Shown here: one piece after another, positions 1 through 64,000 of the stretch
How the letters are laid out: every line of letters starts with the position of its first letter
Position numbering within the stretch: position 1 is the first letter of the stretch
Source: a virus
Length of the DNA stretch: 64,000 bases
Strand: one strand, 5' to 3'
Virus record (IMG/VR): IMGVR_UViG_3300016665_000824
Location: 70,297-134,296 of that record
The notes under the pieces: model-generated
Told to the model about the DNA's origin: nothing
What the model saw: the letters and a program-made list of their open reading frames with translations, nothing else
Database searches by the model: none
Made by a program: the position numbers and the translations under genes

Positions 1-297
1 CAAGCTTTCGCCGCAACATCTACCCTAGCGAATGTGGCTAGTAGTGCGACATCAGTTAGCTTGTTAGCTGCCAACAATAACCGCAAAACAGCAATCATTC
101 TAAATGATTCGACTTCAGATTTATACGTTACTCTCAACGCAAGCGCCGCCAGTACGACGAATTATTCATTATTTTTAGCCGCTAAAGTTGGTAACACGCC
201 ATCATTTTTAGCTATAAATGGTGATGATTATTCGGGCGAAATTCGTGGAATTTGGAGTAGTGCTAATGGTTTCGCAAGAATTACGGAGGTCGTGTAA
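1..297 (+). CDS. virion structural protein, C-terminal part (5' end lies outside the window); tail-fibre-like
   Basis: Reading frame is open from nt 1 (no stop before the GTG at 34); Ser/Thr/Ala/Asn-rich low-complexity sequence typical of fibre proteins; stop at 295-297 overlaps start of next gene. Confidence 0.35.
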   Translation, partial: QAFAATSTLANVASSATSVSLLAANNNRKTAIILNDSTSDLYVTLNASAASTTNYSLFLAAKVGNTPSFLAINGDDYSGEIRGIWSSANGFARITEVV

Positions 298-1202
298 TGA
301 TTATTGTTAATAATTCCACTAGTGCTGCTGGCATTGGGAAAAACTATTTTAAGAATCCCAATTTTCAAGTAATCCAAGGCACTGCATCAGGGACGCTCGC
401 CAATTCCACAGCATTACCCACAGCATCACTAGGATACCTAGGTGAGACTGAATGGGGTATTGCGGCGGCGGGTGGCACTCCTGCTTATGCTTTTAGCTCA
501 GCGAATGAATCTGTTACCTTTACGGGTGCAGCATCAACTACCGCTATTTATTTGCTTCAAAGACTTGAAAGCAGAGATATTACTACTCTAGCCAACAAAC
601 TGGCGACAATTACTTTTAGTGCTGAGATATCTAATTCGCTGCTTACTTCGGTAATTTGGGAAGTATTTCGCCCTACTACCACTGCTGACACTCATGGCAC
701 AATTGGCACACCTACGCAGACATTGATTGCTAGTGGAACGTTCACCGTAAACTCAACGCTGACAAAGTATAGCGCCACATTTACCCTTCCTGCATTAGCT
801 GCTAATGGACTGGAGGTAAGACTAAGAGTAGGGGCGCAAACTTCTGGAACTTGGGTGGTGTCAAGGTTGCAATTAGAAGAAGGTAGTGTTGCTACTAACT
901 TCATTTGTGATGATTATTTGACTGAATTGAATCAATGTCAAAGATACTTTAGAAGATTATCAGATTATCTATATGTTTATTTTGGTACTACTGGTGTATT
1001 AAATAGTGAACGAATGCATTTAAATATGTTTGGTACTACTAGAATTAGAAATTTAATAGCACAAAATTCAATAGGTGGAACTGGAGTTACTATATCAGCA
1101 GGACTTAATGAAGATTCAACTAGAGCTAATTATATAAATAATGCTGGAGCTGGTTACTATGGTGGCAATCCATTATATACAGTGTCAGCACACATCCCTT
1201 AA
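297..1202 (+). CDS. putative tail fibre / receptor-binding protein
   Basis: 301 aa, Gly/Ala/Ser/Thr-rich N-terminal part; C-terminal third (about nt 900-1200) is strongly AT-rich with different codon usage; ATG overlaps previous stop (TAATGA). Confidence 0.4.
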
Positions 1203-1219
1203 AAATACAAATAAAAACA

Positions 1220-1600
1220 ATGGAATTTACATATAAACTAATACAAAATCAACCAAACTCCATCATAAGACTTGAAGATGGAGCAATTATCCCAGAAGGG
1301 CATAATGGTGATTGGCAACTTTACGAGGCATGGTTAGCTGAAGGAAATACGCCTGAAGCCGCTGATGCGCTGCCTATTGTAGTGCGGGAAATCGATGCTC
1401 GTAAACTGCGATTAGCTTTGCTTCAATTAGGGCATCTATCTACCGTCACTAGCGCTATTTCTAGCCTTGGTGAGGCTGCAATCATTGATTGGGAATATGC
1501 CACAATCATTCGCGAAGATTACCCTTTGGTACTGGCTTTGGCAAGCAATTTAAATTTGGATATTAAAGCAATATTTGATTTAGCGAATTCATTGGTGTAA
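1220..1600 (+). CDS. hypothetical protein (positionally fibre-associated, possible assembly chaperone)
   Basis: 126-aa ORF directly downstream of fibre-like gene; no recognisable motif. Confidence 0.35.
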
Positions 1601-1602
1601 TT

Positions 1603-2148
1603 GTGGCAGGAGATCTAATCCCAATCTTAAAGAGCTATTTTGATTTTGCGGTGATCGCGCAAATATCGGACAATAGAGGTACGGTTGGGATACCTTCTCA
1701 ATCAAATCCCCCCGACAGCAGCATCAGCCAGATCAGCACTGCTGCTGTCGGTAGTGCTGTCGTTGTTACTGCTCTTTTTAAATTGTTTGAAAAATTTGGA
1801 ACAAATGTAATTGATGGGCAAAAAAGCAGGCTTAGCCTTGATTTAAAGGCTAAAGAGCTAGAGCTAGAATTTGAAAAGGCTGAAAAGTTGGCAGCCAGAA
1901 AAGAGGAAGAGCGCAAAACTGAACTAATCGAACAAATACTGAATAACGCACTGTCACACGTTTACAGCACAGCCAAAGAAAACAAAGAAATTTACCATGA
2001 ATTGCTTGAAAAATTCCAAAAAAGTAACGAAATTAACGAGAAAGCTTGGAGCAAAATAGAAGAACAAAGCCAAGAAATCCATTTGTTAAACCAAACTTTA
2101 AAAGATGTTTTAGCGACGCTAAGTTTGAAAGATCGTCAAAAAACCTAA
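1603..2148 (+). CDS. hypothetical membrane-anchored coiled-coil protein
   Basis: One hydrophobic segment (AAVGSAVVVTALFKLF) followed by Lys/Glu-rich coiled-coil region. Confidence 0.35.
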   Translation: MAGDLIPILKSYFDFAVIAQISDNRGTVGIPSQSNPPDSSISQISTAAVGSAVVVTALFKLFEKFGTNVIDGQKSRLSLDLKAKELELEFEKAEKLAARKEEERKTELIEQILNNALSHVYSTAKENKEIYHELLEKFQKSNEINEKAWSKIEEQSQEIHLLNQTLKDVLATLSLKDRQKT

Positions 2149-2214
2149 AACAAAAGCCCAACTCAAGCTATGGCAAGAATTGGGCGTAGGTTACGGACAG
2201 GGGTGGCTATGGGG

Positions 2215-2634
2215 TCAGGCCATTCCTACTTGATCTTGACCAGATAACGTAGCGATCGCCAACCACTCCGCTAGTCCATCGGCAAATCCTTTGTCACTGT
2301 ATTCGTCAAGGCTGTAGATAGAGTCGATGCGATCACGCACCTCTTCTAGCGTCAAACCTTCTTTTTGCCATTGTTTTAGCTTTCGCCCAATCACTTGATT
2401 GAACTTCTCGATTTGTGGCGCTAGATTTTCTCTCGCCAACTCAGAAATGCGATCGCGCAAATCATTCTCTTCGATTTCGGAGATCTCATCGTCAAACCGT
2501 TGCAGATATTCGGGATTTTCTTGAGCAATGCGAACGCGGAGTAGCTGTATCGCATCATCGAACAGGATGTCGATTTCGTTAGGTGCGATCGCGTCAGTCC
2601 TATAGCCAAGCTTTTCTAATACTTCGAGTTTCAT
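2215..2634 (-). CDS. hypothetical protein
   Basis: 139-aa ORF, last gene of minus-strand structural block; stop overlaps start of upstream gene. Confidence 0.4.
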   Translation of the reverse strand: MKLEVLEKLGYRTDAIAPNEIDILFDDAIQLLRVRIAQENPEYLQRFDDEISEIEENDLRDRISELARENLAPQIEKFNQVIGRKLKQWQKEGLTLEEVRDRIDSIYSLDEYSDKGFADGLAEWLAIATLSGQDQVGMA

Positions 2635-3041
2635 ACCTCTACCGCCTTAACACCATAATCGAAACTGAGAAGCTTGATCAAAAAGCTTGGCAACTCATCT
2701 TCAAGTCTAGTAAATCCAGTCTCTGACTGCCCTTCAAGATACGTGTAAACGTAGTAGGGAGCTTCTTCTTGGAGTAAGAAATAAAATTGATATCCTTGAT
2801 GATCGTAAAAAACAATAGCTTCGTCAGGAAGTTCCTTTAAAAACCCATCCTCTTTGAGCAAAGATTTAAAAGCTGCTTTTACTTCGGAGCAAGAGTGAAC
2901 AAGCAGGGCTATCAACTTGTTGTTCTCGCCTAGTAGTAGTTCTGTACTCATAGACTGATGGAGTCGCTCAAACTCTTCGGTAGGAGCGTCGGAAAAATTT
3001 ATTCTTAGGAGATCCTGAACCTTATCGAAAACTATATACAT
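2631..3041 (-). CDS. hypothetical protein
   Basis: ORF 2631..3146; N-terminal 35 codons look non-coding (Arg/Gly-rich), so start moved to ATG at 3041 (MYIVFDK...). Confidence 0.4.
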   Translation of the reverse strand: MYIVFDKVQDLLRINFSDAPTEEFERLHQSMSTELLLGENNKLIALLVHSCSEVKAAFKSLLKEDGFLKELPDEAIVFYDHQGYQFYFLLQEEAPYYVYTYLEGQSETGFTRLEDELPSFLIKLLSFDYGVKAVEV

Positions 3042-3256
3042 TTTAATCCTAAATCCTTGGTGGCTTTGATAGCGTCCTTTTCTGAGTCGGCGGCGTACAG
3101 GCAAAACTTGTCGGCGATCGCCTGTACCTTCCATAGCCCTGCCCATCCCTGCTCGATCTCAACTGGTTCCTGTGTATTCACAATGTTGGTGGCACGAATC
3201 AAGGTGTTGCTGAGCAGGTGGGAGTTTTGAATATCTTCGAGTGTTAATTTTGCCAT
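3032..3256 (-). CDS. hypothetical small protein
   Basis: 74-aa ORF immediately downstream of putative portal gene; 10-nt overlap with next gene. Confidence 0.3.
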   Translation of the reverse strand: MAKLTLEDIQNSHLLSNTLIRATNIVNTQEPVEIEQGWAGLWKVQAIADKFCLYAADSEKDAIKATKDLGLKCI

Positions 3257-4912
3257 TTATTTGAGTCGTCCCTCAACCCACATCTTAGCAAAGGGAGAGT
3301 CCAAATCCTTAAACAACCGAGAAGCAATTTCTACAGCCGAAACGGAATCCTGTTTAACACCTTCTTCGGGAGGTGTATCTGCTTGACCCTGATCTGCACC
3401 TTGATCGCCAAAGTAGTCGCCACCTTGATCGCCGCCATATCCCTGTAGAGCTGCAAGCTCTTGTTGCTGCTTGGCTAATTCTTCATCCTGCTTCAGTTTT
3501 TCCCACGCTTCCTTATCGAGAGAGACCTCATAGGAGTACTCTGTTCCACCGTAGAGGCTAGCGCGAACTTCATCCTTAGTAATTGCTCCCGACTGGGTTT
3601 GCAGAGCGATAAGCATATTAGTGTGAGCAGTTTGGTTGGCTACTTCATCTTTGCGACTCTCTACATAGAGGGGTTTAAACTTATAAGACCATCCTTCAGG
3701 GATCTTACCCTTCGTAGGGCCATCTTGAGCGAGCCAAATATACTTGTAAAGCATATCCAACTTGCGGTGGCGATAATTCTGCTCTTGATAGGCAGCAACG
3801 GTCTTTGACCAAACCTGATCTTCGGTTTCTCCAGTACCACCTGCCGCTAACCCTTTTGGTCCACGCCCAAAGATCATTGTGTAAGGAATCCCCACCGCAG
3901 CAACCAAATCTTCTTGAAAGCTCGCTTTCATGTCGGACAAGCCTTGGTAGTTCCGCACTAGATAAGTAAGGTCATCTTCCGAGTCTACCGACACCGCCCC
4001 CAGCTTCCGCATCTGCATCTTCATGGCGCGAAACTGTTCTGAAAGAATGGTTAAAGCTTTTGGCACTCCATTGGTAGTGGCAGCTCCACCAGCAGCTTTT
4101 TCTTGGGCAAGATTTTGTTTGATCAGGTTTTGCAGGTTCTTCATCTTGTGGAGAAGAATCGTGTGATCTTGAATCATCTCCGCCATTGCGTCGGAGACTT
4201 TTGTGTAGCGAGCAATTTCTTTGAGTGCTGAGACGATTAGCGGATCGCCCCATCCACCCGTCGATCGCAACAATCTTGGAGGTAATCGAGAACCATCAAA
4301 TCGAATAATCCGCGATTTGTGAATTAAGTTGAACGAGGTGTAGTTTGAGCCTAACTTATCTATCTTGGATTTCGATTCTTGGGAGTAAAAGACCTGATAA
4401 AAGTCGGGGTCATCAGAGGGTGCATCAAGGTTTGGGAAATACGGGCGGATATCCTGCGGGTCAAGCTCGTAGATACCCTTGATGGTTTTAATTTTTGCCG
4501 TGTTAACTGGCTCGTTTGGGGGTAGCCCATCATCGATATTGACGAGAATAGCTGCGCCGCCATAAATATTCGCTAGCCAGTCAGCCTTATTAAATTTGTA
4601 TTTCGCTTCTATCCTTTCTTCGTACTGTTCAAAGGCTGTGGCAATCTTGCGATCAGTGTCCTTAACTAAGCTAATCTCAGTCCATTTTCTTGTTGCCTCG
4701 TCAGGAAACACCGAGACAATTTTCTTTCCTAGCCAGTCCCTAGATAGTTCTTCGAGGGCTTTGTAGCTTAGTCTGCGCCGATCGCCTGTGCTATTCATCC
4801 CCAGATCATTCTGAGCGAGCAGGTTGTTGTTGTACTCAGCCTCATAGAGCGCATCGATAATGGCTCCGTCTTGTCTCACATAGACTTCGGGATAATCTGT
4901 TTCTTTGGACAT
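3257..4912 (-). CDS. putative portal protein (large virion protein)
   Basis: 551 aa, acidic, C-terminal Gly/Asp/Gln-rich disordered tail, located in structural block; size and composition fit phage portals but no diagnostic motif verified. Confidence 0.4.
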   Translation of the reverse strand: MSKETDYPEVYVRQDGAIIDALYEAEYNNNLLAQNDLGMNSTGDRRRLSYKALEELSRDWLGKKIVSVFPDEATRKWTEISLVKDTDRKIATAFEQYEERIEAKYKFNKADWLANIYGGAAILVNIDDGLPPNEPVNTAKIKTIKGIYELDPQDIRPYFPNLDAPSDDPDFYQVFYSQESKSKIDKLGSNYTSFNLIHKSRIIRFDGSRLPPRLLRSTGGWGDPLIVSALKEIARYTKVSDAMAEMIQDHTILLHKMKNLQNLIKQNLAQEKAAGGAATTNGVPKALTILSEQFRAMKMQMRKLGAVSVDSEDDLTYLVRNYQGLSDMKASFQEDLVAAVGIPYTMIFGRGPKGLAAGGTGETEDQVWSKTVAAYQEQNYRHRKLDMLYKYIWLAQDGPTKGKIPEGWSYKFKPLYVESRKDEVANQTAHTNMLIALQTQSGAITKDEVRASLYGGTEYSYEVSLDKEAWEKLKQDEELAKQQQELAALQGYGGDQGGDYFGDQGADQGQADTPPEEGVKQDSVSAVEIASRLFKDLDSPFAKMWVEGRLK

Positions 4913-4961
4913 ATTCAGTGGCGATCGCGTATGTCCATCTGACAGGCGATCGCCACTGAAT
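4913..4961. repeat. perfect 16-bp inverted repeat (ATTCAGTG+HIP1 / HIP1+CACTGAAT) with 17-nt loop abutting the start codon of gene 3257..4912
   Basis: attcagtggcgatcgc ... gcgatcgccactgaat read directly from sequence. Confidence 0.6.
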
Positions 4962-4973
4962 CAGGAGTATTTG

Positions 4974-5013
4974 CTAAAAAAGCAAAACAGGACTGCGTTG
5001 GCAATCCTGTTTT
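4974..5013 (-). terminator. intrinsic terminator for minus-strand gene 5033..5767
   Basis: 9-bp perfect stem aaaacagga/tcctgtttt with 12-nt loop; on the minus strand it is followed by a U-run (plus-strand ctaaaaaag). Confidence 0.5.
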
Positions 5014-5032
5014 AGGTGATTCAGATCGGAAT

Positions 5033-5767
5033 CTATTCTGGGATGTCTATATCCCCAAGCGCTCTTATCTTCTCTCTAAACTCTATAAATGTCCTTACCA
5101 CGCCTATGTAGTCACTAAATCGAGTCTTAAGCTCAGAGACTTCTTTCTGGCTTAGCTGTAGAGACTCAATATAGTTTTGTTCTCGATCCTTGAGGTTCGC
5201 GTTCTCTTCCTTAAGATCCGCAATCTGTCTGCGTAGATCGGCGATCGCTATTAGGATCTGATCAATCTCCTCCTTTGTTATTGCGCTTGGAGGATCTTCA
5301 AACTCCCCATTCTGTAGGGCGATCGCGCCAATCTTCCGAATAGCTTCGCGGTACTGAAGTCTTTCTTTCTGGAGGTCGTAGGCACTTTTCTCGATCTTTG
5401 TATACTCTGCGTCAGTCACGTATGGAGGGGACTCCACTTCGACACACAGAAAGTTCGTGCCAATTCTTGCTAATCTATACCCAATCTCGGACTTAGCTCG
5501 ACGGATATGATTTATCTGGGATTCCAGCTTTGTATAGAACTCGTCGGTCTCAACGTCGGACGGAGAAAAACCTTCGTCTAGCAAGAGCCTGCCAAGATAA
5601 TCAATCTTTTTAGCGAATAGCTTCTTGGTTTCTACTGCTCGTTCGTAGTCTTCTAGCTGCTCAACATAGGTCTGTGCAAGCGTCTGAATACTCTCGTACT
5701 GCGATCGCGGAACGAACCACTTGGAAAGGATGTCGTTAATTAGATTCAAATCAATCCTCCAGCTCAT
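5033..5767 (-). CDS. hypothetical coiled-coil protein (possible scaffold/assembly protein)
   Basis: ORF 5033..5824; likely start at ATG 5767 (MSWRIDLN...); heptad-rich sequence. Confidence 0.4.
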   Translation of the reverse strand: MSWRIDLNLINDILSKWFVPRSQYESIQTLAQTYVEQLEDYERAVETKKLFAKKIDYLGRLLLDEGFSPSDVETDEFYTKLESQINHIRRAKSEIGYRLARIGTNFLCVEVESPPYVTDAEYTKIEKSAYDLQKERLQYREAIRKIGAIALQNGEFEDPPSAITKEEIDQILIAIADLRRQIADLKEENANLKDREQNYIESLQLSQKEVSELKTRFSDYIGVVRTFIEFREKIRALGDIDIPE

Positions 5768-6440
5768 CTGCGTCTGGGGGTGCGGGAGTGCTAACCACAG
5801 TAAGCCAATTAGCTTTTTGCTCAACTAAAGCCGCTTGATAGTCCTGCTCCTCAAGAGTGGAGAGATCGGGGCGCAACTCGGCTAGTTTTTCGTCAGGAAT
5901 GGCAATCAATTTTTCGGCAGTTTTGACTGCGGCGATTTCTTCGGGAGTTACTTGCTGCCCAGTGAGATCTTCTAGGGTTGGCGCTTCAGGAGTTTTTTCG
6001 CCGAAGCCTTTTTTCTTGCGAGATTTCTTTTCTGGTTGAGGCTCCTCCACTGCGGCTTCCGTATTTTGAGGTAACACCGCATTGATAAATTCAATCAGTT
6101 CAGTTGCACCCAAACTTGCTGGCAAGGTGGGGATTAGCTTTCTGAGATTATTCTCCAATGCTACGCGGGGATTCTTGGCGGGGTCTGGCTCGATTTCAGG
6201 GTCTAGGTTTAGAGAGAACAAGAAAGCCGAGTCGCGATCGCTAGATTGTGTTTCCACCATTAGATCCTGAAAGGCTTTTACGGGATCTTTGGTTGTTAGC
6301 GCCGACTCATAGGCTTTGGCGGACGAAATTTTTAAAAGCGACCAAATAATCTTGGTGGCAGGATCGATCGCGGCATCGCCAGAAACGAAGGGGTACTCAA
6401 CGCCGCGCACGGTGATAGTGTTACTCAACGAATTCTCCAT
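5751..6440 (-). CDS. hypothetical acidic protein
   Basis: 229-aa ORF, Glu/Pro-rich central region; tightly packed in structural block. Confidence 0.4.
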   Translation of the reverse strand: MENSLSNTITVRGVEYPFVSGDAAIDPATKIIWSLLKISSAKAYESALTTKDPVKAFQDLMVETQSSDRDSAFLFSLNLDPEIEPDPAKNPRVALENNLRKLIPTLPASLGATELIEFINAVLPQNTEAAVEEPQPEKKSRKKKGFGEKTPEAPTLEDLTGQQVTPEEIAAVKTAEKLIAIPDEKLAELRPDLSTLEEQDYQAALVEQKANWLTVVSTPAPPDADELED

Positions 6441-6951
6441 AAATATTTAGGTTTGACTGATATCGAAAAATCACGCCGAAGGGGATATCGACTATCCATG
6501 CAGGTGACTGCTCATACTGCGTCCTTATGGGCTGTCTTGGTACAGGGGTAATATCCCGTCCGTCCCATTCGACTCCTAAGAAGTTTTTGCTGGGGATTTT
6601 AAATCTGTTGTACTTCGCGATCGCGTGAGAGATGAACGCCAGTTCGACAGGAACTTTTTGTTTGTATTCAGTCTCGTTGGCATATCCTTTGATCGCCAAA
6701 ACCTCAATCCTTTGCATTCGATAAGCCCTGTTTGGGCTGTCGGGACGCTCAGAATCTTTGCCGTGGTCGCCAATTGAAGCTATGCCGACGGTCTCGCCTT
6801 CGATCACGTTGTAGTAATCCCCACTAGTGTCTAAGTGCAGCTCACTGATAATGTGTGCGACAAAGTGATTTATCGACTCGGTTATAAGCCCTTTGTAATA
6901 GTCTTCAAAGTTCATCGTGGCGATCGCAAAATATTGCCTTGATATTACCAC
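6421..6951 (-). CDS. hypothetical protein
   Basis: 176-aa ORF, overlaps downstream gene by 20 nt. Confidence 0.4.
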   Translation of the reverse strand: MVISRQYFAIATMNFEDYYKGLITESINHFVAHIISELHLDTSGDYYNVIEGETVGIASIGDHGKDSERPDSPNRAYRMQRIEVLAIKGYANETEYKQKVPVELAFISHAIAKYNRFKIPSKNFLGVEWDGRDITPVPRQPIRTQYEQSPAWIVDIPFGVIFRYQSNLNIYGEFVE

Positions 6952-7077
6952 AGAAATGCGTTATGGTTGTTATGCGATCGCCAAGTCTCAATTGGCAGGA
7001 AGAATGTCACTGGCGACAAACATAAGGATACGCGGCGAGATACTGGCGATCATCTTAAAAGAAATCGTAAAAACCAC

Positions 7078-7509
7078 ATGAAAGAACTTGAAAACAATAA
7101 AGATCTTGAATCTTTTCTAAAAGAGCTGCGAGAGCAGGCGGTTGCGGGTGACTTTGGTGTGGATGCTCTGCTTAACGAAGTAAGGAAAGCCGCAAAAAAG
7201 TGTGAAGAATTTAGGAATACAGAGTCTAGTCAGCCCAAGGATATTGAGTTTATTCAAGCTCTAATGCGATTTGCCGCTAACCAGCCCAGTCTTGCATTTC
7301 TAACCCCTTATTTTGGCAAACAAAAATCAGAAGAAGAAGTTCAGGCTATTTTTAAATCGTTGCTGCTTAGGGAGTTAGGAGAACTCAAACTCTCTGCTAA
7401 TCACCACAAAGCCAGTATTCAGTTCTATCAATATGAACTAAAAAGGAACGAGAGATATCGAGCAGACATAGAAGAAGCGATCTCCAGAAATTATCCAAAC
7501 CTAAAATAA
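7078..7509 (+). CDS. hypothetical protein
   Basis: ORF 6967..7509 begins at TTG; first ATG at 7078 (MKELENN...). Confidence 0.35.
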   Translation: MKELENNKDLESFLKELREQAVAGDFGVDALLNEVRKAAKKCEEFRNTESSQPKDIEFIQALMRFAANQPSLAFLTPYFGKQKSEEEVQAIFKSLLLRELGELKLSANHHKASIQFYQYELKRNERYRADIEEAISRNYPNLK

Positions 7510-7754
7510 TGAACTTGTATATTTCAATTCTGTCGTACCTATCCCTTGGAGTTGCCTATACTCTTCTGAGGTACAAATACCTTGAAGACAACTGTATTAG
7601 GGCTTTGCGAGACAATTTTTCTTATCTGGATTCACGAACTCAAAATCTTCTGCTAAAACAGGTTCTTTTCTCCGTCGTCTTGACTTATCCTCTGTTTATT
7701 CTTGGAGGCATTTGGGACTGGATATGCGATCGCTTTAATCCGCCCGAAGACTAA
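7509..7754 (+). CDS. small membrane protein
   Basis: 81 aa with two hydrophobic segments; ATG overlaps previous stop. Confidence 0.3.
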   Translation: MNLYISILSYLSLGVAYTLLRYKYLEDNCIRALRDNFSYLDSRTQNLLLKQVLFSVVLTYPLFILGGIWDWICDRFNPPED

Positions 7755-8485
7755 AACCCATCGGGGAAACAAACTCCCCGATCGCGCAGAATTCCCGCAA
7801 TATCATCCTTAACCCCTTCCCAGTATTCCCGATCAATCTTGCCGACTGCGACAGTCCGAGAAGTGGTCGGGAATTTTTGATCTTTCTCGGCATCTTTAGG
7901 ATCTCGCTGGAGGTTAGCAGCTTCCTCAAGAATATCCATGACCATGCCCATGCCAAAACTCTTAAGCACCGTATCGCCAGAGCCTTTGAAATTTAGATGT
8001 ACTGCGGCAATGATGCGAGCGTCCAAATTGCCTGTCGAGAGCGGTGCGGAAGGCTTGTCTTTGGACTGTTTGGGTTGACGACTTTGCTTGGCGGGATAGG
8101 TCAAACCCATCAACAATTGCAGTTGTGATAGACCAGGCATTTCCTGCTCGTAGCCAACGGGTTTAACTGGCTCGGTACAGAAGAAAAAGTTGTGGCGGGA
8201 CTTAGTGGTGAGATTGTCGATATTTAGGAGGCAGTCTGGCTGGGTGCGGCGAAATATCAGCGCGATCGCCTCTAAATGTTTGCGCGATCGATATACCAAG
8301 AACTGATGCACCGTAATTTCATCCTTTAATACTGCGTCGGGCGGATATACTGGTACACCCCTGATGAGTTCGAGCATGTCGTCGATAACAGGGATTAACT
8401 CGGAACGGGTATGAAAAGATGGTTCGCGAATAAATTCCCACGACTCGTCTTCATAGTTAATTTTCTGAGGATAAATTAAGGGCAC
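7751..8485 (-). CDS. hypothetical protein (structural block)
   Basis: 244-aa ORF. Confidence 0.4.
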   Translation of the reverse strand: MPLIYPQKINYEDESWEFIREPSFHTRSELIPVIDDMLELIRGVPVYPPDAVLKDEITVHQFLVYRSRKHLEAIALIFRRTQPDCLLNIDNLTTKSRHNFFFCTEPVKPVGYEQEMPGLSQLQLLMGLTYPAKQSRQPKQSKDKPSAPLSTGNLDARIIAAVHLNFKGSGDTVLKSFGMGMVMDILEEAANLQRDPKDAEKDQKFPTTSRTVAVGKIDREYWEGVKDDIAGILRDRGVCFPDGF

Positions 8486-9212
8486 TTACGGCTAAATTGT
8501 TGTTATCGAAAGCTAATCTCAAGGTGATGTTCTGCGCGTCGGCATCAAAAGCCTCAATTACGGGCAAAACATCCTTGATGACAACATGGTACGGCACTTC
8601 GCTTTTTATTGCCACAAGATTTAATTCGATGGGGGGTAAGGGCTGATTAGTGTTAACAACAACATCGTCCACCAAAACAACTGCCATTTGAGAGACGATC
8701 CGTTTGCCATAAAAGCTCCTGTTAACTTGAAAAGTACCATCGGGTGCGATCGCCACATCATTCCCATCGGTGTATTTGTCAGCAATCCGTAACGAAATAT
8801 TGTCGCAAAGAACTTTGGGCTGGTCGGTTGTATCGAGCTTATAGTTAGCCGTCAATCGCTGAGTTGGTTCTAGCCTGCCCGTACCATCTTGATTGACGTT
8901 GGCTTGAAACAAGTAGCGTTGGCGGTAGTTTTTGTGGACTTTGTAATCTGAGCCAGAGGCGATCGCCACAATCTCCGCGCTATTAACAGTCTCAAATGAC
9001 AATGCGACCACAGGCATTTTTACTGGCGTACTTTCCTGTGATCGCATCTTACCGAAAAACATTTTGTCCGAGCAGGCATCTCGAAAGATCTCCTGCTCGG
9101 AGATGGCGATCGCGCCCAAGGACGGATACGCCGAAACTACTCGGCTTGGCTCCAATACAAGCCAAGCGCGGTAGAACACCATATCGTCGAGACTAGACTC
9201 CACGGGCAGCAC
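8457..9212 (-). CDS. hypothetical protein (structural block)
   Basis: 251-aa ORF. Confidence 0.4.
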   Translation of the reverse strand: MLPVESSLDDMVFYRAWLVLEPSRVVSAYPSLGAIAISEQEIFRDACSDKMFFGKMRSQESTPVKMPVVALSFETVNSAEIVAIASGSDYKVHKNYRQRYLFQANVNQDGTGRLEPTQRLTANYKLDTTDQPKVLCDNISLRIADKYTDGNDVAIAPDGTFQVNRSFYGKRIVSQMAVVLVDDVVVNTNQPLPPIELNLVAIKSEVPYHVVIKDVLPVIEAFDADAQNITLRLAFDNNNLAVSALNLSSEN

Positions 9213-9906
9213 GTAAAGCCTTGATAGACTTGGCGTGTTTAGCAGGTGCTAGGGTAACAACACCACTAGCACTTGCGGCGGTGGGTTGAGCACCGTCGAA
9301 GGACTGGAAGTCCACGCTGACTTGGAAGTAAGCATCGGCATCACCAGAAACACCAGCATTGATATTGGTGGTAAAGATCTTGCCGTAGTTGGGTACACCG
9401 CTCGCAGCCGTCGCAACGGTCGTACTGGAAATTGTAAAAGATGTGCCAGTCTCGGTAACAGCGATCGTGTGGGCTTGACCAGGAACTACCGAGGTTACGG
9501 TAATCGTGTAAGGACTAGCGACAGAAGCGGTGCTGGCGTAGAGATAAGGATTGAGGTTGATTAGAGCCAAGACAATTTCGATTACATCAGCAAGGCTGTC
9601 GCCAGACTGAACCGTGTAAGTCAACTCGCGAGTCTTGGGAGATCCAGAACCGTCGGTTGCCGAGACAATAACAGTGTCGCCTGCGGTAGGAGATGTTGCG
9701 GCAATAGTAAAGGTGGAAACTTGAGCGATCGCGCTAGGGTTGAAAGATAGGTAGTGGTCAACTGTGTTGCGCTTGTTGGAGCCTACAAAGTTGACACTAG
9801 TTTGAGCGGTCAGAGGCAGTGTTGTAGGGGTCGAAGTGGTCGCGGTTTGACCGTAAGTAATCGAAGATACTGCTTGAGCCGAAGCTTCGGGGCTGTAGGA
9901 AGGCAT
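9193..9906 (-). CDS. Ser/Thr-rich virion surface protein (decoration or fibre-like)
   Basis: 237 aa, long Thr/Ser/Ala/Val tracts typical of beta-rich phage surface proteins; first gene of minus-strand block. Confidence 0.4.
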   Translation of the reverse strand: MPSYSPEASAQAVSSITYGQTATTSTPTTLPLTAQTSVNFVGSNKRNTVDHYLSFNPSAIAQVSTFTIAATSPTAGDTVIVSATDGSGSPKTRELTYTVQSGDSLADVIEIVLALINLNPYLYASTASVASPYTITVTSVVPGQAHTIAVTETGTSFTISSTTVATAASGVPNYGKIFTTNINAGVSGDADAYFQVSVDFQSFDGAQPTAASASGVVTLAPAKHAKSIKALRAARGV

Positions 9907-10055
9907 TGAAAGTAATCCTCATGAGGGAATCCCCCGATACTTTCAGTTAAATAAGAAGGCTGTTTTTTTTTAGAGGAATTAGCGAATGTTATTCCCTATT
10001 TACCCTCGTTCTTGAGGTAGAATTACTTCAATCGATAACAAGCAGGGGTCTTCAC

Positions 10056-10334
10056 TTGGTGATTACGCAACAACTACGGGGGCTAGAAAGCTTCCTGTCG
10101 GAACTATGCCCGTCACACGGATCTGGAATTGAATTAACTTCGATAGGCGATCGCGTCGTTAAAATTGCGTGTCAATACGAGGGTCACGCAAGAATTATTA
10201 GTGATCTGCTAAAGCTGCAAAAAAACATAGCCAAGCTCGAAGGGCTTGGCTATGAAAAAGCAATAATTGTCTTTGCCAGCGCGACAAAGAAAGAAGTTAT
10301 CTTGACCGTAGAGACCTGTGACTATCTTCCCTGA
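10056..10334 (+). CDS. hypothetical protein
   Basis: 92-aa ORF in divergent region; convergent overlap with 10297..11199. Confidence 0.3.
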   Translation: MVITQQLRGLESFLSELCPSHGSGIELTSIGDRVVKIACQYEGHARIISDLLKLQKNIAKLEGLGYEKAIIVFASATKKEVILTVETCDYLP

Positions 10335-11199
10335 TTGGCTCAAAGCCTAGTGGCGTTGCTAGCAGCTCCGCCACTGAATAGGGATCTCCATTCTCTTTCT
10401 TAAGGACTTCGAGCTTTGCTAGTTGCTTAACAATGCTCCTGATTTGTCCTAGATAAGAGCTTTCAGAGATTTTGTTTATGATCAGTTCTAGCTCCATCCT
10501 CACAAAGTTTTGTCCATCTTCGTTCATCTGATCGACTAGCGATCGCAGAACCCCGTCTTGAGTTATTCCTCTTAACGTCATTTGCTCTCTAACGTACTTA
10601 CTCAGCAAGTCAGAGATGGTTGTCTCGGATTCCATGCGGTTTTCTTTTGTAGGTATTGTCTTCGACTCTATAGCCTCGACCTTCTTCCGCGAGTCGGCGG
10701 AAGGCGCTTTACTGGCAACTATTAGCGGGATCTCCTTCCTTATCCACGCATTTTTGGGTAGTTTGCCATCATCATTCGTGTCTAAATAATCAAAAACGTT
10801 GTAATCCGAATCCACACTTCCCGTCATACAGAAGAGGAGGAATAATTTAGTCCAAGCTTCGTTCACTTTCGAGTCAGAATATCTTTGTTCTATTTCAAAT
10901 CCGCGAGCCATCTCAGTAAGCTCCCCCCGCAGCCTTTCCTGAGCGGAAAATCTGTCCTTAGCTGTCAAGTTTGTGCCGTCTAGTTTGAGCAGATAGATAA
11001 TAAACTGCTGCATGTAATTACCAAACTCCGCTTGGCTCATTACCATTACATCTTTACGATAGCGCGAGAACCATCTTGAAAATGCCTTAGATCGAATTTT
11101 TGTTCTAGGGTCGTCCTTCCCCTTCTTGAGACTGCCTTGCTTTTCTTTGTCTTTCACCATAGTTGCCGAAGGCATAATTTTCCTCTTGTTTTGCCACAA
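10297..11199 (-). CDS. hypothetical protein
   Basis: 300-aa ORF, Lys-rich N-terminus; isolated minus-strand gene between plus-strand blocks. Confidence 0.4.
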   Translation of the reverse strand: MWQNKRKIMPSATMVKDKEKQGSLKKGKDDPRTKIRSKAFSRWFSRYRKDVMVMSQAEFGNYMQQFIIYLLKLDGTNLTAKDRFSAQERLRGELTEMARGFEIEQRYSDSKVNEAWTKLFLLFCMTGSVDSDYNVFDYLDTNDDGKLPKNAWIRKEIPLIVASKAPSADSRKKVEAIESKTIPTKENRMESETTISDLLSKYVREQMTLRGITQDGVLRSLVDQMNEDGQNFVRMELELIINKISESSYLGQIRSIVKQLAKLEVLKKENGDPYSVAELLATPLGFEPIREDSHRSLRSR

Positions 11200-11226
11200 A
11201 ATTAAAACATTTTTACGTTATATATG

Positions 11227-11277
11227 GTATCCTTATGAGGTGTCCATATATTGGATCAAATCCTAGTATAAGGATAC
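11227..11277. promoter_or_regulatory. 10-bp perfect inverted repeat (gtatccttat / ataaggatac) in divergent intergenic region
   Basis: Read from sequence; lies between starts of 10297..11199 (-) and 11300.. (+), next to a TGCCACAAAATT motif at 11192. Confidence 0.4.
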
Positions 11278-11299
11278 ACCAAAAAACGGAAAAACGAGT

Positions 11300-11755
11300 A
11301 TGTCTAACTCTAGTTCTGCCACAAAATTGGCGATCGCAAGATTAAAAGGATCTGACCTGCCTATTTTTGTTCCAGTTTCAGTCTCTGAGAAAGTCGCAAC
11401 CCTAGTCAGGGAGTGTATTTTACAGTCCGACAGTTTAAAGATATTAAAAGTTACTACTACAGTTTACAACGAGCTTACTAAGCATTTAAAGCAGTACGAA
11501 AAGCCAAAATATACCATTCCTCAGTATCTTTTGATGCTCCTATATACGGTTTCTACTACTTCAGAATTGATCGAAAAACACAACAAGGGTTTAATTTCAG
11601 ATGACGAGTTTATTAACTGTATCAAAAACAACAAAAACGCAAACGGGACTAAAACCTCCCGCAAAATGGGTCGGAAGAAAGCAAGCGTTGATGCCAGCGA
11701 TCGCGCAGTACTTCCCCGCGAGGTTCACAAAAGAACCAGTTCCAAGGTTTCTTGA
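11300..11755 (+). CDS. hypothetical protein (3' end uncertain; overlaps MTase gene in another frame)
   Basis: 151-aa ORF; last ~40 codons look non-coding and overlap the Dam-like ORF. Confidence 0.3.
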   Translation: MSNSSSATKLAIARLKGSDLPIFVPVSVSEKVATLVRECILQSDSLKILKVTTTVYNELTKHLKQYEKPKYTIPQYLLMLLYTVSTTSELIEKHNKGLISDDEFINCIKNNKNANGTKTSRKMGRKKASVDASDRAVLPREVHKRTSSKVS

Positions 11756-12518
11756 TTTCAAAAAGGGTGTCGGCAATTTCCACGACCCTTTCGTTGGTAC
11801 TGGTAGTGCATTTTTGTATTTTGCGGATGGATTTCGAGGCGATCGCAAGATTTTTATTAGTGACAGTAATCCTGAACTCATTAATATTTGGCTGTGCATT
11901 CAAGCCGATCCTCTAAGGCTTTTAAGATCCTTGCTTGAATACAAGCGCCCTGTATTTAACAGCGCCGAATCGTACTATCACGAAAGGCAGATCTTCAATC
12001 AGCAGTTTAAAGGTTCTTACGACTACGAGCTAGCAGCAAGAATGATCTACTTAATTCAGGCTGGTTTCAATAGCCTATGGAGGGTTAACAGCGACGGTGA
12101 AATGAACACGCCTTTTGGCTCTCAGAAGCAAATTGCCCTTCTTACCGAGAATGATTTGACCGCGCTTTCGGTTCTCCTTCAAAAAGCGACAATCAAACAT
12201 CAGCCTTTTGAAGAGTCGCTAAAAGATGTACAACCCAATGATGTCGTCTATCTCGACCCGCCATACATTGAAGTCAAAAAGAATTCCTTCAATAAATACA
12301 CCACAAAAGGTTTTAGCAGAGAGCAGCAGATACTCCTCCGCCAAGAAGCCGATCGCCTGCACGATCTAGGCGCTTATGTATACGCCAGTAATAGCGATAC
12401 CCCCTTGAGTCGCGAAATTTGGTCGGGCTGGAAAATCGCAGAACTGACGAGATCGGGCTGCATGAACTCAGATGCAACCAAGCGTCAACGGGTTGGAGAG
12501 TTGTTATTTTATAAATAA
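11601..12518 (+). CDS. N6-adenine DNA methyltransferase, Dam family (D12 class)
   Basis: KWVGRK (cf. KWAGGK), FVGTGSAF SAM-binding motif, and DPPY catalytic motif (VVYLDPPYIE) in the translation. Confidence 0.8.
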   Translation: MTSLLTVSKTTKTQTGLKPPAKWVGRKQALMPAIAQYFPARFTKEPVPRFLDFKKGVGNFHDPFVGTGSAFLYFADGFRGDRKIFISDSNPELINIWLCIQADPLRLLRSLLEYKRPVFNSAESYYHERQIFNQQFKGSYDYELAARMIYLIQAGFNSLWRVNSDGEMNTPFGSQKQIALLTENDLTALSVLLQKATIKHQPFEESLKDVQPNDVVYLDPPYIEVKKNSFNKYTTKGFSREQQILLRQEADRLHDLGAYVYASNSDTPLSREIWSGWKIAELTRSGCMNSDATKRQRVGELLFYK

Positions 12519-12542
12519 AAAAAGCCAGTCGCGGGACTGGCT
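12516..12542 (-). terminator. hairpin with U-run on minus strand
   Basis: agccagtc-gcgg-gactggct preceded on plus strand by A7; would terminate minus-strand (antisense) transcripts inside a plus-strand gene block. Confidence 0.35.
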
Positions 12543-12618
12543 ACAGGTAAAACAACAAAAGACAACTAAGCGGAAATCAACATATACCGAGCATTTGTGG
12601 AGAACAGCTCAGGCACTT

Positions 12619-13122
12619 ATGGATATTAGCACAGAATTAAAACAAATCACTGTGAGATCGATGCGAGGAGGCAGCTTTTCGTTCGGTCCTCACGATATTC
12701 GAGTCGATCGCGGGTCGATCTTAGGCAATCCCTACGAGATGGCGAAAGATGAATCCAATCGCGATCGCGTATGCCTTGCCTACAAGCACTGGCTATTTGC
12801 AAATATTCGGTACTGGCTGGACATGAAAGAAAAAGGCATTGCAAAGGCTCTCTGGTGGCATATCGATCCAAAGAGCATAGCGATCGCCTCGGATTTAAGA
12901 ATTGCTCCGTCGTGGAAGCAGTTCACTGTTGCTCAGGTGGAGAGTGAATTTACTCGCCTCTGCTATGAAGCAACCCAGCACGATATCAACCTCATTTGCT
13001 GGTGCTTTCCAAAAGCTTGCCATGCGGATGTACTGCGAGCAGCCTTGATCTGGTACTACGAGGAGCATTACTTAAAGGAGTGCTCACGGATTGAAACGAC
13101 TATTAAAGAATTTTTTAGGTAA
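12619..13122 (+). CDS. DUF4326-family protein
   Basis: GNPY and CWCFPKACHADVL motifs resemble the DUF4326 signature as recalled (GNPF ... CWC.P..CH); start moved to ATG 12619 because upstream part of ORF 12472.. contains the hairpin. Confidence 0.45.
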   Translation: MDISTELKQITVRSMRGGSFSFGPHDIRVDRGSILGNPYEMAKDESNRDRVCLAYKHWLFANIRYWLDMKEKGIAKALWWHIDPKSIAIASDLRIAPSWKQFTVAQVESEFTRLCYEATQHDINLICWCFPKACHADVLRAALIWYYEEHYLKECSRIETTIKEFFR

Positions 13123-13127
13123 ACACT

Positions 13128-13394
13128 ATGAGAAAACAAGTCCACTATGCCGTTCGCGCCGTTAAAGCCTTGATGGATGGCGATGTTGTAACAATCGATG
13201 GGATGGATTATATCTATCAAGACGGGCAGATACTGATAAGGGCTACTCGCATTGAAGACGGCGTTGAGTCTGAAGTATGGCTGGGAGGAATGTGCTCCGA
13301 AATGAGTCTCGACTACTTTTTGAATTACTGCGCCAACAAAACTTTTGAAGATCAAGTTCTCGATTTTCCCGTAAAAATTCCATCACGGTACTAA
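13128..13394 (+). CDS. hypothetical protein
   Basis: 88-aa ORF. Confidence 0.4.
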   Translation: MRKQVHYAVRAVKALMDGDVVTIDGMDYIYQDGQILIRATRIEDGVESEVWLGGMCSEMSLDYFLNYCANKTFEDQVLDFPVKIPSRY

Positions 13395-13395
13395 T

Positions 13396-13605
13396 ATGAA
13401 TACACAAATTAAGCTCAGGCATTCCGTTGTTTTACCTACACCCCTAAAAGTTGGCGATCGCGTAGAAATCGCAGGTCCATCTCGCCACGTTGGAATTATT
13501 ACGGAGATTAAAGATAGTCCATATTCGGGGCTATCCTACAGCGTCAAGTTTGGCAGCAATATCCGTCTTGACCGTATCGCCCCAGAAGCCTTGACAAAGT
13601 TATGA
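13396..13605 (+). CDS. hypothetical protein
   Basis: 69-aa ORF, tightly spaced. Confidence 0.35.
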   Translation: MNTQIKLRHSVVLPTPLKVGDRVEIAGPSRHVGIITEIKDSPYSGLSYSVKFGSNIRLDRIAPEALTKL

Positions 13606-13934
13606 TTAAGAAGCGTCCAGCGATCGGGCGGCTAGTAAGGTTGCCAAGTAAAATCGTCACTGTTGTGGGGTATAAGGATGGGGTTTTTCTAGTCCGCGTC
13701 GGCACGGGAAAGACTCAGAAAATCACGGAATCGTTTCTTATGGCGCACGGCGTTCTTGTCGAGAAGGAGTGGCGCGAGGAGAAGAAGTCTGCACCCAAAC
13801 AGGAATACGTGAACCGAGAGTTTAAACGCTTCTTTGAGGAGCGAGCCGAAAGGGACTACCAAGAAAAAGTTCTTAAGGGCTTTAAGATTGAGGATGAAGT
13901 TATCGAAGGATTTGAGGCGATCGCGGAGGAATAA
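13602..13934 (+). CDS. hypothetical protein
   Basis: 110-aa Lys/Glu-rich ORF; ends in ...AIAEE with junction motif GCGATCGCGGAGGAATAAATG. Confidence 0.4.
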   Translation: MIKKRPAIGRLVRLPSKIVTVVGYKDGVFLVRVGTGKTQKITESFLMAHGVLVEKEWREEKKSAPKQEYVNREFKRFFEERAERDYQEKVLKGFKIEDEVIEGFEAIAEE

Positions 13935-14141
13935 ATGGATATCGAAGAACTTGTTGCCGCAGCATCCGTAAGTCGGCATATATATCTTGAGCGCGTCGGC
14001 AAAGGTAGGCTACCAAAAGGATTTCCCTGTGGTGAGCTAATGTGCGTTAATTCGGACGGCAACCGAACTTATTTATTTGATTCGGCGAAAGTCTTAAAGT
14101 GGTGTCGAAAGCAAAATAATCAGGCGATCGCGGAGGAATAA
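13935..14141 (+). CDS. hypothetical protein
   Basis: 68-aa ORF; ends ...AIAEE with same junction motif. Confidence 0.35.
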   Translation: MDIEELVAAASVSRHIYLERVGKGRLPKGFPCGELMCVNSDGNRTYLFDSAKVLKWCRKQNNQAIAEE

Positions 14142-14407
14142 TGCGAAAAATAGACAAGGACTACAGTTTTACAGAACGAGAGATTCAGGCGTTAATGTTG
14201 ATATGCACTATTGGACGAGAAGACTGGCTCACTAAAGAGGTGAAGGAGATATTGTCGCAATACATAAGCAGAAAGATGTATCACAGGACTGCTTCTCAAG
14301 TCTTTGCTCACAGAAAAAGAGTTCTGGGTTCTTTCCCTAGCAATGCGGGTAAATACTTACTTGAAAGGCGAACTAGCTTTATTGAGCGATCGCGGAGGAG
14401 TGAGTAA
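14141..14407 (+). CDS. hypothetical protein
   Basis: 88-aa ORF; ends ...RSRRSE within a third copy of GCGATCGCGGAGGA. Confidence 0.35.
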   Translation: MRKIDKDYSFTEREIQALMLICTIGREDWLTKEVKEILSQYISRKMYHRTASQVFAHRKRVLGSFPSNAGKYLLERRTSFIERSRRSE

Positions 14408-14413
14408 AAATAT

Positions 14414-14450
14414 AAAAAGACGATCCGACGTGAGATCGGATCGTCTTTTT
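14414..14450. terminator. bidirectional intrinsic terminator between convergent gene blocks
   Basis: Perfect 15-bp stem aaaaagacgatccga / tcggatcgtcttttt, 7-nt loop, A/T tracts on both sides. Confidence 0.7.
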
Positions 14451-14578
14451 ATATTTTGGTAGGCTGTGAAACAACTAATACAAAAGGGTTTTAGGGTATT
14501 GGAAGGAATTTTGGTAAGGTGTGAATCTCGCTGCTTTTTAATTACGCGAATACACGTAATTCATATTTACCAATACCT

Positions 14579-16336
14579 CTAGCTAGCGATCGCCATTAAT
14601 TTAGTCAACCCAGCCTTCCGCAACATCTCTTGCTGGAGCTTGGTTTGAAAATATGGCTTATCCTCAGCACTTGCTACTCGATACAGTTCCAGCCAGTATT
14701 TCTCCCGCTTCTCGCAGTGTATATGCTGAATCTTGGCGATCGCACGGTCAACCACTGCCTTGACATCGCCAGCGATCGCCTCTTGCATTGCGTAAGGTAT
14801 GTCCGAAAAGTCATCGTTCAGGAATTTATCCCACAGCGCACAGTGATCGTCATGGGCAAATTCGATCTCTTGAAGCAGGATATACCCCCGCAAATCGGGA
14901 TGATGGACAAAGGCTTTTAGTATCTGCATTTCGGCTAGTTGCAGAGCAGTATAACTGGGTTTTGCGGCAACCTGTGGTGATTCAGATCGGAATACCGATC
15001 GCGCAAGTCGATGTAAATCCTCCTCAATGCGTACGGCAAGGCGAGCATTTCCCTGAGCTAACTTCTGAGCACACTTATGGGTATAGTGGCTACGTCGGGC
15101 ATCCATCGGCAATGGGGCGAGTATTTGCGCGATCGCTTGATTAGCTCGCTGGAAGTCGGCAGAATTGTTAAGGTCTTTGCCCTTAATCTCAAGGTCAATT
15201 AACCAGTCAAGGTATAGCGGCGCTTCGCGGAGCAGCGATAAGTACGCTTCAGAACCATAAGTGGTTAGGTACTCGTCGGCATCTTTTTTGCCCTCAATGG
15301 TTAGTATCCGTAGATTTACCGTACCATCCAGAACTAGCTCTAGGACTTGACTTACGGCTTTTTTAGTTGCCGTAACACCTGCTTTGTCCGAGTCGAAGTT
15401 GCAAACTATACGCTTCGACTCAGTATGGCGTAAAACCTGTTTAATTTGAGCGGCGCTAAGCGCTGTGCCCATTGAGCCGACTGCATGGGTAATTCCATTT
15501 TGGTGCAGGGAAATCACGTCGAGGTGTCCTTCGACAATTACCGCCTCGTCGTTCTTGGCGATCGCCTCACAAGCTTTGTCTAGTCCAAACAGTAGTTCAC
15601 CCTTTTTGAACAACTCGGTTTCGGGCGAGTTGATATACTTTGCGCCGTCGTCCTCACCGCTTAGCGATCGCGCAGAAAATCCAACCACGCGACCACGGAT
15701 ATCGGCGATCGGGATAATCAGGCGATCGCGAAATCGGTCATAGTAGCCTTCGTTTTCTTTGCGAGGTATCGCCAACCCCAATTCTTCAAGAGTTTGAACG
15801 GGGATATTTAACTCGGCAAGGTTACTCCACCCCGCAGGCGCGTAACCGAGCTTGAACTTATTGCAGGTATCTCTGGTGATTTTGCGTTTTTCTAAGTAGG
15901 CAAGGGCTTTGGTGTTGAGCTGTTGCTGGTAGTAACGAGTGACTTTAGCTATTTGATCGAAGAGGTATTCCCTGTGCGATCGCTCCTTAACGATTTGCTC
16001 GGCATGTTCTGGCTCTTCGGTTCTTACTTCAACCCCGTAACGACCAGCCAAATCTAGTACGGCATCTGGGAACGATTTATGACCAATCTCCATCATAAAC
16101 TTGATCGCACCACCCGACGCACCGCAGTTATGGCAGTAATACATGCCTTTGCTGGGGTCTACCGAGAGGGCGCTGGGATTCGTGCCGTTGTGAAATGGGC
16201 AAGCGCCACGAAATGAGTGACCCGACCGCTTAAGTACGACGTTTTCGCTAACGACATCAACGATGTCGGCTTTGTCGTTTACTGCGGCGATCGTATCAGC
16301 ATGGATTCGGAATGATTTAGGTTTGGCGGATTGCAT
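14579..16336 (-). CDS. dnaG: DNA primase DnaG
   Basis: CHC2 zinc finger (CPFHNGTNPSALSV...YYCHNCGASGGAIKF) and TOPRIM-like EGHLDVISL segment. Confidence 0.85.
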   Translation of the reverse strand: MQSAKPKSFRIHADTIAAVNDKADIVDVVSENVVLKRSGHSFRGACPFHNGTNPSALSVDPSKGMYYCHNCGASGGAIKFMMEIGHKSFPDAVLDLAGRYGVEVRTEEPEHAEQIVKERSHREYLFDQIAKVTRYYQQQLNTKALAYLEKRKITRDTCNKFKLGYAPAGWSNLAELNIPVQTLEELGLAIPRKENEGYYDRFRDRLIIPIADIRGRVVGFSARSLSGEDDGAKYINSPETELFKKGELLFGLDKACEAIAKNDEAVIVEGHLDVISLHQNGITHAVGSMGTALSAAQIKQVLRHTESKRIVCNFDSDKAGVTATKKAVSQVLELVLDGTVNLRILTIEGKKDADEYLTTYGSEAYLSLLREAPLYLDWLIDLEIKGKDLNNSADFQRANQAIAQILAPLPMDARRSHYTHKCAQKLAQGNARLAVRIEEDLHRLARSVFRSESPQVAAKPSYTALQLAEMQILKAFVHHPDLRGYILLQEIEFAHDDHCALWDKFLNDDFSDIPYAMQEAIAGDVKAVVDRAIAKIQHIHCEKREKYWLELYRVASAEDKPYFQTKLQQEMLRKAGLTKLMAIAS

Positions 16337-16565
16337 CTTGATCTTCCCTATCTACGCGAGCTTCTCCCTCTAAAACTTTTTGCAGGTCTAAAACTCTGAA
16401 GCCGACTGGGTTGCACTGAGTTAACTTGGCTGCGTCATGGATGGCATGACCATACTCTTCGTAAATCTTTCCCTCTTCTACCCCCGCTTCGGCGCAGGCA
16501 GGGCCAGAATAAGGCTCGGAGGTGTAACGACTCGATTTATTGATGATGTACTTAGGCATATTCAC
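16317..16565 (-). CDS. hypothetical protein
   Basis: 82-aa ORF overlapping primase start by 20 nt. Confidence 0.35.
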   Translation of the reverse strand: MNMPKYIINKSSRYTSEPYSGPACAEAGVEEGKIYEEYGHAIHDAAKLTQCNPVGFRVLDLQKVLEGEARVDREDQDAIRQT

Positions 16566-16600
16566 CTCTTGAGAATCTTTTGTACGATCGCTTGTTGTCG

Positions 16601-16903
16601 TTAAACAAATAGGAAGGACTGAACTTCATCAGCCTTGGTTGCGACCAACGGCAAGTGCTGACGCAGTATCTTGTACCCTTGCATCTCCCAAGTCAAAGCA
16701 ATCCTCTCCGCTAGCTCTAAAGCGTCATAACAAGGATTTAATCGATGAAAAACACCGCTCAGTAATTCGTACCCACACTCAGGGGGGAGTTGCTCAAGAT
16801 CTTGGATTAGCTGAGTAATTTTAGTACTTACCGTGATACCACCTTGATTAACAAAAATAGTCGCGTCAAATGTTTTGCTTAGACCTTTCAAATTGATTGT
16901 CAT
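16601..16903 (-). CDS. hypothetical protein
   Basis: ORF 16601..16987; start moved to ATG 16903 (MTINLKG...). Confidence 0.35.
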   Translation of the reverse strand: MTINLKGLSKTFDATIFVNQGGITVSTKITQLIQDLEQLPPECGYELLSGVFHRLNPCYDALELAERIALTWEMQGYKILRQHLPLVATKADEVQSFLFV

Positions 16904-16913
16904 TTTGTTCTTC

Positions 16914-17378
16914 CTATATCTTTTGCGCGATCGCTTGCTTATGGATGCGATCGCTATGTGTTTGCACTGCCGCCAATTCCCGCTCAAGCTGATCGAATGT
17001 CACTCCATCCCTCTTGTCGCCGTCAACCACTGGGGTTAGTACGGGGTTGATAACTGGGGAGTAGACACACCAGCAGATAGCGATCATGTCGAACTCGGAA
17101 GACAATCCTTCAGCCTTAAAGACCTCTACCGAATCAACAACCCAATCGGACTTACGAGAATGTGTAGTCCCATCGTCACGCTGATGGGACTTGAGAGACT
17201 CGGTTACTGTTACTGGGTGGATAGGTCGATCGCCTTTCTTTGGCACGGGTTTTGATGAGTAGCTAAGAACCGTGTAGAGGATGTCGGTAAATAGATTGCA
17301 GTGAGTTAGCTTGCGATCGCTAGCACCCTCAGTTTGTCCCACTTTTGCCTTATAGATAATATATTTACTCACTGTCAT
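16914..17378 (-). CDS. hypothetical protein
   Basis: 154-aa ORF. Confidence 0.4.
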   Translation of the reverse strand: MTVSKYIIYKAKVGQTEGASDRKLTHCNLFTDILYTVLSYSSKPVPKKGDRPIHPVTVTESLKSHQRDDGTTHSRKSDWVVDSVEVFKAEGLSSEFDMIAICWCVYSPVINPVLTPVVDGDKRDGVTFDQLERELAAVQTHSDRIHKQAIAQKI

Positions 17379-17586
17379 TGTCTCCGTATGTTCTGGGGAA
17401 TTTTGCTTCGCCTTTGTAGAAGCAGTTGTGTGTCAGGATTGGATCTCTTGTCAGCTCGTAATGAGAGTAATCCCAATCGTATTTCTTAGCCATTTTTATA
17501 CATCTTTCTTCGCTTGACGCGCTGTGAGTTGTATAAAACTCCTGTTCTTCGTCGTCGTCATTCTGTGGCAAAATCTCGTTAGCCAT
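17365..17586 (-). CDS. hypothetical acidic protein
   Basis: 73-aa ORF, first gene of minus block divergent from XRE gene. Confidence 0.35.
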   Translation of the reverse strand: MANEILPQNDDDEEQEFYTTHSASSEERCIKMAKKYDWDYSHYELTRDPILTHNCFYKGEAKFPRTYGDNDSE

Positions 17587-17731
17587 TAGACCTCTCAGAT
17601 AGGTTTGTTTGGTTAGAGGTGATTGCTTGTTGAGAGCAGGCGATCGCCTCGATAGAAATATTATTGCAGAAGTATTGCCAAAACGTCAACTATTGTTTTA
17701 CACTTAGAGCATATTAATTCGGTGTAGCGAT

Positions 17732-17965
17732 ATGACTAGTTCTACTTTTGTTGTTGAAGTACCTGTAGAGGTCGGAGACCTACCCCAAAAAATATGGGAG
17801 GCTCGGAGACTTTGCCGACGCAATCATGTTGATTTGTGTAGGGATGCTGGCATAACCCGACAATATTGGACACAAATTGAGAAGGGGCAACGCAAATCAA
17901 TCCCTTTACACACACTAAGAAAAATAGAAAAAGCTTTAGGCGTTGATTTTGGTATTCAGGCTTAG
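17732..17965 (+). CDS. XRE-family helix-turn-helix transcriptional regulator (Cro/CI-like)
   Basis: ...LCRDAGITRQYWTQIEKGQRKSIPLHTLRKIEKALGV is a typical XRE HTH; divergent from minus-strand block. Confidence 0.6.
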   Translation: MTSSTFVVEVPVEVGDLPQKIWEARRLCRRNHVDLCRDAGITRQYWTQIEKGQRKSIPLHTLRKIEKALGVDFGIQA

Positions 17966-17970
17966 AAATT

Positions 17971-18327
17971 ATGAAAAAGTTAGACCCCGATGAAATTATC
18001 AACATCAGCTTTGGCTGGTGCTACTTACTTAAAAATGGCGATCGCGTCTGGGAGCAGGACGACGAAGCTATCTGGGCGCATGATGGTGAGGGTGAAATTC
18101 GGTGGGATCGTGTCAAGGATATTGAGGCGATCGCTGCTCAAGACCCCACCGCCAGATACTTGCTAGTTGTAGACGGAGCCATGTATTCGCGAATATACGA
18201 GCGCTTTGCAACTGGCTGGGTGCAGATTAGGCAGATGCTCGGATTTGCGGATGACTACAGCGCTGAGCTTTTTCAAGAAGAGTTGGAGCGGATTGTTCGT
18301 GAAAAGACATTGTGTTTTGTTGAATAG
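17971..18327 (+). CDS. hypothetical protein
   Basis: 118-aa ORF. Confidence 0.4.
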   Translation: MKKLDPDEIINISFGWCYLLKNGDRVWEQDDEAIWAHDGEGEIRWDRVKDIEAIAAQDPTARYLLVVDGAMYSRIYERFATGWVQIRQMLGFADDYSAELFQEELERIVREKTLCFVE

Positions 18328-18359
18328 GCTGCGATCGCATAAAAATCGAGGAGAAAACC

Positions 18360-18806
18360 ATGAGTTACGACGGGAACATTTACGAGGATGCTATGGAATC
18401 AATTTCACAGTTATCCTCAACGGAAAATCTTTTGTCTTGGGCTAAGAAACTGCGAGAGGCGGCTGAAGTCGAAACGTATCGCAGTCAGTTTTTGATAAAT
18501 ACAGCGTGGAATCTTGAGGAGTGCGCGTGGATGCCTGAGCTATTACAGCAGCTTGAGGATATGGGGATCAAAAGAAACACAATGTTTGGCGGCGCTCCGA
18601 CTGGGAGGGGGCAGACAGGATACTGGACCCATTTAGCCCCCAAGGACTGCGATTTCGATCCTTGTATCTCACCCGTGTTTGGTAAGACTGAGTATGAGTC
18701 ACTGAAAGAGGCGATCGCGCTGGAGGTACAAATCCGAGAGTATATGACTGGTTGGAGCAAAATACCCTTTGCTTGTTCTATACCTGCGGAAGTAGGCGAT
18801 CGCTAA
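18360..18806 (+). CDS. hypothetical protein
   Basis: 148-aa ORF. Confidence 0.4.
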   Translation: MSYDGNIYEDAMESISQLSSTENLLSWAKKLREAAEVETYRSQFLINTAWNLEECAWMPELLQQLEDMGIKRNTMFGGAPTGRGQTGYWTHLAPKDCDFDPCISPVFGKTEYESLKEAIALEVQIREYMTGWSKIPFACSIPAEVGDR

Positions 18807-19170
18807 TTTTTAATCCGCAACGTAATTTTGTTGTGCTATTGTTGTAATCACCAAAGAAGCAAATGAGAGACCCACCTGCTAAAAATAAGCAAAAAATAAA
18901 AGAGCCAACCGCCAAGTCGCTCTTTCATTCTTTGAAAATGATTGTTTGTTTCACTTCAGTTTCGGTTGTTCCTTCCACCTCGTCGTTTACACGCCTTGGC
19001 TGTTTGTGTTCAACACGACACTAATTTCCTGAATACTCTAACACATGGCGATCGCTTTGTGAAGGGGAATTTACGGAATTGGTGAAAAAACTGGAAGACA
19101 AGTGGTTTCTTGGGAATCTCAAGAACGCTTTGGTTGTTTTTTACACTTTAGTTTCGTAGGAAATTTAGTT

Positions 19171-19701
19171 ATGCTCTCAAGCGAAGAATACATACGCGAC
19201 AGACAAGACTTCGGTTGCTGGGAAGCCCGTATATTTTACTCCCCAGAATTAGATGCCGTTGTTGCGGCAGGTTTTATGGATGGGTTGATCTTCAACAAGG
19301 AAGAACTCTTCCAGCTAGGCTCATTACTCCTTGATGCCTCAATTAACGTTTCGGGTAAAGACATCTGCCACCTCAATAATCGGACATCGGCGAGAGGTCG
19401 TTCTGACAAGGATTTTTGGCTACAGCGCAAGAATAGATCTGGACTCGTGTATCTAATCAAGGCGATCGGGACTAACTACTACAAAATTGGTAGAACAAAA
19501 GATATTGAGACTAGATTAGAGACCCTGCAAAAGTCATCTCCATTCGACCTCTCGCTGATTCTTGCCATAGAAACATCAGACTCTTTGGCTCTAGAGAGGT
19601 ACTTCCACGATAAGTACAATGATTGTCGAGTTAGGGGTGAGTGGTTTGAGCTAGATGAGTATGCGATCGCTGAATTTATGAGCTACGAGGAGGTCGCGTG
19701 A
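19171..19701 (+). CDS. T5orf172-domain protein (GIY-YIG-like nuclease fold)
   Basis: C-terminal GLVYLIKAIGTNYYKIGRTKDIETRLETLQ ... ERYFHDKY...GEWFEL matches the T5orf172 pattern; start set at first ATG (ORF track starts at GTG 19102). Confidence 0.55.
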   Translation: MLSSEEYIRDRQDFGCWEARIFYSPELDAVVAAGFMDGLIFNKEELFQLGSLLLDASINVSGKDICHLNNRTSARGRSDKDFWLQRKNRSGLVYLIKAIGTNYYKIGRTKDIETRLETLQKSSPFDLSLILAIETSDSLALERYFHDKYNDCRVRGEWFELDEYAIAEFMSYEEVA

Positions 19702-20924
19702 TGAAAGGATACGAACAGACCTGCCCCAAAGTCGAAGCGATCGGGCAAATCAACTTTCACGGCGACGGTGTTTTTACGCCAAACAACTGGTATCACAACA
19801 TCTGTCACAAGAACGGTAAACCCTATCTCGAAGCAATAATTCTTCTTGCGGATATTGTTTCTTGGTATTTGCCCATCTACGAAAGAGATGAAGTCACTGG
19901 CAAGACGATTGGGGTCAGGAAAAAATTCAAGGCAGACAAACTCCAGCGAAACTACGACTCTTTTGCGGACCATTATGGCATGACCAAAGATCAAGCTAGA
20001 AATGCTCTGAAACACCTAGAAAGAGACGGACTCATAGACCTAGAGCTAAGAACAGTCGAAACTTCAGTACAAAAGCTTGGAAATGTTTTGTTTATCGGTG
20101 TTTACCCAGAAAAAATCAAGGATTACACTTTCACCCTCTCGCCAAAAGAACAGACCCCTGTGCTCACAGAAACCGATAGGGGTATCGACAGAAAAGCAGA
20201 GGGGTCTGCACAGAAACAGACAGCACTCCCCACAGAAGCCCAGACAAATACAGATCAATCTACAGATCTTTCTACTGATCAATCTACTAAAAATATAAGA
20301 GCGGATGAATTTTTTGCGATCGCTCCTTCGTCGCAAATCCAAGAAAATTCTTTTCCCGCACAAACAGAAAATCCGAGAATTGAAGAAACCCCAACACCCC
20401 CTACCCCCTCTTCCCCTTCCGCGCCCGAAAATATCGGCAAGGCGATCGCGCCCTCGGTAGCCACCTCAAAACAGGCAGAAGCGTATATGCAGTTTGAGCA
20501 GCGCTTTAGCCAACCAAAACCTCAAAACCGCCACGTACCCAAACTGCTTGTGGAGGCTGGCTATGCAGAATGGCACAACGGCAAACACCCGAACGACTGG
20601 CGCAAATCCTTGATAGATGTTTGCATCCAAAGGAAGAAAAAGCGTGGCGATGAAGCGACTGTAGGTGCAGCCACCGACTTTATTTTTAACGTAATGAAAG
20701 ACTGTATTTCCCTCGGATTCTGGGGTAAGTTCCAAGAGCTTGTTGATCAAGCCCTAAAGCTCGAAGCCGTCGAAGCGATCGCCGCACAACAAAAACAAAT
20801 TGAAGATCAGCGATTCGAGCAACAGCCAGTTGAATCTAACGCCCCCACAATGACTCTTGAACTTCGCAAGCAATATGCTGCCGAATTGAGACGTAAAGCC
20901 AACAACATGAGACTAATTGCTTAA
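19701..20924 (+). CDS. candidate replication initiation / helicase-loader protein
   Basis: 408 aa immediately upstream of and coupled to dnaB (TGATG overlap with previous stop); winged-helix-like N-terminus, low-complexity linker; function inferred from position only. Confidence 0.3.
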   Translation: MKGYEQTCPKVEAIGQINFHGDGVFTPNNWYHNICHKNGKPYLEAIILLADIVSWYLPIYERDEVTGKTIGVRKKFKADKLQRNYDSFADHYGMTKDQARNALKHLERDGLIDLELRTVETSVQKLGNVLFIGVYPEKIKDYTFTLSPKEQTPVLTETDRGIDRKAEGSAQKQTALPTEAQTNTDQSTDLSTDQSTKNIRADEFFAIAPSSQIQENSFPAQTENPRIEETPTPPTPSSPSAPENIGKAIAPSVATSKQAEAYMQFEQRFSQPKPQNRHVPKLLVEAGYAEWHNGKHPNDWRKSLIDVCIQRKKKRGDEATVGAATDFIFNVMKDCISLGFWGKFQELVDQALKLEAVEAIAAQQKQIEDQRFEQQPVESNAPTMTLELRKQYAAELRRKANNMRLIA

Positions 20925-20928
20925 AACT

Positions 20929-22656
20929 ATGAAAGACCCACAACAGATCCAAAGACTCAACGCTCAGATCGAACCTAGCAACGTTGAAGCCGAACAAACG
21001 ATCATTGCGGGGGTTTTTGAAGGTGGAAGCCTTCTTAGCCTAGTCGCCGACGCAATCACACCTGAGATGTTTTTTTCGAGCCTTCTAGGGGCATTTTTTA
21101 GGGCATCGTTGTTTTTGAGAAATAGCGATCGCGACATAAACACCCTAACCTTAGCCGCCGCGCTACAGGAGATGGGTTTTAAAGACTTTTACGGCTTTGA
21201 CAGTATCTCGGCGCTAGTCCACAACACCTATGCCGACATTATGGGCAGCACGTATATTCAAAGTCCAGCCCACTACGAATCTGCCGCCGCCCTAATCCGT
21301 GAAGCCTCCGTAAGGCGAGACCTGATTAAAGCTGGCAGAGCAGCGATCGCCGCAGCCTACGATCAAGAAATATCTGTGCTTGATGCCTGTACTAAAGCTC
21401 AAGATTTGATTGGGGATGCTATGACATCATCTCAGGTTCGTAGTACCGTGTTTGAGGTTGGTACAACCTACACAAACATGTGTGCGGAACTTCTCGATCC
21501 TCAAATTGGAGAGTTCAATCCCGTAATCCCCAGTGGTTATGCGGCGTGGGATGAAATGCTTGAAGGTGGTTTTCGGGGTGCTGAACTCGCGGTTATTGGT
21601 GGAGACTCGGCGATCGGTAAGTCGATGCTCTTGTTTGGTGCGGCATGGAATATGGCGAAATTCCTTTCGGATCAAGGTAGGGTGGGTTATATCGGCTCGA
21701 TGGAAATGTCCACTCGTAGCGTTGTGCATCGCTGGATTGCTTCCGAAGCGCAAGTGGCTTTATCTCGGATGCGTCGCCGAGAATTAAGCGAAGCCGATTG
21801 CGAAAGGATTATGAAGGCATCTAGCGCTGGCGAAATGTTGAATAACCTTGTAATTGACGAGGACAACAAGGCTACTATCCCCCAAATGCTTAACCGAGCC
21901 AAAGAATTTGCACGTAAACATGCTAGAAAATATGGCGGTAGCGGCGAGCTTGGCTTTATGGTTATCGACAACATCAAGATCGCCGAAAAAGGTGGTGACG
22001 ATTTCAACTTGGTTAACCGATACCTCAAAGATCTCAAGGGGATTGCAAAGGATTACAACATCCCGATAATCTCTTTGTCTCAGCTAACTAGAGAATCCCT
22101 GTTAAAAAGTTCTGACAAACGCCCTACTGTTGAGGGGTTGTATGGCGGCAAAGCGATTGAAGAAAATGCTGACGACATTTTTGGCTTGTATCGAGGTGTT
22201 AAGTACGACGATTTCTCTATCCCCACAAACCGAGCTGAGATTATTCGTCTGAAAGGTCGAAACTCAGACCAGTCAAAGGAAAATAGAACGATTTTGCTTG
22301 GCTTCAATGGCGCTCTTTCTACTTTTTACGACCTTGGCGAACCAAAACTAGCCCAAAAATCGGAGCAAAAACAAGCGATCGCCACACCAGTCACCGAAGA
22401 CATTAACTACTTCGGCGATCTCGAAGATGGATGTCAAGTTGTTCTGGATATTTCCTACTCAACACCTGAAGAAAAATCGGAGATCAGCGATCGTATCAAC
22501 GCAAAGCAGCTACCAAAGCCCAATGAAGTCTGTGGAGTAACCCGCCTAAGCGTTTGCGAAACTCCTGAAGTAGGTAAATTTGGGGTTGCCCACCTAATAC
22601 TGCCCGACAACTCCGAAATGAAGGTTGCAGTAGACGAATTGCGCCGAGTCAGTTAG
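20929..22656 (+). CDS. dnaB: replicative DNA helicase DnaB
   Basis: DnaB-like N-terminal domain (NVEAEQTIIAGVF), Walker A GGDSAIGKS, RecA-like core; start set at ATG 20929 (ORF track TTG 20917). Confidence 0.75.
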   Translation: MKDPQQIQRLNAQIEPSNVEAEQTIIAGVFEGGSLLSLVADAITPEMFFSSLLGAFFRASLFLRNSDRDINTLTLAAALQEMGFKDFYGFDSISALVHNTYADIMGSTYIQSPAHYESAAALIREASVRRDLIKAGRAAIAAAYDQEISVLDACTKAQDLIGDAMTSSQVRSTVFEVGTTYTNMCAELLDPQIGEFNPVIPSGYAAWDEMLEGGFRGAELAVIGGDSAIGKSMLLFGAAWNMAKFLSDQGRVGYIGSMEMSTRSVVHRWIASEAQVALSRMRRRELSEADCERIMKASSAGEMLNNLVIDEDNKATIPQMLNRAKEFARKHARKYGGSGELGFMVIDNIKIAEKGGDDFNLVNRYLKDLKGIAKDYNIPIISLSQLTRESLLKSSDKRPTVEGLYGGKAIEENADDIFGLYRGVKYDDFSIPTNRAEIIRLKGRNSDQSKENRTILLGFNGALSTFYDLGEPKLAQKSEQKQAIATPVTEDINYFGDLEDGCQVVLDISYSTPEEKSEISDRINAKQLPKPNEVCGVTRLSVCETPEVGKFGVAHLILPDNSEMKVAVDELRRVS

Positions 22657-22681
22657 TAAAAAGCCCACGAGACCCATTCTT

Positions 22682-23263
22682 GTGGGCAAAAACACACAAA
22701 ATTACAACAAAACTATGCAAGAAGAAATCTCACAACAGGAAATCGCTGCGATCGCAGCCGCAAAACTGAAAAGAATGCAGCGATCGCAACAACAAGAGCC
22801 GATAACGAAGGTCGAGCCAAAAACTCCAAGTCCCGCACCAGCAAAACAGTCAAAATCAGCAACAAACAGCTACTGGAACAAACCTCAAAGCAGCATCGAC
22901 ATCGTGAAAAACCCCAAGCACGTTGCCGATATTTACACCATGACCCCGTGGATACCCCAGCCACAGGTAGATGATATCTGCGCGATCGCCGAAAGACCCT
23001 ACGGCGACTGGATAGACCTCGAAGCGCAGCATATCGAAGGCAAGTGGGATAGGCAAAGATTCATTGAGTCAGCCTATAACTGGCCTTTCCGCGCCAAGAT
23101 GCGATGTGTTGAAATTTCTGAGGACGGACTGATGGCAACAGTATCCGTCTCAGGAGTCCGCAAACGATTACCACTAGTGTGTTTATGGGAGATGAATGAA
23201 ATAGTTGACACTATGACTAATAGTGAGTATGATGAATCTTGGTTTCAGGTAAGACAATTATGA
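22682..23263 (+). CDS. hypothetical protein
   Basis: 193-aa ORF; its 3' end contains an internal promoter-like element. Confidence 0.4.
   Translation: MGKNTQNYNKTMQEEISQQEIAAIAAAKLKRMQRSQQQEPITKVEPKTPSPAPAKQSKSATNSYWNKPQSSIDIVKNPKHVADIYTMTPWIPQPQVDDICAIAERPYGDWIDLEAQHIEGKWDRQRFIESAYNWPFRAKMRCVEISEDGLMATVSVSGVRKRLPLVCLWEMNEIVDTMTNSEYDESWFQVRQL
23205..23233 (+). promoter_or_regulatory. sigma70-type promoter (TTGACA-N17-TATGAT)
   Basis: Canonical -35 and -10 hexamers with 17-nt spacer about 27 nt upstream of ATG 23260. Confidence 0.45.
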
Positions 23264-23574
23264 CAAAGACTTTAATCTGTAGAGAGATTAAGTGCCTGTA
23301 TTTCGACGTTTCAGACCCAATGAGTTCTGGTTGTAAATTCTACGAAAGCGCTCGTCAATGTCACCTACTGTCTGGGATGCTTTCTACTGAAAAGACAGCA
23401 CTGGCGACTGACTACGAAATAATTGCTGAAGATTTGTATACGGCTGAAGACCTGATCAGGGTTGAAAACGATTTTTACATTAAATGTTCTGAAAAGTATT
23501 TACGCGATTGTGAGCTTCAGGGGCTTACACCTGAACCCGTAAGAGAAAATGTTCGAGCATGGTTTCGTAGATGA
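23260..23574 (+). CDS. hypothetical Cys-containing protein
   Basis: ORF 23239..23574; start at ATG 23260 downstream of promoter. Confidence 0.4.
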   Translation: MTKTLICREIKCLYFDVSDPMSSGCKFYESARQCHLLSGMLSTEKTALATDYEIIAEDLYTAEDLIRVENDFYIKCSEKYLRDCELQGLTPEPVRENVRAWFRR

Positions 23575-23661
23575 CTCCAGCAACTAAAGCAAGATTCACA
23601 AATAGGCGATCGCCTTCTCTGCCTCGTTTTTTAACATTTTGTGGCAGTTAAAAGAAAATGT

Positions 23662-23690
23662 TTGACAGTATGCCTAGTAGTGTGTATGAT
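23662..23690 (+). promoter_or_regulatory. sigma70-type promoter (TTGACA-N17-TATGAT), second copy
   Basis: Same hexamers and spacing as 23205-23233; about 80% identical 50-bp context; 26 nt upstream of ATG 23716. Confidence 0.45.
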
Positions 23691-23715
23691 GGTATTTAGT
23701 TTCAGGTAAAACAAT

Positions 23716-24234
23716 ATGACGAATAGCTTGGCTGTGACCTACCAATCGCTCCCACAGAAAGAACAGCTTGAGATACTAGCAGGAGTATCACACCTTATGA
23801 TAAAGGTAATGGCAGGTAAAATCCCAACAACAGAAGAGATGGACTTGGCTTCAAAAGCCCAGACCCATCCAAGCCTATTTTTAAAATGCTTCTCTGCCGA
23901 ACTTATGGGAGAGGAGTGGAGACCAAAGCTATTGCCTCAAGGCGGAGAAGGGTATATTATTCGCTGGAAATCCGATGAATACGAAGAGGTAGAGACCGAC
24001 TCCTATCCCTTTAAAAAGAGGGTTTACAAAGAAGAGGGCAATGGACTTGAAATCCAAAGCTACGAGCAGGCGATCGCCAATTGTGAATTTCTAAATAAGC
24101 AATACCCAGAGAGGACTTACTGGCACTTCTGGGTAAACCAAGACATCCTCAACAACGCAGAAAGCGAGGGTCTTCAACTCATAGACACTGTTGCTCAGCA
24201 TCTCTTTGAGGCTCTATCACAGGCTCATGGTTAG
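23716..24234 (+). CDS. hypothetical protein
   Basis: 172-aa ORF downstream of promoter copy 2. Confidence 0.4.
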   Translation: MTNSLAVTYQSLPQKEQLEILAGVSHLMIKVMAGKIPTTEEMDLASKAQTHPSLFLKCFSAELMGEEWRPKLLPQGGEGYIIRWKSDEYEEVETDSYPFKKRVYKEEGNGLEIQSYEQAIANCEFLNKQYPERTYWHFWVNQDILNNAESEGLQLIDTVAQHLFEALSQAHG

Positions 24235-24237
24235 TTT

Positions 24238-24528
24238 ATGACCCCAGAAACTAGAGCGCGATTCAAAGAATGGGCGATCGCCTACTGGAAGAAAAATCCA
24301 AAGTTACTGAAGCCACCCGATGACTTTCTCACGCAAGGACAGCAGTTGGCGATCGCTATCTACCATGCCATTCCCGCCGATGGGAAGTTTATTAAAGCTG
24401 ATGCGATCGCTACTAAGCTCAAACGCAAAACCAGACAAATAGAAGAGATTCTGGGGCTAATCAAAGAGCCGTGGCATCTCAAGTCAAGTAAAAACAACAA
24501 GGAAGGAGGATATACGAGAAATGAGTGA
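24238..24528 (+). CDS. hypothetical protein
   Basis: 96-aa ORF. Confidence 0.35.
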   Translation: MTPETRARFKEWAIAYWKKNPKLLKPPDDFLTQGQQLAIAIYHAIPADGKFIKADAIATKLKRKTRQIEEILGLIKEPWHLKSSKNNKEGGYTRNE

Positions 24529-24793
24529 CACAGTTGGTTTGATTTTTGGTAAGGAAGATAGCAGGACAGAGCAGGAAATCTCTGAGCTTGCGGAGGTCGT
24601 AAAAGCGGCTGGAATTAAGAGAAACCCTGCCATGTTTGCAAGATTTATTTACACACTCGACAAGACAAAAACCTGTCACCCGTCGATTGACCGTGAAGCC
24701 TTTCTGCTAACACTTCAAGAAGTATGGGAAGAGAAGGGACTCCAAGGACTTTCTCTCGCTGAAGAAATATATCAAAGAGGTTTTACAAGATGA
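24521..24793 (+). CDS. hypothetical protein
   Basis: 90-aa ORF. Confidence 0.35.
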   Translation: MSDTVGLIFGKEDSRTEQEISELAEVVKAAGIKRNPAMFARFIYTLDKTKTCHPSIDREAFLLTLQEVWEEKGLQGLSLAEEIYQRGFTR

Positions 24794-25527
24794 TTGAAAG
24801 GCAAGTTAAACTGCTGGTTCTAGACAAAGACGGTACACTCGTTCGCCCCAAATCTGGCAATACCTTCGTCCAGCACCCCGAAGATCAGGAGCTAATCGAA
24901 GGAGTGGCTGAAGCTATTCAGAGGTATGTTGCTGATGGATGGCAGTTGGCGATCGCGTCAAATCAGGGTGGATGCGAAGTGCGATGGTGTCACCCCGCCG
25001 AATTACCTGTAGGTAGTTACTGCAATGTAGATAACATTGCCATCAAGGTTGAATACCTTCAAGACACTGGTGAGTTTATACTCGTAAATGGGCATCACCC
25101 ACTACCAAAAACTAGGTTTGCGAAGTTCCAATACAAGACTCTCGGCATAGCGATCGCAGAGATGCAGTATGCGATGAAGCTGATCGGCATTCAGTATCAT
25201 GGTCTATTCTGTCCAGACATGCAAGGGAATGAATGCTACATGACTTCGGACTTTGCTGCTCCGCCATTACACAAGGTTGATAGATACAAACACTTAATAG
25301 GCTCGTTCCGTAAGCCCAGTGGTGGAATGTTGCTAGCATTAAAGCAGCACTTTGAAACACATCTTGATGATGTTGATCGGCTGCTCATGATCGGCGATCG
25401 TCCCGAAGATTTGGGATCGGCTCAAGCCGCAGGATTCGATTTTGTGTGGGCAGAAGACTGGCGAAATAACGAACTAGACAAAGTTCTGCCCTACAGGAGC
25501 GAAGAATGGATCGCTCTGAACTCCTAA
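24790..25527 (+). CDS. HAD-superfamily (subfamily IIIA-like) phosphatase
   Basis: Motif I LDKDGTL, motif II ASNQGG, conserved Lys in FRKPSGGML, motif IV MIGDRPED; same fold as polynucleotide 3'-phosphatases and GmhB. Confidence 0.6.
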   Translation: MIERQVKLLVLDKDGTLVRPKSGNTFVQHPEDQELIEGVAEAIQRYVADGWQLAIASNQGGCEVRWCHPAELPVGSYCNVDNIAIKVEYLQDTGEFILVNGHHPLPKTRFAKFQYKTLGIAIAEMQYAMKLIGIQYHGLFCPDMQGNECYMTSDFAAPPLHKVDRYKHLIGSFRKPSGGMLLALKQHFETHLDDVDRLLMIGDRPEDLGSAQAAGFDFVWAEDWRNNELDKVLPYRSEEWIALNS

Positions 25528-25805
25528 CTCGCATCCAAGTCCAGCGAATGTGGCTAGAGGACATCCGTGGCAAGTCTCTAGCTCCTCAGTTGGAGATTTG
25601 GAAGAACAAATACCTTGCCGCAAATAATCTCACGCATCTGGATGCTCAGGGGCTGGAGCAACTGCTTAAGGCTCTTGAGTCTATGACTAAGGCTACGGTG
25701 AGTAACGCCGAGGAATTGGATAGTCAGATGCGCGAGAGGATTAAGAGTGGCGACTACTCGATTCGATTTGTTGAAAAGATTGTTGAAGATGATGAATATT
25801 TTTAG
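25506..25805 (+). CDS. hypothetical protein
   Basis: 99-aa ORF; 3' end carries 29-bp repeat R1. Confidence 0.35.
   Translation: MDRSELLTRIQVQRMWLEDIRGKSLAPQLEIWKNKYLAANNLTHLDAQGLEQLLKALESMTKATVSNAEELDSQMRERIKSGDYSIRFVEKIVEDDEYF
25776..25804. repeat. 29-bp direct repeat R1 copy a (aagattgttgaagatgatgaatattttta)
   Basis: Identical copy at 26321-26349. Confidence 0.7.
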
Positions 25806-25824
25806 GAGGAGGTAAACCCCAACC

Positions 25825-26040
25825 ATGCGAAACGCCTACTTAACACTTTTTGTGATCAACACCCGTTCAGGACTCGCAGTTAATTATTCAATCAATACCG
25901 CAGCCGACCAGAAGGAGGCTAGAGCCGATGCTCTACTACTCATCGATGAGAGATATCGAGGTCAAAATATTCAGGTTCTAGAAACATCTATTATTCCAAA
26001 CGAAGTTATCGATCAGGTTTATGAGTCTCGACACGAGTAA
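25825..26040 (+). CDS. hypothetical protein
   Basis: 71-aa ORF. Confidence 0.35.
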   Translation: MRNAYLTLFVINTRSGLAVNYSINTAADQKEARADALLLIDERYRGQNIQVLETSIIPNEVIDQVYESRHE

Positions 26041-26059
26041 ACTCGATCGCCACTTTTTC

Positions 26060-26088
26060 AGATCTGAATTACCACAAAAGCACAATGA
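26060..26088. repeat. 29-bp direct repeat R2 copy a (agatctgaattaccacaaaagcacaatga)
   Basis: Identical copy at 26801-26829; both include a start codon. Confidence 0.7.
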
Positions 26089-26318
26089 TTTTAGAGGCCT
26101 ATTATGAAACGTGGGTATCTCGCCCCATTCAAAAGAGAGCTAAAGGTCGAGCCACCTATAGTAAGCCGCAGTGGGAGCATACCTCAGACACAGAAGAAGA
26201 GGCGATCGCTCACAACAAGATGCTTTCGGCTTACTACCCCGACTGGAAGATTGAAATCAGGGCTGTCGAACAAAAACGAGAATACTGGGATGTCAAGACT
26301 GCGGCAGTTCGAGATTAA
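26085..26318 (+). CDS. hypothetical protein
   Basis: 77-aa ORF starting inside R2 copy a. Confidence 0.35.
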   Translation: MILEAYYETWVSRPIQKRAKGRATYSKPQWEHTSDTEEEAIAHNKMLSAYYPDWKIEIRAVEQKREYWDVKTAAVRD

Positions 26319-26320
26319 AG

Positions 26321-26349
26321 AAGATTGTTGAAGATGATGAATATTTTTA
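26321..26349. repeat. 29-bp direct repeat R1 copy b
   Basis: Identical to 25776-25804. Confidence 0.7.
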
Positions 26350-26359
26350 AGAGGTTAAT

Positions 26360-26851
26360 ATGGCAAGTGTCAAGCATTATTTAAGTTGCCCAGCTAAGCC
26401 CTACGAAGAAGGGATACCCTTATACTCCGATCGCCTGAGAGAATGGTTTCACGATATCGGTGATGTCTGGGAATACTACGAAGATCAGATCGGAGAAGAT
26501 GAGGATATTGATCTTGAATGGGCGGAAGCCAAGCAATCGCCTCAAGGTATTTGTGAAATGGCTCGTCTTTTCTTAGGTAGACCAGTTTATTTGCCGTGGG
26601 CTGAGATTCCTGAATTTGATCTACCTGATGGTGTTGACGATATCTCGGAAATACTGCCGCCAAGCCACGAGATCAACATAAAACTTGCCGAGTTAAACAA
26701 GCTTATCGAAGAAACAAAGCTGGTTGTTTGCTACGAGGAGTCTAGCTACCGCCCAGATCCAGAAACCTTGGACTTTAAGTGCGCGATCGTCGCTTTTTTT
26801 AGATCTGAATTACCACAAAAGCACAATGAAAGCTCGACAGTTCGAGATTAA
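26360..26851 (+). CDS. hypothetical acidic protein
   Basis: 163-aa ORF; 3' end runs through R2 copy b. Confidence 0.35.
   Translation: MASVKHYLSCPAKPYEEGIPLYSDRLREWFHDIGDVWEYYEDQIGEDEDIDLEWAEAKQSPQGICEMARLFLGRPVYLPWAEIPEFDLPDGVDDISEILPPSHEINIKLAELNKLIEETKLVVCYEESSYRPDPETLDFKCAIVAFFRSELPQKHNESSTVRD
26801..26829. repeat. 29-bp direct repeat R2 copy b
   Basis: Identical to 26060-26088. Confidence 0.7.
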
Positions 26852-27080
26852 ATTTAGAAACCATCCAGAGTGCGATCGCCTAGTCGAAGCCACCAGTCAT
26901 GCCAAAGCCAAGATGAAGCTCGCCTACGAGTTGGTTGAGGCGGGAGTATTTAATACTTTTGGAGAGGCTTTACTGGCGATCGCCACCTGCCGAGTCTTAC
27001 AGCCAATGAAGCGAGGGAAACCCGAAGGGTGGTATCGGGTGAACCCTAAACGAAAAACAACAAGGAACAAAAAGCAGTGA
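26826..27080 (+). CDS. hypothetical basic protein
   Basis: ORF 26724..27080; start moved to ATG 26826 inside R2 copy b (MKARQFEIKF...). Confidence 0.35.
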   Translation: MKARQFEIKFRNHPECDRLVEATSHAKAKMKLAYELVEAGVFNTFGEALLAIATCRVLQPMKRGKPEGWYRVNPKRKTTRNKKQ

Positions 27081-27643
27081 TTGACAAAACAAGATTAGAA
27101 ATAGCGAACAAGGTCTTAGCAGTACTCAGTGAGTCTTATCGTAAGACTGAGTTTGTAGTTAGCGATCGCAACCGACTTTACCTGAACTGGTTCGATTATT
27201 ACGGCAAGGCATATAGTCGTCCTTGGGCAACAAGATGTGGCTCGGCGTATCCAAGCTGGAGCGACAAACTGTCTTGCGGCGGCACGATGATGACGGCGAT
27301 CGCGCAGTTGGCTTTATGGGTTCGCGGATTGCCTTGCTACCCCATTCAGACTTGGGAGTATTGGTGCGGAGAGACGGTTGGAATGAGAGGTGGGGAGAAA
27401 ATTCTTCCACTCTTAAGGGACAGTGGCTGTTATCCCGATGGACTTAGTTGTGCTTTTTGTGGGGCTAGGGATGTCGAGAGGGATTGGTATTGGTTCTCGC
27501 CTCACCCTAAGCACTCTGGGTTTGGATGCCAGCGCCCAGAATGCCAGCCAATTATAGATCTTAGGAATAGTTTGGACGTAAAACAACAAAATCGCGTCAA
27601 AAGAATTTTATCCTCGCAACGTATCCCTGCTTCCGTAAAATAG
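27077..27643 (+). CDS. hypothetical Cys/Trp-rich protein
   Basis: 188 aa with many Cys and Trp (CGSAYPSW, CAFCG, CQRPEC); GTG start. Confidence 0.4.
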   Translation: MIDKTRLEIANKVLAVLSESYRKTEFVVSDRNRLYLNWFDYYGKAYSRPWATRCGSAYPSWSDKLSCGGTMMTAIAQLALWVRGLPCYPIQTWEYWCGETVGMRGGEKILPLLRDSGCYPDGLSCAFCGARDVERDWYWFSPHPKHSGFGCQRPECQPIIDLRNSLDVKQQNRVKRILSSQRIPASVK

Positions 27644-27790
27644 TTTGATCGGTAACGTAAATTTGTGGCAATATTAACAGAAGCGTTTCAAGAACAATGA
27701 ACAAACTAATTGCCTATCTGGTAAACAAAATCGAATCTGCTTACCACACTGCAAGATTCCTGCTATCTATACTTAAATTGGAGTTTCCCC

Positions 27791-28105
27791 ATGCTAGACC
27801 CCATAGAGCTACAGGTCAGTATTTTCGAGATGGAGTTCACGCAGGCGATCGCGCACCAATCCCTCCCAGAAGCAAGAAAGGCAGTAGCCGATTATTTGCA
27901 GCTACTGGAGCACAAGAAGGACTCGACAATCAGGCTGAGACCCCAAGTGACATCCTTGGTTTCTGGGCTGGAGACCCTCTCGATAGATTTACTAATTCAA
28001 TCAACCGAAAGTCGGGAGGAACTCAAGGCGATCGCGGTAAGGATTTGCAGGATGTTGCTGAAACTAAACACGCTGCTCAAGGAAGCGGTGAGCGGGATCT
28101 GCTAA
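27791..28105 (+). CDS. hypothetical helical protein
   Basis: 104-aa ORF; overlapping 212-aa ORF 27697..28335 in another frame looks non-coding through this stretch. Confidence 0.35.
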   Translation: MLDPIELQVSIFEMEFTQAIAHQSLPEARKAVADYLQLLEHKKDSTIRLRPQVTSLVSGLETLSIDLLIQSTESREELKAIAVRICRMLLKLNTLLKEAVSGIC

Positions 28106-28331
28106 CCCAGCAGGACATTATCCTAGACAAGATGCGTCGGAAGCAATCGGAATTTGAAGACTACTACGTTTTTAGCACTCACGACATAGTGACCCTATGT
28201 GAGGACAGTCATCTGGACTGGGACTTGGCTTTTGACCAGCTAATAGCTTTAAACAAGAGGAATCTAGTTGCTATAAATCCGACATATTGCGATCGCACAG
28301 GCAAATTTATCGGATTGTTGTGGGGTTTAAA

Positions 28332-29276
28332 ATGAGTAAAACCGTAGCCACGATGTATTCTGGCTTTGGCGGAGTTGATCAGGGTTTCGTTTTGGCAGGG
28401 TATACGCCAGTCTTTGCGATCGATAACAATCCTGATGCAGTAGCGGTTTATATCGAGAATTTTGGCAACCACTGTCTAGAGAAGGACGTTTGTGAGTTTG
28501 ATTATTCAAGAGTTAAAGCAGATCACCTCCATGCTTCTCCAAGCTGCAAAGAGTTTAGTAGCGCCAATCACCGTAGTAGCGAAACCGATCTCGATATTCG
28601 ATGCGCCCAAGCTACGGTTAAGGCGATCGCACAGATAAACCCTCAAACATTTTCCCTCGAAAATGTAAAGCAGTACGCTAAGTCTAAGTCTTTTGATTTG
28701 ATTAGGCGATCGCTACGAGAAATGGGCTACGCCTGCAACGTAACCGTAGTCAACGCGAAGGATTTCGGTGTATCCCAATCACGAGAAAGGCTAATTCTTC
28801 GAGCATGGGTTAAATCCCGCAAACGCCCTAGACCTTTGGCGTTGTACAAACAGTGTTTAACAATGGGGTGGCATGACGCGATCGCCGATTTAATCCCCAC
28901 TCTCAAACCACAACCATTGAATAATTGGCAGCTAGCCTCTCTTGAGGAGCAGGGTATAGACCCCACCAACCTAACTGCACTGGTTAGCAAAGATGGGTCT
29001 CGCAAGAAAAAAGGCTTTAAAAATACTTTTGCCTTGGTAATCCCCTCGTCCAAGCCTTGCCCAACCCTCAAGGCAATGGGGCATAATCAGCACTGTCAGC
29101 AGTATTCGATTGTGGTTAACGGTGTTGGTTATCGGATTTCTACCGAGGCGATCGCGAGACTAATGAGCTTTCCCGACTCATTCAAATTCTCAGGAGTGAA
29201 TTATAAAGACTGTATGGGTTTAGGTAATGCAGTACCGCCATTATTGGTAAGAGCGATCGCGGAAAGTTTTGCTTAA
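28332..29276 (+). CDS. DNA (cytosine-5)-methyltransferase
   Basis: Motif I YSGFGG, motif IV PSCKEFS (Pro-Cys catalytic dipeptide), ENV, QSRER, GNAV; start at ATG 28332. Confidence 0.8.
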   Translation: MSKTVATMYSGFGGVDQGFVLAGYTPVFAIDNNPDAVAVYIENFGNHCLEKDVCEFDYSRVKADHLHASPSCKEFSSANHRSSETDLDIRCAQATVKAIAQINPQTFSLENVKQYAKSKSFDLIRRSLREMGYACNVTVVNAKDFGVSQSRERLILRAWVKSRKRPRPLALYKQCLTMGWHDAIADLIPTLKPQPLNNWQLASLEEQGIDPTNLTALVSKDGSRKKKGFKNTFALVIPSSKPCPTLKAMGHNQHCQQYSIVVNGVGYRISTEAIARLMSFPDSFKFSGVNYKDCMGLGNAVPPLLVRAIAESFA

Positions 29277-29309
29277 AAATCCATAAAACTACCACAAAAT
29301 CGAGTTATC

Positions 29310-29579
29310 ATGAAGGAATCTGATTTAGACAATGCGATCACGCAGGCAGAACAGTTTTTAATTCTCGCAAAAGAGCTAAAAGCTGGCTTTCAAGCTCAGA
29401 AGAAGGTGATCGCCGAGGCAGAAGCCGAGGTGATTCGCGAAAATCTATCTGAGACATACGCGGAAAATAAAATCTTTTTCGCCCGTTACAACAACAAGAT
29501 GGAGGGAACGAGACTAATGGGTGCAGTAAAGCATTCCTGTGTTACCCTCTCCCTCTTTTTAGCAAAGCTGAGGAAATAA
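29310..29579 (+). CDS. hypothetical protein
   Basis: 89-aa ORF. Confidence 0.35.
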   Translation: MKESDLDNAITQAEQFLILAKELKAGFQAQKKVIAEAEAEVIRENLSETYAENKIFFARYNNKMEGTRLMGAVKHSCVTLSLFLAKLRK

Positions 29580-29821
29580 TGACCCAGTATATACAGACCG
29601 AATTCTGCCTTGATTTAAGGCAAGGTGATACCGAATCACTGCCTACATGGATGAAAAGCGTAGGCGATCGCCCACCGATTCTCCCTTTAAAACCACTCTC
29701 AATTCAATTGCCACTATTCGATACAACACCCTATGCCTCAACCCAAGCTCCTGCTAAAACCAAAACCGCCAGAGGCGATCGCTATAAGCAAGTTGCTATT
29801 TCGACCCCGCAACACCTCTAG
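29579..29821 (+). CDS. hypothetical protein
   Basis: 80-aa ORF coupled to previous (stop/start overlap). Confidence 0.3.
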   Translation: MTQYIQTEFCLDLRQGDTESLPTWMKSVGDRPPILPLKPLSIQLPLFDTTPYASTQAPAKTKTARGDRYKQVAISTPQHL

Positions 29822-30179
29822 CCCCAACCAGTCCCGCAGATTGATGTCTGATGGTCTGGTTGCTCACTATCCCGTACACGCCGAAGCAAGCTTGGTAATT
29901 ACTGAATATACCTCCGAGATACTTCAGGAGCACCAGTCTTGCTTGGGTAAGGGTATTGATCACTTCGCGATCGCTATCTACTGGGGTAACAAAATCCGTA
30001 TTGAGGCTAAACCCCTTGAGTGATTGCGCTGGCTACAGGATTCTAATTGGCGTACTGCTTTTTGGAAAGAGTTAGGCGATCGGGCGGAGAGCTATAACCC
30101 CACCACCCATCTCAATATCGGGTACATCTCTGGAGATGGGTTGGGATGCACAAAATTACAGGCGATTTTGGAGGTGTGA

Positions 30180-30686
30180 TTGATACTTGTAGACAGGCAA
30201 ATAAGAAGGTTGTGCGAACAAGGAATGGTAACACCTTTCGACCCATCCCTTCTCAACTCTCACTCTATCGATGTCCGAATAGGCGATCGCGCCAAGATTG
30301 AAGACGGAGAAGATCTTAAGGATATTCACTTGGATTGGTACGACAAGGAGAACCCCTACAAGGTTAGACCCAACCAGTTCTTCCTATCCTGTACCCTAGA
30401 ACTTGTTGACATCCCCCCTAATATCGCGGCAGAGTTTCGACTCAAATCTACCAGAGCGAGAGAAGGTTGGGTTCATGCTCTGGCGGTATGGATAGATGGT
30501 GGGTTTAACGGCTCTATTACTCTTGAGTTGGGCAATGCTCGTCAACACAAAAGCCTACCCATATACACGGGTATGAAAATTGGTCAGTTGATATTTCACG
30601 AAACTGAGACCCCTGACGTTAGCTACGCAGAAGTCGGGAGGTATAACGGCTATACCACGGTGCAGGAGGCTAAGCCAGATGCCTAG
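30180..30686 (+). CDS. dcd: dCTP deaminase family protein (dUTPase superfamily)
   Basis: N-terminal LVDRQIRRL...VTPFDPSLLNSHSIDVRIG resembles Dcd; TTG start 6 nt after GGAGGT. Confidence 0.65.
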   Translation: MILVDRQIRRLCEQGMVTPFDPSLLNSHSIDVRIGDRAKIEDGEDLKDIHLDWYDKENPYKVRPNQFFLSCTLELVDIPPNIAAEFRLKSTRAREGWVHALAVWIDGGFNGSITLELGNARQHKSLPIYTGMKIGQLIFHETETPDVSYAEVGRYNGYTTVQEAKPDA

Positions 30687-31071
30687 ACGTAAAAACTACT
30701 CTGTTCCAGAACCACCACCGATCGCAACCGATGAACCCGCAATCATCGACCTAGCAATCGAGGATATTGAAACCTATGGTGGTGAATTTAAGATACTTAT
30801 TCCCCACCTGCGCGATCGCCTAGCTATGGGCATAGCTAAACATGGTACTCCCCTCCAGAAATCCAACGGGCGAAACCATAGGGTCGATGGATTTCAAGAG
30901 CTTGAAGACTTTATTGCTTACATGAAGCAAGGTCTTGAGCGAGGGGATGAGGAGATGAGGTGGTTTTATTATCAAGGGCTTATCCTTGCCACCGATTTCG
31001 CCAAGCTCCTAGAGGGCAAGCAATTTAACTACAACGTCAAGAAGAAAACCGTACTAAGACCAAACGAATAG
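30679..31071 (+). CDS. hypothetical protein
   Basis: 130-aa ORF. Confidence 0.4.
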   Translation: MPRRKNYSVPEPPPIATDEPAIIDLAIEDIETYGGEFKILIPHLRDRLAMGIAKHGTPLQKSNGRNHRVDGFQELEDFIAYMKQGLERGDEEMRWFYYQGLILATDFAKLLEGKQFNYNVKKKTVLRPNE

Positions 31072-31077
31072 GAGCCA

Positions 31078-31410
31078 GTGATGACCACAAAGAAGACAAT
31101 CCCGCAAGAGCCAAAGATTGATTTTGCCTTAATTGCAGAGGCGATCGCCTTTAAAACCCACGATGCTATACGAAGCGCCTTGAGATCTACCGATTCTCTA
31201 TATGTGGAGAAGGCTTCCGAGGTAGCGATCGGGGACTTGGTGGCAAATATTTCCGATCTAACCGTGGGTGCTAGCTGTCTAGATAGCGTCGGCACGGTAC
31301 TGGAGATTCGGGATGGCGAAATCGAAGTTCGCCGCATAGATGGAGTTACTTGGTGTGTGCTCCCTGCGATCGGTACTTATGTTGCGGCAAAAGGGGTTAG
31401 TAATGGTTGA
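31078..31410 (+). CDS. hypothetical protein
   Basis: 110-aa ORF. Confidence 0.4.
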   Translation: MMTTKKTIPQEPKIDFALIAEAIAFKTHDAIRSALRSTDSLYVEKASEVAIGDLVANISDLTVGASCLDSVGTVLEIRDGEIEVRRIDGVTWCVLPAIGTYVAAKGVSNG

Positions 31411-31615
31411 TTTTTTTGGCGTAGCGATCGGTAAATACTATCGCAATATTAAAACTGGAGACATATACCAAGTAGTTCTTCTTTCATTTTCATCTGAGTT
31501 GGGTACGGAACTTCTAGTTAGCTATAAGAAACAAGGAGACGCGCTTCCTTGGACTCGTCCCTTAGCTCTTTTTATTATTAAATTTGAGGAGGTCGGAAGT
31601 AATGTTCCAGCCTAA
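31403..31615 (+). CDS. DUF1653-like small protein
   Basis: GKYYRNIKTGDIYQVV ... LPWTRPLALF resembles the DUF1653 pattern; start at ATG 31403. Confidence 0.35.
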   Translation: MVDFFGVAIGKYYRNIKTGDIYQVVLLSFSSELGTELLVSYKKQGDALPWTRPLALFIIKFEEVGSNVPA

Positions 31616-32456
31616 AGTAACGATTATTGCCGACAGCGTAAATCCGTGGGGGACGAGGCTGACCTCCTTTGCTCTTACCTATCCACGGTTTATACATGCA
31701 GAAATGTTGCGGCACAGAGTCTTTTCTCGCTGTGTATCAAGTTCACGGGCTATTCCGATCGCCAAGATGATCAAAGCTGTCGAAGAAGCCGATCTGTATC
31801 CAGTCTTTTGGGGTGCAGCGCAAAAAGGCATGGCGGCTGACCACGAAATTAAAGAGGAAGATAAATGGTACGCGATCGCTATATGGGACGAACACAGAAA
31901 AGCGACCATAGAAGCGGTCAAAAAGCTCTCCGACTTGGAACTGCACAAGCAAATTCCGAATAGACTGCTAGAACCATTTGCGCCAGTAACCGAACTGGTC
32001 ACGGCAACTGAATATCAAAATTTCTTTGAGCTGCGAGATCACCCTGCGGCTCAGCCAGAAATTCAGGCGATCGCCAAGCTAATGCGTAAAGCATATACGG
32101 AAGGCAAACCCAAAGAGTGCGAGCTAGGTCAATGGCACATCCCGTTCATAGACCCAGAGAAAGACAAGGATTTAGATCCTGAAATTGTACTTAAGGTTGC
32201 GGTCGGTCGGTGCGCCAGAGTGAGCTATCTAACTCATGACGGCATTCGAGATCCACAGGAGGATGTCAGATTGTGCGATCGCCTATGGAATAGCAAGCCA
32301 AAGCACCTGTCTCCGTTTGAACACGTAGCAAGGGTCGCTCCTTGGAAAACCAAGAACGATAACTTTGATGAATGGGCTAGCCTACGCCATGAGCTAAAGG
32401 TTGGCGCATTAATTTATGAGAATGGAAAAATCAAGGAGGGTCGTCGTGCTAAATAA
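31602..32456 (+). CDS. thyX: FAD-dependent thymidylate synthase ThyX
   Basis: ThyX signature RHRxxSxxxxSxR present (LRHRVFSRCVSSSRAIP); GAGGAGG upstream of ATG 31602. Confidence 0.85.
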   Translation: MFQPKVTIIADSVNPWGTRLTSFALTYPRFIHAEMLRHRVFSRCVSSSRAIPIAKMIKAVEEADLYPVFWGAAQKGMAADHEIKEEDKWYAIAIWDEHRKATIEAVKKLSDLELHKQIPNRLLEPFAPVTELVTATEYQNFFELRDHPAAQPEIQAIAKLMRKAYTEGKPKECELGQWHIPFIDPEKDKDLDPEIVLKVAVGRCARVSYLTHDGIRDPQEDVRLCDRLWNSKPKHLSPFEHVARVAPWKTKNDNFDEWASLRHELKVGALIYENGKIKEGRRAK

Positions 32457-32895
32457 CGAACAGATTGAAGCGATCGCCGAATCTCTTTATTGTAAAACCA
32501 GTGACGGTTTTTGGGAAGACTCACCTCCCGAAAAGAAACAATCAGTCAAGGAGGGAATAGCTTTTATCGCAAACAGAGCGATCGCTATCCAATCAGAGCA
32601 AGACCGCCGCAGCTTCATCGCCGTCGGGAAGTATATCGGCGTTACATTCACCTCTGAGACCGACGTGGTTTCCGCAGTCTACGACAAGCTCGACGAAATC
32701 ATGACGGTGTTTAGAGAGCATAGTCAAGAGATTGCGATCGCGCAGCAAATTAAAACCTTGAACAATCTACTGGAGAAATATGTCAAGCAACAGGAAGCCT
32801 CGCCTATTTGTACAGGGGCAGTGGGTGAAGAAACGGGAAGATCCTTTTGTGCTGGAGAAGAGTGCGTCGGAGGCTCTGAGGATTCAAACCTCTAG
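32416..32895 (+). CDS. hypothetical protein
   Basis: 159-aa ORF; 3' portion overlaps next ORF. Confidence 0.3.
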   Translation: MRMEKSRRVVVLNNEQIEAIAESLYCKTSDGFWEDSPPEKKQSVKEGIAFIANRAIAIQSEQDRRSFIAVGKYIGVTFTSETDVVSAVYDKLDEIMTVFREHSQEIAIAQQIKTLNNLLEKYVKQQEASPICTGAVGEETGRSFCAGEECVGGSEDSNL

Positions 32896-33100
32896 GAGAG
32901 GTGAATCCAACTACGGCGTTGTTATTTCGTCAACAGAAAACAACAAAATTAACACAAAACTACGGATTTTATTTTACCCTCAAGGTAAGATAGAGGAGGT
33001 TGCAAAGAGTCGGCTAGACTTTGCGATCGCCCCTACTGATATCAATAGCGCTAGCCATAAATTTTTGGATACTTACAATGAACGAATTAGAACTGCTTAA
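32780..33100 (+). CDS. hypothetical protein
   Basis: 106-aa ORF, overlapping neighbours; true boundaries uncertain. Confidence 0.3.
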   Translation: MSSNRKPRLFVQGQWVKKREDPFVLEKSASEALRIQTSRRGESNYGVVISSTENNKINTKLRILFYPQGKIEEVAKSRLDFAIAPTDINSASHKFLDTYNERIRTA

Positions 33101-33515
33101 CCAAAAGGTCGCAGAAAAAGCTGGCTGGATTGACATTCACGAATGGAGTCCTAACCCTAAATACCCGCGTCCGCGAAAATCTTACAAAGGAACAAACCCT
33201 GCCCATCCTGAACTAGGGGCTTTTATCCCAAACTATGTCGAGGACTTGACCGCGATCGCAAAGGTATTCACCTCCCTAGGTATTGAATGGACTCTCTCCA
33301 GCATTGGACACGCAAACACCGTAGACCCAGAAGAGATAATAACTTCTGGACTGTGTGACAGTCCCGCGATCGCACTTTGCCAACTCCTAATAAACATTGA
33401 TCCCGAACCGATAAAACCCAAAGTCGAATGCGAAAAGTGTAAGACTGCTCCTAGAGACTTTCAGGCAGAAGCAGCGAAAAACAATTCTGGAGTTATCGAG
33501 GTGAGTTTTGGATGA
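33078..33515 (+). CDS. hypothetical protein
   Basis: ORF 33021..33515; start moved to ATG 33078 (MNELELLNQ...). Confidence 0.4.
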   Translation: MNELELLNQKVAEKAGWIDIHEWSPNPKYPRPRKSYKGTNPAHPELGAFIPNYVEDLTAIAKVFTSLGIEWTLSSIGHANTVDPEEIITSGLCDSPAIALCQLLINIDPEPIKPKVECEKCKTAPRDFQAEAAKNNSGVIEVSFG

Positions 33516-33769
33516 TGACTGTCGAGTATTCCATGCCCTGTCCACATTGCGGCGAACCTGCAACCCATAAGATTGGATTCACAAAGAAGACTGGTTATCG
33601 AAGATTCAGGTGTCCTACATGTGGCAAAAACTTTAGTAACTCTCCCCATCCCAAGGGTAGCCGCCCTCACGGAGAGGAGCCTAAGCCTAAGTCTGTAATT
33701 GCAATGCGATCGCGTCAAAAGAAAAAACAAGAAGCTCTGCTCGCAAAAGAAAATCATGAAATTAGCTAG
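33512..33769 (+). CDS. C4 zinc-ribbon protein
   Basis: CPHCGEPATH ... CPTCGKNF followed by basic tail. Confidence 0.4.
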   Translation: MMTVEYSMPCPHCGEPATHKIGFTKKTGYRRFRCPTCGKNFSNSPHPKGSRPHGEEPKPKSVIAMRSRQKKKQEALLAKENHEIS

Positions 33770-34043
33770 ACTACAAAAAATATTCGAGGAATTACAGACG
33801 GCTCAAAAGGAGGAGTGCGGGTTTGGGGATACCACTCCTTACTCACTCCTGATTGAGCGGATGCTTCAAGACGAAGATTCTGATTTCTGCCTAATGATTG
33901 TCGAGAGAGCGATCAACATCGGAAGAAAGAAAGAAGGGATCTTTGATCGCCAAAACCCTGAACCTGTTGTGCCAGTGATTGCTCCTGTTAAGAGAGGGCG
34001 GAAGCCCAAGGCTCAAGCAATATATGGAGCGACGGATGGCTAA
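33756..34043 (+). CDS. hypothetical protein
   Basis: ORF 33699..34043; start at ATG 33756. Confidence 0.35.
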   Translation: MKLARLQKIFEELQTAQKEECGFGDTTPYSLLIERMLQDEDSDFCLMIVERAINIGRKKEGIFDRQNPEPVVPVIAPVKRGRKPKAQAIYGATDG

Positions 34044-34503
34044 GCGATCGCAACCTCAACCACTTCTATCCGACGAAGAATTAAGGGACTATGCGATCGC
34101 CAAGTATATCGGGAACTTGCTTAAAGCGGAGAACGAGTCAATTGTTTTTCGCTTGCAAGGCTCGGTAGTACCCAAAGCACGACCAAGAGTGACTAAAACT
34201 GGTCAGGCATATATACCCCCGAACTATCGAGCATGGAAAGAAGAGGCGATCGCGTGTTTGAGAGGGATTAAGTTTCTCTACCCGCAGCACACTTTCCCGC
34301 TCGAACAAGCTAACGCCATGTTCACCCTTGACGGCAAGCATAGCCGAGGCAGTGACGGAGACAATATTTCTGGGGCATTAAATGATGCTCTAGTACAGGC
34401 AGGGATAATGAAGGAAGACAATCTACTCCATATTCCTGAGCAGGCGGTTATTTTGAATTATGACAAGACGCGATCGCCATCCACATTAATTGTTTTGTAC
34501 TAG
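34036..34503 (+). CDS. rusA: Holliday-junction resolvase RusA-like
   Basis: VPKARPRV ... DGDNISGALNDALVQAGIMKEDNLL resembles the RusA catalytic-core pattern (DxDN...K...D.L). Confidence 0.5.
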   Translation: MAKRSQPQPLLSDEELRDYAIAKYIGNLLKAENESIVFRLQGSVVPKARPRVTKTGQAYIPPNYRAWKEEAIACLRGIKFLYPQHTFPLEQANAMFTLDGKHSRGSDGDNISGALNDALVQAGIMKEDNLLHIPEQAVILNYDKTRSPSTLIVLY

Positions 34504-34507
34504 AACT

Positions 34508-34864
34508 ATGTCTATAAAAGTAAAAATCCTCCCAAAAGATGTTCTATGGCCACCCGAATTAGAGGGCTATGGTTTTGATGTTACTTCTGCCGACGTAGGT
34601 ATCTGTGGAAAGAATGCCTATTGCCGTCTTCGGCGCTCTAAAATGAAGGCTGTTGAAGCGCTGTTTAGGGCGATCAAAGGCCAACAGAATTGTTCCGCGA
34701 TATCAAGCGTGAATTTTGGCAGCTACTTTAGCGCTTCCTATAACGCGGACGGATCTATAACCTCAAGACCAAGAACAATGATGATCGATGGTGAGGAATA
34801 CCTTGAATCATACATAGAAATCAATTACAGCTATCCGATCGCGATCATTGATCCCGTCGATTAA
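34508..34864 (+). CDS. hypothetical protein
   Basis: ORF 34490..34864; start at ATG 34508. Confidence 0.35.
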   Translation: MSIKVKILPKDVLWPPELEGYGFDVTSADVGICGKNAYCRLRRSKMKAVEALFRAIKGQQNCSAISSVNFGSYFSASYNADGSITSRPRTMMIDGEEYLESYIEINYSYPIAIIDPVD

Positions 34865-34944
34865 CTGACGTATATTTGTGGTAGTATTATTTTATTAGGC
34901 GATCGCCACAAGAATCGCATTAAACTTTTATCAGGTGAATAAAT

Positions 34945-35301
34945 ATGAGTTATCCCCAAGACAGGGAGACTGCTAATGACTATCAAGAGTATGTCGTGAA
35001 GTATTCTAAGGGTTATGCTATCTATGGAACCGCAAATGCGTTGCCAGTCTATTCGCTCGGACTTGCTGGAGAAACTGGAGAAGTCTCAGAACTGTTGAAG
35101 CGGCATTTTAGAGGTGACGATGTTAGCCCTGAAGCCTTTAAGGAAAAACTAACGCTCGAACTGGGTGATGTAATTGCCTATGCAGCGCTAATTGCCCATT
35201 CTTTTGATATCCGCTTGGATGACGTGCTTCAGGCTAATCTGCACAAGGCGGCTAAACGAAACGCCGCAAATACTCAACTAGGATCGGGAAGCGATCGCTA
35301 A
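34945..35301 (+). CDS. MazG-like nucleotide pyrophosphohydrolase
   Basis: AGETGEVSELLKRH and ELGDVIAYAALIA motifs typical of the MazG/all-alpha NTP-PPase fold. Confidence 0.5.
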   Translation: MSYPQDRETANDYQEYVVKYSKGYAIYGTANALPVYSLGLAGETGEVSELLKRHFRGDDVSPEAFKEKLTLELGDVIAYAALIAHSFDIRLDDVLQANLHKAAKRNAANTQLGSGSDR

Positions 35302-35303
35302 CT

Positions 35304-35657
35304 ATGGCTACACAACTAGTCCACTATGAATATCTCTGTCACGGTAAGGCGTGGAAGATGCTCGCAGTAATTGGTGAACAGTTACTAAGCTACGATCAGC
35401 TATCAAGAAAGTACTTGGAGTTTGAGGGCGATTTCACTGGCGTTGTTACTACACCTGAAAAATGGGATATAGACACAACCTTGGAGGAGTTCACAAGGGC
35501 TGGAGCTATTTGTCAACGAAACACATTACTTGGAGTCAAATATTCACTCCCTCCTGAAGTCCTCGCCCTGAGCACTGACCCTCATTCTTACGAAGCTTGG
35601 GCGACCGTATTTAGCCGAGCCTCCTTTGACGACTGGAAGACGTTACCCAAAAACTAA
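35304..35657 (+). CDS. hypothetical protein
   Basis: 117-aa ORF. Confidence 0.4.
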   Translation: MATQLVHYEYLCHGKAWKMLAVIGEQLLSYDQLSRKYLEFEGDFTGVVTTPEKWDIDTTLEEFTRAGAICQRNTLLGVKYSLPPEVLALSTDPHSYEAWATVFSRASFDDWKTLPKN

Positions 35658-35663
35658 CTAACT

Positions 35664-36119
35664 ATGAACAAACTTATATTGTCGCCCCTGACGCTGTTGG
35701 AGGGGAGAGCATCTAACACTAAAGACTCTACCCGATTTGATGGCGTGGGGTCATTCCATGAAGCCTATGGCGATCGCGCAGTTCGCCAGATTCACATCCT
35801 TGCATTTGGCAAGACGGCTGAGCGATTGAAGGATATCGTGATCGGTAGCAAGCTGGAAACCTCTGGTGAATACCGTAGCGAGACAAGAGATCTTGGTAAT
35901 GGCAGAAAAGAATATCTGAATATATTCTTGATCAACAAAATCACTAGGGTTGGCAAACCATCTGAGGTTAGCGAAGCCATTGAAGTCGAACAAGAGGCGA
36001 TCGCGCCAGTAGTTGAGGCTAAGAAAGTGGCGCAGAAGACAAAGGTTGCTCCTGTTTATACACCACCCGCAGTAACAGACAGTACTGCCGACATAGATCT
36101 AGGGGACATCCCCTTTTAA
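35664..36119 (+). CDS. SSB-like protein (divergent OB-fold paralogue)
   Basis: Ends with the SSB-type C-terminal tail ...DLGDIPF; sits immediately upstream of canonical ssb. Confidence 0.4.
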   Translation: MNKLILSPLTLLEGRASNTKDSTRFDGVGSFHEAYGDRAVRQIHILAFGKTAERLKDIVIGSKLETSGEYRSETRDLGNGRKEYLNIFLINKITRVGKPSEVSEAIEVEQEAIAPVVEAKKVAQKTKVAPVYTPPAVTDSTADIDLGDIPF

Positions 36120-36133
36120 TTCAGGAGAATATA

Positions 36134-36496
36134 ATGATAAACGAAGCTATTTTTGTTGGCAGAGTAGGCAGAAATCCCGATATCAAATATTTTGAATCGG
36201 GCAAGTGTAACGCGACGTTATCGATCGCTGTTAATCGTAAAGGCAAAGACCTCCCTCCCGACTGGGTGAACCTTGTTGCATGGGAGAAGACCGCCGAAGT
36301 CTTTGCTCAGTACGTTCGTAAGGGCGACCTTATCGAGGTTGAAGCTAATCTAAAATTTGAGACATGGGAAGATCGCCAGACAGGGGAGCCTAGATCTAAA
36401 GCCGTGTTCCAAGTCGAGAGGTTAGGCTTGCTAGGTAAATCAAGAGGCAGTAGCCAGAATGATGCCGACTACGGAGACTATGACGACGACTTCTAG
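36134..36496 (+). CDS. ssb: single-stranded DNA-binding protein
   Basis: OB-fold N-terminus (AIFVGRVGRNPDIKYFESGK...), acidic tail ...DYGDYDDDF. Confidence 0.8.
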   Translation: MINEAIFVGRVGRNPDIKYFESGKCNATLSIAVNRKGKDLPPDWVNLVAWEKTAEVFAQYVRKGDLIEVEANLKFETWEDRQTGEPRSKAVFQVERLGLLGKSRGSSQNDADYGDYDDDF

Positions 36497-36677
36497 TCCA
36501 TGCGATCGCTGCCGACACAACAGCGATCGCTACTGCAAGATTCTTGATGTGGCGATCGCTGAATATCCTCCCTGCCAGTATTGGTATCACAAAGCCCCTC
36601 ATAGCAGGGGTATAGAATTACAACTAACAACAATTGAGGAGTTAATTAATGCACACAAAGCTAAAGCTCTCGCATGA
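36480..36677 (+). CDS. small Cys-rich protein
   Basis: ORF 36459..36677; CDRCRH...C...C pattern; overlaps ssb 3' end. Confidence 0.3.
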   Translation: MTTTSSPCDRCRHNSDRYCKILDVAIAEYPPCQYWYHKAPHSRGIELQLTTIEELINAHKAKALA

Positions 36678-36960
36678 TGAGATGGTGGTATTGGCGGCGA
36701 TCGCTGATCAGGAATTAATGTTCTCCGAAATAAAAGAAGAAATAGGCGAATCCTGTCAAGAGGTCTTTGGTGGCAGCAACCTAAATGGGATGGTTCTTCT
36801 TCAGGGATTGATTGACAAGGGACATGTACTAAGAACATCTCCATTCAGATCGTCTCTCTTCCGTCCCTACCCACACTATTACTATAAGATCGCACCAGAA
36901 ACCCTCTCGCTAAACCATCCGCCATATTCTTATGAAAGCTGGAGAAACTTAAGTGAGTAA
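36649..36960 (+). CDS. hypothetical protein
   Basis: 103-aa ORF. Confidence 0.35.
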   Translation: MHTKLKLSHDEMVVLAAIADQELMFSEIKEEIGESCQEVFGGSNLNGMVLLQGLIDKGHVLRTSPFRSSLFRPYPHYYYKIAPETLSLNHPPYSYESWRNLSE

Positions 36961-37183
36961 AAAGTCTGTCTACTGGCTAGATGAAGAATACTATCTTTAT
37001 GAACTGGAGGAGTGTGACTCTGACGAATATTTCGCCACTCTAGAAATAGACGAAGACTTTCTTCAAAAGTATCGTGACATCAAAAAGGAGTGTCTTGAGA
37101 TGCAAAACCAAATTTCAAGAATGATCTGCAAGCAACATCCGCAGGAATGCCCTATCGTGAATTACAAGCCCGAAGATGAATAA
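36953..37183 (+). CDS. hypothetical acidic protein
   Basis: 76-aa ORF. Confidence 0.35.
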   Translation: MSKKSVYWLDEEYYLYELEECDSDEYFATLEIDEDFLQKYRDIKKECLEMQNQISRMICKQHPQECPIVNYKPEDE

Positions 37184-38372
37184 AATTATTTGGAAAGGCG
37201 ATCGCTTTGAATGCAGTAGCCCCGAACTAGAAGGCGCAAAATGGCAAGTCCTAGCTTCTAACCATTTAAAGCTAAGGGATTTCATGGTTTGCTACGATTT
37301 GCGTCTCGACGAGTTTATATGCCACGCTGATCGCAGTATCACAATTCTTAAACTCAAGGAGGATCTGTCTTTTGCGGAGTTTCCGATCGCCGATGAAGGC
37401 GCAGGTTTTAATATTTGCTTTCACTTGGGAGCTTATGCGATCGCGTCAATGAATCTCGGTCAAAAGCTTGAGATCTGCGCGTACTCATTTAAGCCCTTAC
37501 TGCATCCAGTACTGTTTCAAGGTTTGGGTAAATGGTTTCGCGATCGCAGATCTTCTACTATTGATAGGAAATGTCCTTATTTTAGTGGCAGTTACGAGCT
37601 TAAGTGCGCGGTCAATCCTTCGTTGCCTTGTAATGAATGTGCCGAGGCTTCTGCAAGCTTCAGAGAGAATCTATTCGTATGGACTGCCGCCGATTTAGGC
37701 GATCGCATCCCTAGTGGCTTTGATTGGTTTAAAGCCATTGAGGATACCGTTAATCAAGGTCGAGGTTTCGACGAGATGAGACAAGCTTTTTGGGCAGCAC
37801 AAGAATCAATGCGATCGCAGATGGTAGAGATTCCTCGTATGGTCATAGGCGTAGATGAGGGTTCTGGGCAGGATACTACTGCGATCGCAATGGGACTCAC
37901 TACTGAAGATGGAACTATTCTTACTGACGGTCTTGAGATCCGAGCAAATATTTCCGAGGCTGAGGCAAAAATAGAGGTAGCGATTACCAAACTTCAAGTC
38001 GCGGCTCATAAACTTCTCGATCAAAGATTGTTGGATGTATGTCAGCACGGACTAAGCGATCACATTACACCTCTACCGCCCAGACTTGAGGAGGAACGTC
38101 AACGGTATACGGAGGAGAGGAAACGGGCGAGGATCTGGTCTCACTTTGAAGGAGTAGTGGTATATCCTCAGCCCCACAGAATGCCAACGCCTCAAGAACT
38201 TTATGGCTTGTCAACGAATACCGAGGAAGACCTCTCTAGTCGGCTAGGACTATCCCCAGAAGAGATGGCGGAGCATAAGGCTAACGGGACATTGTTTGCT
38301 GAATTGCATAGGCGATGGCTACTAAAAAGAAACAATAGGCTTGATATTCACGATGAAAATATTCAAGGATAA
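37176..38372 (+). CDS. hypothetical protein
   Basis: 398-aa ORF, Cys-containing N-terminal half; no motif recognised. Confidence 0.45.
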   Translation: MNKIIWKGDRFECSSPELEGAKWQVLASNHLKLRDFMVCYDLRLDEFICHADRSITILKLKEDLSFAEFPIADEGAGFNICFHLGAYAIASMNLGQKLEICAYSFKPLLHPVLFQGLGKWFRDRRSSTIDRKCPYFSGSYELKCAVNPSLPCNECAEASASFRENLFVWTAADLGDRIPSGFDWFKAIEDTVNQGRGFDEMRQAFWAAQESMRSQMVEIPRMVIGVDEGSGQDTTAIAMGLTTEDGTILTDGLEIRANISEAEAKIEVAITKLQVAAHKLLDQRLLDVCQHGLSDHITPLPPRLEEERQRYTEERKRARIWSHFEGVVVYPQPHRMPTPQELYGLSTNTEEDLSSRLGLSPEEMAEHKANGTLFAELHRRWLLKRNNRLDIHDENIQG

Positions 38373-38501
38373 AGAAACCTTTGGTGAACCTACGTGGATT
38401 TGTTTCCACGACTGTTACATGTACACAGATGCGACATTCTGGGGCTTGATCGCTCAGATGCTGCGTGAGTGGAATGACGGCAAAAATCTTATAGGGTAGA
38501 T

Positions 38502-38864
38502 ATGGGTACTTGGACTGCATTTGTATTTAACGCGGTAATCAAAGATGATTCTGCCGCTAGTAGTTGGTTCTTGATTGAGCTTGATAATAAATTAGAGCAA
38601 TTTCGCGATCGCCGAAGCTGTTACTTTCCTGCGGTAAAGCATTACGCCGTATTTAAGCAAGAGCCTACCGAGTGCTACGAAGTTGAGAATACTGTGTCGA
38701 TTTGCTGTTCGACTAAAAACTATCACAACAAAATTGAAGGCTTCTTGGATTGGATTAATCCCCATCTTGCGGAATGGCAAAAGCCGACTCAGTGTCTTGG
38801 CTATAAGCAGGTTATGGAGAACGAAAATCCGCCAGAGTTTATTTTTCGGAGGGTCTATGACTAG
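38502..38864 (+). CDS. hypothetical protein
   Basis: 120-aa ORF. Confidence 0.4.
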   Translation: MGTWTAFVFNAVIKDDSAASSWFLIELDNKLEQFRDRRSCYFPAVKHYAVFKQEPTECYEVENTVSICCSTKNYHNKIEGFLDWINPHLAEWQKPTQCLGYKQVMENENPPEFIFRRVYD

Positions 38865-39090
38865 AGAAGATGCTGAAGAATGCTTAGCTAAAAATCTAAA
38901 GGTTGTAACGCGCTATGGGCTAGGCGAAATTATTTCGATCGCCAAGAAAAGCGACCCAGTACAATGGGCAGAGATAAAACAACTTGACCGCGATCGCCAG
39001 TTTGAAGTACCCAGATGTCTATACCTATCGAGCATCAGCAGATATACTGCTGTTTTGGTTGAGCAAAGTGAAGTAGAAAGTATTTTTTAA
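38857..39090 (+). CDS. hypothetical protein
   Basis: ORF 38683..39090; start at ATG 38857 overlapping previous stop; last plus-strand gene before packaging block. Confidence 0.35.
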   Translation: MTREDAEECLAKNLKVVTRYGLGEIISIAKKSDPVQWAEIKQLDRDRQFEVPRCLYLSSISRYTAVLVEQSEVESIF

Positions 39091-40715
39091 TATCCCGATC
39101 GCCACACGATATCCATCAGAGTTTCCCTACCAGCGAAAGCAATAACACAAGCGTCACTACAATTAGGCGATCGCCCCAATCTACGAATAGTTTTAGAAGC
39201 CTTATCCTCAATGCGTAACTTCGCGTTGGGGGTTTCTTCGTAGTAGACGTTACTAAAGTCCGTCATCAGATATTCTTCCTCCTCTAGTGGTGCGATCGCC
39301 GATATATCGTCATTGCCATCGGCAGCAGCAAAGAATTCACGCAGTTTCCAATACCATTGAGCCTTCCAGTTCATATATAGCTGATCGAAGTCTTGGTTGG
39401 CATCTTCTTCTACCGCATCACCAAAGTTAGCTGCCCATACTTGCGCTCCCCATCCGCGATCGAGCAAGTAAGCTAATGTACCCGAACCAACACCCGTGGC
39501 ATCTATACCCACTTTACAGTTAGGATAGACGCGCAGATATTCTTCCTCAATGATTTGGGCAATACGAATAACGTCTTTGCGATCGCCTACACAGGGGATA
39601 ACCCTCGCGATCTTAAGCACATTACCTTGAAACCCACAAATAGCATGGTCATCACTCATGGAGCCGACATCTACACCAAAACTCCAAGGTGTATTGACAT
39701 TGATAATTGTTTCCCACAGATCGGGATTGAGATCGTATCTTGCCCGTGCCGCAACAAAGTAGCTCTTGGGAAGTATAGACGCGCCACCCGATTCCGAGAA
39801 CAAGCCCTCAATACGAGTCAGCCAGAAAGGTGAGTTTTCACCCTTCTTGATACGCATCCTTTCAATCCATGCGATCGAGATAGCACCCTTGATTACATCT
39901 CTGGGTAAGTCAGCATCCCATTCGGATTGAGGTTTGATTGGCTCGTCGCGAGAGTTGGGGTCATTAGGCGATCGCTTAATCTTTGCCTCGACCTCTGGTT
40001 TAAGTCGGTGCATCCCATCAAGATGCAGGTCGTAAGCCCATTCAACATTTGGGTGCTGCCATGCACTGCATCTGATATGGCTGAGGTTGCAAGCAGTATA
40101 GAAAGGGGAGTCACATCTGGTTGGGTTGCCAATACGAAGAATCTTATTTTGTTCCCCTGTAAGACAGCTTTCTAGGGAGGTATCTACGGCAGGACTGATA
40201 CCACAGGCTTCATCTTCAATAATAAGCATTCGTTCTGAGTGGATACCCTGCGCTGCCGAATCATTATGGTCACTACTGGAAAAGCCGTATGCCTCAACCC
40301 CTTCTTCGAGGAATACCCGCAGCTCATTTCTCTTGCCGCCGAGCTTCTTCTTGTGTTTGTCGTATAGACGACGGACAACGCCCCAAAGCAACTTAGTAAC
40401 CTGTCGGTGAGTTGGTGCGGTAGAGATAACAAGCGATCGCACAGCAAATACCGCCCAGAGGACTAACCACCCACTCAAGTATGTCTTGCCTAAACCGTGG
40501 CAGGCGGCAACATTGGTAACACGCTTGTTCTTGACCGATTCAAGAATGGTGATCTGTTGTCCCGTGATAACAATATCGGGTTCAAGGTATCGAATAAATC
40601 CTTCGGGGTCGTCGGCAAATCGGGTTAAGTCTTCACCGATCGCCACATCCCCCTCATTACCTGATACCAGCTTAATCTGCGTATTACAGCTCGTCTTCAG
40701 TCTCGCAAAGCCCAC
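39087..40715 (-). CDS. terminase large subunit
   Basis: Walker A ACHGLGKT, Walker B LIIEDEA, C-terminal RNase-H-like nuclease segment (FGVDVGSMSDD ... VGIDATGVGSG). Confidence 0.7.
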   Translation of the reverse strand: MGFARLKTSCNTQIKLVSGNEGDVAIGEDLTRFADDPEGFIRYLEPDIVITGQQITILESVKNKRVTNVAACHGLGKTYLSGWLVLWAVFAVRSLVISTAPTHRQVTKLLWGVVRRLYDKHKKKLGGKRNELRVFLEEGVEAYGFSSSDHNDSAAQGIHSERMLIIEDEACGISPAVDTSLESCLTGEQNKILRIGNPTRCDSPFYTACNLSHIRCSAWQHPNVEWAYDLHLDGMHRLKPEVEAKIKRSPNDPNSRDEPIKPQSEWDADLPRDVIKGAISIAWIERMRIKKGENSPFWLTRIEGLFSESGGASILPKSYFVAARARYDLNPDLWETIINVNTPWSFGVDVGSMSDDHAICGFQGNVLKIARVIPCVGDRKDVIRIAQIIEEEYLRVYPNCKVGIDATGVGSGTLAYLLDRGWGAQVWAANFGDAVEEDANQDFDQLYMNWKAQWYWKLREFFAAADGNDDISAIAPLEEEEYLMTDFSNVYYEETPNAKLRIEDKASKTIRRLGRSPNCSDACVIAFAGRETLMDIVWRSGY

Positions 40716-41271
40716 CGCTTAGTACCTCCCTGATAGTTGTTTGCGCTTGATCGGCGATCGCCATAATCGTCTCGGCTTTGGACTGCGGTAGTATTCCCTC
40801 GTTAGCCATTTGCGTCGCTAGTACATCGATTGTTGTCCGAGGTATCGCTGGCATAATCATCTCGATAATCTTGGGAGGGCAGCGCAGGATAACCTCGTTA
40901 GTAGTCTCTACCTCGTCAATGCAATCTAAGACTAATTCATCGGGCTTTTTCTTGTTTGGGACATACCGAGTCCTTTTAGTTCGAGAGGTGGTAGTCCTTG
41001 GAGACTTGTGGCAGGTTAAATAGTCTTCTACGCAAGCCTTAGCTAAGTTAATAAAGTAATCGGGCTGCGATCGCCTGTAGGCTAGTAGCGCGTCGTCAAT
41101 TTCTTCGCTCAGAGTTGGACACTCCTGTCTCAATCTGAGATACGTGTCTTTCGATAGAATACGAGGATCGTTTTTATAAATGGATTCGACCTCACCAGTT
41201 ATCCTGATGCGGTCTTTTATCTCCTTTATTAATGCGGGAGTTACCTGCTTGATTACGCCTTTCTTAGCCAT
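40684..41271 (-). CDS. candidate terminase small subunit
   Basis: 195-aa basic protein directly upstream of and overlapping the TerL gene; assignment by position only. Confidence 0.35.
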   Translation of the reverse strand: MAKKGVIKQVTPALIKEIKDRIRITGEVESIYKNDPRILSKDTYLRLRQECPTLSEEIDDALLAYRRSQPDYFINLAKACVEDYLTCHKSPRTTTSRTKRTRYVPNKKKPDELVLDCIDEVETTNEVILRCPPKIIEMIMPAIPRTTIDVLATQMANEGILPQSKAETIMAIADQAQTTIREVLSGGLCETEDEL

Positions 41272-41302
41272 TCATCGACGAAAGCATGTCCTAACGCAGA
41301 TT

Positions 41303-41551
41303 CTAGCCGATTTTGTGGTAATAGCGATCGCATTCTGCTAATTCTGACTCAATATACTTAAGATCGGACTCAAGATGAGGGGACAGAGGATTTAGATGGG
41401 CGTATCTCATCTCGGCGGAATATCTTCTATAGAGGATCTTAAGCTCTTCCTTTGTTGGCTCAGGTAGCGATCGCCTAGCTCTGTCCTTGATCATTACATC
41501 GGAATACTGTTCAAAAGCCAATTTATTCATTACTGATTCTGCTGATCGCAT
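41303..41551 (-). CDS. hypothetical protein
   Basis: 82-aa ORF. Confidence 0.35.
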   Translation of the reverse strand: MRSAESVMNKLAFEQYSDVMIKDRARRSLPEPTKEELKILYRRYSAEMRYAHLNPLSPHLESDLKYIESELAECDRYYHKIG

Positions 41552-41829
41552 AACACCACATTGTCAAAAGAAAATGGGACTAACTCCCCGTTGTCGAAGC
41601 GAATCCACACCCTCTCACAAGCGATCGCCACTGTCTCTACGGTTGCCTCAAGCCCATACTTGCCATTGCCAGGGTATAGGCATACTACGCGATCGCCTTC
41701 TTCGGGAGTATATCTTCCGAGGCGTTTTAGAACTGTCTTTAGCTTGTGTATCATATTTTGCTTATTACTAACGGCAAGCCTGTTAGGAGATCGCATATTA
41801 ACGACAAACTTCAAGCTATAGACTTTCAA
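41530..41829 (-). CDS. hypothetical protein
   Basis: 99-aa ORF. Confidence 0.35.
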   Translation of the reverse strand: MKVYSLKFVVNMRSPNRLAVSNKQNMIHKLKTVLKRLGRYTPEEGDRVVCLYPGNGKYGLEATVETVAIACERVWIRFDNGELVPFSFDNVVLCDQQNQ

Positions 41830-42169
41830 AAGTTACAGCTTGATTAGCAAACATCCTGATCTGCTGAATCAACATCATTTTGTTTTCAGGGTTCGATTCT
41901 GCTTTGAGTTGATCATGCAGATTTAAAATCCACTCAGTAACCTTGACTGTGGATTCTTTTGCGGGGCTATCAAACAACCCTATGATTTGTGCGATCGCCT
42001 CCTTAGAGATTTCGTCCCACCCCATAGAGTCAATACTGCTAGCCAAAACAAAACTCAGCCTATTAACCGCTTCGTGTTTAGCTTTTCTATCCTCGGTTGT
42101 GGGCGGATGATATTTAAACCAATCACTCAACGGGATACCTAGATATAGTGCTTCCATAATTCTCCTCAA
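41816..42169 (-). CDS. hypothetical protein
   Basis: 117-aa ORF; first gene after the 0.65-kb ORF-free region. Confidence 0.4.
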   Translation of the reverse strand: MRRIMEALYLGIPLSDWFKYHPPTTEDRKAKHEAVNRLSFVLASSIDSMGWDEISKEAIAQIIGLFDSPAKESTVKVTEWILNLHDQLKAESNPENKMMLIQQIRMFANQAVTFESL

Positions 42170-42186
42170 ATGCTTTATAAAGGTAG

Positions 42187-42287
42187 GTTAAAACCCATCA
42201 GTTAAACCTTCAAGCACTGCCTTCAACAATATACGCGGCGCGTGTATCTCTGGCTTAGCTCTATTGATTTAACTGATGGGTTTTGCA
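42187..42287. repeat. 17-bp perfect inverted repeat (AAAACCCATCAGTTAAA) with ~60-nt spacer in leader of minus-strand operon
   Basis: gttaaaacccatcagttaaacc at 42187-42208 and gatttaactgatgggttttgc at 42267-42287. Confidence 0.6.
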
Positions 42288-42826
42288 GAGAGTGGATTTT
42301 GCCTTTTTAGGAGCGCCAAGTAATTAGTTTTGGAAGAACAATTACTAACAAACTTTTATGCGATCGCACAACATGGCTTTTTCCTGATTCCTACATAGGC
42401 TTTTACCCTGTAATGCCATGAATTTATAGGTTCAGCGATCGCATGGTAGACAGATTACTCTGTCCGCACTTTCTCTGGACAAGAAAGTAGTGGGATAATC
42501 AACCGCCAGCACCATATCTGGCATTCGTCACCACGAGGGCTTAAGGTGTGTGTTGCCACAGTTGATTGTTTGCTAGCGTACTGGAAAGGCGATCACTATT
42601 GCCTCATGACCACCTAAAACTCGCTCATATATTAAGGTTAGGCTTCGAGCAAGGCTTAATCTCAGGTCTAGCACCCCCTGTTCGACACCTTACTGCCGCA
42701 GGGACGGTGCGATCGCCTACCAACTAGGGAAATTTATTCAATAACCACACGGAGAGACCCCGACGTTCATTGATAGTGCGATCGCAACATAATTCTAACA
42801 CAGTCTTGTGGTGGTTCAGATCGGAA

Positions 42827-43309
42827 TTAGTTGGCTGCTCGACCACCACATCTAGTACCATCTGCGGCAGTCTGCCATGAGTATTGACAGTTTCCAGAGT
42901 ATCCAGAAGTGTTTGAGGGTGGATTGTCTAGCAAATAAACAGGCTTTTGCTGACAAGTTAAAGAAGCACTATCAAAGGTTGAATCCGTCGGGCAGGGGGC
43001 AGTACAAAGAGTCCCATCCCCACGTCTGTCGATAGTTCCTTTTGGGCAAGCACTACCAACCAGAAACCCTTGACTTGGAGAAGTTTTTTGTGATGAGGTT
43101 GGGATGCTTCTTGATTCGCTAGTCGTATTGATAGAAGTCCCATTGTTGCCCGTACATAGATGGTCCAGATTTACCAGAACCCCTCGGCTGTTGACCATAT
43201 AACACAAGGGCAAGTTGCTGGGTAGCCCCTCAAAAGGATCTTTAGCGATCGCTAGTTGAGGCAAGGCAAAAATAGTAACAAGAGACAACAAGACACCGAT
43301 CTTTTTCAA
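42827..43309 (-). CDS. secreted Cys-rich protein
   Basis: N-terminal signal-peptide-like segment (MKKIGVLLSLVTIFALPQLAIA), many Cys; a 42-nt inverted repeat (gtggtggt / accaccac) spans its stop codon. Confidence 0.45.
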   Translation of the reverse strand: MKKIGVLLSLVTIFALPQLAIAKDPFEGLPSNLPLCYMVNSRGVLVNLDHLCTGNNGTSINTTSESRSIPTSSQKTSPSQGFLVGSACPKGTIDRRGDGTLCTAPCPTDSTFDSASLTCQQKPVYLLDNPPSNTSGYSGNCQYSWQTAADGTRCGGRAAN

Positions 43310-43375
43310 GATTTCTTCCTCTTTTTAGAATATATAAATGATTATTTCACTAAAGCCCGATCATTGGGTAGGCAT

Positions 43376-44035
43376 CTAGCCTCCGTAATAGTCAGCACAT
43401 AAATACTCAAGCGATCGCCCTATTTTAACCGAGTAATTCTCACCCTCGATACTAGCTTCCTGCATCACCTTTTCTAAAGCCGCTCTCACGATCTCCACAG
43501 CGTCCGTAGGAACACTAAAGATCATTCGAGTGAATTCATCACTGGCTTCGGGAGGAGCTTTCTCCTTGGCGGCTTCGAGCATCTTGGCGAGACTTTCCTT
43601 TGTGTGAGGTGTGGGGAGATAAGCGCGATCGCCTAATTTCTTTTCAACCCTTTTGAGGGAAACACTTAGCTTAACTGGATCTTCTTCGCCGTGAGCCTTG
43701 GATGCGGAGGTGTATAACTCGTATTCTTCATCCTGTAAGCCCGTAATGACATTGCAATAGTAGTATTCCAGCCCCTCTAAGTATCTATGTTCGCCATTTA
43801 CAATCTCGTACTCACCCTCAATATGCGGATGGGGGCGAACAACAAGCGGCTCAATTTGGGTAAACATCTTTAAGCTCTCCCCCAAAGCCTTTTGGTGGTG
43901 AGGCTGCAAAACGTTTGAGTTCCAAGAGTTCGGATGTATCTTTGAGGTCTCAATCTTTACATTCCACTCTTTCTGGATTCGTTGCGCGATCGGTAGCGAA
44001 TAATCAATCTTCTTCGTCATCTTCATCCTCTTCAA
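43376..44035 (-). CDS. ParB-like nuclease-domain protein
   Basis: N-terminal segment (IHPNSW ... QIEPLVVRP ... YEIVNGEHRY) resembles the ParB N-terminal domain. Confidence 0.4.
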   Translation of the reverse strand: MKRMKMTKKIDYSLPIAQRIQKEWNVKIETSKIHPNSWNSNVLQPHHQKALGESLKMFTQIEPLVVRPHPHIEGEYEIVNGEHRYLEGLEYYYCNVITGLQDEEYELYTSASKAHGEEDPVKLSVSLKRVEKKLGDRAYLPTPHTKESLAKMLEAAKEKAPPEASDEFTRMIFSVPTDAVEIVRAALEKVMQEASIEGENYSVKIGRSLEYLCADYYGG

Positions 44036-45185
44036 ATTTCTTGGGCATAATTACCGATGTCAGGAATGATTCCTGCTCTACTCCGTCGCAAGGGCTAACC
44101 ATTACTAGCGGTCGAGTTCCCTCGTATACCTCCAGCTTAATGTGTTTTGATTTTGTGGTATCCAAAATATGCTGCAAGTATTTTATGTTGAACCGAGCAG
44201 CAAATCCTGACACGCCAACATCGCATGGCAGTGATTCTTCCACCCTGCCAACACCCGCAACTTCAGCAACAAGTATCAACTCATCACCCTTGATAGTGAT
44301 GTCAACCAAGTAGCTAGTAATCTCACCCTCACACAACGAAGCAACGGTCTTCAAGCTGGTAATCAGCTCTTTGCGATCGCACTTTACCGACCCAGACATC
44401 TCTTTGAGCCGTACGTTAACGAGACTCGATCGTACTGGTGGAAATGGTTGAGCAATTAGTGGTGAGATGATGGTTAGCGCGTGGCTATAAAACCAAATAT
44501 GGTTACTGGCTAAACGCACTTCAGTCTCTGCTTGGGTGATGTGCAGAACCTCTTTGAGCGATCGCGCAGGTATTGTCGCATTAATCAGCTTTTCACTCAA
44601 TTCGGGGTGGACAAATCTGATACAAGATCCTCGACAGCCATCGGTTGCTGTGAAGGATAGGAATCTCGTCGGGTCATCTTCACCATCAATGATTTCGTCG
44701 TACTCCGCTAGGTTCACACCCGTAAGTGCAGGCTTAGTTTCGTCGTTAGATACGAGCTTTAAGGTAGCCACAATGCCGTCCCGCAGTATATCTGTGGCGA
44801 TCGCAAAGGTGTCAGCATCAGTAATCTTGGGGGTGCTTGGGTATGAGTCGGCGCTGATAGTTGGTAGTGAGATTTTACTCTTACCACACTTAATAGTGGC
44901 AATACCTTCGGATACCTTGATTAAAACCTCTTCACCGTTGAGGGACTTTACCGCGTCGGAGAATCGCTTGGCATTGAGCGCGATCGCGCCCTCTTCTTTG
45001 ATACTATCGGAATCCTCTCTGCGGATTAGCCAAAGCTTTAGGTCGGTAGCTGTGATGGTGAAGAGATCGTTCTTCGCTTCGAGTCGAAAGTTTGTTAAGA
45101 TTTCCTGCGGTGGAGACTTAGAAACAGCTTCCTTTACTGCGTCCACCATCGATTTCAACGTTTTGAGAGGGAGTGTTAGTTGCAT
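44004..45185 (-). CDS. dnaN: DNA polymerase III beta sliding clamp
   Basis: 393 aa; N-terminus (LKTLKSMVDAV ... FTITATDLKLWL) matches DnaN pattern and length. Confidence 0.75.
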   Translation of the reverse strand: MQLTLPLKTLKSMVDAVKEAVSKSPPQEILTNFRLEAKNDLFTITATDLKLWLIRREDSDSIKEEGAIALNAKRFSDAVKSLNGEEVLIKVSEGIATIKCGKSKISLPTISADSYPSTPKITDADTFAIATDILRDGIVATLKLVSNDETKPALTGVNLAEYDEIIDGEDDPTRFLSFTATDGCRGSCIRFVHPELSEKLINATIPARSLKEVLHITQAETEVRLASNHIWFYSHALTIISPLIAQPFPPVRSSLVNVRLKEMSGSVKCDRKELITSLKTVASLCEGEITSYLVDITIKGDELILVAEVAGVGRVEESLPCDVGVSGFAARFNIKYLQHILDTTKSKHIKLEVYEGTRPLVMVSPCDGVEQESFLTSVIMPKKFEEDEDDEED

Positions 45186-45210
45186 TTAGTATTATTACCA
45201 CAAGATTGCG

Positions 45211-45444
45211 TTACAAAAAGTTATCAATAACATTCTTCGCTCTGGCGATCGCCGCTCCAGAAGTTGTTTCTCCGCAGTCATGGGTATTGTCGCTGAGAAC
45301 CCCCTTAAAGGCGCGATCACATACAAACCAGAAGTAGTGCGGAGGGTATTGAGGTGAAGCCTGCTCCGTAATAACAATGCCTTTCTTTTTGTATTTTTCG
45401 ACGGCAACAACGTGGACGGATTTAAACAGGTCTGGCGGTTTCAT
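45211..45444 (-). CDS. hypothetical protein
   Basis: 77-aa ORF. Confidence 0.3.
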   Translation of the reverse strand: MKPPDLFKSVHVVAVEKYKKKGIVITEQASPQYPPHYFWFVCDRAFKGVLSDNTHDCGETTSGAAIARAKNVIDNFL

Positions 45445-45479
45445 TTTCTGCTCCTAAACTCTTTGGATGATTGTTATCG

Positions 45480-45983
45480 CTATTCAAAAACCGAGTGGCA
45501 AACGAGACATACATAAGCAGCGATCGCGTAGACATACTTATACTCCGATGGGAGGAATGTCGGTTGCAATAGGGCATATCCAAAGACTCCTGTGAAAACA
45601 AAGGCGATCGCTGCCACCATCTTTTTACCGATCAGTTTTGCCCATAGGTTGGCAAGACCTAAAACCAGCAACCAGAAAAGTAGTGACGGACGGAGCAACA
45701 GCCAGTTAACGAAGAATCTAACCGCATGGATGTCATGCCTGCGATGGAATAATCTAGAAACAGGGTGGACTATGCCGTGGTGAACGAAGTTACTTAAGGG
45801 TATGCAGTCTCGAAGTAGTAACTCGCGAGAAAGATTAGCGTAGGTCATGTGATGGGTCTGATTAGATTTTAGGAACGGGAATACAGCACACCTGTCGAAC
45901 ATAATGCTACGAAATTTTCGAGACTTCTGCTGCCAATCTTTTGAATGAATGTAGGCTTGATAATCTACTCTTACTTTTGTCAT
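45480..45983 (-). CDS. integral membrane protein with His-box-like motifs
   Basis: Hydrophobic C-terminal half; HHGIVH and HRRHDIH motifs; last gene of coupled operon. Confidence 0.4.
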   Translation of the reverse strand: MTKVRVDYQAYIHSKDWQQKSRKFRSIMFDRCAVFPFLKSNQTHHMTYANLSRELLLRDCIPLSNFVHHGIVHPVSRLFHRRHDIHAVRFFVNWLLLRPSLLFWLLVLGLANLWAKLIGKKMVAAIAFVFTGVFGYALLQPTFLPSEYKYVYAIAAYVCLVCHSVFE

Positions 45984-47128
45984 TGTTTTTTGAATCTCTT
46001 ATAAACAGTTTCTGTATACTCAGCAATACTGGGGTAGGAGTTTCCACCATAGGTTTGGGGACGAGTGTTGTTAAATAGAGCTGGATCTCCCGAATACCAA
46101 ATCGAAGCAGCCTTCCGAATTTGTTCTTCTTCGGATTTCGATGTTGGGGCGACCTGTTTTAGAGCTTCCTCTAACTTGCAGTCAATGATCTTGACCTGCT
46201 TAGTCTTGTCTTTAAGGAATTCCTGTTCGGTTAATGGAGAGCCGAGGCATTGAGTACTCCACGACTTGATGTTTTCAGGCATTATCTGCCCATAACCCAA
46301 TGCGCCGCTATCTGCATTGATAGCTTTATGGTCGTGGTTTGATTCTTGACCAGCGATCGCATTACGAAGTCTCTCAACGACAGGTTTGGCTGGAGCCTTG
46401 GTCGGCTCTGTCCCCTGCAATAACCACGAGACAATACCTCTTGGAGGATTAATCAACTCGCCCTTGAACTTAACTCCGACGTGCAGGTGTGGACCGCTAG
46501 ATGCTCCCGAATTTCCAGATTTGGCAATCATCGATCCGACGGGATGCCTACCTGAATAGCACTCGTTTAAGTGGAATAACTGGATTTCATATTCGGGTAG
46601 CAGAGGGCTGGTTACATAAGCTGCCACCCCTTCTGGCGGATTGAATGGGCTGAACGGGCAGGCAACATCTACAAAACCGTCATGAAATGCACTTTTAGAG
46701 CCTAATTTCCCGATCGCGTAAACAGGAGTTCCAACTGGAGTTGCGATGTCAACGCCTTTGTGGTCTTCGCTACATGATGGGCATGGTTTTTCTCTCTTAC
46801 CAAAGCCAGAAGTGACTTCATAGCCAAGTATTTTGTCCCCAACTTTAAGTGGCTCGTTAAAGTCCTCATCGGGCTTGAAGTTAACTTCAAGAGATGTCTT
46901 TGCGACTGTTGGTAGTCCCAGAAACCTGTAAGCCCACTTAACCGAATCGTTTGCTGGCTTGTAGAGGATCGCGATCGCAATTAACGCGATCGCGAATAAT
47001 TTACCGTTTCTCCAGCGAGTCTCCTTTGCTTCGAGCTTCTCGTGGTAAACGATCTGAAACTCTTTGCTGGTTTCCTCCAGTTTCGGTTTTGGTGGTAGAA
47101 GGGGTCTCTTCTGGTGGCTTAAAACCAT
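45980..47128 (-). CDS. membrane-anchored bifunctional peptidoglycan hydrolase (M23 peptidase + lytic transglycosylase)
   Basis: N-terminal TM segment (LFAIALIAIAILY); M23 motifs HKGVDIATPVGTPVYA and SGPHLHVGV; SLT-like segment GQESNHD ... GALGYGQIMPEN. Confidence 0.7.
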   Translation of the reverse strand: MVLSHQKRPLLPPKPKLEETSKEFQIVYHEKLEAKETRWRNGKLFAIALIAIAILYKPANDSVKWAYRFLGLPTVAKTSLEVNFKPDEDFNEPLKVGDKILGYEVTSGFGKREKPCPSCSEDHKGVDIATPVGTPVYAIGKLGSKSAFHDGFVDVACPFSPFNPPEGVAAYVTSPLLPEYEIQLFHLNECYSGRHPVGSMIAKSGNSGASSGPHLHVGVKFKGELINPPRGIVSWLLQGTEPTKAPAKPVVERLRNAIAGQESNHDHKAINADSGALGYGQIMPENIKSWSTQCLGSPLTEQEFLKDKTKQVKIIDCKLEEALKQVAPTSKSEEEQIRKAASIWYSGDPALFNNTRPQTYGGNSYPSIAEYTETVYKRFKKQ

Positions 47129-47567
47129 ATCTAATAGGCTCGTCTAGACCTTGATCGAGTTGCACGTAAAGTTGTTTGGTTGAGTTGGTAAGGAATTTAA
47201 GATAAGTAACCGATCCTTTCTTGCCTTCACAAAAATAGTTGGGGAATTCTTTGAGAACCTGTCTTGTTGTTTTACCTTCAAGCTTGAGGGCTTGACTCAT
47301 TGGTACAGGTATTGTCTGAGATGAAGTGGTAAGGCAATCTTCGGTGTTGCCATCGAGTACTTTTGCTAGCTGTGTCTCCGCGATCGGGCGGAGATCTACG
47401 AAGGCGAGATAGCCTTCTTCTGGAAGATTTAAAGAAATAGCGATAAGCGCACCTAGCAGCAATGCGTTTATCGCTATGTCACGTTTTTTCATTGGTTTAG
47501 CGACGCTCAGCCCTTGCTTGACGAGGAGAAAATGCCACATCGTCATTTTTTTTAGTGTTCTCGGCAA
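47001..47567 (-). CDS. hypothetical exported protein
   Basis: Signal/TM-like N-terminus; 3' part overlaps hydrolase gene in another frame (boundary uncertain). Confidence 0.35.
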   Translation of the reverse strand: MPRTLKKMTMWHFLLVKQGLSVAKPMKKRDIAINALLLGALIAISLNLPEEGYLAFVDLRPIAETQLAKVLDGNTEDCLTTSSQTIPVPMSQALKLEGKTTRQVLKEFPNYFCEGKKGSVTYLKFLTNSTKQLYVQLDQGLDEPIRYGFKPPEETPSTTKTETGGNQQRVSDRLPREARSKGDSLEKR

Positions 47568-48015
47568 CGATGTCGTTAACCTTTTTTTCTGCGATCACAC
47601 CAGTAAACTCTTTAACCGCAGAAACTCCGTTAAAAGCCCATGCGTTAGGCATTCCACCAGCTTCCGAGGTAGTGAGATAACGAGGCGTGGGATTGAAAAA
47701 ACTAAGAAGAGCCATAATGCCCATAGGAATAACCACGATCGCTGTGCATCCGTATAGAAGCGCCCATCGTTTGTTGCTCAAAACAGAGTCTATAAATGCT
47801 CTAGCGGAAACGATGATTGCCTGATGCTGATCTTTGTCGATCAAGTAAACTCTTTTACCTGATTCAAGTCCATCAACAAGACCATCACCGTTGATATCGC
47901 CACTAAAAGCCGTCTTACCTGCTTTCCCGTAAACAACAATATCGCATTCTGCTCGTTTCATTGTCATTGGTTTTCCTCCTCCACCGCCCTGTGGCGGCAT
48001 ATTTCCTGCGTTCAT
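47497..48015 (-). CDS. hypothetical membrane protein
   Basis: Gly-rich N-terminus and one TM segment (WALLYGCTAIVVIPMGIMALL). Confidence 0.4.
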   Translation of the reverse strand: MNAGNMPPQGGGGGKPMTMKRAECDIVVYGKAGKTAFSGDINGDGLVDGLESGKRVYLIDKDQHQAIIVSARAFIDSVLSNKRWALLYGCTAIVVIPMGIMALLSFFNPTPRYLTTSEAGGMPNAWAFNGVSAVKEFTGVIAEKKVNDIVAENTKKNDDVAFSPRQARAERR

Positions 48016-48018
48016 GTT

Positions 48019-49362
48019 TTAAGCCGTTCTTGGAAACAGCACTAGGTTGTCTTTACCGATCGCGAGGATTCTATCAAGAGCTTCCTCCACCGATTCTTCA
48101 GTGACTTCCGACTTCTCGGAATCAAACCTGAAGCCGTCCAGATGCTTGAGATCTGGCATTAATGCAATCTTGGGTATACCCATTGTGGTTAGCAATACTG
48201 GGCGATCGCCTTGCTTCTTAGCCATTGCGATCGCATCTCCAAGCATCCCCGCAAGAGATAATCTTTGCTGCTTATTAGGGAATAGTTTTGCATCGGCAAG
48301 AGCTGCTTCAATGGGCCTATAGCCAACATCATTCTTTTCACCCATGCGACCTAGCGCAAGAACTGAGAAGCAGCCTCGCACTGGGTCGCTGAAGCCAATT
48401 TGAGTACAAAGGTGAGTTTGCGCGACAAGAATAAGGCGAACACACATCTCTCTTCCCATAGCAACTATCTGATTGAGCATTCCAAAAAATTCTGCCTCTC
48501 TTTTTGAGGAAGCAATCATGTCTTGTAGTACCCACCACTCGTCAAGGATTAGATATTGAGGGGCAAAGACTGGGCGCTTCCCGCCTTCTCGTAATATCTT
48601 TTGTACTGCGCGAATCCTATTCTTCATGATCTTAAAGGCGCGGCTAATCTGCTCGGAAGCAGCATCAAGCTGCTCGTCTTGCGTGTCTTGATCTAAGTAG
48701 GTGACGATGCCATCTTCGCTTTGAAGCCCTAGCCAGTCCGTTGTCTTTGGATCGACAATACCGAATTTAGAAGCGGGGTTGATCTTCTTTATTCGCTGGA
48801 TAAGCGCCTTTAGCAAGGTAGACTTACCCGCGCCAGACTTGGTGGCAATCAGTACATGAAGATCTGTGTGAGCCACCTCGCCGATAATATCTCCAGTAAA
48901 CACTCCTTTCGAGTACTCGGTAACAGCTATAGGCTCTTCGTCCGTATAAGGCTCGTCATCAAACTGAGGAGGTCTAACTGCTGCTACTGGTTGAGGGCGA
49001 GGCGCGGATGTGCGCTGAACATTGGTATTGCGAATAATTACTGGGGCAGCAACTTGCTGTTGAGCGTGAGGCAGAGCTACTGGAGTCTCCTCGCCTTTGG
49101 GTTGTTCATCTTCAAGGTTGCTTGCCAAGCCGACACCTGACGCGATCGCCATGCCAAGAAAAGCCAAAGTAGCAATAGGATTATTGTAGGAACTGGGCTG
49201 AAGTACAGCCTGTTGCCCATGATCGTTAACACTTGAGTCTACCCTCCTGTATTCGTCTGCGGACTTAAATAGGACATCTCTCGGTAATACCGACCATCCA
49301 GCAGCTCCTAGCCATGCTGCACAGCTAATGCCTAATAGTAGGTTTACTGTTGACTTCTTCAT
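48019..49362 (-). CDS. membrane-anchored P-loop ATPase, FtsK/SpoIIIE/VirD4-like
   Basis: N-terminal TM segments, Pro/Gln-rich linker, Walker A TKSGAGKST, Walker B YLILDEWW. Confidence 0.55.
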   Translation of the reverse strand: MKKSTVNLLLGISCAAWLGAAGWSVLPRDVLFKSADEYRRVDSSVNDHGQQAVLQPSSYNNPIATLAFLGMAIASGVGLASNLEDEQPKGEETPVALPHAQQQVAAPVIIRNTNVQRTSAPRPQPVAAVRPPQFDDEPYTDEEPIAVTEYSKGVFTGDIIGEVAHTDLHVLIATKSGAGKSTLLKALIQRIKKINPASKFGIVDPKTTDWLGLQSEDGIVTYLDQDTQDEQLDAASEQISRAFKIMKNRIRAVQKILREGGKRPVFAPQYLILDEWWVLQDMIASSKREAEFFGMLNQIVAMGREMCVRLILVAQTHLCTQIGFSDPVRGCFSVLALGRMGEKNDVGYRPIEAALADAKLFPNKQQRLSLAGMLGDAIAMAKKQGDRPVLLTTMGIPKIALMPDLKHLDGFRFDSEKSEVTEESVEEALDRILAIGKDNLVLFPRTA

Positions 49363-50093
49363 AGCTTCTTGTTCAGTTTTCCAGCTTGGGCATTGGGGCT
49401 GGACTCGATTAGGTCTAGCCTTATTCTTTGAAGCTCGTCAAGATTGCTTCTTACTACTTCTGGAGCGGTTTCAACCAGTTCAACTCTTCCCTCGCGAGCC
49501 GCCTCAATAGCTAAAAGATTTGCGTTTGCGAGAATCATCTCCTTGGCATCTCTAGCGCGAGAAGCAGCTTGCTGGCGAGCTAGCCAAGCGTCTCGTTTTC
49601 TGTTTAGATCGCAGTCAATCCCTTTCTCGGATCGAAGGCAGTCTTTATCGTTTTTATCCTTGACCGCTTTGTTTGCGGCTTGGAGATAATCATTCGCTAG
49701 AATTTTTATTGCAGCGTCCGTGTCTTTGTCTAAGGCTGCTTTAGCACCAGCTTTCGCCTCGCTAAAACTAATCTTTTTGCCTTCTAAAGATTTTTGGAGC
49801 AACTCCTCGGATCTTTGGTCAAAGGATTTAGGAACGAAAGGATCTATTCTTTCTGCGGGTTTGGGTTGGCTGTTGACCACTGCCGCGATCGCAATAACAG
49901 TAGAGACAACGCCTAGCCCGATATATATTAAGTTTTTTGGAGTAGCCCAAGCGAGGTTCGACTGAGCGGGTGCTGTAGCTGCGGGTGTCGTGGGAGCAAG
50001 TCGGCTGGGCTGTCTTTCTGTGATTCGAGGGGTAGCGATTGGAGTATCCGCTACTTCCTCAAACTCATCTTGCATTGCGGCAGTGTCAAGCAT
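49359..50093 (-). CDS. membrane-anchored coiled-coil protein
   Basis: Pro-rich N-terminus, TM segment (IYIGLGVVSTVIAIAAVV), Lys/Ala-rich coiled coil. Confidence 0.4.
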   Translation of the reverse strand: MLDTAAMQDEFEEVADTPIATPRITERQPSRLAPTTPAATAPAQSNLAWATPKNLIYIGLGVVSTVIAIAAVVNSQPKPAERIDPFVPKSFDQRSEELLQKSLEGKKISFSEAKAGAKAALDKDTDAAIKILANDYLQAANKAVKDKNDKDCLRSEKGIDCDLNRKRDAWLARQQAASRARDAKEMILANANLLAIEAAREGRVELVETAPEVVRSNLDELQRIRLDLIESSPNAQAGKLNKKL

Positions 50094-50095
50094 AT

Positions 50096-50458
50096 CTACC
50101 TCCCCGCCGAAGGAAGAAATTGACTGATTGGGCGGTTCGTAGGAAGAAAAGGATTGTCTTCCGAGTTGTTCACGCCAGTAAAAAAATCACCGAGAACTTC
50201 TCCGCTATAGGCGATCGCGTCAGGGAGTTTTTGAATTACGTTGAGCGCAATCTGTTCTCCAACCGCAAAGGCGATCGTTCCTGCGATTTCATTGCCGACT
50301 TGAGTTCCGACTGTGCCAACCTGAGTGCGAACCTGCATTTGTACCTGTTCTGGGGTTAGAAGGGCGGACTGGGGAGCAGTAGCCCTAACATCTTCTACAG
50401 GAGTTACATCTAGCAAGGCTTGCTCTTCTTCGGTTAAATGAGCGTTATCTTTGGACAT
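50096..50458 (-). CDS. hypothetical protein
   Basis: 120-aa ORF, coupled. Confidence 0.35.
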   Translation of the reverse strand: MSKDNAHLTEEEQALLDVTPVEDVRATAPQSALLTPEQVQMQVRTQVGTVGTQVGNEIAGTIAFAVGEQIALNVIQKLPDAIAYSGEVLGDFFTGVNNSEDNPFLPTNRPISQFLPSAGR

Positions 50459-50720
50459 CTTCGTATGTACTCTCTAAAAAATCTGAACATTTTTGGTAAT
50501 TAGACAGGGCAGCTTTTTTTGTAAAACCTCTTGCTTTGAGGCTGGTCTCTTTTCCGATTGCGGCTATCTGTCTTGCAGTTTTAAGACCGCAAGGAGATTT
50601 GATTCTTACTCCTCTCTTCTTTAAAAGGCGGTATCCCCAATCCTTAAAAGTCCCAAAAGGTATGCCAATCTGCTCTGCCCACTCGTGAAGGTGGCGTTCT
50701 ACTTGGCTTGTTTGCGTCAT
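50445..50720 (-). CDS. hypothetical basic protein
   Basis: 91-aa ORF, coupled. Confidence 0.35.
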   Translation of the reverse strand: MTQTSQVERHLHEWAEQIGIPFGTFKDWGYRLLKKRGVRIKSPCGLKTARQIAAIGKETSLKARGFTKKAALSNYQKCSDFLESTYEDVQR

Positions 50721-50908
50721 AGGTCTTCAAAGTTTTCTGGAACAAGGTCGAACGAATCAAAGTTTGCGAGCTGAGATTCTACCTGTTCTAGTTCCAAGCT
50801 AAGATTCTGGGCATCTTCTCCTTGACTCTGTAACTCAGAGATAGACCTCTTAAGTTGATACTTTCTATTAAATAATGATCTAATCAACTCGTCTTGGGCG
50901 TTTTGCAT
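50717..50908 (-). CDS. hypothetical coiled-coil protein
   Basis: 63-aa ORF, first gene of coupled operon. Confidence 0.3.
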   Translation of the reverse strand: MQNAQDELIRSLFNRKYQLKRSISELQSQGEDAQNLSLELEQVESQLANFDSFDLVPENFEDL

Positions 50909-50930
50909 AAGCTTTATGGATAAATATTCG

Positions 50931-50986
50931 TCTGATTAGACTGTCCGATCACCTGTCCAATGGACATCTGATTAGACTGTCCGATC
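50931..50986. promoter_or_regulatory. two 20-bp direct repeats (TCTGATTAGACTGTCCGATC), candidate operator
   Basis: Copies at 50931-50950 and 50967-50986 in the divergent region between the operon start (50908) and RHH gene (51089). Confidence 0.45.
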
Positions 50987-51088
50987 AGAATAAAATTAGT
51001 GTACTTAAGTTATTCGCACTTGTCAACAAAATAGTAGAAACTCGTTTTGAATGCGCTAATATTGGGCAATTCAACCTATTAAGACCTT

Positions 51089-51352
51089 ATGAGCGTCACT
51101 CAGACTGCGCGTTTCCCCGATGATTTACATGCTGCATTGAAAGAACACTGCGATCGCACAGGAAATAGCGCCAACGCAGAAATAATCCTCGCAGTGCGAA
51201 AACATCTGGGTATGCCAACAGTCGAAGATCGTCTCGATAGTCTTGAAGAGGGATTGAGAAAATGTATTGATAGGTTGAATAGGCTAGAGGCTAGCGCGAT
51301 CGCCACTCAGCAATCTTCCGACACCGATATTCGGTCCAGTGCGGATGATTAG
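51089..51352 (+). CDS. ribbon-helix-helix (Arc/MetJ/CopG-type) transcriptional regulator
   Basis: N-terminal TARFPDDLHAALKEHCDRTGNSANAEIILAVRKHL fits beta-strand/helix/helix RHH pattern. Confidence 0.45.
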   Translation: MSVTQTARFPDDLHAALKEHCDRTGNSANAEIILAVRKHLGMPTVEDRLDSLEEGLRKCIDRLNRLEASAIATQQSSDTDIRSSADD

Positions 51353-51593
51353 TCGGCGTGTACCAATTTTCATATTTGTAAGTACCCTTTGACCTGTTGC
51401 AAGGCGTACAAGCTGGTACGGTATTTGCAAAGTCGTCGCTACCCGAATCATGGCGCGGAATGATATGGTCTAGTCCGTTTGCCTCGTTACCGCAGTAGGC
51501 ACATTTATAGTCAAACTCTTGGAACGTATAATCTCTAATCTTTTGCAAAACATCTTTTTTCCTAATGCAGTCAGATAGGGATATATAGAGCAT
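51291..51593 (-). CDS. HNH endonuclease
   Basis: CAYCG ... LDHIIP ... ACTPCNRSKG HNH motif; start set at ATG 51593 (ORF track 51638). Confidence 0.7.
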   Translation of the reverse strand: MLYISLSDCIRKKDVLQKIRDYTFQEFDYKCAYCGNEANGLDHIIPRHDSGSDDFANTVPACTPCNRSKGTYKYENWYTPTNHPHWTEYRCRKIAEWRSR

Positions 51594-51709
51594 ATTCAAT
51601 ACCCATGTTTTGACAATGCTGCCACAAAATTGAAACAAGTGCGGCGATCGCTACAGATTTGGCGAACCAAATATCGCTATACTGACACAAGAAGATTTTT
51701 AAAAACTAA

Positions 51710-51916
51710 ATGCTTAAGTACAAACAAGCTGAAGTGGCGATCGCTCCCAACGGTTCGTGCGAAATTCTTTGGGGAAATAACCACCCCACAATGGCTGGAA
51801 TGAAGCAAGATGTACATCTGCCTGAAGAGATCAAGGGCCACCTTGTTGCAGTAAATCAGTACGTCAGTCAGTACATTGATATCGTGACGGAGCCAGCAGA
51901 TGTCTTGGACTTATAG
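51710..51916 (+). CDS. hypothetical protein
   Basis: 68-aa ORF. Confidence 0.35.
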   Translation: MLKYKQAEVAIAPNGSCEILWGNNHPTMAGMKQDVHLPEEIKGHLVAVNQYVSQYIDIVTEPADVLDL

Positions 51917-52145
51917 AGTCTGCCGTGATTTTGAACCTAATGGGGAAGAGTTCCTCAGTATTCGCGAATGCTGGGTTAGAGAGGGCGCTTCCCCTCCCTA
52001 TAAAGACGAGGACTATACTTCTTGGTCTGCCGAGCCTATTTCTGTGGTCGGAGATAATCTTGAAGAGCTGGCATGGAAGCTAGAGAAGATGGCGATCGCT
52101 CTGAAGAAAAACATTCTTGATATACCACGCGATCGCCCTGAGTAA
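51900..52145 (+). CDS. hypothetical protein
   Basis: 81-aa ORF. Confidence 0.35.
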   Translation: MSWTYRVCRDFEPNGEEFLSIRECWVREGASPPYKDEDYTSWSAEPISVVGDNLEELAWKLEKMAIALKKNILDIPRDRPE

Positions 52146-52188
52146 ATGCACAAGAAATCCCGAAATCGTGTGCATGTTTATTCAATAT

Positions 52189-52241
52189 ACACAAGCAACC
52201 CGCCAAGCCTCTCTACGATGCTGAAACTGGCGGGTTGCTTG
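52189..52241. terminator. stem-loop between convergent genes
   Basis: cacaagcaacccgcc ... ggcgggttgcttgtg, ~14-bp stem with ~23-nt loop, followed by T-rich tgttgtg. Confidence 0.45.
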
Positions 52242-52249
52242 TGTTGTGA

Positions 52250-52633
52250 TTATACCTGAGTGGCGAAGTATTTAGAGGCGATCGCGATAAGCCTTAATTG
52301 TTCGCTGGGATAAATCCCTGAAGGTCCAACTGCCTCATATAGTCTCTTTAGCACCTCAGCTTTGCCGTACTCGGAAATCAGTAAAGCCCATCCAAGTACA
52401 TGTAGCTGGAACAAAAGCTCTTTCTGGAGCCGTTCCTTATGAGCTGTACTCTTACCCTTAAACGTCGGATGTCGAACCTCTCGTACTCGCAGCTTGTTTT
52501 TCGGGAAGGAAATGTAGAGACTTGAGGTTAGGTATTCATCTATCAGAACGAGAAGTTCTTGGCGATCTTTTTGTAAGAGTTCTGCTTGCATAGACATACT
52601 CAAAAACCTTTGTATTTCTGCCAAGAAGTCCAA
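52250..52633 (-). CDS. hypothetical protein
   Basis: 127-aa ORF. Confidence 0.4.
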   Translation of the reverse strand: MDFLAEIQRFLSMSMQAELLQKDRQELLVLIDEYLTSSLYISFPKNKLRVREVRHPTFKGKSTAHKERLQKELLFQLHVLGWALLISEYGKAEVLKRLYEAVGPSGIYPSEQLRLIAIASKYFATQV

Positions 52634-53190
52634 AGGTTTTTTACTTCAATACCCTTTTTCTTGGCATATTTCACACAGTTAGCCGTACCACCTCTCGACC
52701 CGTCCCATAGTGCGAGCATTCTGTTAGCCCGATCGCACATCCACTCATTCCTAATCTGCATCGCCGCAGCCGAGTATGGCACATCAGGGCAATGCACGGC
52801 GATCGCCTTGTCGCAGATATACTGCCATTGGTCTTGCTGCGACTGACTCCACTTAAATGAGTGGTTTAAGCAAGGTACTGCGGCGACGAGAGGTATTTCT
52901 AATTCGATCGCTGCTAATGCGATCGCGGTGTCCCATCCCAAAGCCATGCCAGAAATAACAATTACAGGTCTTTCTTGCATCAAGGCATTCTTAGCAAGGG
53001 TAGTAAGTCTGGGCAGGGTTAAGGATTCGTATTGACTCCACGTACTTTGCAGCTTCTGGGGGCGATGTCCTGTGCCAGCAACGACTAATTGCCCGTCGGT
53101 AAGATCGAGTTTAATGTCGGAGGAGTCTGATTCGCTACCTATAGGAATATTAACTTGGAGCCAGTGATCGGTGATTGATATTGTTTTCAT
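52600..53190 (-). CDS. SLOG-superfamily protein (DUF1273/YpsA- or DprA-like Rossmann fold)
   Basis: VVAGTGHRP, VIVISGMALGWDTAIALAA and GSRGGTANCV motifs. Confidence 0.4.
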   Translation of the reverse strand: MKTISITDHWLQVNIPIGSESDSSDIKLDLTDGQLVVAGTGHRPQKLQSTWSQYESLTLPRLTTLAKNALMQERPVIVISGMALGWDTAIALAAIELEIPLVAAVPCLNHSFKWSQSQQDQWQYICDKAIAVHCPDVPYSAAAMQIRNEWMCDRANRMLALWDGSRGGTANCVKYAKKKGIEVKNLWTSWQKYKGF

Positions 53191-53465
53191 TCTAAAATCC
53201 CTGCGCTTACTAGGTCTGGTTTTAGATCTCTGACGGCTTCGCTCATGGTTTTTACGATTTTATTTCGTTTCACCAAGAGGGATCTAATCTCGCCTGCTTT
53301 GGTTGTTGAGTCGTATAGAGCGAACCTCCCCCCTTGCAAGAGTTCGTCAGCGATCGCTTCAAATTCTGCGGACAAAACCCTGAAGTCCTCAGCTAAAAGC
53401 TTTGCCTCGGCAACAGCTTCTAGAAACTCGTCAAGTCTCTCAAGCCTCCAGTCTTTTTGTGTCAT
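53187..53465 (-). CDS. hypothetical protein
   Basis: 92-aa ORF. Confidence 0.35.
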   Translation of the reverse strand: MTQKDWRLERLDEFLEAVAEAKLLAEDFRVLSAEFEAIADELLQGGRFALYDSTTKAGEIRSLLVKRNKIVKTMSEAVRDLKPDLVSAGILE

Positions 53466-53836
53466 TGCTTCTTAAAACCTTCAAAAGGGATATAAGGCTC
53501 TTGCTCCATCCACTGCTTAAGGCGATCGCGGGCAAAAGCTTCTCGATATTGCGGTGGAACAAGACTAACTTCCTGTGCTGCTGCTTCGTACTTGTCTAAC
53601 TCGGCGATCGCATCATCAGCCGACATTCTCCCAAACAGTACTTCCTGATTAAGTAACGCATACTGAAGTTCGTACATTAATTCAGGATCTGTGGGCGTAT
53701 ATTCGGGAACAAGCTTGGACAGGTCTTCAATCGCACTGCACCAGTGTTGGTCGCTGGAGCAAGGTGCATCATCGGCTTTGACTCGTGACCATAACAAGTT
53801 GACAAGGATTAATTCGAGTTGTTTAGGATCTGCCAT
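53462..53836 (-). CDS. hypothetical protein
   Basis: 124-aa ORF. Confidence 0.4.
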   Translation of the reverse strand: MADPKQLELILVNLLWSRVKADDAPCSSDQHWCSAIEDLSKLVPEYTPTDPELMYELQYALLNQEVLFGRMSADDAIAELDKYEAAAQEVSLVPPQYREAFARDRLKQWMEQEPYIPFEGFKKQ

Positions 53837-54344
53837 GTGGGTAATACGAAAAACTATTGGGGAATATAGAACCTATTAGCAAGGAAATACCTGTATCGAC
53901 GTAGTTGCAAATAGCAAATACTTCTTTCTTATTTAGGTCTAAGAATGGCAAGTCTTCCTTGAGAAACGCCTCAATACGCTTGGTAAAGATTACGCAGTTA
54001 TCGGGGCAAAAACGCTCAATATTGCCTGCGTCTACTGCTATATATCTTTTATGGTCGGCAAAGAAGAAGCTTTGGGCGTTATAAGCGCTACCAAAGTCAA
54101 TAACCGTCCAGTGCGTCGGGATTATCTTGGATAAGTAGTAGTAAGTATCGACAAACCCAAGAAAGCTTGGTTCGATATCGACGTATTCTTGGTTGAACAC
54201 GCGATCGCCCTGCTCTTTAGGCAGCAAAGCCAACAGTTTGGCATTGATCGATTCAGCTTCTTGCCAGCGAAGGGCATTGTCATTAGGTATTATCATCGTC
54301 ATACTCCTCACGATCGCGTGCTTCTTGTTCTTGGTAGCCACCAA
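53823..54344 (-). CDS. hypothetical protein
   Basis: 173-aa ORF. Confidence 0.4.
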   Translation of the reverse strand: MVATKNKKHAIVRSMTMIIPNDNALRWQEAESINAKLLALLPKEQGDRVFNQEYVDIEPSFLGFVDTYYYLSKIIPTHWTVIDFGSAYNAQSFFFADHKRYIAVDAGNIERFCPDNCVIFTKRIEAFLKEDLPFLDLNKKEVFAICNYVDTGISLLIGSIFPNSFSYYPHGRS

Positions 54345-54522
54345 AAGTCAGCAACATCCCACGGATTACGGACAGATTAACTTCATTGGATGAATACTTT
54401 TTAGTCGGGAGGGATTCTTCTAAGTGATCAAGGGTGTCCCGAACCCTGTAAATTAGCCGCAGCCACTCAGGAATTTCTAGAATTATTGCTGACGCGATCG
54501 CGTAAAGGACTATTAGGTTCAT
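54283..54522 (-). CDS. hypothetical protein
   Basis: 79-aa ORF, overlaps neighbour. Confidence 0.3.
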   Translation of the reverse strand: MNLIVLYAIASAIILEIPEWLRLIYRVRDTLDHLEESLPTKKYSSNEVNLSVIRGMLLTFGGYQEQEARDREEYDDDNT

Positions 54523-54942
54523 TTACAGAAGCTCCTTAGAGAAGAAAGTTGTTTCTTTAGCCACGTCGATATCGACAGGATGAAGACCAACCGCCAACGA
54601 CTCTAAAGCCTCACTCGCGTTACTAGGATCTACTACCCACGTTTTTGCGTCAACTTCGGGCACTTGAGACCAGTATCTTTGCAACCACTTTAACCAGCCG
54701 TTGCGAGAAAACGGTTTAGGCGGATCGATTGCCGCCAATTTTTCAACAGCTTCTTTTACAAGGATCGCATCCTCTTCTAGGCTTGCTGAGTCAATCCAGA
54801 AACCGCATTTTTTGCAGTAAACAATATAGTTGCCACTGCGCTTTGAGATCTGAATCCCCAAAGAAATGGTCTTGCGAGCAAATCCTTGACTAACTTTTCC
54901 GTAGTTAGGATCGATCGCTTTCCGTCTTTTAGCTTCACCCAT
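54523..54942 (-). CDS. hypothetical protein
   Basis: 139-aa ORF with CKKCG pattern. Confidence 0.4.
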   Translation of the reverse strand: MGEAKRRKAIDPNYGKVSQGFARKTISLGIQISKRSGNYIVYCKKCGFWIDSASLEEDAILVKEAVEKLAAIDPPKPFSRNGWLKWLQRYWSQVPEVDAKTWVVDPSNASEALESLAVGLHPVDIDVAKETTFFSKELL

Positions 54943-55192
54943 TAAATTTCTCCCTTGATGTTAATTCGTATAGTCCCATCTCTTCAGTTATCCTAACCAA
55001 CTCACTCAAAGCGTCCATCCTCGCAACCTTCTCCTTGGCTCGCTCAACTTCTTCAAGCATTTCACCATAGGCGAATGGTTCGTATTGCTCAATCGCCTTT
55101 GCGAGGCGATCGCGATCTAATTCATCCAAGGCAGACTTAAATTTGAGATAGGCGATCGCCTCGTTTAGATTGCTTGGTAGTTGGGTTCTCAT
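54935..55192 (-). CDS. hypothetical protein
   Basis: 85-aa ORF. Confidence 0.35.
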   Translation of the reverse strand: MRTQLPSNLNEAIAYLKFKSALDELDRDRLAKAIEQYEPFAYGEMLEEVERAKEKVARMDALSELVRITEEMGLYELTSREKFNG

Positions 55193-55295
55193 TGCGATAC
55201 CACTTATTTATTATTAAAAAATACATAGAAGAAATGCGGCAATTCATATTAAATGAATTACGCTCAACTCCTGAAAAGTGCAAGATATTTCGTAG

Positions 55296-56387
55296 TTAAT
55301 TATGTGTTAAGGGGGTTATCTTGGAGGTTTTAGCACCCTCCTCAGAAAGCCTTGCTAGGTAAGCAGACACCCGCCGTCGCAAACTTTTTTTCGACAGTAA
55401 ATCATACTCTTTTTCAAAGATACAGCAAAGTGATTTGTAAAACAAGTTTTTATACTTGAAATAATGAGTATTCACCCTTTCTGCATCAGCAAAATGTCGA
55501 GACAGATAATAGGAATAGTTTACTTCCGCATTGGAGTCTGTTTGACAAATATGTACTCGTCTCAATCTACTGAGAGACCTGCGATCGCGTACTTCTTCGT
55601 CAATGGCTCGAATCGCATCAAGGATCTCAAGGTCATCGCTAAATGGTTCGGCGGCTTGATGGATCTCTTTTAAGTAGGAGTCCCATCGCCGAGTTAGCGA
55701 TCGCTCCTTGAGATGATTTGATATGGTTCGAGCTGTGACTCCCAATGACTTAGCTATTTCTAGCTGAGAAGCGCCATAAGGTACGAAGTTCTCGTTAGTA
55801 TAAATCCTGTCCTTAGATACTGCCTCAACACCCTCAATCCCCATAGAACATAATTCAGAGGCTTGGAGTTTTAGCAAGTCCTTTGCAGGTACTAACCTGA
55901 GTTTTTTCTTTACTTTGCGCTGCTTGTTTTTTTCTTTTTCTGCCAGTCCAGCAGCAAATTTAGAACGAGCTTGTTTTGCAAGTAATTCGGCGCGAGTACA
56001 GTGATACTTAACTTGAGTGATCTGAATCGGACTTAGTTCGACTATCGACCCAAGTTTGGCAACATCATGTTGTTTGCAGACCTTGCCAATACTTGTGTAT
56101 CGCACCCATGCTCGACCTTCTGGTAGCCACCGATAATCGATAAGCAATCCAGCTTTGTGAGACTCCCTAATCCATTTTTTGAGTGTGTCGGGTTTTACGC
56201 CGCAATCACTCGCCAAATGACTGATATTGAATTTAACCCAGCCTTTCCCGCGATCGCTTCTAGATGAAAACTGATCTAGCCCACGCACGACATGCCAAAT
56301 ATTTACTGCGCCGATCGCATGATTTTTGATCACGGCGTAGAGAATATTTGTGTAAGTTGTGGCAATTATGGGGTAATATAGTTTCAT
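55296..56387 (-). CDS. winged-helix/HTH DNA-binding protein, candidate plasmid-type replication initiator
   Basis: 363 aa with two HTH-like segments (IWHVVRGLDQFSS... and SQLEIAKSLGVTARTISNHL); Rep role inferred from neighbourhood (par genes, tandem repeats). Confidence 0.3.
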   Translation of the reverse strand: MKLYYPIIATTYTNILYAVIKNHAIGAVNIWHVVRGLDQFSSRSDRGKGWVKFNISHLASDCGVKPDTLKKWIRESHKAGLLIDYRWLPEGRAWVRYTSIGKVCKQHDVAKLGSIVELSPIQITQVKYHCTRAELLAKQARSKFAAGLAEKEKNKQRKVKKKLRLVPAKDLLKLQASELCSMGIEGVEAVSKDRIYTNENFVPYGASQLEIAKSLGVTARTISNHLKERSLTRRWDSYLKEIHQAAEPFSDDLEILDAIRAIDEEVRDRRSLSRLRRVHICQTDSNAEVNYSYYLSRHFADAERVNTHYFKYKNLFYKSLCCIFEKEYDLLSKKSLRRRVSAYLARLSEEGAKTSKITPLTHN

Positions 56388-56526
56388 CTGAGCGCTACTA
56401 TCGCTTGGGTCTGCATCTCATCAGGTTGATTAAGGAATTGAGCCTCCTTAGCCAACTGGCAGTAAAAACAATATAACACAAAACCCCCGCAAACAACTTA
56501 TTCTTGTGGGGGTTTTGTTGTAAAAT

Positions 56527-57237
56527 ATGTTTATGCGATCGCGTATCTCACTACCGATCGCTGACCATCCAACCATACTGGACAGTAAAAATATTATGTC
56601 ATACATAGACAGCCTGAAAGTAACTGCGAAGAAACATGCAATAATACAGGATATTATTTCTAGGTGCTGGAATTACTGTGTTCAACCACCCAAGAGACTC
56701 AATTCTGAGATACTTAACCATCCTGACATCATCAGCCTTATTGACCATAGCTGGGATAGCAGTATTGTTGGGCTAAACGAGTACCAAAAGCTTGTATTTT
56801 CCCTTGTCAGTGAAGGGGTAAGCGTTAGAAGCGAGTACCCTCTTTGTTTTCACGACATCTTTGTTAGGTTTCTATCGGAGATGTGCCCACTAAGCCAAAG
56901 GATTTCGATAGAGGAGAACTCTATCGACGAGATACACTTAAAATTTCCAGCCAAAAGAGGGATTTATTTTTGCTTGCGTACGGTTATTGGCTTTCGCCTT
57001 GACGGTTTTAAAAACGAAGTTTGGTATGTCGGGAAGTCGGGAAATTTTAGAGAGAGGTGGAAAAGTCACCACAAGTTTGAGGCTTTAAAGGCTATCAAGA
57101 ACGTTGCAGTGTGTTGGCTGCCCCTCGAAGATTACTCTGATGAGCAGCTAAGCTACGCAGAAGAAGTATATATTTACATGCTTCAACCCGTATTTAATGG
57201 CACTTCCAAGCCTGAAAGGTGTCTAGTGGTTAACTAA
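56527..57237 (+). CDS. GIY-YIG nuclease-domain protein
   Basis: C-terminal KRGIYFCL ... VWYVGKSGNFRERWKSHH ... EEVYIYMLQPVFN fits GIY-YIG. Confidence 0.5.
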   Translation: MFMRSRISLPIADHPTILDSKNIMSYIDSLKVTAKKHAIIQDIISRCWNYCVQPPKRLNSEILNHPDIISLIDHSWDSSIVGLNEYQKLVFSLVSEGVSVRSEYPLCFHDIFVRFLSEMCPLSQRISIEENSIDEIHLKFPAKRGIYFCLRTVIGFRLDGFKNEVWYVGKSGNFRERWKSHHKFEALKAIKNVAVCWLPLEDYSDEQLSYAEEVYIYMLQPVFNGTSKPERCLVVN

Positions 57238-57250
57238 CAAACAGTCTAAT

Positions 57251-57296
57251 AGCCAGACAAAAAAAGATCCGAAACTGGATCTTTTTTTGTCTGGCT
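57251..57296. terminator. bidirectional intrinsic terminator
   Basis: Perfect 20-bp stem agccagacaaaaaaagatcc / ggatctttttttgtctggct with 6-nt loop, between convergent genes. Confidence 0.7.
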
Positions 57297-57342
57297 TGGT
57301 TTTCAACAAAAAAGCACCCCGCCTAAACGAGATGCTTTTCAC

Positions 57343-57912
57343 TTACCTTGGCAGATCCCTCACGATCGCCCTAACAATCCCCTCGAACTCTCGTTCTATA
57401 AGCATGAAAGACTCCTGCCTCGACTCCGCTCGCCTAGCCATAACGGCATCAAATATCTCCGCGTCGCGTTGCTTCAATACTAATGCTGGCTCAGTATTCG
57501 GCGAGAAGCCCCTAACGTAATACGGGAAATAATCAACCCTCCAGTACCGCACTAAGCCATCGTCGGGATTGAGGAAATCTACAGGCGCGATCACCGTGTA
57601 AATAAAGTCCAAATTAATCCCGTCTAGCTCGACCTCCTCCTCGCATTGAGGGCAGATCCATCCCCGTTGAATGGTTGCATTGTCAGGTATTGAGGTGACT
57701 GGGGCTTCAGAACAGATGTGATAGACCAAATACTTGCGGGTAAACCTTCTAGGGTAATCCTTTACAAAGCTATCTAGTAATGCGATCGCCTCTACTCTTT
57801 TTAATCCCAATCTTTGGGCTGCGACATGCGGCTGAGTCCAATCTCCCACCGAACGGAAGATATCTTGGAGGGCGCTCCTCTGGCTATCGGTCAAGCTGGT
57901 TTCGATATACAT
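57343..57912 (-). CDS. hypothetical protein
   Basis: 189-aa ORF with CPQCEEE pattern. Confidence 0.4.
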   Translation of the reverse strand: MYIETSLTDSQRSALQDIFRSVGDWTQPHVAAQRLGLKRVEAIALLDSFVKDYPRRFTRKYLVYHICSEAPVTSIPDNATIQRGWICPQCEEEVELDGINLDFIYTVIAPVDFLNPDDGLVRYWRVDYFPYYVRGFSPNTEPALVLKQRDAEIFDAVMARRAESRQESFMLIEREFEGIVRAIVRDLPR

Positions 57913-57985
57913 AAAATTTTGCTACAGTGAATACATAAAATTGCCACAAATCTGCGATAATTCGACATCGTTTCAAAATAAACCC

Positions 57986-58195
57986 ATGTCAATTTGCGGA
58001 ATCTGTGGCGCGGAAGAAGATAACGGCAACATTTCTTTGGAGTTCGATCGCAAGCGAGGTCTCATCACCTCCAACAGAGATGTTCACTTTACGAAATGCT
58101 GCCAACACGCGATCGCCAAGGGTCGAACAGGATGCCCAAATAAAAAGGGCAAAGTCCTTGACCTGCCCTATCTACGTGTCCGACCTATTGTTTAG
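57986..58195 (+). CDS. small Cys-rich protein
   Basis: ORF 57941..58195 starts at TTG; first ATG at 57986 (MSICGICGAEED...); TGCCACAAA motif upstream. Confidence 0.35.
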   Translation: MSICGICGAEEDNGNISLEFDRKRGLITSNRDVHFTKCCQHAIAKGRTGCPNKKGKVLDLPYLRVRPIV

Positions 58196-58440
58196 CTCCA
58201 CGCCAGCTTGTAGCCACAACCCTTGGCGATCGCTCCAGCTTGGTCAAGAGTATCAAAGCCACAAACATTGCGAATGTTCAAATCTGTGTGACTGATCAAG
58301 CCGACTAAATAGTAGCGATCGTCTGGTCCTAGTTCGTAGTTCAAAGTCCCTTGCATAGCCTCCTCCTCGCGAATATCACGCGCTTTTGTGCTAAATTTAT
58401 GGCAATACTAACACAATAGGCGGAATACTGCCACAAAAAA

Positions 58441-58692
58441 ATGCCAAAAGGGATTAAGAAAATTAAAAGAGGGGTGGGGCAGCCTCGGAAGTACAGAAAG
58501 TCGAAGTGTCCACACTGCAAGTCGCACTGGCATACCAGTAATGGAGGCGGGCGCGAAAAGTGTAATGACTGCGGCAAGACATGGGCTAAGAGGAAGGGTG
58601 ATGACGAGCTATTGGCAGCACCACCCGCATCCGTCACCACAAAGAAAAAGGAAGCCCCCGTCAGTATCGCAGATCAAAGACCTGCTGCTTGA
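58441..58692 (+). CDS. C4 zinc-ribbon protein
   Basis: CPHCKSHW ... CNDCGKTW; CTGCCACAAAAAA directly before the ATG. Confidence 0.4.
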   Translation: MPKGIKKIKRGVGQPRKYRKSKCPHCKSHWHTSNGGGREKCNDCGKTWAKRKGDDELLAAPPASVTTKKKEAPVSIADQRPAA

Positions 58693-58757
58693 AAACCACG
58701 ATATTGTCGCTGAGGCGATCACACAAATAACTATTGAAGAAGGTCAAGTAAAAGGCT

Positions 58758-59033
58758 ATGTCAAGGAAGAAGGCAGGTGGTACAAGTTCACCATCTATAA
58801 GTGTTGATCCACTCCGCGCTGAGTTGGACGAGATTTTTAGCGAGTTTCCGAGCGGGGCGGCGATCGCCTATGGATTCCTAAAAACAGAAAGCTCTAGCCC
58901 GTTTATCCAGATTGGTGATGGGGTGAATGTCTGGAGGGTGCGAAGAAATGCCGTCGATTTCTATATTAATGGTGTTAGCGATCGCGTAGAACTCAAATGG
59001 ACGAAGAACAGCAACCAGAACATCGAACCATAA
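58758..59033 (+). CDS. hypothetical protein
   Basis: 91-aa ORF; overlaps next ORF. Confidence 0.3.
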   Translation: MSRKKAGGTSSPSISVDPLRAELDEIFSEFPSGAAIAYGFLKTESSSPFIQIGDGVNVWRVRRNAVDFYINGVSDRVELKWTKNSNQNIEP

Positions 59034-59575
59034 CGCAGATGTGGAATACCCTTCTTGAACAAGACCCAAGGTTCAAGATGGTAGTGGACTTAGCAACCCC
59101 ACGAGGTAATCGCAAAAATGTGATGCCCCTCACCCGCGAGAATGTTCGGATTGCCTTCGCCGCATTTAATGACGGTATTGCTGAGCAGTTAACCGACTTG
59201 GCGATCGCCTGTTTTAACCGTTCCCACTCTCCTCGATTCGTCACCACCGATGAAGGTGATGAATTTATTGAAACTAGCGAAGAAGAAATCTATTATCAAT
59301 GGGAGCCTGAAGCGGCTTTGAGGATCTGCAACCAACGCCTTGATGGGTTTCTAATTGAGATCAGCGATCGTGGCACTATTACCAAATTTAAGTACGAGCG
59401 ACCACCTTTCCTGTATCCTCACGGCTGGGCCTATCAACCAACCATGCCCGAAGTTCCCGACGATCCTGAATGCTGCACGTTATTTGATCGAAGAAGCCAT
59501 GCTCGTCGCCGTCGAAGATTTGGGAATGTCGGCGACAAGTATGACCTGCATGGTAAAGCGTGGAAGAAGGGTTAA
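58997..59575 (+). CDS. hypothetical protein
   Basis: 192-aa ORF. Confidence 0.35.
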   Translation: MDEEQQPEHRTITQMWNTLLEQDPRFKMVVDLATPRGNRKNVMPLTRENVRIAFAAFNDGIAEQLTDLAIACFNRSHSPRFVTTDEGDEFIETSEEEIYYQWEPEAALRICNQRLDGFLIEISDRGTITKFKYERPPFLYPHGWAYQPTMPEVPDDPECCTLFDRRSHARRRRRFGNVGDKYDLHGKAWKKG

Positions 59576-59823
59576 GGCAGTATCCTGTCCAGCAGGTAGA
59601 TAATTAAGTGCATAGCCTTAACATTCCTGTTCGCGCAGTATATCTTCAGGCGAGTATGCAGTGAAGCAGGTAGATCAACCGTGATCCGCACAGTCCGCTC
59701 CTTCTCCCCTTCCACGGGCAACCCATCCAAAATATTTCCCGCAGTATTGTTTGTGTTCAGATCGGAATTAGCCTTGATAAAATTCTGCTCAATTGTTTCG
59801 GTAAGAGGTATACGCTTAGACAC
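59572..59823 (-). CDS. ParG-like ribbon-helix-helix protein (candidate centromere-binding partner of ParA)
   Basis: C-terminal RITVDLPASLHTRLKIYCANRNVKAMHLIIYLLDRIL is RHH-like; immediately downstream of and overlapping parA. Confidence 0.45.
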   Translation of the reverse strand: MSKRIPLTETIEQNFIKANSDLNTNNTAGNILDGLPVEGEKERTVRITVDLPASLHTRLKIYCANRNVKAMHLIIYLLDRILP

Positions 59824-60448
59824 AGCTCAGCACCTCCTCAAATAAAGCTTCGTACTCTGCCGCCGAATCTTGGGCGGCTTTGCTGTTTAATCCCCAGACA
59901 GTTGTGCGTTGACCAGACGAGTCGGCGATCGCCTGTTTCTGGTGAATCACTGTTTCTAACAATGGGATAACCGATATGGCTTTTAAGGTGGCGATCGCCT
60001 CTTCCTTGAGCATGGTTCGAGGGACTGCGCGGTTTAAAAAGAATGCGGCTCTGGGTAAACCCCCTCGCACTGACTGAGCTTGCAGTATTAGCTTTACTGA
60101 GTCCATTGCCGAGTTGAGGTCTAACCTTGTTGGTTGACATGGAACAATTGCTAGATCAGTTCTTAGTAGGATTGCGCGAGTTACCTCCGACAAGTTGGCG
60201 GGACCATCGAGGATTAAGTAGTCGCTCTTTAGGGCTGGTATTTTGTCGAGAATGCTGTCGGAATCGGACATGATTGTATATGCGATCGGAGTGGCGATCG
60301 TGCCTGCCCATTTACTTGAAGATTGCTGACCATCGGCATCGACCAGGATTACGTCTTTATCGTGGCGGCGCAGATACTCTGCCAAGTGGACTGAAGTGGT
60401 GGACTTGCCACAACCACCTTTTTGATTGACCAACGAGATTACAGTCAT
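59816..60448 (-). CDS. parA: partition ATPase ParA (small, type Ib-like)
   Basis: Deviant Walker A NQKGGCGKST, 210 aa. Confidence 0.8.
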   Translation of the reverse strand: MTVISLVNQKGGCGKSTTSVHLAEYLRRHDKDVILVDADGQQSSSKWAGTIATPIAYTIMSDSDSILDKIPALKSDYLILDGPANLSEVTRAILLRTDLAIVPCQPTRLDLNSAMDSVKLILQAQSVRGGLPRAAFFLNRAVPRTMLKEEAIATLKAISVIPLLETVIHQKQAIADSSGQRTTVWGLNSKAAQDSAAEYEALFEEVLSCV

Positions 60449-60597
60449 AGTTATTCGTGGGAGTATTACCTCCGCGCATTAAACCATGATCGTTGCGATA
60501 CTGCAATCAGTAAGTACTGAAGGTGTCCGCGCAAACGTTATTTGTGATGCTGGAAGCTTTACTGGGAAAGGGTTTTAGAATGTCCTTGCAAATAAGA

Positions 60598-60798
60598 TTA
60601 GTTGACTGACCTTATTTTAAAATGCTTGCAATTCACTGGGCAGCGATCGCCTAACCAAGATGCTTCGGTATGGACGTGGAGATCGCTAGTTTTCCAGATT
60701 TGTGGGTTATAGCAATGGTCGGCGCAATCGGGGCTGTACGACTCCCACTTCGGATTAACCCCGTTCCAGTAACAGTCGAGTCGGGTTTCGGTGTGCAT
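60598..60798 (-). CDS. hypothetical Cys-rich protein
   Basis: 66-aa ORF. Confidence 0.3.
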   Translation of the reverse strand: MHTETRLDCYWNGVNPKWESYSPDCADHCYNPQIWKTSDLHVHTEASWLGDRCPVNCKHFKIRSVN

Positions 60799-60801
60799 GT
60801 C

Positions 60802-61050
60802 CTACCAGAACCAATTATCGTAGAAAGTTATAGTCAAGCAAAAAGCAAGTAGTTCAAGCCCAAACTGGATCTCTCCAGTATCGTCATAACAAAATATCCT
60901 AAGCCATGTCTCTGGATAGGAATGTGTGATTTGAAAATCTAGCTTAACCAACGGGATCTGACTAGGCTCAATCAGTATCCAAGCATTGTCCTGATATGGC
61001 AGCTCGTATGGATTGTTGTGGTCGTATTCAAATTTTTTGATTTTGAACAT
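60802..61050 (-). CDS. hypothetical protein
   Basis: 82-aa ORF. Confidence 0.3.
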   Translation of the reverse strand: MFKIKKFEYDHNNPYELPYQDNAWILIEPSQIPLVKLDFQITHSYPETWLRIFCYDDTGEIQFGLELLAFCLTITFYDNWFW

Positions 61051-61250
61051 AAATATTAAAAAGCGATCGCCAATAGGCTATGTGATTTTTACGATTCTAA
61101 ACTTGATATCTCGATATGTCCGACGCAAAGATGACAGCTCCACCTTGGCTTCTTTCTTGTCGTACTGATACTTATTTTGTCTAACCCATACGTTAGGCTG
61201 CTCAAACTTTGTTACTAACTTTTCAATTGCGTACATCGTTGTAACTGGTT

Positions 61251-61440
61251 TAAAAAGCGATCGCTATCCTGAAGAGAGGTGGATAGGCGATCGCAAAATG
61301 TACATCATGAAAAATCCTCTCCCCACAATCTTAACTTGGATTCGCATTAAAAAGCGATCGCTATCCTGAAGAGAGGTGGACAGGCGATCGCTAAAATGAT
61401 TATCTAACATGACCTCTCCCCACAATTTTAACTTGATTTT
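61251..61440. repeat. two tandem ~97-bp repeats, each with a pair of HIP1 sites
   Basis: taaaaagcgatcgctatcctgaagagaggtgga(t/c)aggcgatcgc ... cctctccccacaat(c/t)ttaacttg at 61251 and 61348; ORF-free region upstream of the par operon. Confidence 0.6.
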
Positions 61441-61594
61441 GTGGCAAAAAAATACCGACGTCCTGTGGAGTGGTGGACGACGGGCTATGTAATCTCGATG
61501 GTCTGGAAATATTCTACGCGGTTTTGTGGCGCTTTTATTATCGAATCCCGCATTTAATCGATAATAACGAGAAAATTATTCCTAGATATTATCA

Positions 61595-62068
61595 GTGCCA
61601 ATAACAACCACCATGACTCTCGACTACACCCTCGGATATCTCACGGCAACCTTTGACTCCAACGATTCCCACGGCAAGAGTAGCTCGCCCGAATATGCCG
61701 TGTGGAAATCAATGGTGAACCGATGTACCAATAAGTCGAATAACAACTACGTCAACTATGGCGGTAAGGGTGTCACGGTATCAAAGGAGTGGCGAGACTT
61801 CGAGCAGTTCTACAAGGACATGGGGAAGAAGCCTGCGGGGGCATCGCTGGATAGAATTGACCCGAAGAAGGGCTACAGCAAAGGTAATTGCCGATGGGCT
61901 GAAGCTGGCGATGCTGGCGCGAGGACAAACGATGTGTATATCAAGGTGGGCGGGAAGAAAAAACGGCTCAAGGATGTTGCTGCGGCGAAGGGGTTGAAGG
62001 AGGATACCCTGCGGAAGCGGGTTAATCGAGGGATGGACATGAAGACTGCGGTGACGAAGAAGGCGTAA
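61595..62068 (+). CDS. phage-family DNA-binding protein (HNH_3/AP2-like fold)
   Basis: YAVWKSMVNRC ... YGGKGVTVSKEW ... SLDRIDPKKGYSKGNCRWA motif common in phage genes; G-rich codon usage and no HIP1, unlike surroundings. Confidence 0.4.
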   Translation: MPITTTMTLDYTLGYLTATFDSNDSHGKSSSPEYAVWKSMVNRCTNKSNNNYVNYGGKGVTVSKEWRDFEQFYKDMGKKPAGASLDRIDPKKGYSKGNCRWAEAGDAGARTNDVYIKVGGKKKRLKDVAAAKGLKEDTLRKRVNRGMDMKTAVTKKA

Positions 62069-62892
62069 ATACGTTTTAAATCTCAAGAAAGCTCTCATTT
62101 GTTAACAGTAACTGGAAGATTTCTTTGTAAAAGACCTAATAAAAAAGACCTAGCTCGATCCGTGATCCAGAGATCCAAAATCTCCACGTCCAAAACAGTT
62201 AACTTTTTGAGTGATTCAGGGGGTTGCTATTGGGAATTTTCGCGCGTGTGCATAGAAATAGCAAATTTGACCGTCAAAAAAATAAGCTTTATAGTGTCAT
62301 CACTTAGCTGTGTGACAGGCATCTAAGTAAGGGCTTTACAGTTCTCTAGTCACTTATATATGGCTAGCAAGCGTAAACAAAGGAATAGTAAAGACAGCTA
62401 ACAAGCTGTTTGTAACTAGGGTAGAAATTCGGTTAAGTAGCTACGAAGAAACATAGCTACTTTGAACTTAAGAAAGAGTTTTTTGTTTGCGGGTTTTAAT
62501 GCCTCACTTGCAAGGTAGATAGGATGAACAAAGAGATTAAACAGTGAATTAACACGGTATAGGCTGTAACTAGTAGATAAAGCACTCTAAGCTCAAACAA
62601 CGATCGCACTAAGTTAAACGGTTACTTAGTAAAGCGATCGCACTCATTCCCATTGCTTACGAGATAGGCAAAAAGTGAGGGAATAAAGCGATCGGCGATC
62701 GGGTAGTTCGATCCCGTCATGGGTAAGGACTACAGCACTTAGGAATAGCTCTAAAGTAGCTAGGGTTAAGTGAGTTAGTAGCTATTTGCGAGTAATAGCT
62801 TAAGCGTAGGTACTAATCACTTCATACGCAAATTAGATCAAAGAGATAAACCGTTAAAACTATTCACACTATATTTTTTGAGGGTTAAAACC

Positions 62893-63405
62893 ATGTCTAA
62901 TCTTAATACTGAGTTTTCCGAATTGATTGCGATCGCTGATTTTCACGGTGTAAGCATTGATGAAGCAGTTGCGCTAAAAACTGCTAGCGAAAGCGCTAGT
63001 AAAAAGCTTACTCGTAATCTTTCTACAGCGATCGCTGATCGTCTTGTTGCGACAATCGAAAATGATTGGAGCGCTACTAACTCTAATTATCTTGATGTGC
63101 TAACTCGTAGAATGCAACGCGCTAACCGTAAAGAACGCTTAGCCGATCCTGTTGCAAAACTTGAAGCACCCGTTGAAGTAGTAGTTGAAGCACCCGTTGA
63201 GACTGAAAAAGTTACCGTTGAAGCACCCGTTGAAGTAGTAGTTGAAGCACCCGTTGAGACAGCTATCGACAGATCACCAACGCAGGCACGCCGCAAACGT
63301 GGCGCTACAGTTGCAACGGTTGAAGCACTCGCACCCGTTGAGACTGAAAAAGTTACCGTTGAAGCACCCGTTGCGAGAAAAACTAGATCACGTAGAGCTA
63401 AGTAA
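62893..63405 (+). CDS. protein with tandem EAPVE(V/T) peptide repeats
   Basis: ORF 62878..63405; start at ATG 62893; nucleotide tandem repeats at about 63166-63380 encode repeated EAPVEVVVEAPVETEKVTV units. Confidence 0.45.
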   Translation: MSNLNTEFSELIAIADFHGVSIDEAVALKTASESASKKLTRNLSTAIADRLVATIENDWSATNSNYLDVLTRRMQRANRKERLADPVAKLEAPVEVVVEAPVETEKVTVEAPVEVVVEAPVETAIDRSPTQARRKRGATVATVEALAPVETEKVTVEAPVARKTRSRRAK

Positions 63406-63414
63406 AGCTCTTAG

Positions 63415-63455
63415 CACCCCGATCGCTTATCCTATGGCGATCGGGGTGTTTTTTT
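63415..63455 (+). terminator. intrinsic terminator
   Basis: 12-bp stem caccccgatcgc / gcgatcggggtg, 10-nt loop, followed by T7. Confidence 0.75.
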
Positions 63456-63479
63456 GTTAGCCCCTACCCTATTAATCCA

Positions 63480-63980
63480 ATGAGAAACAAAGCAAAAGAA
63501 ATTAACTCTCTGAAGTCACAAGGCTTTACACTTCACACCGATCGCAAGTTTTCTAAACACCAGCTCCCCGATCGCTCTGATGTCTCTCTATCTCAAAACA
63601 GCAAAAAATCATCACACAATAAACCCGTCCATGCTAACGAAATTTCTACGGTAGTAGACAGCTTTAATACCTCCATAGGTCAGTTTGTGATCCTGCGATC
63701 AGGCAGGATCTCTTTCTATATCAAGGGGATATCTAGGGATGTAACAGTCATTATGTCATCTCTAAGAGATGAAGAAAGCGCTATTGCTGAATACAAAGGA
63801 TTGCCAATTACTCCTATACATATAGGAGGAAAACTTAGAATTAACCCTAGCAAGGTAGTAGAGCGTTACAACCACGCGATCGCTAGATGTCAAGAGTCAT
63901 ATTTCCTTTACTTAGCAAGTATAGGAAAACAAGTTAACCCAGAAAGGGAATTACTAAGATCTTTGATGAGATTAGGGTAA
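63480..63980 (+). CDS. hypothetical protein
   Basis: 166-aa ORF. Confidence 0.4.
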   Translation: MRNKAKEINSLKSQGFTLHTDRKFSKHQLPDRSDVSLSQNSKKSSHNKPVHANEISTVVDSFNTSIGQFVILRSGRISFYIKGISRDVTVIMSSLRDEESAIAEYKGLPITPIHIGGKLRINPSKVVERYNHAIARCQESYFLYLASIGKQVNPERELLRSLMRLG

Positions 63981-64000
63981 ACAAGGCAATAAAAAAAGCA

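What the first reader, a model, noticed from the sequence alone, without database searches (positions are those of the whole stretch)
23205..23718. Duplicated consensus promoter, first copy embedded in the preceding gene's 3' end
Two TTGACA-N17-TATGAT elements (23205-23233 and 23662-23690) lie in ~50-bp contexts that are about 80% identical, each ~26 nt upstream of an ATG. The first copy is inside the coding 3' end of gene 22682-23263, so it acts as an internal promoter or marks a duplicated module boundary.
Basis: seen in the sequence. Interest (0 to 1): 0.4.

Follow-up and report, generated by a model that had tools for sequence, protein, structure and literature searches.

The report
Duplicated phage promoter heading swapped gene cassettes
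In an uncultured cyanobacterial virus, a near-perfect host-type promoter written into the last codons of one gene sits in front of a slot whose genes differ in every relative, and here a past recombination stacked two such genes, each with its own promoter copy; this is a clear example of ordinary phage mosaic evolution, not a new kind of system.

Summary
TTGACA-N17-TATGAT occurs at 23205-23233 and 23662-23690, inside an ~86-nt repeat (23182-23267 / 23638-23723, ~78-80% identical) that runs through a shared 5' leader to each ATG. A second repeat went unnoticed: 23558-23618 matches 24226-24286, the start of gene B (24238-24528).

The window is a HIP1-rich cyanophage. In all eight distinct relatives, gene X ends with the same promoter at the same spacing. 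It persists even where X's stop codon falls inside the spacer, leaving the -10 non-coding. Hexamers are 11/12 invariant; the spacer is 4/17.

Downstream lies a slot whose content differs in nearly every relative (0-3 ORFs), followed by conserved gene B, a possible winged-helix protein.

The layout here is X-P1-A1-[46-nt B' relic]-P2-A2-B. A1 and A2 are unrelated. One relative (L020) has the single-cassette form X-P-A2homolog-B. P2 and B' resemble other lineages more than their partners in the window, so this was recombination between phages, not local duplication.

Transcription itself is untested.

B' relics in three phages all end at a HIP1 octamer. This is a new member of a known kind (PeSL- or moron-like).

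The parts
22682..23263 (+). Gene X. It is a conserved phage gene of unknown function that follows the DnaB helicase gene, and its likely true start is ATG 22715. Its last ~20 codons (…VDTMTNSEYDESWFQVRQL*) are written over promoter copy 1. The stop TGA overlaps the ATG of A1 (ATGA).
   Evidence: ORF list. There are 12 homologues, all metagenomic, with no Pfam or PHROG family. The protein alignment shows the tail after ...CLWEMNxxVD varying in length, from VDI* to a 19-residue extension in the window. A TAG->TGG change in the window extends the ORF.
23182..23262 (+). Promoter/leader element, copy 1 (P1). The -35 TTGACA is at 23205-23210, the spacer is 17 nt, and the -10 TATGAT is at 23228-23233. 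The conserved leader ...GGTTTCAGGTAAGACAATT occupies 23234-23259, and the ATG of A1 is at 23260.
   Evidence: (nhmmer E = 2.7e-18). P1 is closest to the element of relative L018 (71/80).
23260..23574 (+). Cassette gene A1 (104 aa), an orphan. Its stop TGA overlaps the ATG of the B' relic.
   Evidence: The only database match is itself, on two contig types. It is unrelated to A2 and has no Pfam or PHROG hit.
23571..23616 (+). B' relic. This is the first ~46 nt of a B-family gene with a 1-nt deletion (frameshift). It ends immediately after the HIP1 octamer GCGATCGC at 23606-23613.
   Evidence: Alignment with B genes of 7 relatives. nhmmer gives E = 5.7e-11. The best match is the B of L017 (score 70), not the window's own B (55), and homology stops at B nt 46-49.
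23617..23637 (+). Junction filler of uncertain origin between the B' relic and copy 2. It is T-rich and is not a terminator.
   Evidence: No hairpin stands out from shuffles (z = 0.28), and the terminator scan found nothing here. Similarity of 23638-23661 to the 3' end of X is only suggestive when taken alone (best 18/23 with L010; 7 of 300 shuffles reach it).
23638..23718 (+). Promoter/leader element, copy 2 (P2), in non-coding DNA. The -35 TTGACA is at 23662-23667 and the -10 TATGAT at 23685-23690. The leader GGTATTTAGTTTCAGGTAAAACAAT occupies 23691-23715, and the ATG of A2 is at 23716. Read in X's frame it gives KMFDSMPSSVYDGI*, a decayed copy of the usual X tail …VDxxANSVYDGx*.
   Evidence: E = 3e-16. 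From the -10 onward it matches L016 at 27/29 but P1 only at 24/27. The 24 nt upstream of the -35 have decayed (14-18 of ~22 against every relative) while both hexamers are intact.
23716..24234 (+). Cassette gene A2 (172 aa), function unknown.
   Evidence: One homologue (P0014, 63% identity) lies in L020 directly behind a single X-tail promoter and directly before a B homologue.
24238..24528 (+). Gene B (96 aa), the conserved right flank of the variable slot. It is a possible winged-helix DNA-binding protein. HIP1 lies at 24274-24281, which is B nt 37-44.
   Evidence: B is present after the slot in all relatives. Only sub-threshold HTH or winged-helix hits were found. The AF2 model is low-confidence (pLDDT 58), and its best Foldseek matches are all winged-helix regulators but with E > 1.

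Best explanation
The repeated element is a host sigma-70-type (group 1 sigma) promoter together with a short conserved 5' leader. In this family of uncultured cyanophages it sits at the very end of gene X, overprinted on X's dispensable C-terminal tail: GTT-GAC-A gives Val-Asp and TAT-GAT gives Tyr-Asp.

It re-initiates or boosts transcription of the long rightward gene cluster. The first position in that cluster is a hypervariable slot for small accessory genes, followed by the conserved gene B.

The window carries two copies because an illegitimate, probably inter-phage, recombination joined two parts:
- the start of gene B of one phage (…X-P-A1-B), broken just after a HIP1 octamer;
- the tail of gene X of a related phage (…X-P-A2-B).

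The result is X-P1-A1-B'(46 nt)-P2-A2-B. Each of the two unrelated cassette genes therefore keeps its own promoter, leader and start codon.

Shown: the anatomy, the conservation pattern, the relics, and the existence of the single-cassette form.
Inferred: that RNA polymerase starts about 7 nt after each -10 (near 23240 and 23697), and the exact recombination pathway.
For: (1) The sites are exact and rare.

(2) Every relative has exactly one copy at the end of X, and only the window lineage has two (nhmmer).

(3) Across 10 distinct copies the -35 is TTGACA in 10/10, the spacer is 17 nt in 10/10, and the -10 is TATGAT in 8 and TATCAT in 2. Hexamers are 11/12 invariant against 4/17 for the spacer (Fisher p = 5e-4).

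(4) In L001 and L015 the X stop codon lies right after TTGACATA, so the spacer and -10 are non-coding, yet they are kept at N17. In L001 the spacer sequence is unrecognisable but the hexamers and spacing persist.

(5) Codon use: upstream in X, only 12 of 57 invariant residues keep an invariant codon. The Val, Asp and Tyr codons inside the hexamers are invariant in 3 of 3.

(6) Conservation continues past the stop codon through TTAGTTTCRG…AAAACAAT to the next ATG and then stops abruptly, because the first downstream gene differs in nearly every relative.

(7) In window copy 2, the former coding sequence upstream of the -35 has decayed while the hexamers and leader have not.

(8) The right boundary is duplicated too, as the B' relic.

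(9) L020 shows X-P-A2homolog-B, the predicted parental layout.

(10) P2 is closer to L016 and B' is closer to L017's B than either is to its partner in the window. This argues against local duplication.

(11) The tandem layout is present in independent assemblies from different samples and in a different upstream background (L021, L022), so it is not an assembly artefact.

(12) The window is a phage, with portal, large terminase, tail fibre, endolysin and a replication module.
Against: - There is no transcript evidence of any kind. Promoter function rests on consensus match and conservation.
- The host is unknown, and cyanobacterial promoters often lack a -35, so the strength of this one in the real host is inferred.
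- Part of the conservation (the spacer core CTAATAG) could come from coding constraint on the X tail (Ala-Asn-Ser).
- In variant L022 the -35 of P1 is TTGATA, through a synonymous GAC->GAT change, so that hexamer is not inviolable.
- A1 could also be expressed by read-through and translational coupling from X, through the ATGA overlap.
- No relative with X-P-A1-B was found, because A1 is an orphan.
- Similarity of the DNA just upstream of P2 to the X tail is not significant on its own.
- Only 8 distinct relatives were available, and they are not independent samples.
Confidence: 0.75

Rival explanations
1. An acr-aca-like anti-defence operon. P would be a strong early promoter driving fast-evolving anti-defence genes (the slot cassettes). 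The conserved downstream gene B would be a winged-helix autorepressor that binds the dyad symmetry in the promoter spacer, as Aca proteins do at anti-CRISPR promoters. This extends the best explanation rather than excluding it.
For: The architecture matches: a strong conserved promoter, then hypervariable small orphan genes, then a conserved small gene. B gives consistent but sub-threshold HTH or winged-helix signals. These are HrcA_DNA-bdg in 4 of 8 members (best E = 0.013), Sigma70_r3 at 5e-4 in one member, and Fe_dep_repress at 0.006. The PDB profile hits are SigA and a 'putative transcriptional regulator' at E = 0.9-2.6. The top Foldseek matches are all winged-helix regulators. A perfect inverted repeat of >=6 bp lies in the spacer of 7 of 10 elements, against 17.5% of shuffles. 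Aca repression of acr promoters through inverted repeats is established (PMC6765145, PMC9410906).
Against: No hit for B passes any curated threshold. The AF2 model is poor (pLDDT 58) and all Foldseek E-values exceed 1. The inverted repeats have three different centres (positions 12, 15 and 24 counted from the start of the -35 hexamer), are absent from P2, L001 and L017, and have fold z-scores that are not significant except in L015. The only conserved dyad core, CTAATAG, also encodes Ala-Asn-Ser of the X tail. B is not the end of an operon, since the next gene overlaps its stop. No cassette protein matches anything known.
Confidence: 0.2
2. No promoter at all. The similarity would be a conserved C-terminal peptide motif of protein X (…VDxxANSxYD). 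Copy 2 would be a dead fragment of an X gene carried along by recombination, and the match to the sigma-70 consensus would be coincidental.
For: Most relatives do translate the element as the X tail. Copy 2 reads as a decayed X tail in the same frame. No expression data exist.
Against: Two relatives stop X right after Val-Asp-Ile yet keep the -10 at N17. L001 has lost the peptide-coding spacer sequence but keeps both hexamers. Conservation extends about 25 nt beyond the stop codon to the next ATG. In non-coding copy 2 the hexamers are intact while the flanking former coding sequence has decayed. Codons inside the hexamers are invariant, unlike the rest of X. The tail length is highly variable, so it is unlikely to be a functional peptide.
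Confidence: 0.1
3. A PeSL-type mobile regulatory cassette. The promoter element itself would be the recombination substrate. Homologous exchange between promoter copies would excise and insert promoter-plus-ORF mini-circles, which would have created the tandem arrangement.
For: Integration of a circle [X'tail-P-A1-B'] by homologous recombination within P of a recipient X-P-A2-B would give exactly the observed order. Like PeSLs, the element runs from the upstream stop codon through a sigma-70 promoter to the start codon of a variable ORFan (PMC2839356). L017 and L018 share the same 87-aa cassette (93%) behind different promoter and X-tail types.
Against: There is only one copy per relative and two in this window, not dozens per genome. 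There is no stable G+C-rich stem-loop or terminator function. In L018 the second cassette carries only the last 16 nt of the leader and no -35 or -10, so the junctions are not within the promoter. The one reproducible breakpoint is the HIP1 site in B, not P.
Confidence: 0.15
4. A recent local tandem duplication within one genome, by replication slippage or unequal exchange between sister genomes, followed by divergence of the interior.
For: The two units are adjacent, head to tail, and share both edges.
Against: A1 and A2 are unrelated. P2 is closer to L016 than to P1, and B' is closer to the B of L017 and L013 than to the window's own B. L020 carries A2 alone.
Confidence: 0.05

Closest known systems
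PeSL (promoter-early stem-loop) cassettes of T4-type phages (Arbiol et al. 2010, PMC2839356; Comeau et al. 2014, PMC4122927)
   Same: Both are short conserved units running from the stop codon of the upstream gene through a consensus sigma-70 promoter to the start codon of a variable ORFan. Both sit at the edges of the most plastic part of the genome. Both mark the points where unrelated genes have been swapped or stacked.
   Different: There are one or two copies here, not about 50 per genome. There is no stable stem-loop or terminator. The phage is not T4-like as far as can be seen. The promoter here is overprinted on coding sequence. The reproducible breakpoint is a HIP1 site in the right-hand flank, not the promoter.
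Phage 'morons' (own knowledge: Juhala et al. 2000, HK97/HK022; Hendrix et al. 2000)
   Same: An extra gene with its own promoter is inserted between two genes that are adjacent in related phages. L001 has X-P-B with nothing in between.
   Different: The defining downstream terminator is absent. The promoter is not brought in by the cassette but is a resident, conserved feature of the locus. The window's second copy is the exception.
Anti-CRISPR acr-aca operons (PMC6765145, PMC9410906)
   Same: The order is the same: a strong promoter, then variable small genes, then a conserved small putative DNA-binding gene. There is dyad symmetry within the promoter.
   Different: B is not shown to be an HTH protein and belongs to no known Aca family. 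The dyads are not conserved in position. No anti-defence activity is known. Transcription continues into a long downstream cluster.
Internal promoters embedded in the 3' coding end of the upstream gene (general bacterial and phage operon architecture; own knowledge)
   Same: The -35 and -10 hexamers double as codons of the upstream gene, giving a second entry point for RNA polymerase within an operon.
   Different: Nothing essential differs. This is the ordinary category to which copy 1 belongs.

Membership tests
Sigma-70-type (group 1 sigma) promoter | -35 hexamer close to TTGACA | tested here: met
   6/6 in both window copies and in all 8 relatives.
Sigma-70-type (group 1 sigma) promoter | 17 +/- 1 nt spacer | tested here: met
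   Exactly 17 nt in 10 of 10 distinct copies.
Sigma-70-type (group 1 sigma) promoter | -10 hexamer close to TATAAT with A2 and T6 | tested here: met
   TATGAT (5/6) in 8 copies and TATCAT in 2.
Sigma-70-type (group 1 sigma) promoter | Conservation beyond what neighbouring or coding sequence explains | tested here: met
   Hexamers are 11/12 invariant against 4/17 for the spacer (p = 5e-4). The element is kept where it is non-coding, in L001, L015 and P2. Codons in the hexamers are invariant 3/3 against 12/57 elsewhere in X.
Sigma-70-type (group 1 sigma) promoter | A transcription start 5-9 nt downstream of the -10 | not testable with these tools
   No transcript data were available. The host is uncultured or unknown.
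PeSL cassette | Consensus sigma-70 promoter spanning from the upstream stop codon to the downstream start codon, next to variable ORFans | tested here: met
   The definition is taken from PMC2839356.
PeSL cassette | Stable stem-loop acting as terminator or attenuator | tested here: not met
   Fold z-scores range from -1.15 to +0.74 for 9 of 10 elements; only L015 reaches -2.6. Stems are 6-7 bp and A+T-rich with no T-run, and the terminator scan found nothing.
PeSL cassette | Many dispersed copies per genome, clustered in hyperplastic regions | tested here: not met
   Two copies in 64 kb and one per relative locus. The rest of the ~134-kb genome was not available.
Moron | Gene inserted between two genes that are adjacent in relatives, with its own promoter | tested here: met
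   L001 has X-P-B with nothing between. The window has two inserted genes, each preceded by P.
Moron | Own transcription terminator downstream of the inserted gene | tested here: not met
   There is no terminator-like site at 23575-23660, and the fold of 23570-23640 is indistinguishable from shuffles.
acr-aca operon | Conserved downstream gene encoding an HTH regulator (Aca) | tested here: inconclusive
   Only sub-threshold winged-helix or HTH hits were found. The model has pLDDT 58, and the Foldseek top hits are winged-helix proteins with E > 1.
acr-aca operon | Inverted-repeat operator in or next to the promoter | tested here: inconclusive
   Perfect inverted repeats of >=6 bp occur in 7 of 10 elements against 17.5% of shuffles. 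They have three different centres and are absent from P2.
acr-aca operon | Upstream genes inhibit a defence system | not testable with these tools
   A1 and A2 have no annotated homologues.
In-situ tandem duplication | The two copies are each other's closest relatives | tested here: not met
   P2 is nearest to L016 and B' is nearest to the B of L017.

The most novel reading that the evidence does not exclude
The HIP1 octamer GCGATCGC may act as a recombination breakpoint that lets these phages stack new cassettes. HIP1 occurs 186 times in this 64-kb phage window, and its function has been debated for 30 years. Three B' relics were found, in the window, L018 and L010. Each derives from a different B-type, yet all end at the same HIP1 site at nt 37-44 of gene B. 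If HIP1 sites are preferred points of breakage or joining, whether Chi-like, microhomology-driven or methylation/restriction-linked, then natural phage mosaics would give a direct read-out of HIP1 function. The P-slot-B locus would then be a HIP1-assisted gene-capture site, possibly for anti-defence genes controlled by B.
Probability: 0.2. Interest if true: 0.65.

Novelty: new member of a known kind. Interest (0 to 1): 0.33.

Why it matters
The locus gives a clean, datable example of how a phage gains an accessory gene. Both parental boundaries survive as relics, and one parental layout still exists in nature.

It identifies a conserved promoter and leader that could serve two uses. One is as a landmark for finding fast-evolving, possibly anti-defence, genes in an uncultured group of freshwater cyanophages. 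The other is as a candidate strong promoter part for cyanobacterial work.

It also warns annotators of three things:
- the last ~15 codons of gene X are a by-product of a promoter;
- the 26-codon ORF at 23571 is a gene fragment;
- A2 starts at 23716, not at the internal ATG used in public gene calls.

The recurrent HIP1 breakpoint is the one lead that could reach beyond routine phage mosaicism.

Tried and rejected
Searches that found nothing:
- Nucleotide searches of the region and of a 20-kb stretch against GenBank phages (INPHARED) and PLSDB plasmids gave no match.
- The scan of GTDB species genomes for X found no relative, so this is not a known prophage. The metagenome and IMG/VR scans added only loci already found.
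- The first exact-pattern search of IMG/VR for the promoter gave no hit.
- A look-up of P0001 found it not on record.
- Rfam at permissive E-values over 22000-25000 gave no match, so a riboswitch or known leader RNA is rejected.

Hypotheses tested and rejected:
- A1 and A2 being diverged paralogues: rejected (BLASTP E = 0.1).
- A terminator between A1 and P2, which would make A1 a classic moron: none found.
- A stable RNA or DNA hairpin as part of the element: not supported.
- More copies of the element elsewhere in the window or in the relatives' loci: none.
- Extending the X' relic upstream of P2: not significant on its own.

Attempts that fell short:
- The single-sequence model of B was of low confidence, so the fold search is only suggestive.
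- A looser pattern search found an unrelated 139-kb phage with a similar-looking promoter pair. I treat this as convergent, not homologous.
Full report
**1. The observation**

The two TTGACA-N17-TATGAT sites are at exactly the stated coordinates. They are the only matches in the window at up to one mismatch, against 0.33 expected. My own scan of both strands finds just three sites scoring 11 of 12 against the sigma-70 consensus in 64 kb, and two of them are these.

The sites lie in a direct repeat that the repeat finder reports as 60 nt at 80% identity (23199-23258 vs 23656-23715). A gapped local alignment extends it to 23182-23267 vs 23638-23723, with score 73. Shuffles average 17.6 with a maximum of 29, and none of 500 reaches the observed score.

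The repeat therefore covers about 24 nt upstream of the -35, the promoter, a 25-26-nt leader and the start codon of the next gene. Copy 1 lies inside ORF 22682-23263.

**2. A second repeat defines two stacked units**

Positions 23558-23618 match 24226-24286, which hold the end of the preceding gene and the first ~48 nt of gene B (24238-24528). The score is 55, reached by 0 of 500 shuffles, and the match remains significant without the HIP1 octamer.

The local order is therefore:
- X (22682-23263)
- P1
- A1 (23260-23574, 104 aa)
- B' relic (23571-23616)
- about 20 nt of filler
- P2
- A2 (23716-24234, 172 aa)
- B

A1 and A2 are unrelated to each other. Neither has a Pfam or PHROG family.

**3. 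What the window is**

All genes in this stretch are on the + strand. The window encodes a portal protein, large terminase, tail fibre, endolysin, sliding clamp, primase, DnaB helicase, a replication initiator and DNA methyltransferases. It contains 186 copies of the cyanobacterial HIP1 octamer GCGATCGC, where about 1 is expected. It is a cyanophage.

It has no nucleotide match in GenBank phages or in PLSDB plasmids. X has no relative in 185,579 species-representative genomes. Relatives occur only in metagenomes and in IMG/VR viral contigs of 37-134 kb.

**4. The element in relatives**

Gene X has 12 homologues. I recovered eight distinct genomic contexts: L001, L010, L013, L015, L016, L017, L018 and L020. 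All share the synteny DnaB (with an extra CoiA-like gene in some), X, element, variable slot, B, PNK3P-like gene, D.

In every one, the 3' end of X carries TTGACA, exactly 17 nt, then TATGAT (TATCAT in two). This is followed by a conserved non-coding tail, TTAGTTTCRG…AAAACAAT, up to the next start codon. A profile of the element finds exactly one copy per relative locus and two only in the window lineage.

**5. Is the conservation due to the protein or to the DNA?**

Four observations point to the DNA.

(a) In L001 and L015, X stops immediately after Val-Asp-Ile, within TTGACATAA/TAG. The spacer and the -10 are therefore non-coding, yet the -10 sits at the same 17-nt distance. In L001 the spacer has diverged beyond recognition while both hexamers are intact.

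(b) Over ten distinct copies, 11 of 12 hexamer positions are invariant against 4 of 17 spacer positions (Fisher p = 5e-4).

(c) In the upstream part of X, only 12 of 57 invariant, degenerate residues keep the same codon in all eight sequences. The Val (GTT), Asp (GAC) and Tyr (TAT) codons that form the hexamers are invariant in all.

(d) In window copy 2, which no longer belongs to any gene, the 24 nt upstream of the -35 have decayed (14-18 of ~22 identical to any relative). The -35 to -10 block (25/28) and the leader (27/29 with L016) have not.

The X tail after …CLWEMNxxVD also varies from 1 to 19 residues. It looks like a by-product of the promoter rather than a functional peptide. In the window a TAG->TGG change lets X run on to a TGA that overlaps the ATG of A1.

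**6. The slot**

The first gene after the element differs in nearly every relative:
- L001: none; B follows directly, with its ATG only 8 nt after the -10.
- L013: a 35-aa ORF.
- L016: a 54-aa ORF.
- L015: an 81-aa ORF.
- L017: an 87-aa ORF.
- L018: about 490 nt holding two ORFs.
- L010: about 1 kb holding three.
- L020: a 169-aa homologue of A2.

L017 and L018 share the 87-aa cassette (93% identity) although their X-tail and promoter types differ. The promoter and leader on the left, and the start of B on the right, are thus the conserved flanks of a hypervariable accessory-gene position.

**7. Origin of the duplication**

L020 shows the unstacked arrangement, X tail, TTGACA-N17-TATGAT, leader, A2 homologue (63% identity), B homologue, PNK. 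A1 is an orphan, so the other parent was not found.

The junction between A1 and B' looks like a native gene junction, because the A1 stop TGA overlaps the B' ATG. A1 was therefore once followed by an intact B.

B' matches the B genes of L017 (score 70) and L013 (67) better than the window's own B (55). P2 matches L016 (67/78) better than it matches P1 (65/79), while P1 is closest to L018 (71/80). So the two units come from different lineages.

The simplest history is one illegitimate exchange between two related phages. It joined B of the A1-bearing phage, about 46 nt into the gene, to the last few dozen nucleotides of X of the A2-bearing phage. Insertion of a circular [X'-P-A1-B'] intermediate by homologous recombination in P would give the same product, and I cannot distinguish the two.

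The tandem layout is found in independent assemblies from different samples. One of them (L022) has a different upstream background, with a CoiA-like nuclease gene plus a short X. It is nearly 100% identical across the whole duplicated segment. This excludes an assembly artefact.

**8. How it most likely works**

P is a strong host-RNA-polymerase promoter inside a long rightward gene cluster. That cluster starts at the divergent region near 17.4-18.0 kb. P gives the accessory slot, B and the downstream small genes an additional transcription start, about 7 nt after the -10, near 23240 and 23697.

The stacking event preserved a full promoter, leader and start codon for A2. A2 therefore does not depend on read-through across A1 and the B' relic. 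No terminator separates the two units, so A2 and B probably receive transcripts from both copies. All of this is inferred; nothing here measures RNA.

One caution applies. L022 carries TTGATA in P1 through a synonymous change, which may reflect relaxed need for P1.

**9. Further layers considered**

B may be a winged-helix protein. Its predicted helices fit helix, helix-turn-helix, wing. Four of eight family members hit the HrcA winged-helix model (best E = 0.013). One hits Sigma70_r3 (5e-4) and one hits Fe_dep_repress (0.006). The best PDB profile hits are SigA and a putative regulator (E about 1-3). The top Foldseek matches of a low-confidence model (pLDDT 58) are all winged-helix regulators, but with E > 1. 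None of this passes a threshold.

Seven of ten elements have a perfect inverted repeat of 6 bp or more in the spacer, against 17.5% of shuffles. The dyads have three different centres and are missing from P2, and the fold energies are ordinary.

Together these make an acr-aca-like reading possible but unproven: a strong promoter, variable anti-defence genes, and a conserved autorepressor (PMC6765145, PMC9410906).

The element also resembles PeSL cassettes of T4-type phages in its span and in its association with gene shuffling (PMC2839356; PMC4122927). However, it lacks their stem-loop and their copy number. No Rfam family matches the region.

**10. HIP1 breakpoints**

A profile of the first 50 nt of B finds extra relics not only in the window but also in L018 (1577-1623) and L010 (3098-3129). 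Both are relatives with more than one cassette.

In L018 the second cassette keeps only the last 16 nt of the leader (CAGGTAAAACAATATG) and no promoter. This shows that stacking recurred with different right-hand breakpoints.

In all three cases homology to B ends at B nt 44-49, the 3' edge of the HIP1 octamer. The three relics are most similar to three different B types. With three events this is a lead, not a result. It fits reports that HIP1 can stimulate recombination (bioRxiv 10.1101/2024.09.10.611283; discussion in PMC5861425).

**11. Verdict**

The thing itself is a conserved phage promoter overprinted on a gene tail, at the head of a hypervariable slot, and duplicated by inter-phage recombination. 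It belongs to well-known categories: internal promoters, moron/PeSL-like modular exchange, and phage mosaicism. It is a new, well-documented member of a known kind, of modest interest. The HIP1 breakpoint coincidence and the possible regulator B are the only leads with wider reach.

Noticed in passing
window, whole (e.g. 23606-23613, 24274-24281): The cyanobacterial HIP1 octamer GCGATCGC occurs 186 times in 64 kb, one per 344 bp, against 1.1 expected from shuffles. A phage genome is as HIP1-saturated as its presumed host.
   Followed up: partly
window 23571-23616; L018 1577-1623; L010 3098-3129: Three relics of the 5' end of gene B, each most similar to a different B type, all end at the 3' edge of the same HIP1 site (B nt 44-49). 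HIP1 may be a recurrent recombination breakpoint.
   Followed up: partly
L018 1624-1655: The second cassette of L018 (87 aa) is preceded only by the last 16 nt of the conserved leader (CAGGTAAAACAATATG), with no -35 or -10. This is a stacked cassette that did not keep a promoter copy.
   Followed up: yes
L022 (SRR27476765 contig), aligned to window 23205-23210: A variant phage has the same tandem P1-A1-B'-P2-A2-B at nearly 100% identity. It differs in carrying a CoiA-like nuclease gene plus a short X upstream, and the -35 of P1 is changed to TTGATA by a synonymous substitution.
   Followed up: partly
L001 5485-5524: In the relative with an empty slot, the -10 (TATCAT) is only 8 nt from the ATG of the B homologue, which suggests a leaderless mRNA.
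   Followed up: no
window 24238-24528: Gene B, conserved in all relatives, gives consistent sub-threshold winged-helix or HTH signals. It could be a regulator, but no hit passes a curated cut-off.
   Followed up: partly
window 22682 vs 22715; 23239 vs 23260; 23716: Start-codon issues. X probably starts at ATG 22715, as its homologues do. A1 starts at ATG 23260, not TTG 23239. Public gene calls start A2 at an internal ATG (145 aa, P0013), although the conserved leader and the L020 homologue indicate 23716.
   Followed up: yes
window 13917-13949, 14124-14156, 14386-14418: A three-fold repeat GCGATCGCGGAGGA(A/G)T(A/G)A sits around the starts of three small consecutive ORFs. It combines HIP1 with a Shine-Dalgarno-like GGAGG and looks like another repeated gene-boundary motif (family D3).
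   Followed up: no
window 61219-61478 and 63149-63377: Two repeat arrays lie near the right end of the window. One has three 97-nt-spaced copies of a 66-nt unit (67-73% identical). The other is a nested array with 12-nt spacings built on TTGAAGCACCCGTTGAAGTAGTAG, probably a coding repeat (families D1, D2, D4).
   Followed up: no
L016 1482-2382; L018 2433-2624: In L016 the PNK3P-like gene appears split: a 61-aa N-terminal fragment is followed by an HNH_3 endonuclease gene. This suggests a homing-endonuclease insertion. The short 63-aa PNK3P call in L018 is not evidence for a split there, because the contig ends shortly after it.
   Followed up: no
L023 1018-1047 and 3022-3051 (IMGVR_UViG_3300028805_000065, 139 kb): An unrelated phage, with no HIP1 and unrelated genes, has two intergenic TTGACA-N17-TATCAT promoters. 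Their spacers hold a perfect 7-bp dyad CCACCTA-A-TAGGTGG centred on the same CTAATAG core. It looks PeSL-like and probably convergent.
   Followed up: partly

What the first reader, a model, noticed from the sequence alone, without database searches (positions are those of the whole stretch)
24790..35301. Nucleotide-metabolism set: HAD phosphatase, dCTP deaminase, ThyX, MazG-like
The element encodes a dUTPase-superfamily dCTP deaminase, a flavin-dependent thymidylate synthase (RHRxxSxxxxSxR motif), a MazG-like NTP pyrophosphohydrolase and a HAD-IIIA phosphatase in one plus-strand block, interspersed with many unknown genes. This could simply boost dTTP supply, but the same enzyme types also take part in phage DNA hypermodification and in countering nucleotide-depletion defences.
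Basis: partly seen in the sequence, partly recalled or inferred. Interest (0 to 1): 0.45.

Follow-up and report, generated by a model that had tools for sequence, protein, structure and literature searches.

The report
Cyanophage thymidylate-supply genes, mostly ordinary
A phage-like element from a cyanobacterium carries a dCTP deaminase and a flavin-dependent thymidylate synthase that together most likely make extra thymidine nucleotides for its own replication, as in other known phages, and nothing in the window shows that its DNA carries exotic bases.

Summary
They are a HAD-IIIA phosphatase (24790-25527), a dCTP deaminase (30180-30686), a ThyX (31602-32456) and a MazG-like pyrophosphohydrolase (34945-35301), and the catalytic motifs I checked are intact in each.

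They do not form a conserved four-gene set. Related metagenomic phage contigs keep the order Dcm methylase, DCD, a 130-aa ORF, a 110-aa ORF, ThyX, a 159-aa ORF. The HAD gene is absent from every relative examined. MazG is present in only one of the two relative lineages whose loci reach that position.

The same DCD, small ORFs, ThyX layout with the same ThyX subtype occurs in the N4-like phage G7C. Nostoc phages A-1 and N-1 also carry DCD plus a ThyX.

The best reading is a thymidylate-supply module (dCTP to dUMP to dTMP) inside the replication block of a cyanobacterial siphovirus-like element. No ThyA-type hydroxymethylase, 5-HMU kinase or other known hypermodification domain was detected in the window, and ThyX argues against uracil-DNA.

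Two side observations are worth more than the main finding:
- This ThyX subtype looks like a circular permutant of canonical ThyX.
- The 130-aa helical protein of unknown function, whose start overlaps the DCD stop, recurs directly downstream of DCD in distant phages.

The parts
24790..25527 (+). HAD-IIIA phosphatase, 245 aa. It has an insertion of about 65 aa after motif II. It is an accessory gene and not part of the conserved module.
   Evidence: Pfam PNK3P E 1e-8. TIGR01662 55.6 bits > 44.6, but below the GmhB and DNA-3'-phosphatase equivalog cutoffs. Motifs I-IV are present. It is absent from relatives L001-L005. The only phage homologue is CL131 gp120.
28332..29276 (+). C5-cytosine DNA methyltransferase, 314 aa. 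It is a conserved neighbour upstream of the module and is listed for context.
   Evidence: Pfam DNA_methylase E 1e-39. The gene call in the identical contig starts at the ATG that overlaps the upstream stop. Identity is 73-85% in L001-L003 and L005; there is no tblastn match in L004, where a different, longer PF00145 gene sits at that position.
30180..30686 (+). dCTP deaminase of the dUTPase superfamily, 168 aa. This is the first enzyme of the conserved core.
   Evidence: TIGR02274 equivalog 102.1 bits > 92.8. The best solved relatives are the M. tuberculosis enzyme 2qxx/2qlp (2QLP is described as bifunctional dCTP deaminase/dUTPase in PMC5519681), then 4xjc, which is bifunctional by my recollection. 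S90, R94, D106 and E116 align with Mtb S102, R106, D119 and E129.
30679..31071 (+). 130-aa helical protein of unknown function. Its ATG overlaps the DCD stop. It is conserved in all relatives.
   Evidence: 60-100% identical homologues. The family has 5089 50%-cluster representatives at E<=1e-3. The AF2 model has pLDDT 92.6 and four helices. No solved-structure match was found. DCD lies immediately upstream in distant loci L012, L013, L028 and L031.
31078..31410 (+). Conserved ORF of about 110 aa, function unknown, lying between the 130-aa ORF and ThyX.
   Evidence: 45-76% identity at the same position in L001, L003-L005 and L019-L022. No Pfam or PHROG hit.
31602..32456 (+). Flavin-dependent thymidylate synthase ThyX, 284 aa, of the circularly permuted subtype. 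This is the second enzyme of the conserved core.
   Evidence: Pfam Thy1 49.4 bits > 24.8, covering profile positions 60-187 only. phrog_85 E 1e-61. More than 7600 homologues, including chromosomal Pseudanabaena genes. More than 1000 phage records, including N4-like phages. The match to solved ThyX structures is non-collinear.
32416..32895 (+). Conserved ORF of about 150-159 aa, function unknown. It overlaps the ThyX stop.
   Evidence: 49-68% identity at the same position in L001-L005 and L019-L022. No Pfam or PHROG hit.
34945..35301 (+). MazG-like NTP pyrophosphohydrolase, 118 aa. It is an accessory gene, present in one relative lineage (L001).
   Evidence: Pfam MazG 31.7 bits > 22. phrog_229 E 9e-18. 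The E43xxE46 ... E72xxD75 metal-binding motif is present. 52% identity in L001 and absent from L003-L005.

Best explanation
The region is the nucleotide-supply part of the replication gene block of a large siphovirus-like cyanobacterial phage, or phage-plasmid.

The working core is two enzymes:
- The dCTP deaminase takes dCTP and yields dUTP. If it is bifunctional like its nearest solved relative, it yields dUMP directly.
- ThyX then methylates dUMP to dTMP, using methylene-tetrahydrofolate and reduced flavin.
- Host kinases finish the route to dTTP.

The net effect is to shift pyrimidine deoxynucleotides from C to T and raise dTTP for phage DNA synthesis.

The other two enzymes are accessory:
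- The MazG-like enzyme is optional. It probably hydrolyses (d)NTPs to (d)NMPs, either clearing dUTP or recycling dCTP/dGTP as shown for cyanophage S-PM2 MazG.
- The HAD-IIIA phosphatase is an independently acquired gene whose substrate is undetermined.

Shown here: family membership, intact catalytic motifs, conserved gene order.
Inferred: the products, the flux and the physiological benefit.
For: - DCD passes NCBI's equivalog cutoff. Its catalytic Ser/Arg/Asp/Glu align with M. tuberculosis Dcd:dut.
- ThyX carries the signature motif and conserved equivalents of the dUMP-binding arginines and the PFEH histidine.
- The ThyX subtype occurs in over 1000 phage records annotated as thymidylate synthase. 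It also occurs among housekeeping genes in the Pseudanabaena biceps chromosome.
- DCD and ThyX keep their positions in all relatives, even where the DCD allele has been swapped (33-38% identity while neighbours are 67-95%).
- N4-like phage G7C has the same layout, DCD (gp26), small ORFs, ThyX (gp30), and its notes link both genes to N4.
- Nostoc phages A-1/N-1 carry DCD plus a 'thymidylate synthase complementing protein'. Their authors read these genes as dTTP synthesis (PMC4916379).
- S-PM2 MazG prefers dGTP and dCTP (PMC6850273).
- The module lies between DnaB and SSB in one + strand block.
Against: - No enzyme activity was measured.
- Whether DCD releases dUTP or dUMP is unknown.
- No phage dUTPase or thymidylate kinase was found in the window.
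- ThyX scores below the TIGR02170 equivalog cutoff (48.5 < 87.9) and has a permuted topology, so identical chemistry is assumed, not shown.
- Three conserved small ORFs inside the module have no assigned function.
- The host and its GC content are unknown, so the benefit of a C-to-T shift cannot be judged.
Confidence: 0.75

Rival explanations
1. The genes feed a DNA hypermodification pathway. DCD and a pyrophosphatase would make dUMP, a thymidylate-synthase homologue would make a modified dUMP such as 5-hydroxymethyl-dUMP, and unknown ORFs would decorate it further.
For: T-modified phages do carry a dCTP deaminase, a dUTP pyrophosphatase and a thymidylate synthase homologue (bioRxiv 10.1101/2025.03.26.645540). 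Several conserved ORFs in the module are uncharacterised. The ThyX is an atypical, permuted form.
Against: - Known pathways use a ThyA-family hydroxymethylase, not ThyX (PMC8989533).
- No ThyA, 5-HMU kinase, aGPT-Pplase, glycosyltransferase or radical-SAM domain was found in the window.
- The same ThyX subtype is a chromosomal gene among housekeeping genes in Pseudanabaena and is common in N4-like phages.
- The element also encodes ordinary Dam and Dcm methyltransferases, which is the usual alternative way of protecting DNA.
Confidence: 0.04
2. The genes build uracil-DNA. DCD would supply dUTP, while the HAD phosphatase and MazG-like enzyme would destroy dTMP and dTTP.
For: dU-DNA phages combine a dCTP deaminase with a dTMP phosphatase or a dTTP pyrophosphatase (PMC12697855). 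The enzyme types here resemble that combination superficially.
Against: - The element encodes its own thymidylate synthase, which works against removing T.
- The dU-DNA enzymes belong to other families: CDA-fold deaminases, PF06941, HD and HAM1.
- HAD is missing from all relatives and MazG from one of the two lineages where it could be checked, while ThyX is always kept.
- No uracil-DNA-glycosylase inhibitor candidate was identified.
Confidence: 0.01
3. The set counters host defences that deplete or signal through nucleotides. It would do so by re-balancing dNTP pools during infection, or by hydrolysing signalling nucleotides (MazG) or phosphorylated intermediates (HAD).
For: HAD and MazG behave as variable accessory genes, as anti-defence genes often do. 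HAD homologues are spread across cyanobacterial mobile elements among small unknown ORFs.
Against: - There is no homology to any characterised anti-defence protein.
- A phage dCTP deaminase would worsen dCTP depletion, not relieve it.
- S-PM2 MazG showed no activity on (p)ppGpp (PMC6850273).
- Nothing here tests this reading.
Confidence: 0.08
4. The HAD enzyme is a polynucleotide 3'-phosphatase for nucleic-acid end healing and is unrelated to nucleotide pools.
For: The best Pfam family is PNK3P. The CL131 homologue is annotated as polynucleotide kinase/phosphatase. A distant homologue locus, L009 in Leptolyngbya, has two HAD copies near a tRNA-ligase cyclic phosphodiesterase domain.
Against: - It scores higher to GmhB-type sugar-bisphosphate phosphatases.
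- It is below the DNA-3'-phosphatase equivalog cutoff (34.8 < 107.65).
- No kinase or ligase partner was found in the window.
- It carries an insertion of about 65 aa in a cap-like position, which is more typical of small-molecule phosphatases (inference).
Confidence: 0.3

Closest known systems
N4-like phage nucleotide genes (N4/G7C gp26 dCTp deaminase and gp30 ThyX)
   Same: The ThyX is the same subtype (42% identity over 88% of the query). The layout is the same, with DCD followed by small ORFs and then ThyX within about 1.1 kb on one strand.
   Different: The phage family (podovirus, Schitoviridae) and the host are different. No homologue of the 130-aa ORF was detected in those phages by tblastn. 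No MazG or HAD is annotated in the 12.8-kb stretch shown.
Nostoc cyanophages A-1 and N-1 (PMC4916379)
   Same: These are phages of cyanobacteria that encode dCTP deaminase, a thymidylate synthase complementing protein, RusA and DNA methylases. Their authors interpret these genes as dTTP synthesis.
   Different: They are myovirus-like genomes of 65-68 kb that also carry thymidylate kinase and a DNA polymerase B. No DNA similarity to this window was found.
Cyanophage S-PM2 MazG (PMC6850273)
   Same: It is a small phage MazG-type pyrophosphohydrolase. tblastn finds Synechococcus and Prochlorococcus phage matches among 269 records.
   Different: The closest matches are actinophage MazG-like proteins at 35-42% identity. 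The substrate preference here is untested.
[quoted passage not shown]
   Same: It is the best solved relative (E 1e-16), and the catalytic Ser, Arg, Asp, Glu and Ala115-equivalent residues are aligned.
   Different: Similarity is low. The N-terminal half here is about 12 residues shorter. Bifunctionality cannot be read from the sequence.
Aphanizomenon phage vB_AphaS-CL131
   Same: It has a related portal (30% identity) and the only clear phage homologue of the HAD gene, gp120 at 31% identity over 91% of the query.
   Different: The CL131 HAD lacks the insertion (171 aa). It sits next to a transcriptional regulator among unknown ORFs, with no DCD or ThyX annotated within 9 kb on either side.
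Thymidine hypermodification and dU-DNA pathways
   Same: They use a dCTP deaminase activity and nucleotide phosphohydrolases upstream of DNA synthesis.
   Different: Those pathways use ThyA-type hydroxymethylases with kinases and transferases, or they eliminate thymidylate altogether. Here there is a ThyX and none of the downstream enzymes.

Membership tests
dCTP deaminase (TIGR02274 / PF22769, dUTPase superfamily) | Score above the curated equivalog cutoff | tested here: met
   102.1 bits against a cutoff of 92.8. Pfam DCD 94.2 bits against 27.
dCTP deaminase (TIGR02274 / PF22769, dUTPase superfamily) | Catalytic Ser, Arg and Glu, plus the conserved Asp | tested here: met
   S90, R94, D106 and E116 align with S102, R106, D119 and E129 of 2qxx.
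dCTP deaminase (TIGR02274 / PF22769, dUTPase superfamily) | Product (dUTP, or dUMP if bifunctional) and homotrimeric assembly | not testable with these tools
   There is only relative similarity: 64 bits to Mtb Dcd:dut against 35.5 bits to the E. coli Dcd entry 1xs1. That E. coli Dcd is monofunctional is my recollection, not a tool result.
Flavin-dependent thymidylate synthase ThyX (PF02511 / TIGR02170) | Pfam gathering threshold | tested here: met
   49.4 bits against 24.8, but only profile positions 60-187 of 191 are matched.
Flavin-dependent thymidylate synthase ThyX (PF02511 / TIGR02170) | NCBIfam equivalog cutoff | tested here: not met
   48.5 bits against 87.9. The permuted topology explains the shortfall.
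Flavin-dependent thymidylate synthase ThyX (PF02511 / TIGR02170) | ThyX signature RHRxxSxxxxSxR | tested here: met
   RHRVFSRCVSSSR at aa 37-49. Most family members have THR in place of RHR.
Flavin-dependent thymidylate synthase ThyX (PF02511 / TIGR02170) | Collinear full-length match to canonical ThyX | tested here: not met
   Family profile positions 200-250 match canonical residues about 21-68, and positions 106-170 match canonical 133-199. The profile becomes collinear only on a tandem or permuted T. maritima sequence.
Flavin-dependent thymidylate synthase ThyX (PF02511 / TIGR02170) | Conserved substrate- and flavin-site residues outside the signature | tested here: met
   R121, R145, H235 and H241 are invariant in the family alignment. 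They align to the canonical NLR..AQWEI and PFEH segments. Their residue roles come from my knowledge of T. maritima ThyX.
MazG-type NTP pyrophosphohydrolase (PF03819) | Pfam gathering threshold and the ExxE...ExxD metal-binding motif | tested here: met
   31.7 bits against 22. E43, E46, E72 and D75 are present. Similarity to YpjD and dCTPP1 structures is weak.
MazG-type NTP pyrophosphohydrolase (PF03819) | Substrate specificity | not testable with these tools
   No NCBIfam model is matched.
HAD-IIIA hydrolase (TIGR01662) | Subfamily cutoff and HAD motifs I-IV | tested here: met
   55.6 bits against 44.6. DxDGT, SNQ, K175 and GDxxxD are present.
Polynucleotide 3'-phosphatase (TIGR01664) or GmhB (NF006506) | Equivalog cutoffs | tested here: not met
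   34.8 bits against 107.65 for the DNA 3'-phosphatase, and 62.6 bits against 178 for GmhB. No kinase domain is present.
Thymidine hypermodification pathway | ThyA-family dUMP hydroxymethylase plus 5-HMU DNA kinase, aGPT-Pplase or an amino-acid transferase | tested here: not met
   No such Pfam domain was found in any ORF of 50 aa or more in window 1-59033, nor in the precomputed hits for the remainder. Uncharacterised ORFs remain, so absence is not proven.
dU-DNA biosynthesis | dCTP deaminase together with removal of thymidine nucleotides and no thymidylate synthesis | tested here: not met
   The element encodes ThyX and keeps it in all relatives. The enzyme families differ from those of PBS1, DSS3_VP1 and PhiR1-37.

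The most novel reading that the evidence does not exclude
The conserved unit may be DCD, 130-aa, 110-aa, ThyX and 159-aa, not just DCD plus ThyX. In that reading the three uncharacterised small proteins change what the pathway does. The 130-aa helical protein, which recurs directly downstream of DCD in unrelated phages, would act as a DCD partner that alters its product, its regulation by dTTP or its coupling to ThyX. The circularly permuted ThyX would have chemistry or partners that differ from canonical ThyX. At the extreme, the output would be a non-canonical pyrimidine nucleotide.
Probability: 0.07. Interest if true: 0.6.

Novelty: new member of a known kind. Interest (0 to 1): 0.27.

Why it matters
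As a nucleotide-metabolism set, this adds one more example of phages carrying their own dCTP-to-dTMP route, so little changes.

Two by-products could matter more:
- A very large ThyX subfamily appears to be a circular permutant of the ThyX fold that has been solved. It includes N4-like phages and chromosomal genes in Pseudanabaena and a Cytophagales genome. Curated ThyX models under-score it for that reason.
- A widespread uncharacterised phage protein family has a clade that is tightly linked to dCTP deaminase genes. That gives a testable lead to its function.

Tried and rejected
1. The 130-aa ORF as the missing dUTPase step (an all-alpha MazG-like pyrophosphatase). This was suggested by its helical bundle and an ELED motif. 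It is not supported:
- hhalign against the window's MazG gave probability 0.4%.
- A family profile against PDB sequences found nothing.
- BFVD returned only uncharacterised viral proteins.
- Longer family members scanned carried no informative Pfam domain beyond one sub-threshold HTH hit.

2. A close known phage. Megablast of the region against 50,697 phage records found nothing.

3. The search for related loci with the broad 130-aa alignment failed because no stretch was conserved enough. Narrower queries gave 6, 3, 1 and 4 loci.

4. The afdb50 fold library was unavailable.

5. Mono- versus bifunctional DCD. The literature I read does not give sequence rules I could apply. The swapped DCD allele in L001 is about equally distant from the solved dCTP deaminase entries.

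6. tRNA genes: none in the window.

7. The look-up for the ORF at 62878-63405 found no record.

Full report
**What the window is**

The 64-kb window is phage-like throughout. It encodes:
- a portal (3257-4912, minus strand);
- a DnaG primase and a DnaB helicase;
- a Dam-type N6-adenine methyltransferase and a C5-cytosine methyltransferase;
- RusA, SSB and a pol III beta clamp;
- a ParB-like protein, an M23 peptidase and an HNH nuclease.

The portal is most similar to those of the cyanobacterial siphoviruses S-CBS4, Aphanizomenon phage CL131 and PaV-LD. The octamer GCGATCGC, the cyanobacterial HIP1 repeat, occurs 186 times where about 2 are expected. This points to a cyanobacterial host and a long association with it. 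The sequence is identical over the stretches fetched to part of a 134,398-bp metagenomic contig. Megablast of the region against 50,697 phage records found nothing.

**Checking the observation**

- **HAD (24790-25527).** It matches PNK3P and passes the HAD-IIIA subfamily cutoff. It is below the equivalog cutoffs for GmhB and for DNA 3'-phosphatase. All four HAD motifs are present. An insertion of about 65 aa follows motif II.
- **DCD (30180-30686).** It passes the TIGR02274 equivalog cutoff. Its best solved relative is the M. tuberculosis bifunctional enzyme, followed by 4xjc. Catalytic Ser90, Arg94, Asp106 and Glu116 are aligned.
- **ThyX (31602-32456).** It carries RHRVFSRCVSSSR and matches Pfam Thy1 and phrog_85.
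- **MazG-like protein (34945-35301).** It passes the Pfam threshold and has the ExxE...ExxD metal-binding motif.

**Is it a functional set?**

I fetched relatives through the ThyX homologues. Three lineages were compared with the window: L001/L002 at 81% ThyX identity, L003-L005 at 67%, and L019-L022 at 58-92%.

They all share this order: DnaB, several small ORFs, a 212-224-aa ORF, a C5-cytosine methylase, small ORFs, DCD, a 130-aa ORF, a 110-aa ORF, ThyX, a 159-aa ORF. Where the loci extend further, RusA, a 151-aa ORF and SSB follow.

- The HAD gene is absent from all of them.
- MazG is present in L001 and absent from L003-L005. L002 and L019-L022 end before that position.
- The DCD allele is replaced by a 33-38% identical one in L001 and L019-L022, while flanking genes stay 67-95% identical. 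So a DCD function is kept at that position even when the gene itself is exchanged.
- HAD homologues elsewhere lie in other cyanobacterial mobile elements, and in CL131, without adjacent DCD or ThyX.

The conserved functional unit is therefore DCD plus ThyX, together with three small unknown ORFs. It is not the four enzymes.

**Mechanism**

The DCD to ThyX route converts dCTP to dUMP and then to dTMP. dUMP is reached either directly or through dUTP and a dUTPase. Host kinases would complete dTTP synthesis.

This pair is already known in phages:
- G7C has DCD (gp26) and this same ThyX subtype (gp30) about 1.1 kb apart with small ORFs between them, and its record notes link both genes to N4.
- Nostoc phages A-1/N-1 carry DCD and a ThyX, and their authors read them as dTTP synthesis.

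MazG may sanitise dUTP, or may recycle dCTP and dGTP as measured for S-PM2 MazG. The HAD substrate cannot be decided from sequence.

**Rival readings**

- **Thymidine hypermodification.** It starts from a ThyA-family hydroxymethylase and needs kinases and transferases. None was detected in the window.
- **Uracil-DNA.** Such phages pair a deaminase with enzymes that destroy thymidine nucleotides, and those enzymes come from other families. A conserved ThyX contradicts that logic.
- **Counter-defence.** This role could not be tested.

**Side finding 1: ThyX topology**

phmmer found no solved ThyX, and curated models matched only the middle of their profiles. A profile of 24 family members hit solved ThyX chains non-collinearly. 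Profile positions 200-250 matched the canonical N-terminal segment ending in PFEH, and positions 106-170 matched the canonical C-terminal helices.

Against a tandem or permuted T. maritima sequence, the profile aligned as one collinear stretch across the junction. It agrees with the fragments printed.

This indicates a circular permutation shared by the whole subfamily. That subfamily has more than 7600 hits. It includes N4-like phages and a Pseudanabaena chromosomal gene that sits among ftsEX, smc and other housekeeping genes. Two literature searches found no mention of it.

**Side finding 2: the 130-aa ORF**

Its start codon overlaps the DCD stop. It belongs to a family with 5089 50%-cluster representatives at E<=1e-3, which has no Pfam domain and no solved relative. 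The AF2 model is confident (pLDDT 92.6) and shows four helices, but it matches only uncharacterised viral proteins.

In 4 of 15 more distant loci (L012, L013, L028, L031) a DCD gene lies immediately upstream. These four are the family members most similar to the window's protein. In actinophages and in Mx4 the context differs. My idea that it is a MazG-like dUTPase was not supported.

**Verdict**

The plain interpretation, dTTP supply, is supported for DCD plus ThyX. The four-gene grouping and the hypermodification reading are not supported. The finding is a new member of a known kind and of modest interest.

Noticed in passing
window 31602-32456; relatives P0001-P0120; phage hits H1-H25: This ThyX subtype appears to be a circular permutant of canonical ThyX. 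The canonical N-terminal segment of about 60 residues (ARVSF...PFEH) lies at the C-terminus here. This explains the partial Pfam and TIGRFAM hits and the lack of any phmmer hit in the PDB. The subtype is shared by N4-like phages and by a chromosomal Pseudanabaena gene. It was not found in two literature searches.
   Followed up: partly
window 30679-31071; L012 2174-2530; L013 678-1097; L028 2989-3372; L031 2986-3234: A 130-aa four-helix protein of unknown function belongs to a family with 5089 50%-cluster representatives at E<=1e-3. It lies immediately downstream of a dCTP deaminase gene in this lineage and in 4 of 15 distant loci. No solved or annotated structural relative was found.
   Followed up: partly
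window 30180-30686 against L001 8045-8665 and L019 3309-3773: The DCD gene has been swapped for a 33-38% identical allele in otherwise closely related contigs, where neighbours are 67-95% identical. Selection therefore seems to act on the function at that position and not on the particular gene.
   Followed up: partly
whole window; Dam 11601-12518; Dcm 28332-29276: The HIP1 octamer GCGATCGC occurs 186 times in 64 kb, against about 2 expected. It produces frequent Ala-Ile-Ala tripeptides in the ORFs. The element encodes both a Dam-class and a C5-cytosine methyltransferase. HIP1 contains GATC and CGATCG.
   Followed up: no
window 14579-16336, 20917-22656, 36134-36496, 44004-45185, 59816-60448: The element encodes DnaG, DnaB, SSB and a pol III beta clamp, but no DNA polymerase was detected in the window. 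It also has a ParA-type ATPase with an RHH protein, and the contig is 134 kb. This suggests a phage-plasmid lifestyle that relies on the host polymerase.
   Followed up: no
window 12472-13122 and 52600-53190; L007 12606-13315: A DUF4326 protein and a DprA/SLOG-like protein are present in the window. A DUF4326 plus YAcAr pair also lies a few kb from a HAD homologue in the unrelated contig L007.
   Followed up: no
window 29579-29821 and 29733-30023: Two overlapping + strand ORFs in different frames both have conserved translations in relatives (51-62% and 73-75% identity). This could reflect a frameshift, a miscalled start or a true overlap.
   Followed up: no
L001 4284-5465: A relative carries an IS605 OrfB/TnpB-type gene inserted between the homologue of window ORF 26360-26851 and the methylase region.
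   Followed up: no
L009 6879-8543 and 193-585: A Leptolyngbya contig has two paralogous HAD-IIIA genes about 600 bp apart, and a tRNA-ligase cyclic phosphodiesterase domain protein about 6 kb away. This hints at an end-healing role for some members of this HAD family.
   Followed up: no

What the first reader, a model, noticed from the sequence alone, without database searches (positions are those of the whole stretch)
25776..26852. Interleaved identical direct repeats at gene boundaries: a module-shuffling hotspot
Three repeat pairs are interleaved within 1.1 kb: R1 (29 bp; 25776-25804 and 26321-26349), R2 (29 bp; 26060-26088 and 26801-26829, each including a start codon and an ACCACAAAA motif) and R3 (15 bp cagttcgagattaaa; 26305-26319 and 26838-26852). 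They coincide with 3' ends and starts of small genes. Repeats of this kind can mediate cassette exchange, deletion or duplication of small genes.
Basis: seen in the sequence. Interest (0 to 1): 0.5.

Follow-up and report, generated by a model that had tools for sequence, protein, structure and literature searches.

The report
Recombination scar in cyanophage variable region
The three repeat pairs are real and mark where two alternative versions of a highly variable small-gene region of an uncultured cyanophage were joined head to tail, which is a clear but ordinary example of how phage genomes gain and swap small genes.

Summary
R1, R2 and R3 sit at the stated coordinates, each has exactly two copies in the 64-kb window, and R1 and R2 are far beyond chance. 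Their order is 1-2-3-1-2-3, which is tandem rather than truly interleaved.

The window is a phage rich in HIP1 (GCGATCGC), so a cyanophage.
- R1 is the last 10 codons of conserved gene A plus the ribosome-binding site of the next gene.
- R2 is a conserved non-coding element plus a start codon.
- R3 is the 5' end of gene E.

In 11 distinct relatives the layout is A | 0-3 variable genes | HIP1-R2 | C/E/F/TnpB | G. The A-to-G interval is 277-2041 bp and holds at least 15 gene families. R2 occurs once in each.

Only this lineage has the doubled form. It reads as [A-B-R2-C-E(codons 1-10)] joined to [A(last ~10 codons)-D-R2-E-F-G], with at most 1 nt of microhomology at 26319/26320. Each half has a collinear relative: L024 for the left, L011 and L002 for the right.

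Independent relics of the A tail occur in three other genomes. Two of those joints lie exactly at a HIP1 site.

"Module-shuffling hotspot" is supported. The repeats are mainly footprints of recombination, not proven mediators of it. This is a known kind of phage mosaicism. Interest is low to moderate.

The parts
25506..25805 (+). Gene A (99 aa), the conserved left anchor of the variable region. It is a small four-helix protein with a disordered acidic C-terminal tail that ends in an invariant YF.
   Evidence: ORF. 29 homologues at 70-100% identity. Alignment. AlphaFold model with pLDDT 72 and a tail below 50. No PDB fold match.
25776..25809 (+). R1a: the last 10 codons of A (KIVEDDEYF, stop) with the stop codon embedded in the AGGAGG ribosome-binding site of the next gene (B).
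   Evidence: Aligned with the A-to-next-gene junctions of relatives.
25825..26040 (+). Gene B (71 aa), a variable cassette. It is also present after A in L024 and L001.
   Evidence: dN/dS is about 0.12-0.15.
26044..26088 (+). R2a: a degenerate HIP1 (CGATCGCC), then the conserved core TTTTTCAGATCTGAATTACCACAAAA, then GCACA and the ATG of gene C.
26085..26318 (+). Gene C (77 aa), a cassette that naturally sits between R2 and E. L017 has the same R2-C-E arrangement, with C at 68% amino-acid identity.
   Evidence: dN 0.20 versus dS 1.85.
26290..26319 (+). Relic of the 5' end of a first copy of gene E (ATG TCA AGA CTG CGG CAG TTC GAG ATT AAA = MSRLRQFEIK). It overlaps the 3' end of C, as the intact E does in L017. 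It contains R3a (26302-26319).
   Evidence: Sequence. The L017 C/E overlap. Family f0 membership of the 26104-26331 frame.
26319..26320 (+). The novel non-homologous joint between E codon 10 and about codon 90 of A, with at most 1 nt of microhomology. It was inferred by comparison with the L011 allele of the A tail (GTTGAGAAGATTGTT).
26320..26354 (+). R1b: a relic of the last ~10 codons of a second copy of A plus the ribosome-binding site of D (AAGAGG, one mismatch from AGGAGG). It is no longer part of any A reading frame.
26360..26851 (+). Gene D (163 aa here, 137-144 aa in relatives), a cassette that follows A directly in L002, L008, L011 and L013. In this lineage its stop codon is lost, so the frame runs on through R2b and R3b.
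   Evidence: dN/dS is about 0.06 against L017.
26784..26829 (+). R2b: the second copy of the HIP1-like sequence plus the conserved core plus the ATG (here the ATG of E).
26826..27080 (+). Gene E (84 aa), intact copy. R3b (26835-26852) is its codons 4-9 (RQFEIK).
   Evidence: Homologues follow R2 in L001, L013, L014, L016 and L021.
27077..27643 (+). Gene F (188 aa), a cassette of the second variable slot. It is present in L002, L008 and L023, absent in L001, L013-L021, and truncated in L011.
27697..28335 (+). Gene G (212 aa), the conserved right anchor. It is followed by a C5 cytosine methyltransferase (28287-29276).

Best explanation
The window is part of an uncultured, HIP1-rich cyanophage. 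The finding lies in a hyperplastic region of small early-type genes between conserved gene A and conserved gene G.

In this phage family the region has a fixed frame: A with its tail and the next gene's ribosome-binding site (R1), then 0-3 variable genes, then a stop, a HIP1 site and a conserved 26-nt element with a start codon (R2), then C and/or E, F or an insertion, then G.

The doubled repeats arose in one step. Two related genomes carried different cargo: one A-B-R2-C-E..., the other A-D-R2-E-F-G. They recombined unequally and non-homologously. Codon 10 of E in the first genome was joined to about codon 90 of A in the second. The product keeps B, C and D together and carries three landmarks twice: the A tail (R1), the R2 element (R2) and the E start (R3).

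What is shown: the anatomy, the joint, and the existence of both parental arrangements in relatives.

What is inferred:
- The event happened between co-infecting genomes.
- R1b persists because it carries the ribosome-binding site of D.
- R2 is a cis-acting element (a 12-bp palindrome TTCAGATCTGAA plus an A/C-rich leader without a Shine-Dalgarno sequence). It also serves as a conserved linker where unrelated cassettes meet.
- The 29-35-nt identities could now support three alternative deletions of 545, 741 and 533 bp. Each would regenerate an arrangement seen in nature: A-D-R2-E, A-B-R2-E and A-B-R2-C-E.
For: - **Phage identity.** Portal, large terminase, primase, DnaB and sliding clamp are present. 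There are 186 HIP1 sites in 64 kb.
- **Repeat anatomy.**
- **Relatives.** L002, L008-10 and L011 have A-R1-D-R2 with no B or C. L024 has A-R1-B-R2-C and is collinear with the window at 93.5% nt. L017 has D-R2-C-E, with the E start overlapping the C end. This identifies R3a as an E relic.
- **Source of the right half.** Window 26319-26839 is 95% identical to L011, while gene A is only 88% identical. With the L011 allele, the A-derived sequence begins at 26319/26320.
- **R2 copy number.** R2 is single-copy in all 11 distinct relatives, and only the window and L007 break the canonical gene order.
- **R2 conservation.** The R2 core has a mean pairwise identity of 88%, against 79% for gene A and 29-40% for its flanks.
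- **Independent A-tail relics.** They lie in front of other genes in L001 (before X), L014 (before f12) and L017 (before D).
- **Real genes.** All cassettes have dN much lower than dS.
- **Real structure.** The doubled structure is seen in two samples and two assemblers.
- **Precedent.** The same kind of scar is described in mycobacteriophage Island3 gp67/gp68 (PMC3029335).
Against: - The left parent is documented only up to the start of C, because the L024 contig ends there. The C-E part rests on the more distant L017.
- The two carriers of the doubled structure (window and L007) are essentially one strain, so the age and stability of the arrangement are unknown.
- No reads were available to look for deletion junctions.
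- No single-strand-annealing recombinase was found among the ORFs scanned. Only RusA, SSB and a T5orf172 nuclease-like protein turned up.
- The function of R2 is unproven. It has no sigma-70-like promoter, no terminator, no RNA structure or covariation, and no Rfam match.
Confidence: 0.78

Rival explanations
1. Intragenomic tandem duplication. A single ancestral genome duplicated the segment from the A tail to the E start. The two copies then lost or replaced different genes: D lost from copy 1, B and C lost from copy 2.
For: The 1-2-3-1-2-3 order and the near identity of the copies (33/34, 34/35, 17/18) are what a recent tandem duplication would give.
Against: It needs at least four events instead of one. 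No relative carries B, D and C together in one unit. The R2b-E junction (R2 fused directly to E) matches L002 and L011, while the R2a-C junction matches L024 and L017. The R1b-D-R2b block is closer to L011 (95%) than gene A is (88%), which indicates two sources.
Confidence: 0.1
2. Dedicated shuffling elements. R1 and R2 are recombination cassettes, comparable to the PeSL elements of T4-type phages or to integron attC sites. They actively excise and insert the small genes they flank, for example as mini-circles.
For: R2 is a conserved island between unrelated genes on both sides in every relative. A-tail relics recur in four lineages. PeSLs are known to do this in T4-type phages (PMC2839356).
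Against: R2 occurs once per genome in relatives, so it cannot support intragenomic excision there. It has no sigma-70 promoter and no stem-loop. The actual novel joints are non-homologous (26319/26320) or lie at 8-bp HIP1 sites, not inside R1 or R2. The deletions in L002 and L011 also have arbitrary end points inside E and F. No integrase was found among the ORFs scanned.
Confidence: 0.1
3. Assembly chimera. A metagenome assembler stitched two co-occurring phage variants together through shared short sequences.
For: Both parental-type arrangements exist in nature, and the source is a metagenome.
Against: The R3a|R1b joint is a new sequence present in neither parental type, so it cannot be produced by collapsing repeats. 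The exact repeats are only 29 nt. An independent assembly of another run (L007, Logan) has the identical structure.
Confidence: 0.02

Closest known systems
Duplicated 3'-end scars at inserted genes in mosaic phage genomes, for example mycobacteriophage Island3 gene 68, whose last ~50 bp repeat the end of upstream gene 67 (Pope et al. 2011, PMC3029335). This belongs to the illegitimate-recombination model of phage mosaicism.
   Same: A short copy of the 3' end of the upstream gene reappears after an inserted small gene. Relatives lack the insert. The junctions lie at gene boundaries. As in that paper, both an intermolecular gain and an intramolecular loss are conceivable.
   Different: Here three landmarks are doubled rather than one. 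Both parental arrangements are recovered in relatives. The same A-tail relic has arisen independently in at least three further genomes.
PeSL (promoter-early stem-loop) regulatory cassettes of T4-type phages (Arbiol et al. 2010, PMC2839356; Comeau et al. 2014, PMC4122927).
   Same: These are conserved intergenic motifs running from a stop codon to the next start codon. They flank ORFans in hyperplastic regions, and indels between close relatives coincide with them. R2 behaves in the same way as a conserved island between unrelated cassettes.
   Different: R2 has no sigma-70 consensus promoter and no stable stem-loop. It is single-copy in the region in relatives, whereas a T4-type genome carries about 50 PeSLs. 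The novel joints seen here are not inside the motif.
Boundary or 'linker' sequences of the modular theory of lambdoid phage evolution. This comparison rests on my own knowledge of Susskind and Botstein 1978 and Clark et al. 2001. The concept is cited in PMC3029335.
   Same: A short conserved sequence between non-homologous modules could serve as a homologous crossover point during co-infection.
   Different: This is a different phage group and a different sequence. The evidence for crossover inside R1 or R2 is only indirect: identity steps near R1 in the window versus L011.

Membership tests
Mosaic-junction scar from illegitimate (non-homologous) recombination between related phages | A novel joint with little or no homology between the joined sequences | tested here: met
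   E codon 10 is joined to about codon 90 of A at 26319/26320, with at most 1 nt shared.
Mosaic-junction scar from illegitimate (non-homologous) recombination between related phages | Each side of the joint is collinear with a different relative that lacks the other side | tested here: met
   The left side matches L024 (A-B-R2-C, 93.5% nt) and L017 (R2-C-E). The right side matches L011 and L002 (A-D-R2-E..., 94-95% nt).
Mosaic-junction scar from illegitimate (non-homologous) recombination between related phages | The joint lies at or near gene boundaries, so that flanking genes stay intact | tested here: met
   C, D and the second E are intact, and D keeps its ribosome-binding site in R1b. All cassettes have dN much lower than dS.
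PeSL regulatory cassettes (T4-type phages) | Sigma-70 consensus early promoter within the motif | tested here: not met
   The consensus scan found no promoter-like site at R2. The only site in 24500-28500 lies in R1a, and one site found is fewer than chance expectation (4.5).
PeSL regulatory cassettes (T4-type phages) | Stable stem-loop acting as terminator or attenuator | tested here: not met
   Folding z-scores were -0.45 to +1.4. The consensus fold had 4 invariant pairs at -2.7 kcal/mol and no covariation.
PeSL regulatory cassettes (T4-type phages) | Many copies per genome, concentrated in hyperplastic regions | tested here: not met
   There are two full copies in the window and one in each 5-12 kb locus of 11 relatives. 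Four weaker 12-mer relatives elsewhere in the window are partly inside genes.
PeSL regulatory cassettes (T4-type phages) | Differential ORFans between close relatives are flanked by the motif | tested here: met
   Eight different genes abut R2 on the left and C, E, F or G abut it on the right.
PeSL regulatory cassettes (T4-type phages) | Excised mini-circles carrying one chimeric motif | not testable with these tools
   This needs reads or PCR on phage DNA.
Integron-type gene cassettes | Tyrosine-recombinase integrase next to the array, and attC sites made of imperfect inverted repeats | tested here: not met
   No integrase turned up among about 50 ORFs scanned. R1 and R3 have no inverted symmetry, and R2 has only a 12-bp palindrome.
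Conserved boundary ('linker') sequence between exchangeable modules | A short sequence conserved across genomes while both flanks are non-homologous | tested here: met
   The R2 core has 88% mean pairwise identity in 11 genomes, against 29% and 40% for its flanks and 79% for gene A.
Conserved boundary ('linker') sequence between exchangeable modules | Crossovers demonstrably located inside the linker | tested here: inconclusive
   Identity between the window and L011 rises from about 80-88% in A to 94-100% in D, with the step near R1. The resolution is too low to place the crossover, and no crossover inside R2 was resolved.

The most novel reading that the evidence does not exclude
R2, the unit of stop codon, HIP1 and TTTTCAGATCTGAATTAMCACAAAA plus start codon, is a new kind of phage linker or regulatory cassette specific to this group of freshwater cyanophages. 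In this reading the host-type HIP1 palindromes, which are extremely dense in the phage (1 per 344 bp), act as ready-made 8-bp microhomologies, or as break sites, that channel cassette gain to gene boundaries. Two of the three independent A-tail relic joints that could be resolved (L001, L014) lie exactly on a HIP1 site shared by both parental sequences.
Probability: 0.2. Interest if true: 0.55.

Novelty: new member of a known kind. Interest (0 to 1): 0.3.

Why it matters
This is an unusually legible example of how phages accumulate small genes. The joint is resolved to the nucleotide. Both parental arrangements still exist in related genomes. Each of the three possible repeat-mediated deletions would recreate a natural variant.

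It also defines a hyperplastic region, and a strongly conserved non-coding element (R2), in a group of uncultured HIP1-rich cyanophages that is absent from the phage and plasmid reference collections searched.

It does not change what is known about phage mosaicism. If the HIP1 connection held up, it would give a concrete role in recombination to a cyanobacterial repeat whose function has long been debated.

Tried and rejected
- **Reference collections.** Searches of 24000-29500 against GenBank phages and PLSDB plasmids found nothing.
- **Cassette protein families.** Pfam and PHROGs gave no credible family for A, B, C, D, E, F or G.
- **Collection scans with gene A.** GTDB genomes gave nothing. 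JGI metagenomes gave only the contig already known as L002.
- **R2 pattern scans.** IMG/VR returned only the two known relatives. GTDB returned two unrelated chance hits.
- **R2 as promoter, terminator or structured RNA.** All negative: consensus scan, Rfam, single-sequence folds and the alignment fold.
- **HIP1 as a general boundary marker.** Rejected for the window as a whole: 9 of 186 HIP1 sites lie within 20 nt after a stop, against 4.5% expected.
- **R1 as a hyper-conserved part of A.** Rejected: the tail is 77-82% identical, the same as the rest of A.
- **A phage recombinase that would explain short-homology exchange.** Only RusA, SSB and a T5orf172-domain protein were found. No Erf, RecT, Rad52 or Sak4-type protein appeared among the ORFs scanned.
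- **Structure of A.** The model is a four-helix bundle with a disordered tail and has no significant PDB match.
- **A failed script.** A first fuzzy-regex scan timed out and was replaced by a Hamming scan.
Full report
**1. The observation**

- R1 (AAGATTGTTGAAGATGATGAATATTTTTA) occurs at 25776-25804 and 26321-26349.
- R2 (AGATCTGAATTACCACAAAAGCACAATGA) occurs at 26060-26088 and 26801-26829.
- For R1 and R2 there is no further match in the 64-kb window even with 3 mismatches, and none in 100 shuffles.
- R3 (CAGTTCGAGATTAAA) occurs at 26305-26319 and 26838-26852. By itself it is only marginally significant.

With one mismatch each, the pairs extend to 34, 35 and 18 nt. R2 extends to about 46 nt at 91% when the HIP1-like CGATCG upstream is included.

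The order along the DNA is R1a, R2a, R3a, R1b, R2b, R3b. This is two tandem units sharing three landmarks but carrying different cargo.

**2. Context**

The window carries a portal, large terminase, primase, DnaB helicase and sliding clamp. It also carries RusA, SSB, ThyX, dCTP deaminase, MazG, a Dam-like methyltransferase and a C5 methyltransferase. There are no tRNAs.

It holds 186 copies of the cyanobacterial HIP1 octamer GCGATCGC, one per 344 bp. For comparison, Synechocystis has one per 1131 bp (PMC6604393). The window is therefore a phage, or phage-like element, of a HIP1-rich cyanobacterium.

Its source is a 134-kb ENA metagenome contig. Nothing similar exists in the GenBank phage or PLSDB plasmid collections.

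The finding lies in a long run of small plus-strand genes:

| Gene | Coordinates | Note |
|---|---|---|
| HAD/PNK-type phosphatase | 24790-25527 | |
| A | 25506-25805 | |
| B | 25825-26040 | |
| C | 26085-26318 | |
| D | 26360-26851 | |
| E | 26826-27080 | |
| F | 27077-27643 | |
| G | 27697-28335 | |
| C5 methyltransferase | 28287-29276 | |

**3. What each repeat is**

- **R1a** is the last ten codons of A (KIVEDDEYF, stop), with the stop embedded in the AGGAGG ribosome-binding site of B.
- **R1b** is the same sequence lying just after the stop of C, outside any A frame. It supplies the (now AAGAGG) ribosome-binding site of D.
- **R2** is non-coding in relatives. It consists of a stop, a HIP1 site, the core TTTTCAGATCTGAATTAMCACAAAA, a few bases, and an ATG. 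R2a provides the ATG of C and R2b the ATG of E.
- **R3b** is codons 4-9 of E.
- **R3a** lies in a 30-nt stretch (26290-26319) that reads ATG TCA AGA CTG CGG CAG TTC GAG ATT AAA = MSRLRQFEIK. This is the start of a first copy of E overlapping the end of C, as the intact E does in relative L017.

**4. Relatives**

Gene A has 29 homologues at 70-100% identity. Contexts were recovered for 11 distinct genomes besides the window. They were mapped by tblastn, repeat scanning and ORF clustering.

| Genome | Arrangement |
|---|---|
| L024 | A, B, R2, C... (contig ends) |
| L002, L008-10 | A, D, R2, E with a 186-bp internal deletion, F, G |
| L011/12 | A, D, R2, deletion from E codon 5 to about F codon 168, G |
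| L001 | A, B, A-tail relic, X, R2, E, G |
| L013 | A, D, R2, E, TnpB, G |
| L014/15 | A, f11, D, A-tail relic, f12, R2, E, G |
| L016 | A, f5, D, f14, R2, E, G |
| L017 | A, f15, f5, decayed A-tail relic, D, R2, C, E, G |
| L018-20 | A, f17, R2, G |
| L021 | A, f18, f5, R2, E, G |
| L023 | A, f19, R2, F, G |

The A-to-G interval ranges from 277 to 2041 bp and contains at least 15 gene families. This is a hyperplastic region with a fixed frame:

A/R1 | slot 1 | HIP1-R2 | slot 2 (C, E, F, TnpB) | G

R2 is present exactly once in every relative. Its 26-nt core averages 88% pairwise identity. Gene A averages 79%, and the sequences flanking R2 average 29-40% because they are unrelated genes. B, C, D, E and A all have dN far below dS, so the cassettes are real genes.

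**5. Origin of the doubled repeats**

Only the window and L007 break the canonical order, with D lying to the right of an R2. L007 is essentially the same strain, 100% identical from 25716 to 26879.

- The left part, A-R1a-B-R2a-C, is collinear with L024 at 93.5% nt with no gaps. The C-E overlap is as in L017.
- The right part, R1b-D-R2b-E-F-G, is collinear with L011 and L002. Window 26319-26839 is 95% identical to L011, while A is only 88% identical.
- With the L011 allele of the A tail (GTTGAGAAGATTGTT), the A-derived sequence starts at 26319/26320. The E-derived sequence ends at 26319.

One non-homologous joint, with at most 1 nt of microhomology, therefore links E codon 10 of an A-B-R2-C-E genome to about codon 90 of A in an A-D-R2-E-F-G genome. 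This single event explains all three repeat pairs, their order and their spacing. It is an unequal, illegitimate exchange that retained the cargo of both parents.

An assembly chimera is excluded for three reasons. The joint sequence exists in neither parental type. The exact repeats are only 29 nt long. An independent assembly from another run shows the same structure.

**6. The same process elsewhere in the family**

A-tail relics with the ribosome-binding site also precede X in L001, f12 in L014/15 and D in L017.

In L001 and L014 the relic begins exactly at a (near-)HIP1 site. In L014, the stop and HIP1 after D continue as GCGATCGC-ATTTGTTGAAGAAATT, which is the sequence found inside gene A of L001 and L021. 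These two joints used the 8-bp palindrome as microhomology.

Other differences between relatives are plain illegitimate deletions with end points inside E and F.

A 94-nt patch in A holds 11 of the 14 substitutions between the window and L007 over 3.7 kb. Short-patch homologous exchange therefore also occurs in this population.

**7. How it most likely works**

*Shown:* the region is a hotspot of gene gain, loss and replacement, with R1 and R2 as its fixed boundaries. The window's repeats are the footprint of one heterologous fusion.

*Inferred:*
- (a) The fusion occurred between co-replicating related genomes.
- (b) The relics survive because they carry the translation start signals of the downstream gene.
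- (c) R2 is a cis-acting element kept wherever the two variable slots meet. Its 12-bp perfect palindrome TTCAGATCTGAA suggests a dimeric DNA-binding protein site. Its A/C-rich leader, which lacks a Shine-Dalgarno sequence, resembles other junctions in the family (HIP1 plus a CACCACAA-type leader).
- (d) Identities of 29-35 nt are near the lower limit for homologous recombination, by my own knowledge of minimal processing segments. They could still give three deletions: R1xR1 (545 bp, giving A-D-R2-E as in L002), R2xR2 (741 bp, giving A-B-R2-E as in L001) and R3xR3 (533 bp, giving A-B-R2-C-E as in L017). Each product is a viable natural architecture.

No direct evidence for such events could be obtained here.

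**8. Comparison with known systems**

*Duplicated gene-end scars.* The closest match is the kind of scar described at inserted genes in mycobacteriophages. Island3 gp68 repeats about 50 bp of the end of gp67 (PMC3029335). This sits within the general illegitimate-recombination view of phage mosaicism.

*PeSL cassettes of T4-type phages.* R2 resembles these in function: conserved stop-to-start intergenic motifs that flank ORFans in hyperplastic regions and coincide with indels (PMC2839356, PMC4122927). It is not a member of that family. It has no sigma-70 promoter, no stem-loop, and a single copy per region in relatives.

*Integron-type cassettes.* These are excluded. No integrase was found and there is no attC-like symmetry.

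*Classical boundary or linker sequences.* R2 meets the definition, being a conserved island between non-homologous modules. Crossovers inside it were not resolved.

**9. Verdict**

This is a new member of a known kind of feature.

The one thread with some novelty is the possible role of HIP1 palindromes and the R2 element in channelling joints to gene boundaries in HIP1-rich cyanophages. It rests on two joints, and a genome-wide test for HIP1 enrichment after stop codons was negative. I rate it as unlikely but not excluded.

Noticed in passing
window 1-64000: HIP1 (GCGATCGC) occurs 186 times, one per 344 bp. That is about three times denser than reported for Synechocystis 6803 (one per 1131 bp, PMC6604393). 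It is not enriched just after stop codons (9 of 186, against 4.5% expected).
   Followed up: partly
window 11601-12518 (+) and 28287-29276 (+): The phage encodes both a D12-class (Dam-like) N6-adenine methyltransferase and a C5 cytosine methyltransferase. These are the two activities that doubly methylate the CGATCG core of HIP1 in Synechocystis (PMC6604393). Relatives carry one of two unrelated-length C5 methyltransferase types at this position (about 315-330 aa or 425-486 aa).
   Followed up: no
window minus strand at 5031-5020, 14992-14981, 42826-42815, 59767-59756: The 12-mer TTCCGATCTGAA is one step from the R2 palindrome TTCAGATCTGAA and is followed by a YCACC(A)CAA-like sequence. It occurs four more times, always co-oriented with local genes. 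Two copies start right at a stop codon (TAG at 5035-5033, followed by a terminator-like hairpin; TAA at 42829-42827). Two lie inside ORFs (the primase, and an 83-aa ORF at 59572-59823 whose C-terminal sequence looks ribbon-helix-helix-like by eye; it was not run against any family library). About 0.02 copies are expected by chance. The meaning is unknown.
   Followed up: partly
window 26784-26851: Gene D has lost the stop codon that relatives have right after the HIP1 site (GCGATCGCCTAAGCCGC has become GCGATCGTCGC). Its frame runs 19 codons further through R2b and R3b and overlaps E by 26 nt.
   Followed up: partly
window 25622-25715 (gene A) versus L007: Eleven of the 14 substitutions between the window and its near-identical relative L007 over 23210-26879 cluster in 94 nt of gene A. 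This indicates a short gene-conversion or recombination patch.
   Followed up: partly
L013 5036-6217; also the contig without DNA: An IS605-family TnpB (OrfB_IS605 / Cas12f-like TNB) gene is inserted between E and G in one relative. This shows that a transposon-type element also uses this variable slot.
   Followed up: no
L002 5938-6003; L011 1501-1580: Relatives carry illegitimate deletions in the second slot. One is a 186-bp internal deletion of E, which leaves a 23-codon ORF. The other runs from E codon 5 to about F codon 168.
   Followed up: partly
window 25506-25805: Gene A is predicted as a four-helix protein with a disordered acidic C-terminal tail (EDDEYF) whose last two residues, YF, are invariant in 29 homologues. 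From my own knowledge, this recalls the acidic, aromatic-ended interaction tails of SSB and T7 replication proteins. The model had no PDB fold match.
   Followed up: partly
window 61219-61478 and 63149-63377: There are three copies of a 66-nt unit, starting 97 bp apart, containing HIP1 (61219-61478). There is also a short-period tandem repeat (12- and 57-nt spacing, GTTGAAGCACCC-type) inside ORF 62878-63405.
   Followed up: no
window 19102-19701 (+): A T5orf172 / MUG113 domain protein (GIY-YIG-related, nuclease-like) lies just upstream of the replication initiator and DnaB genes. Relatives carry CoiA-like nuclease or HNH genes between DnaB and gene A, so that interval is variable as well.
   Followed up: no
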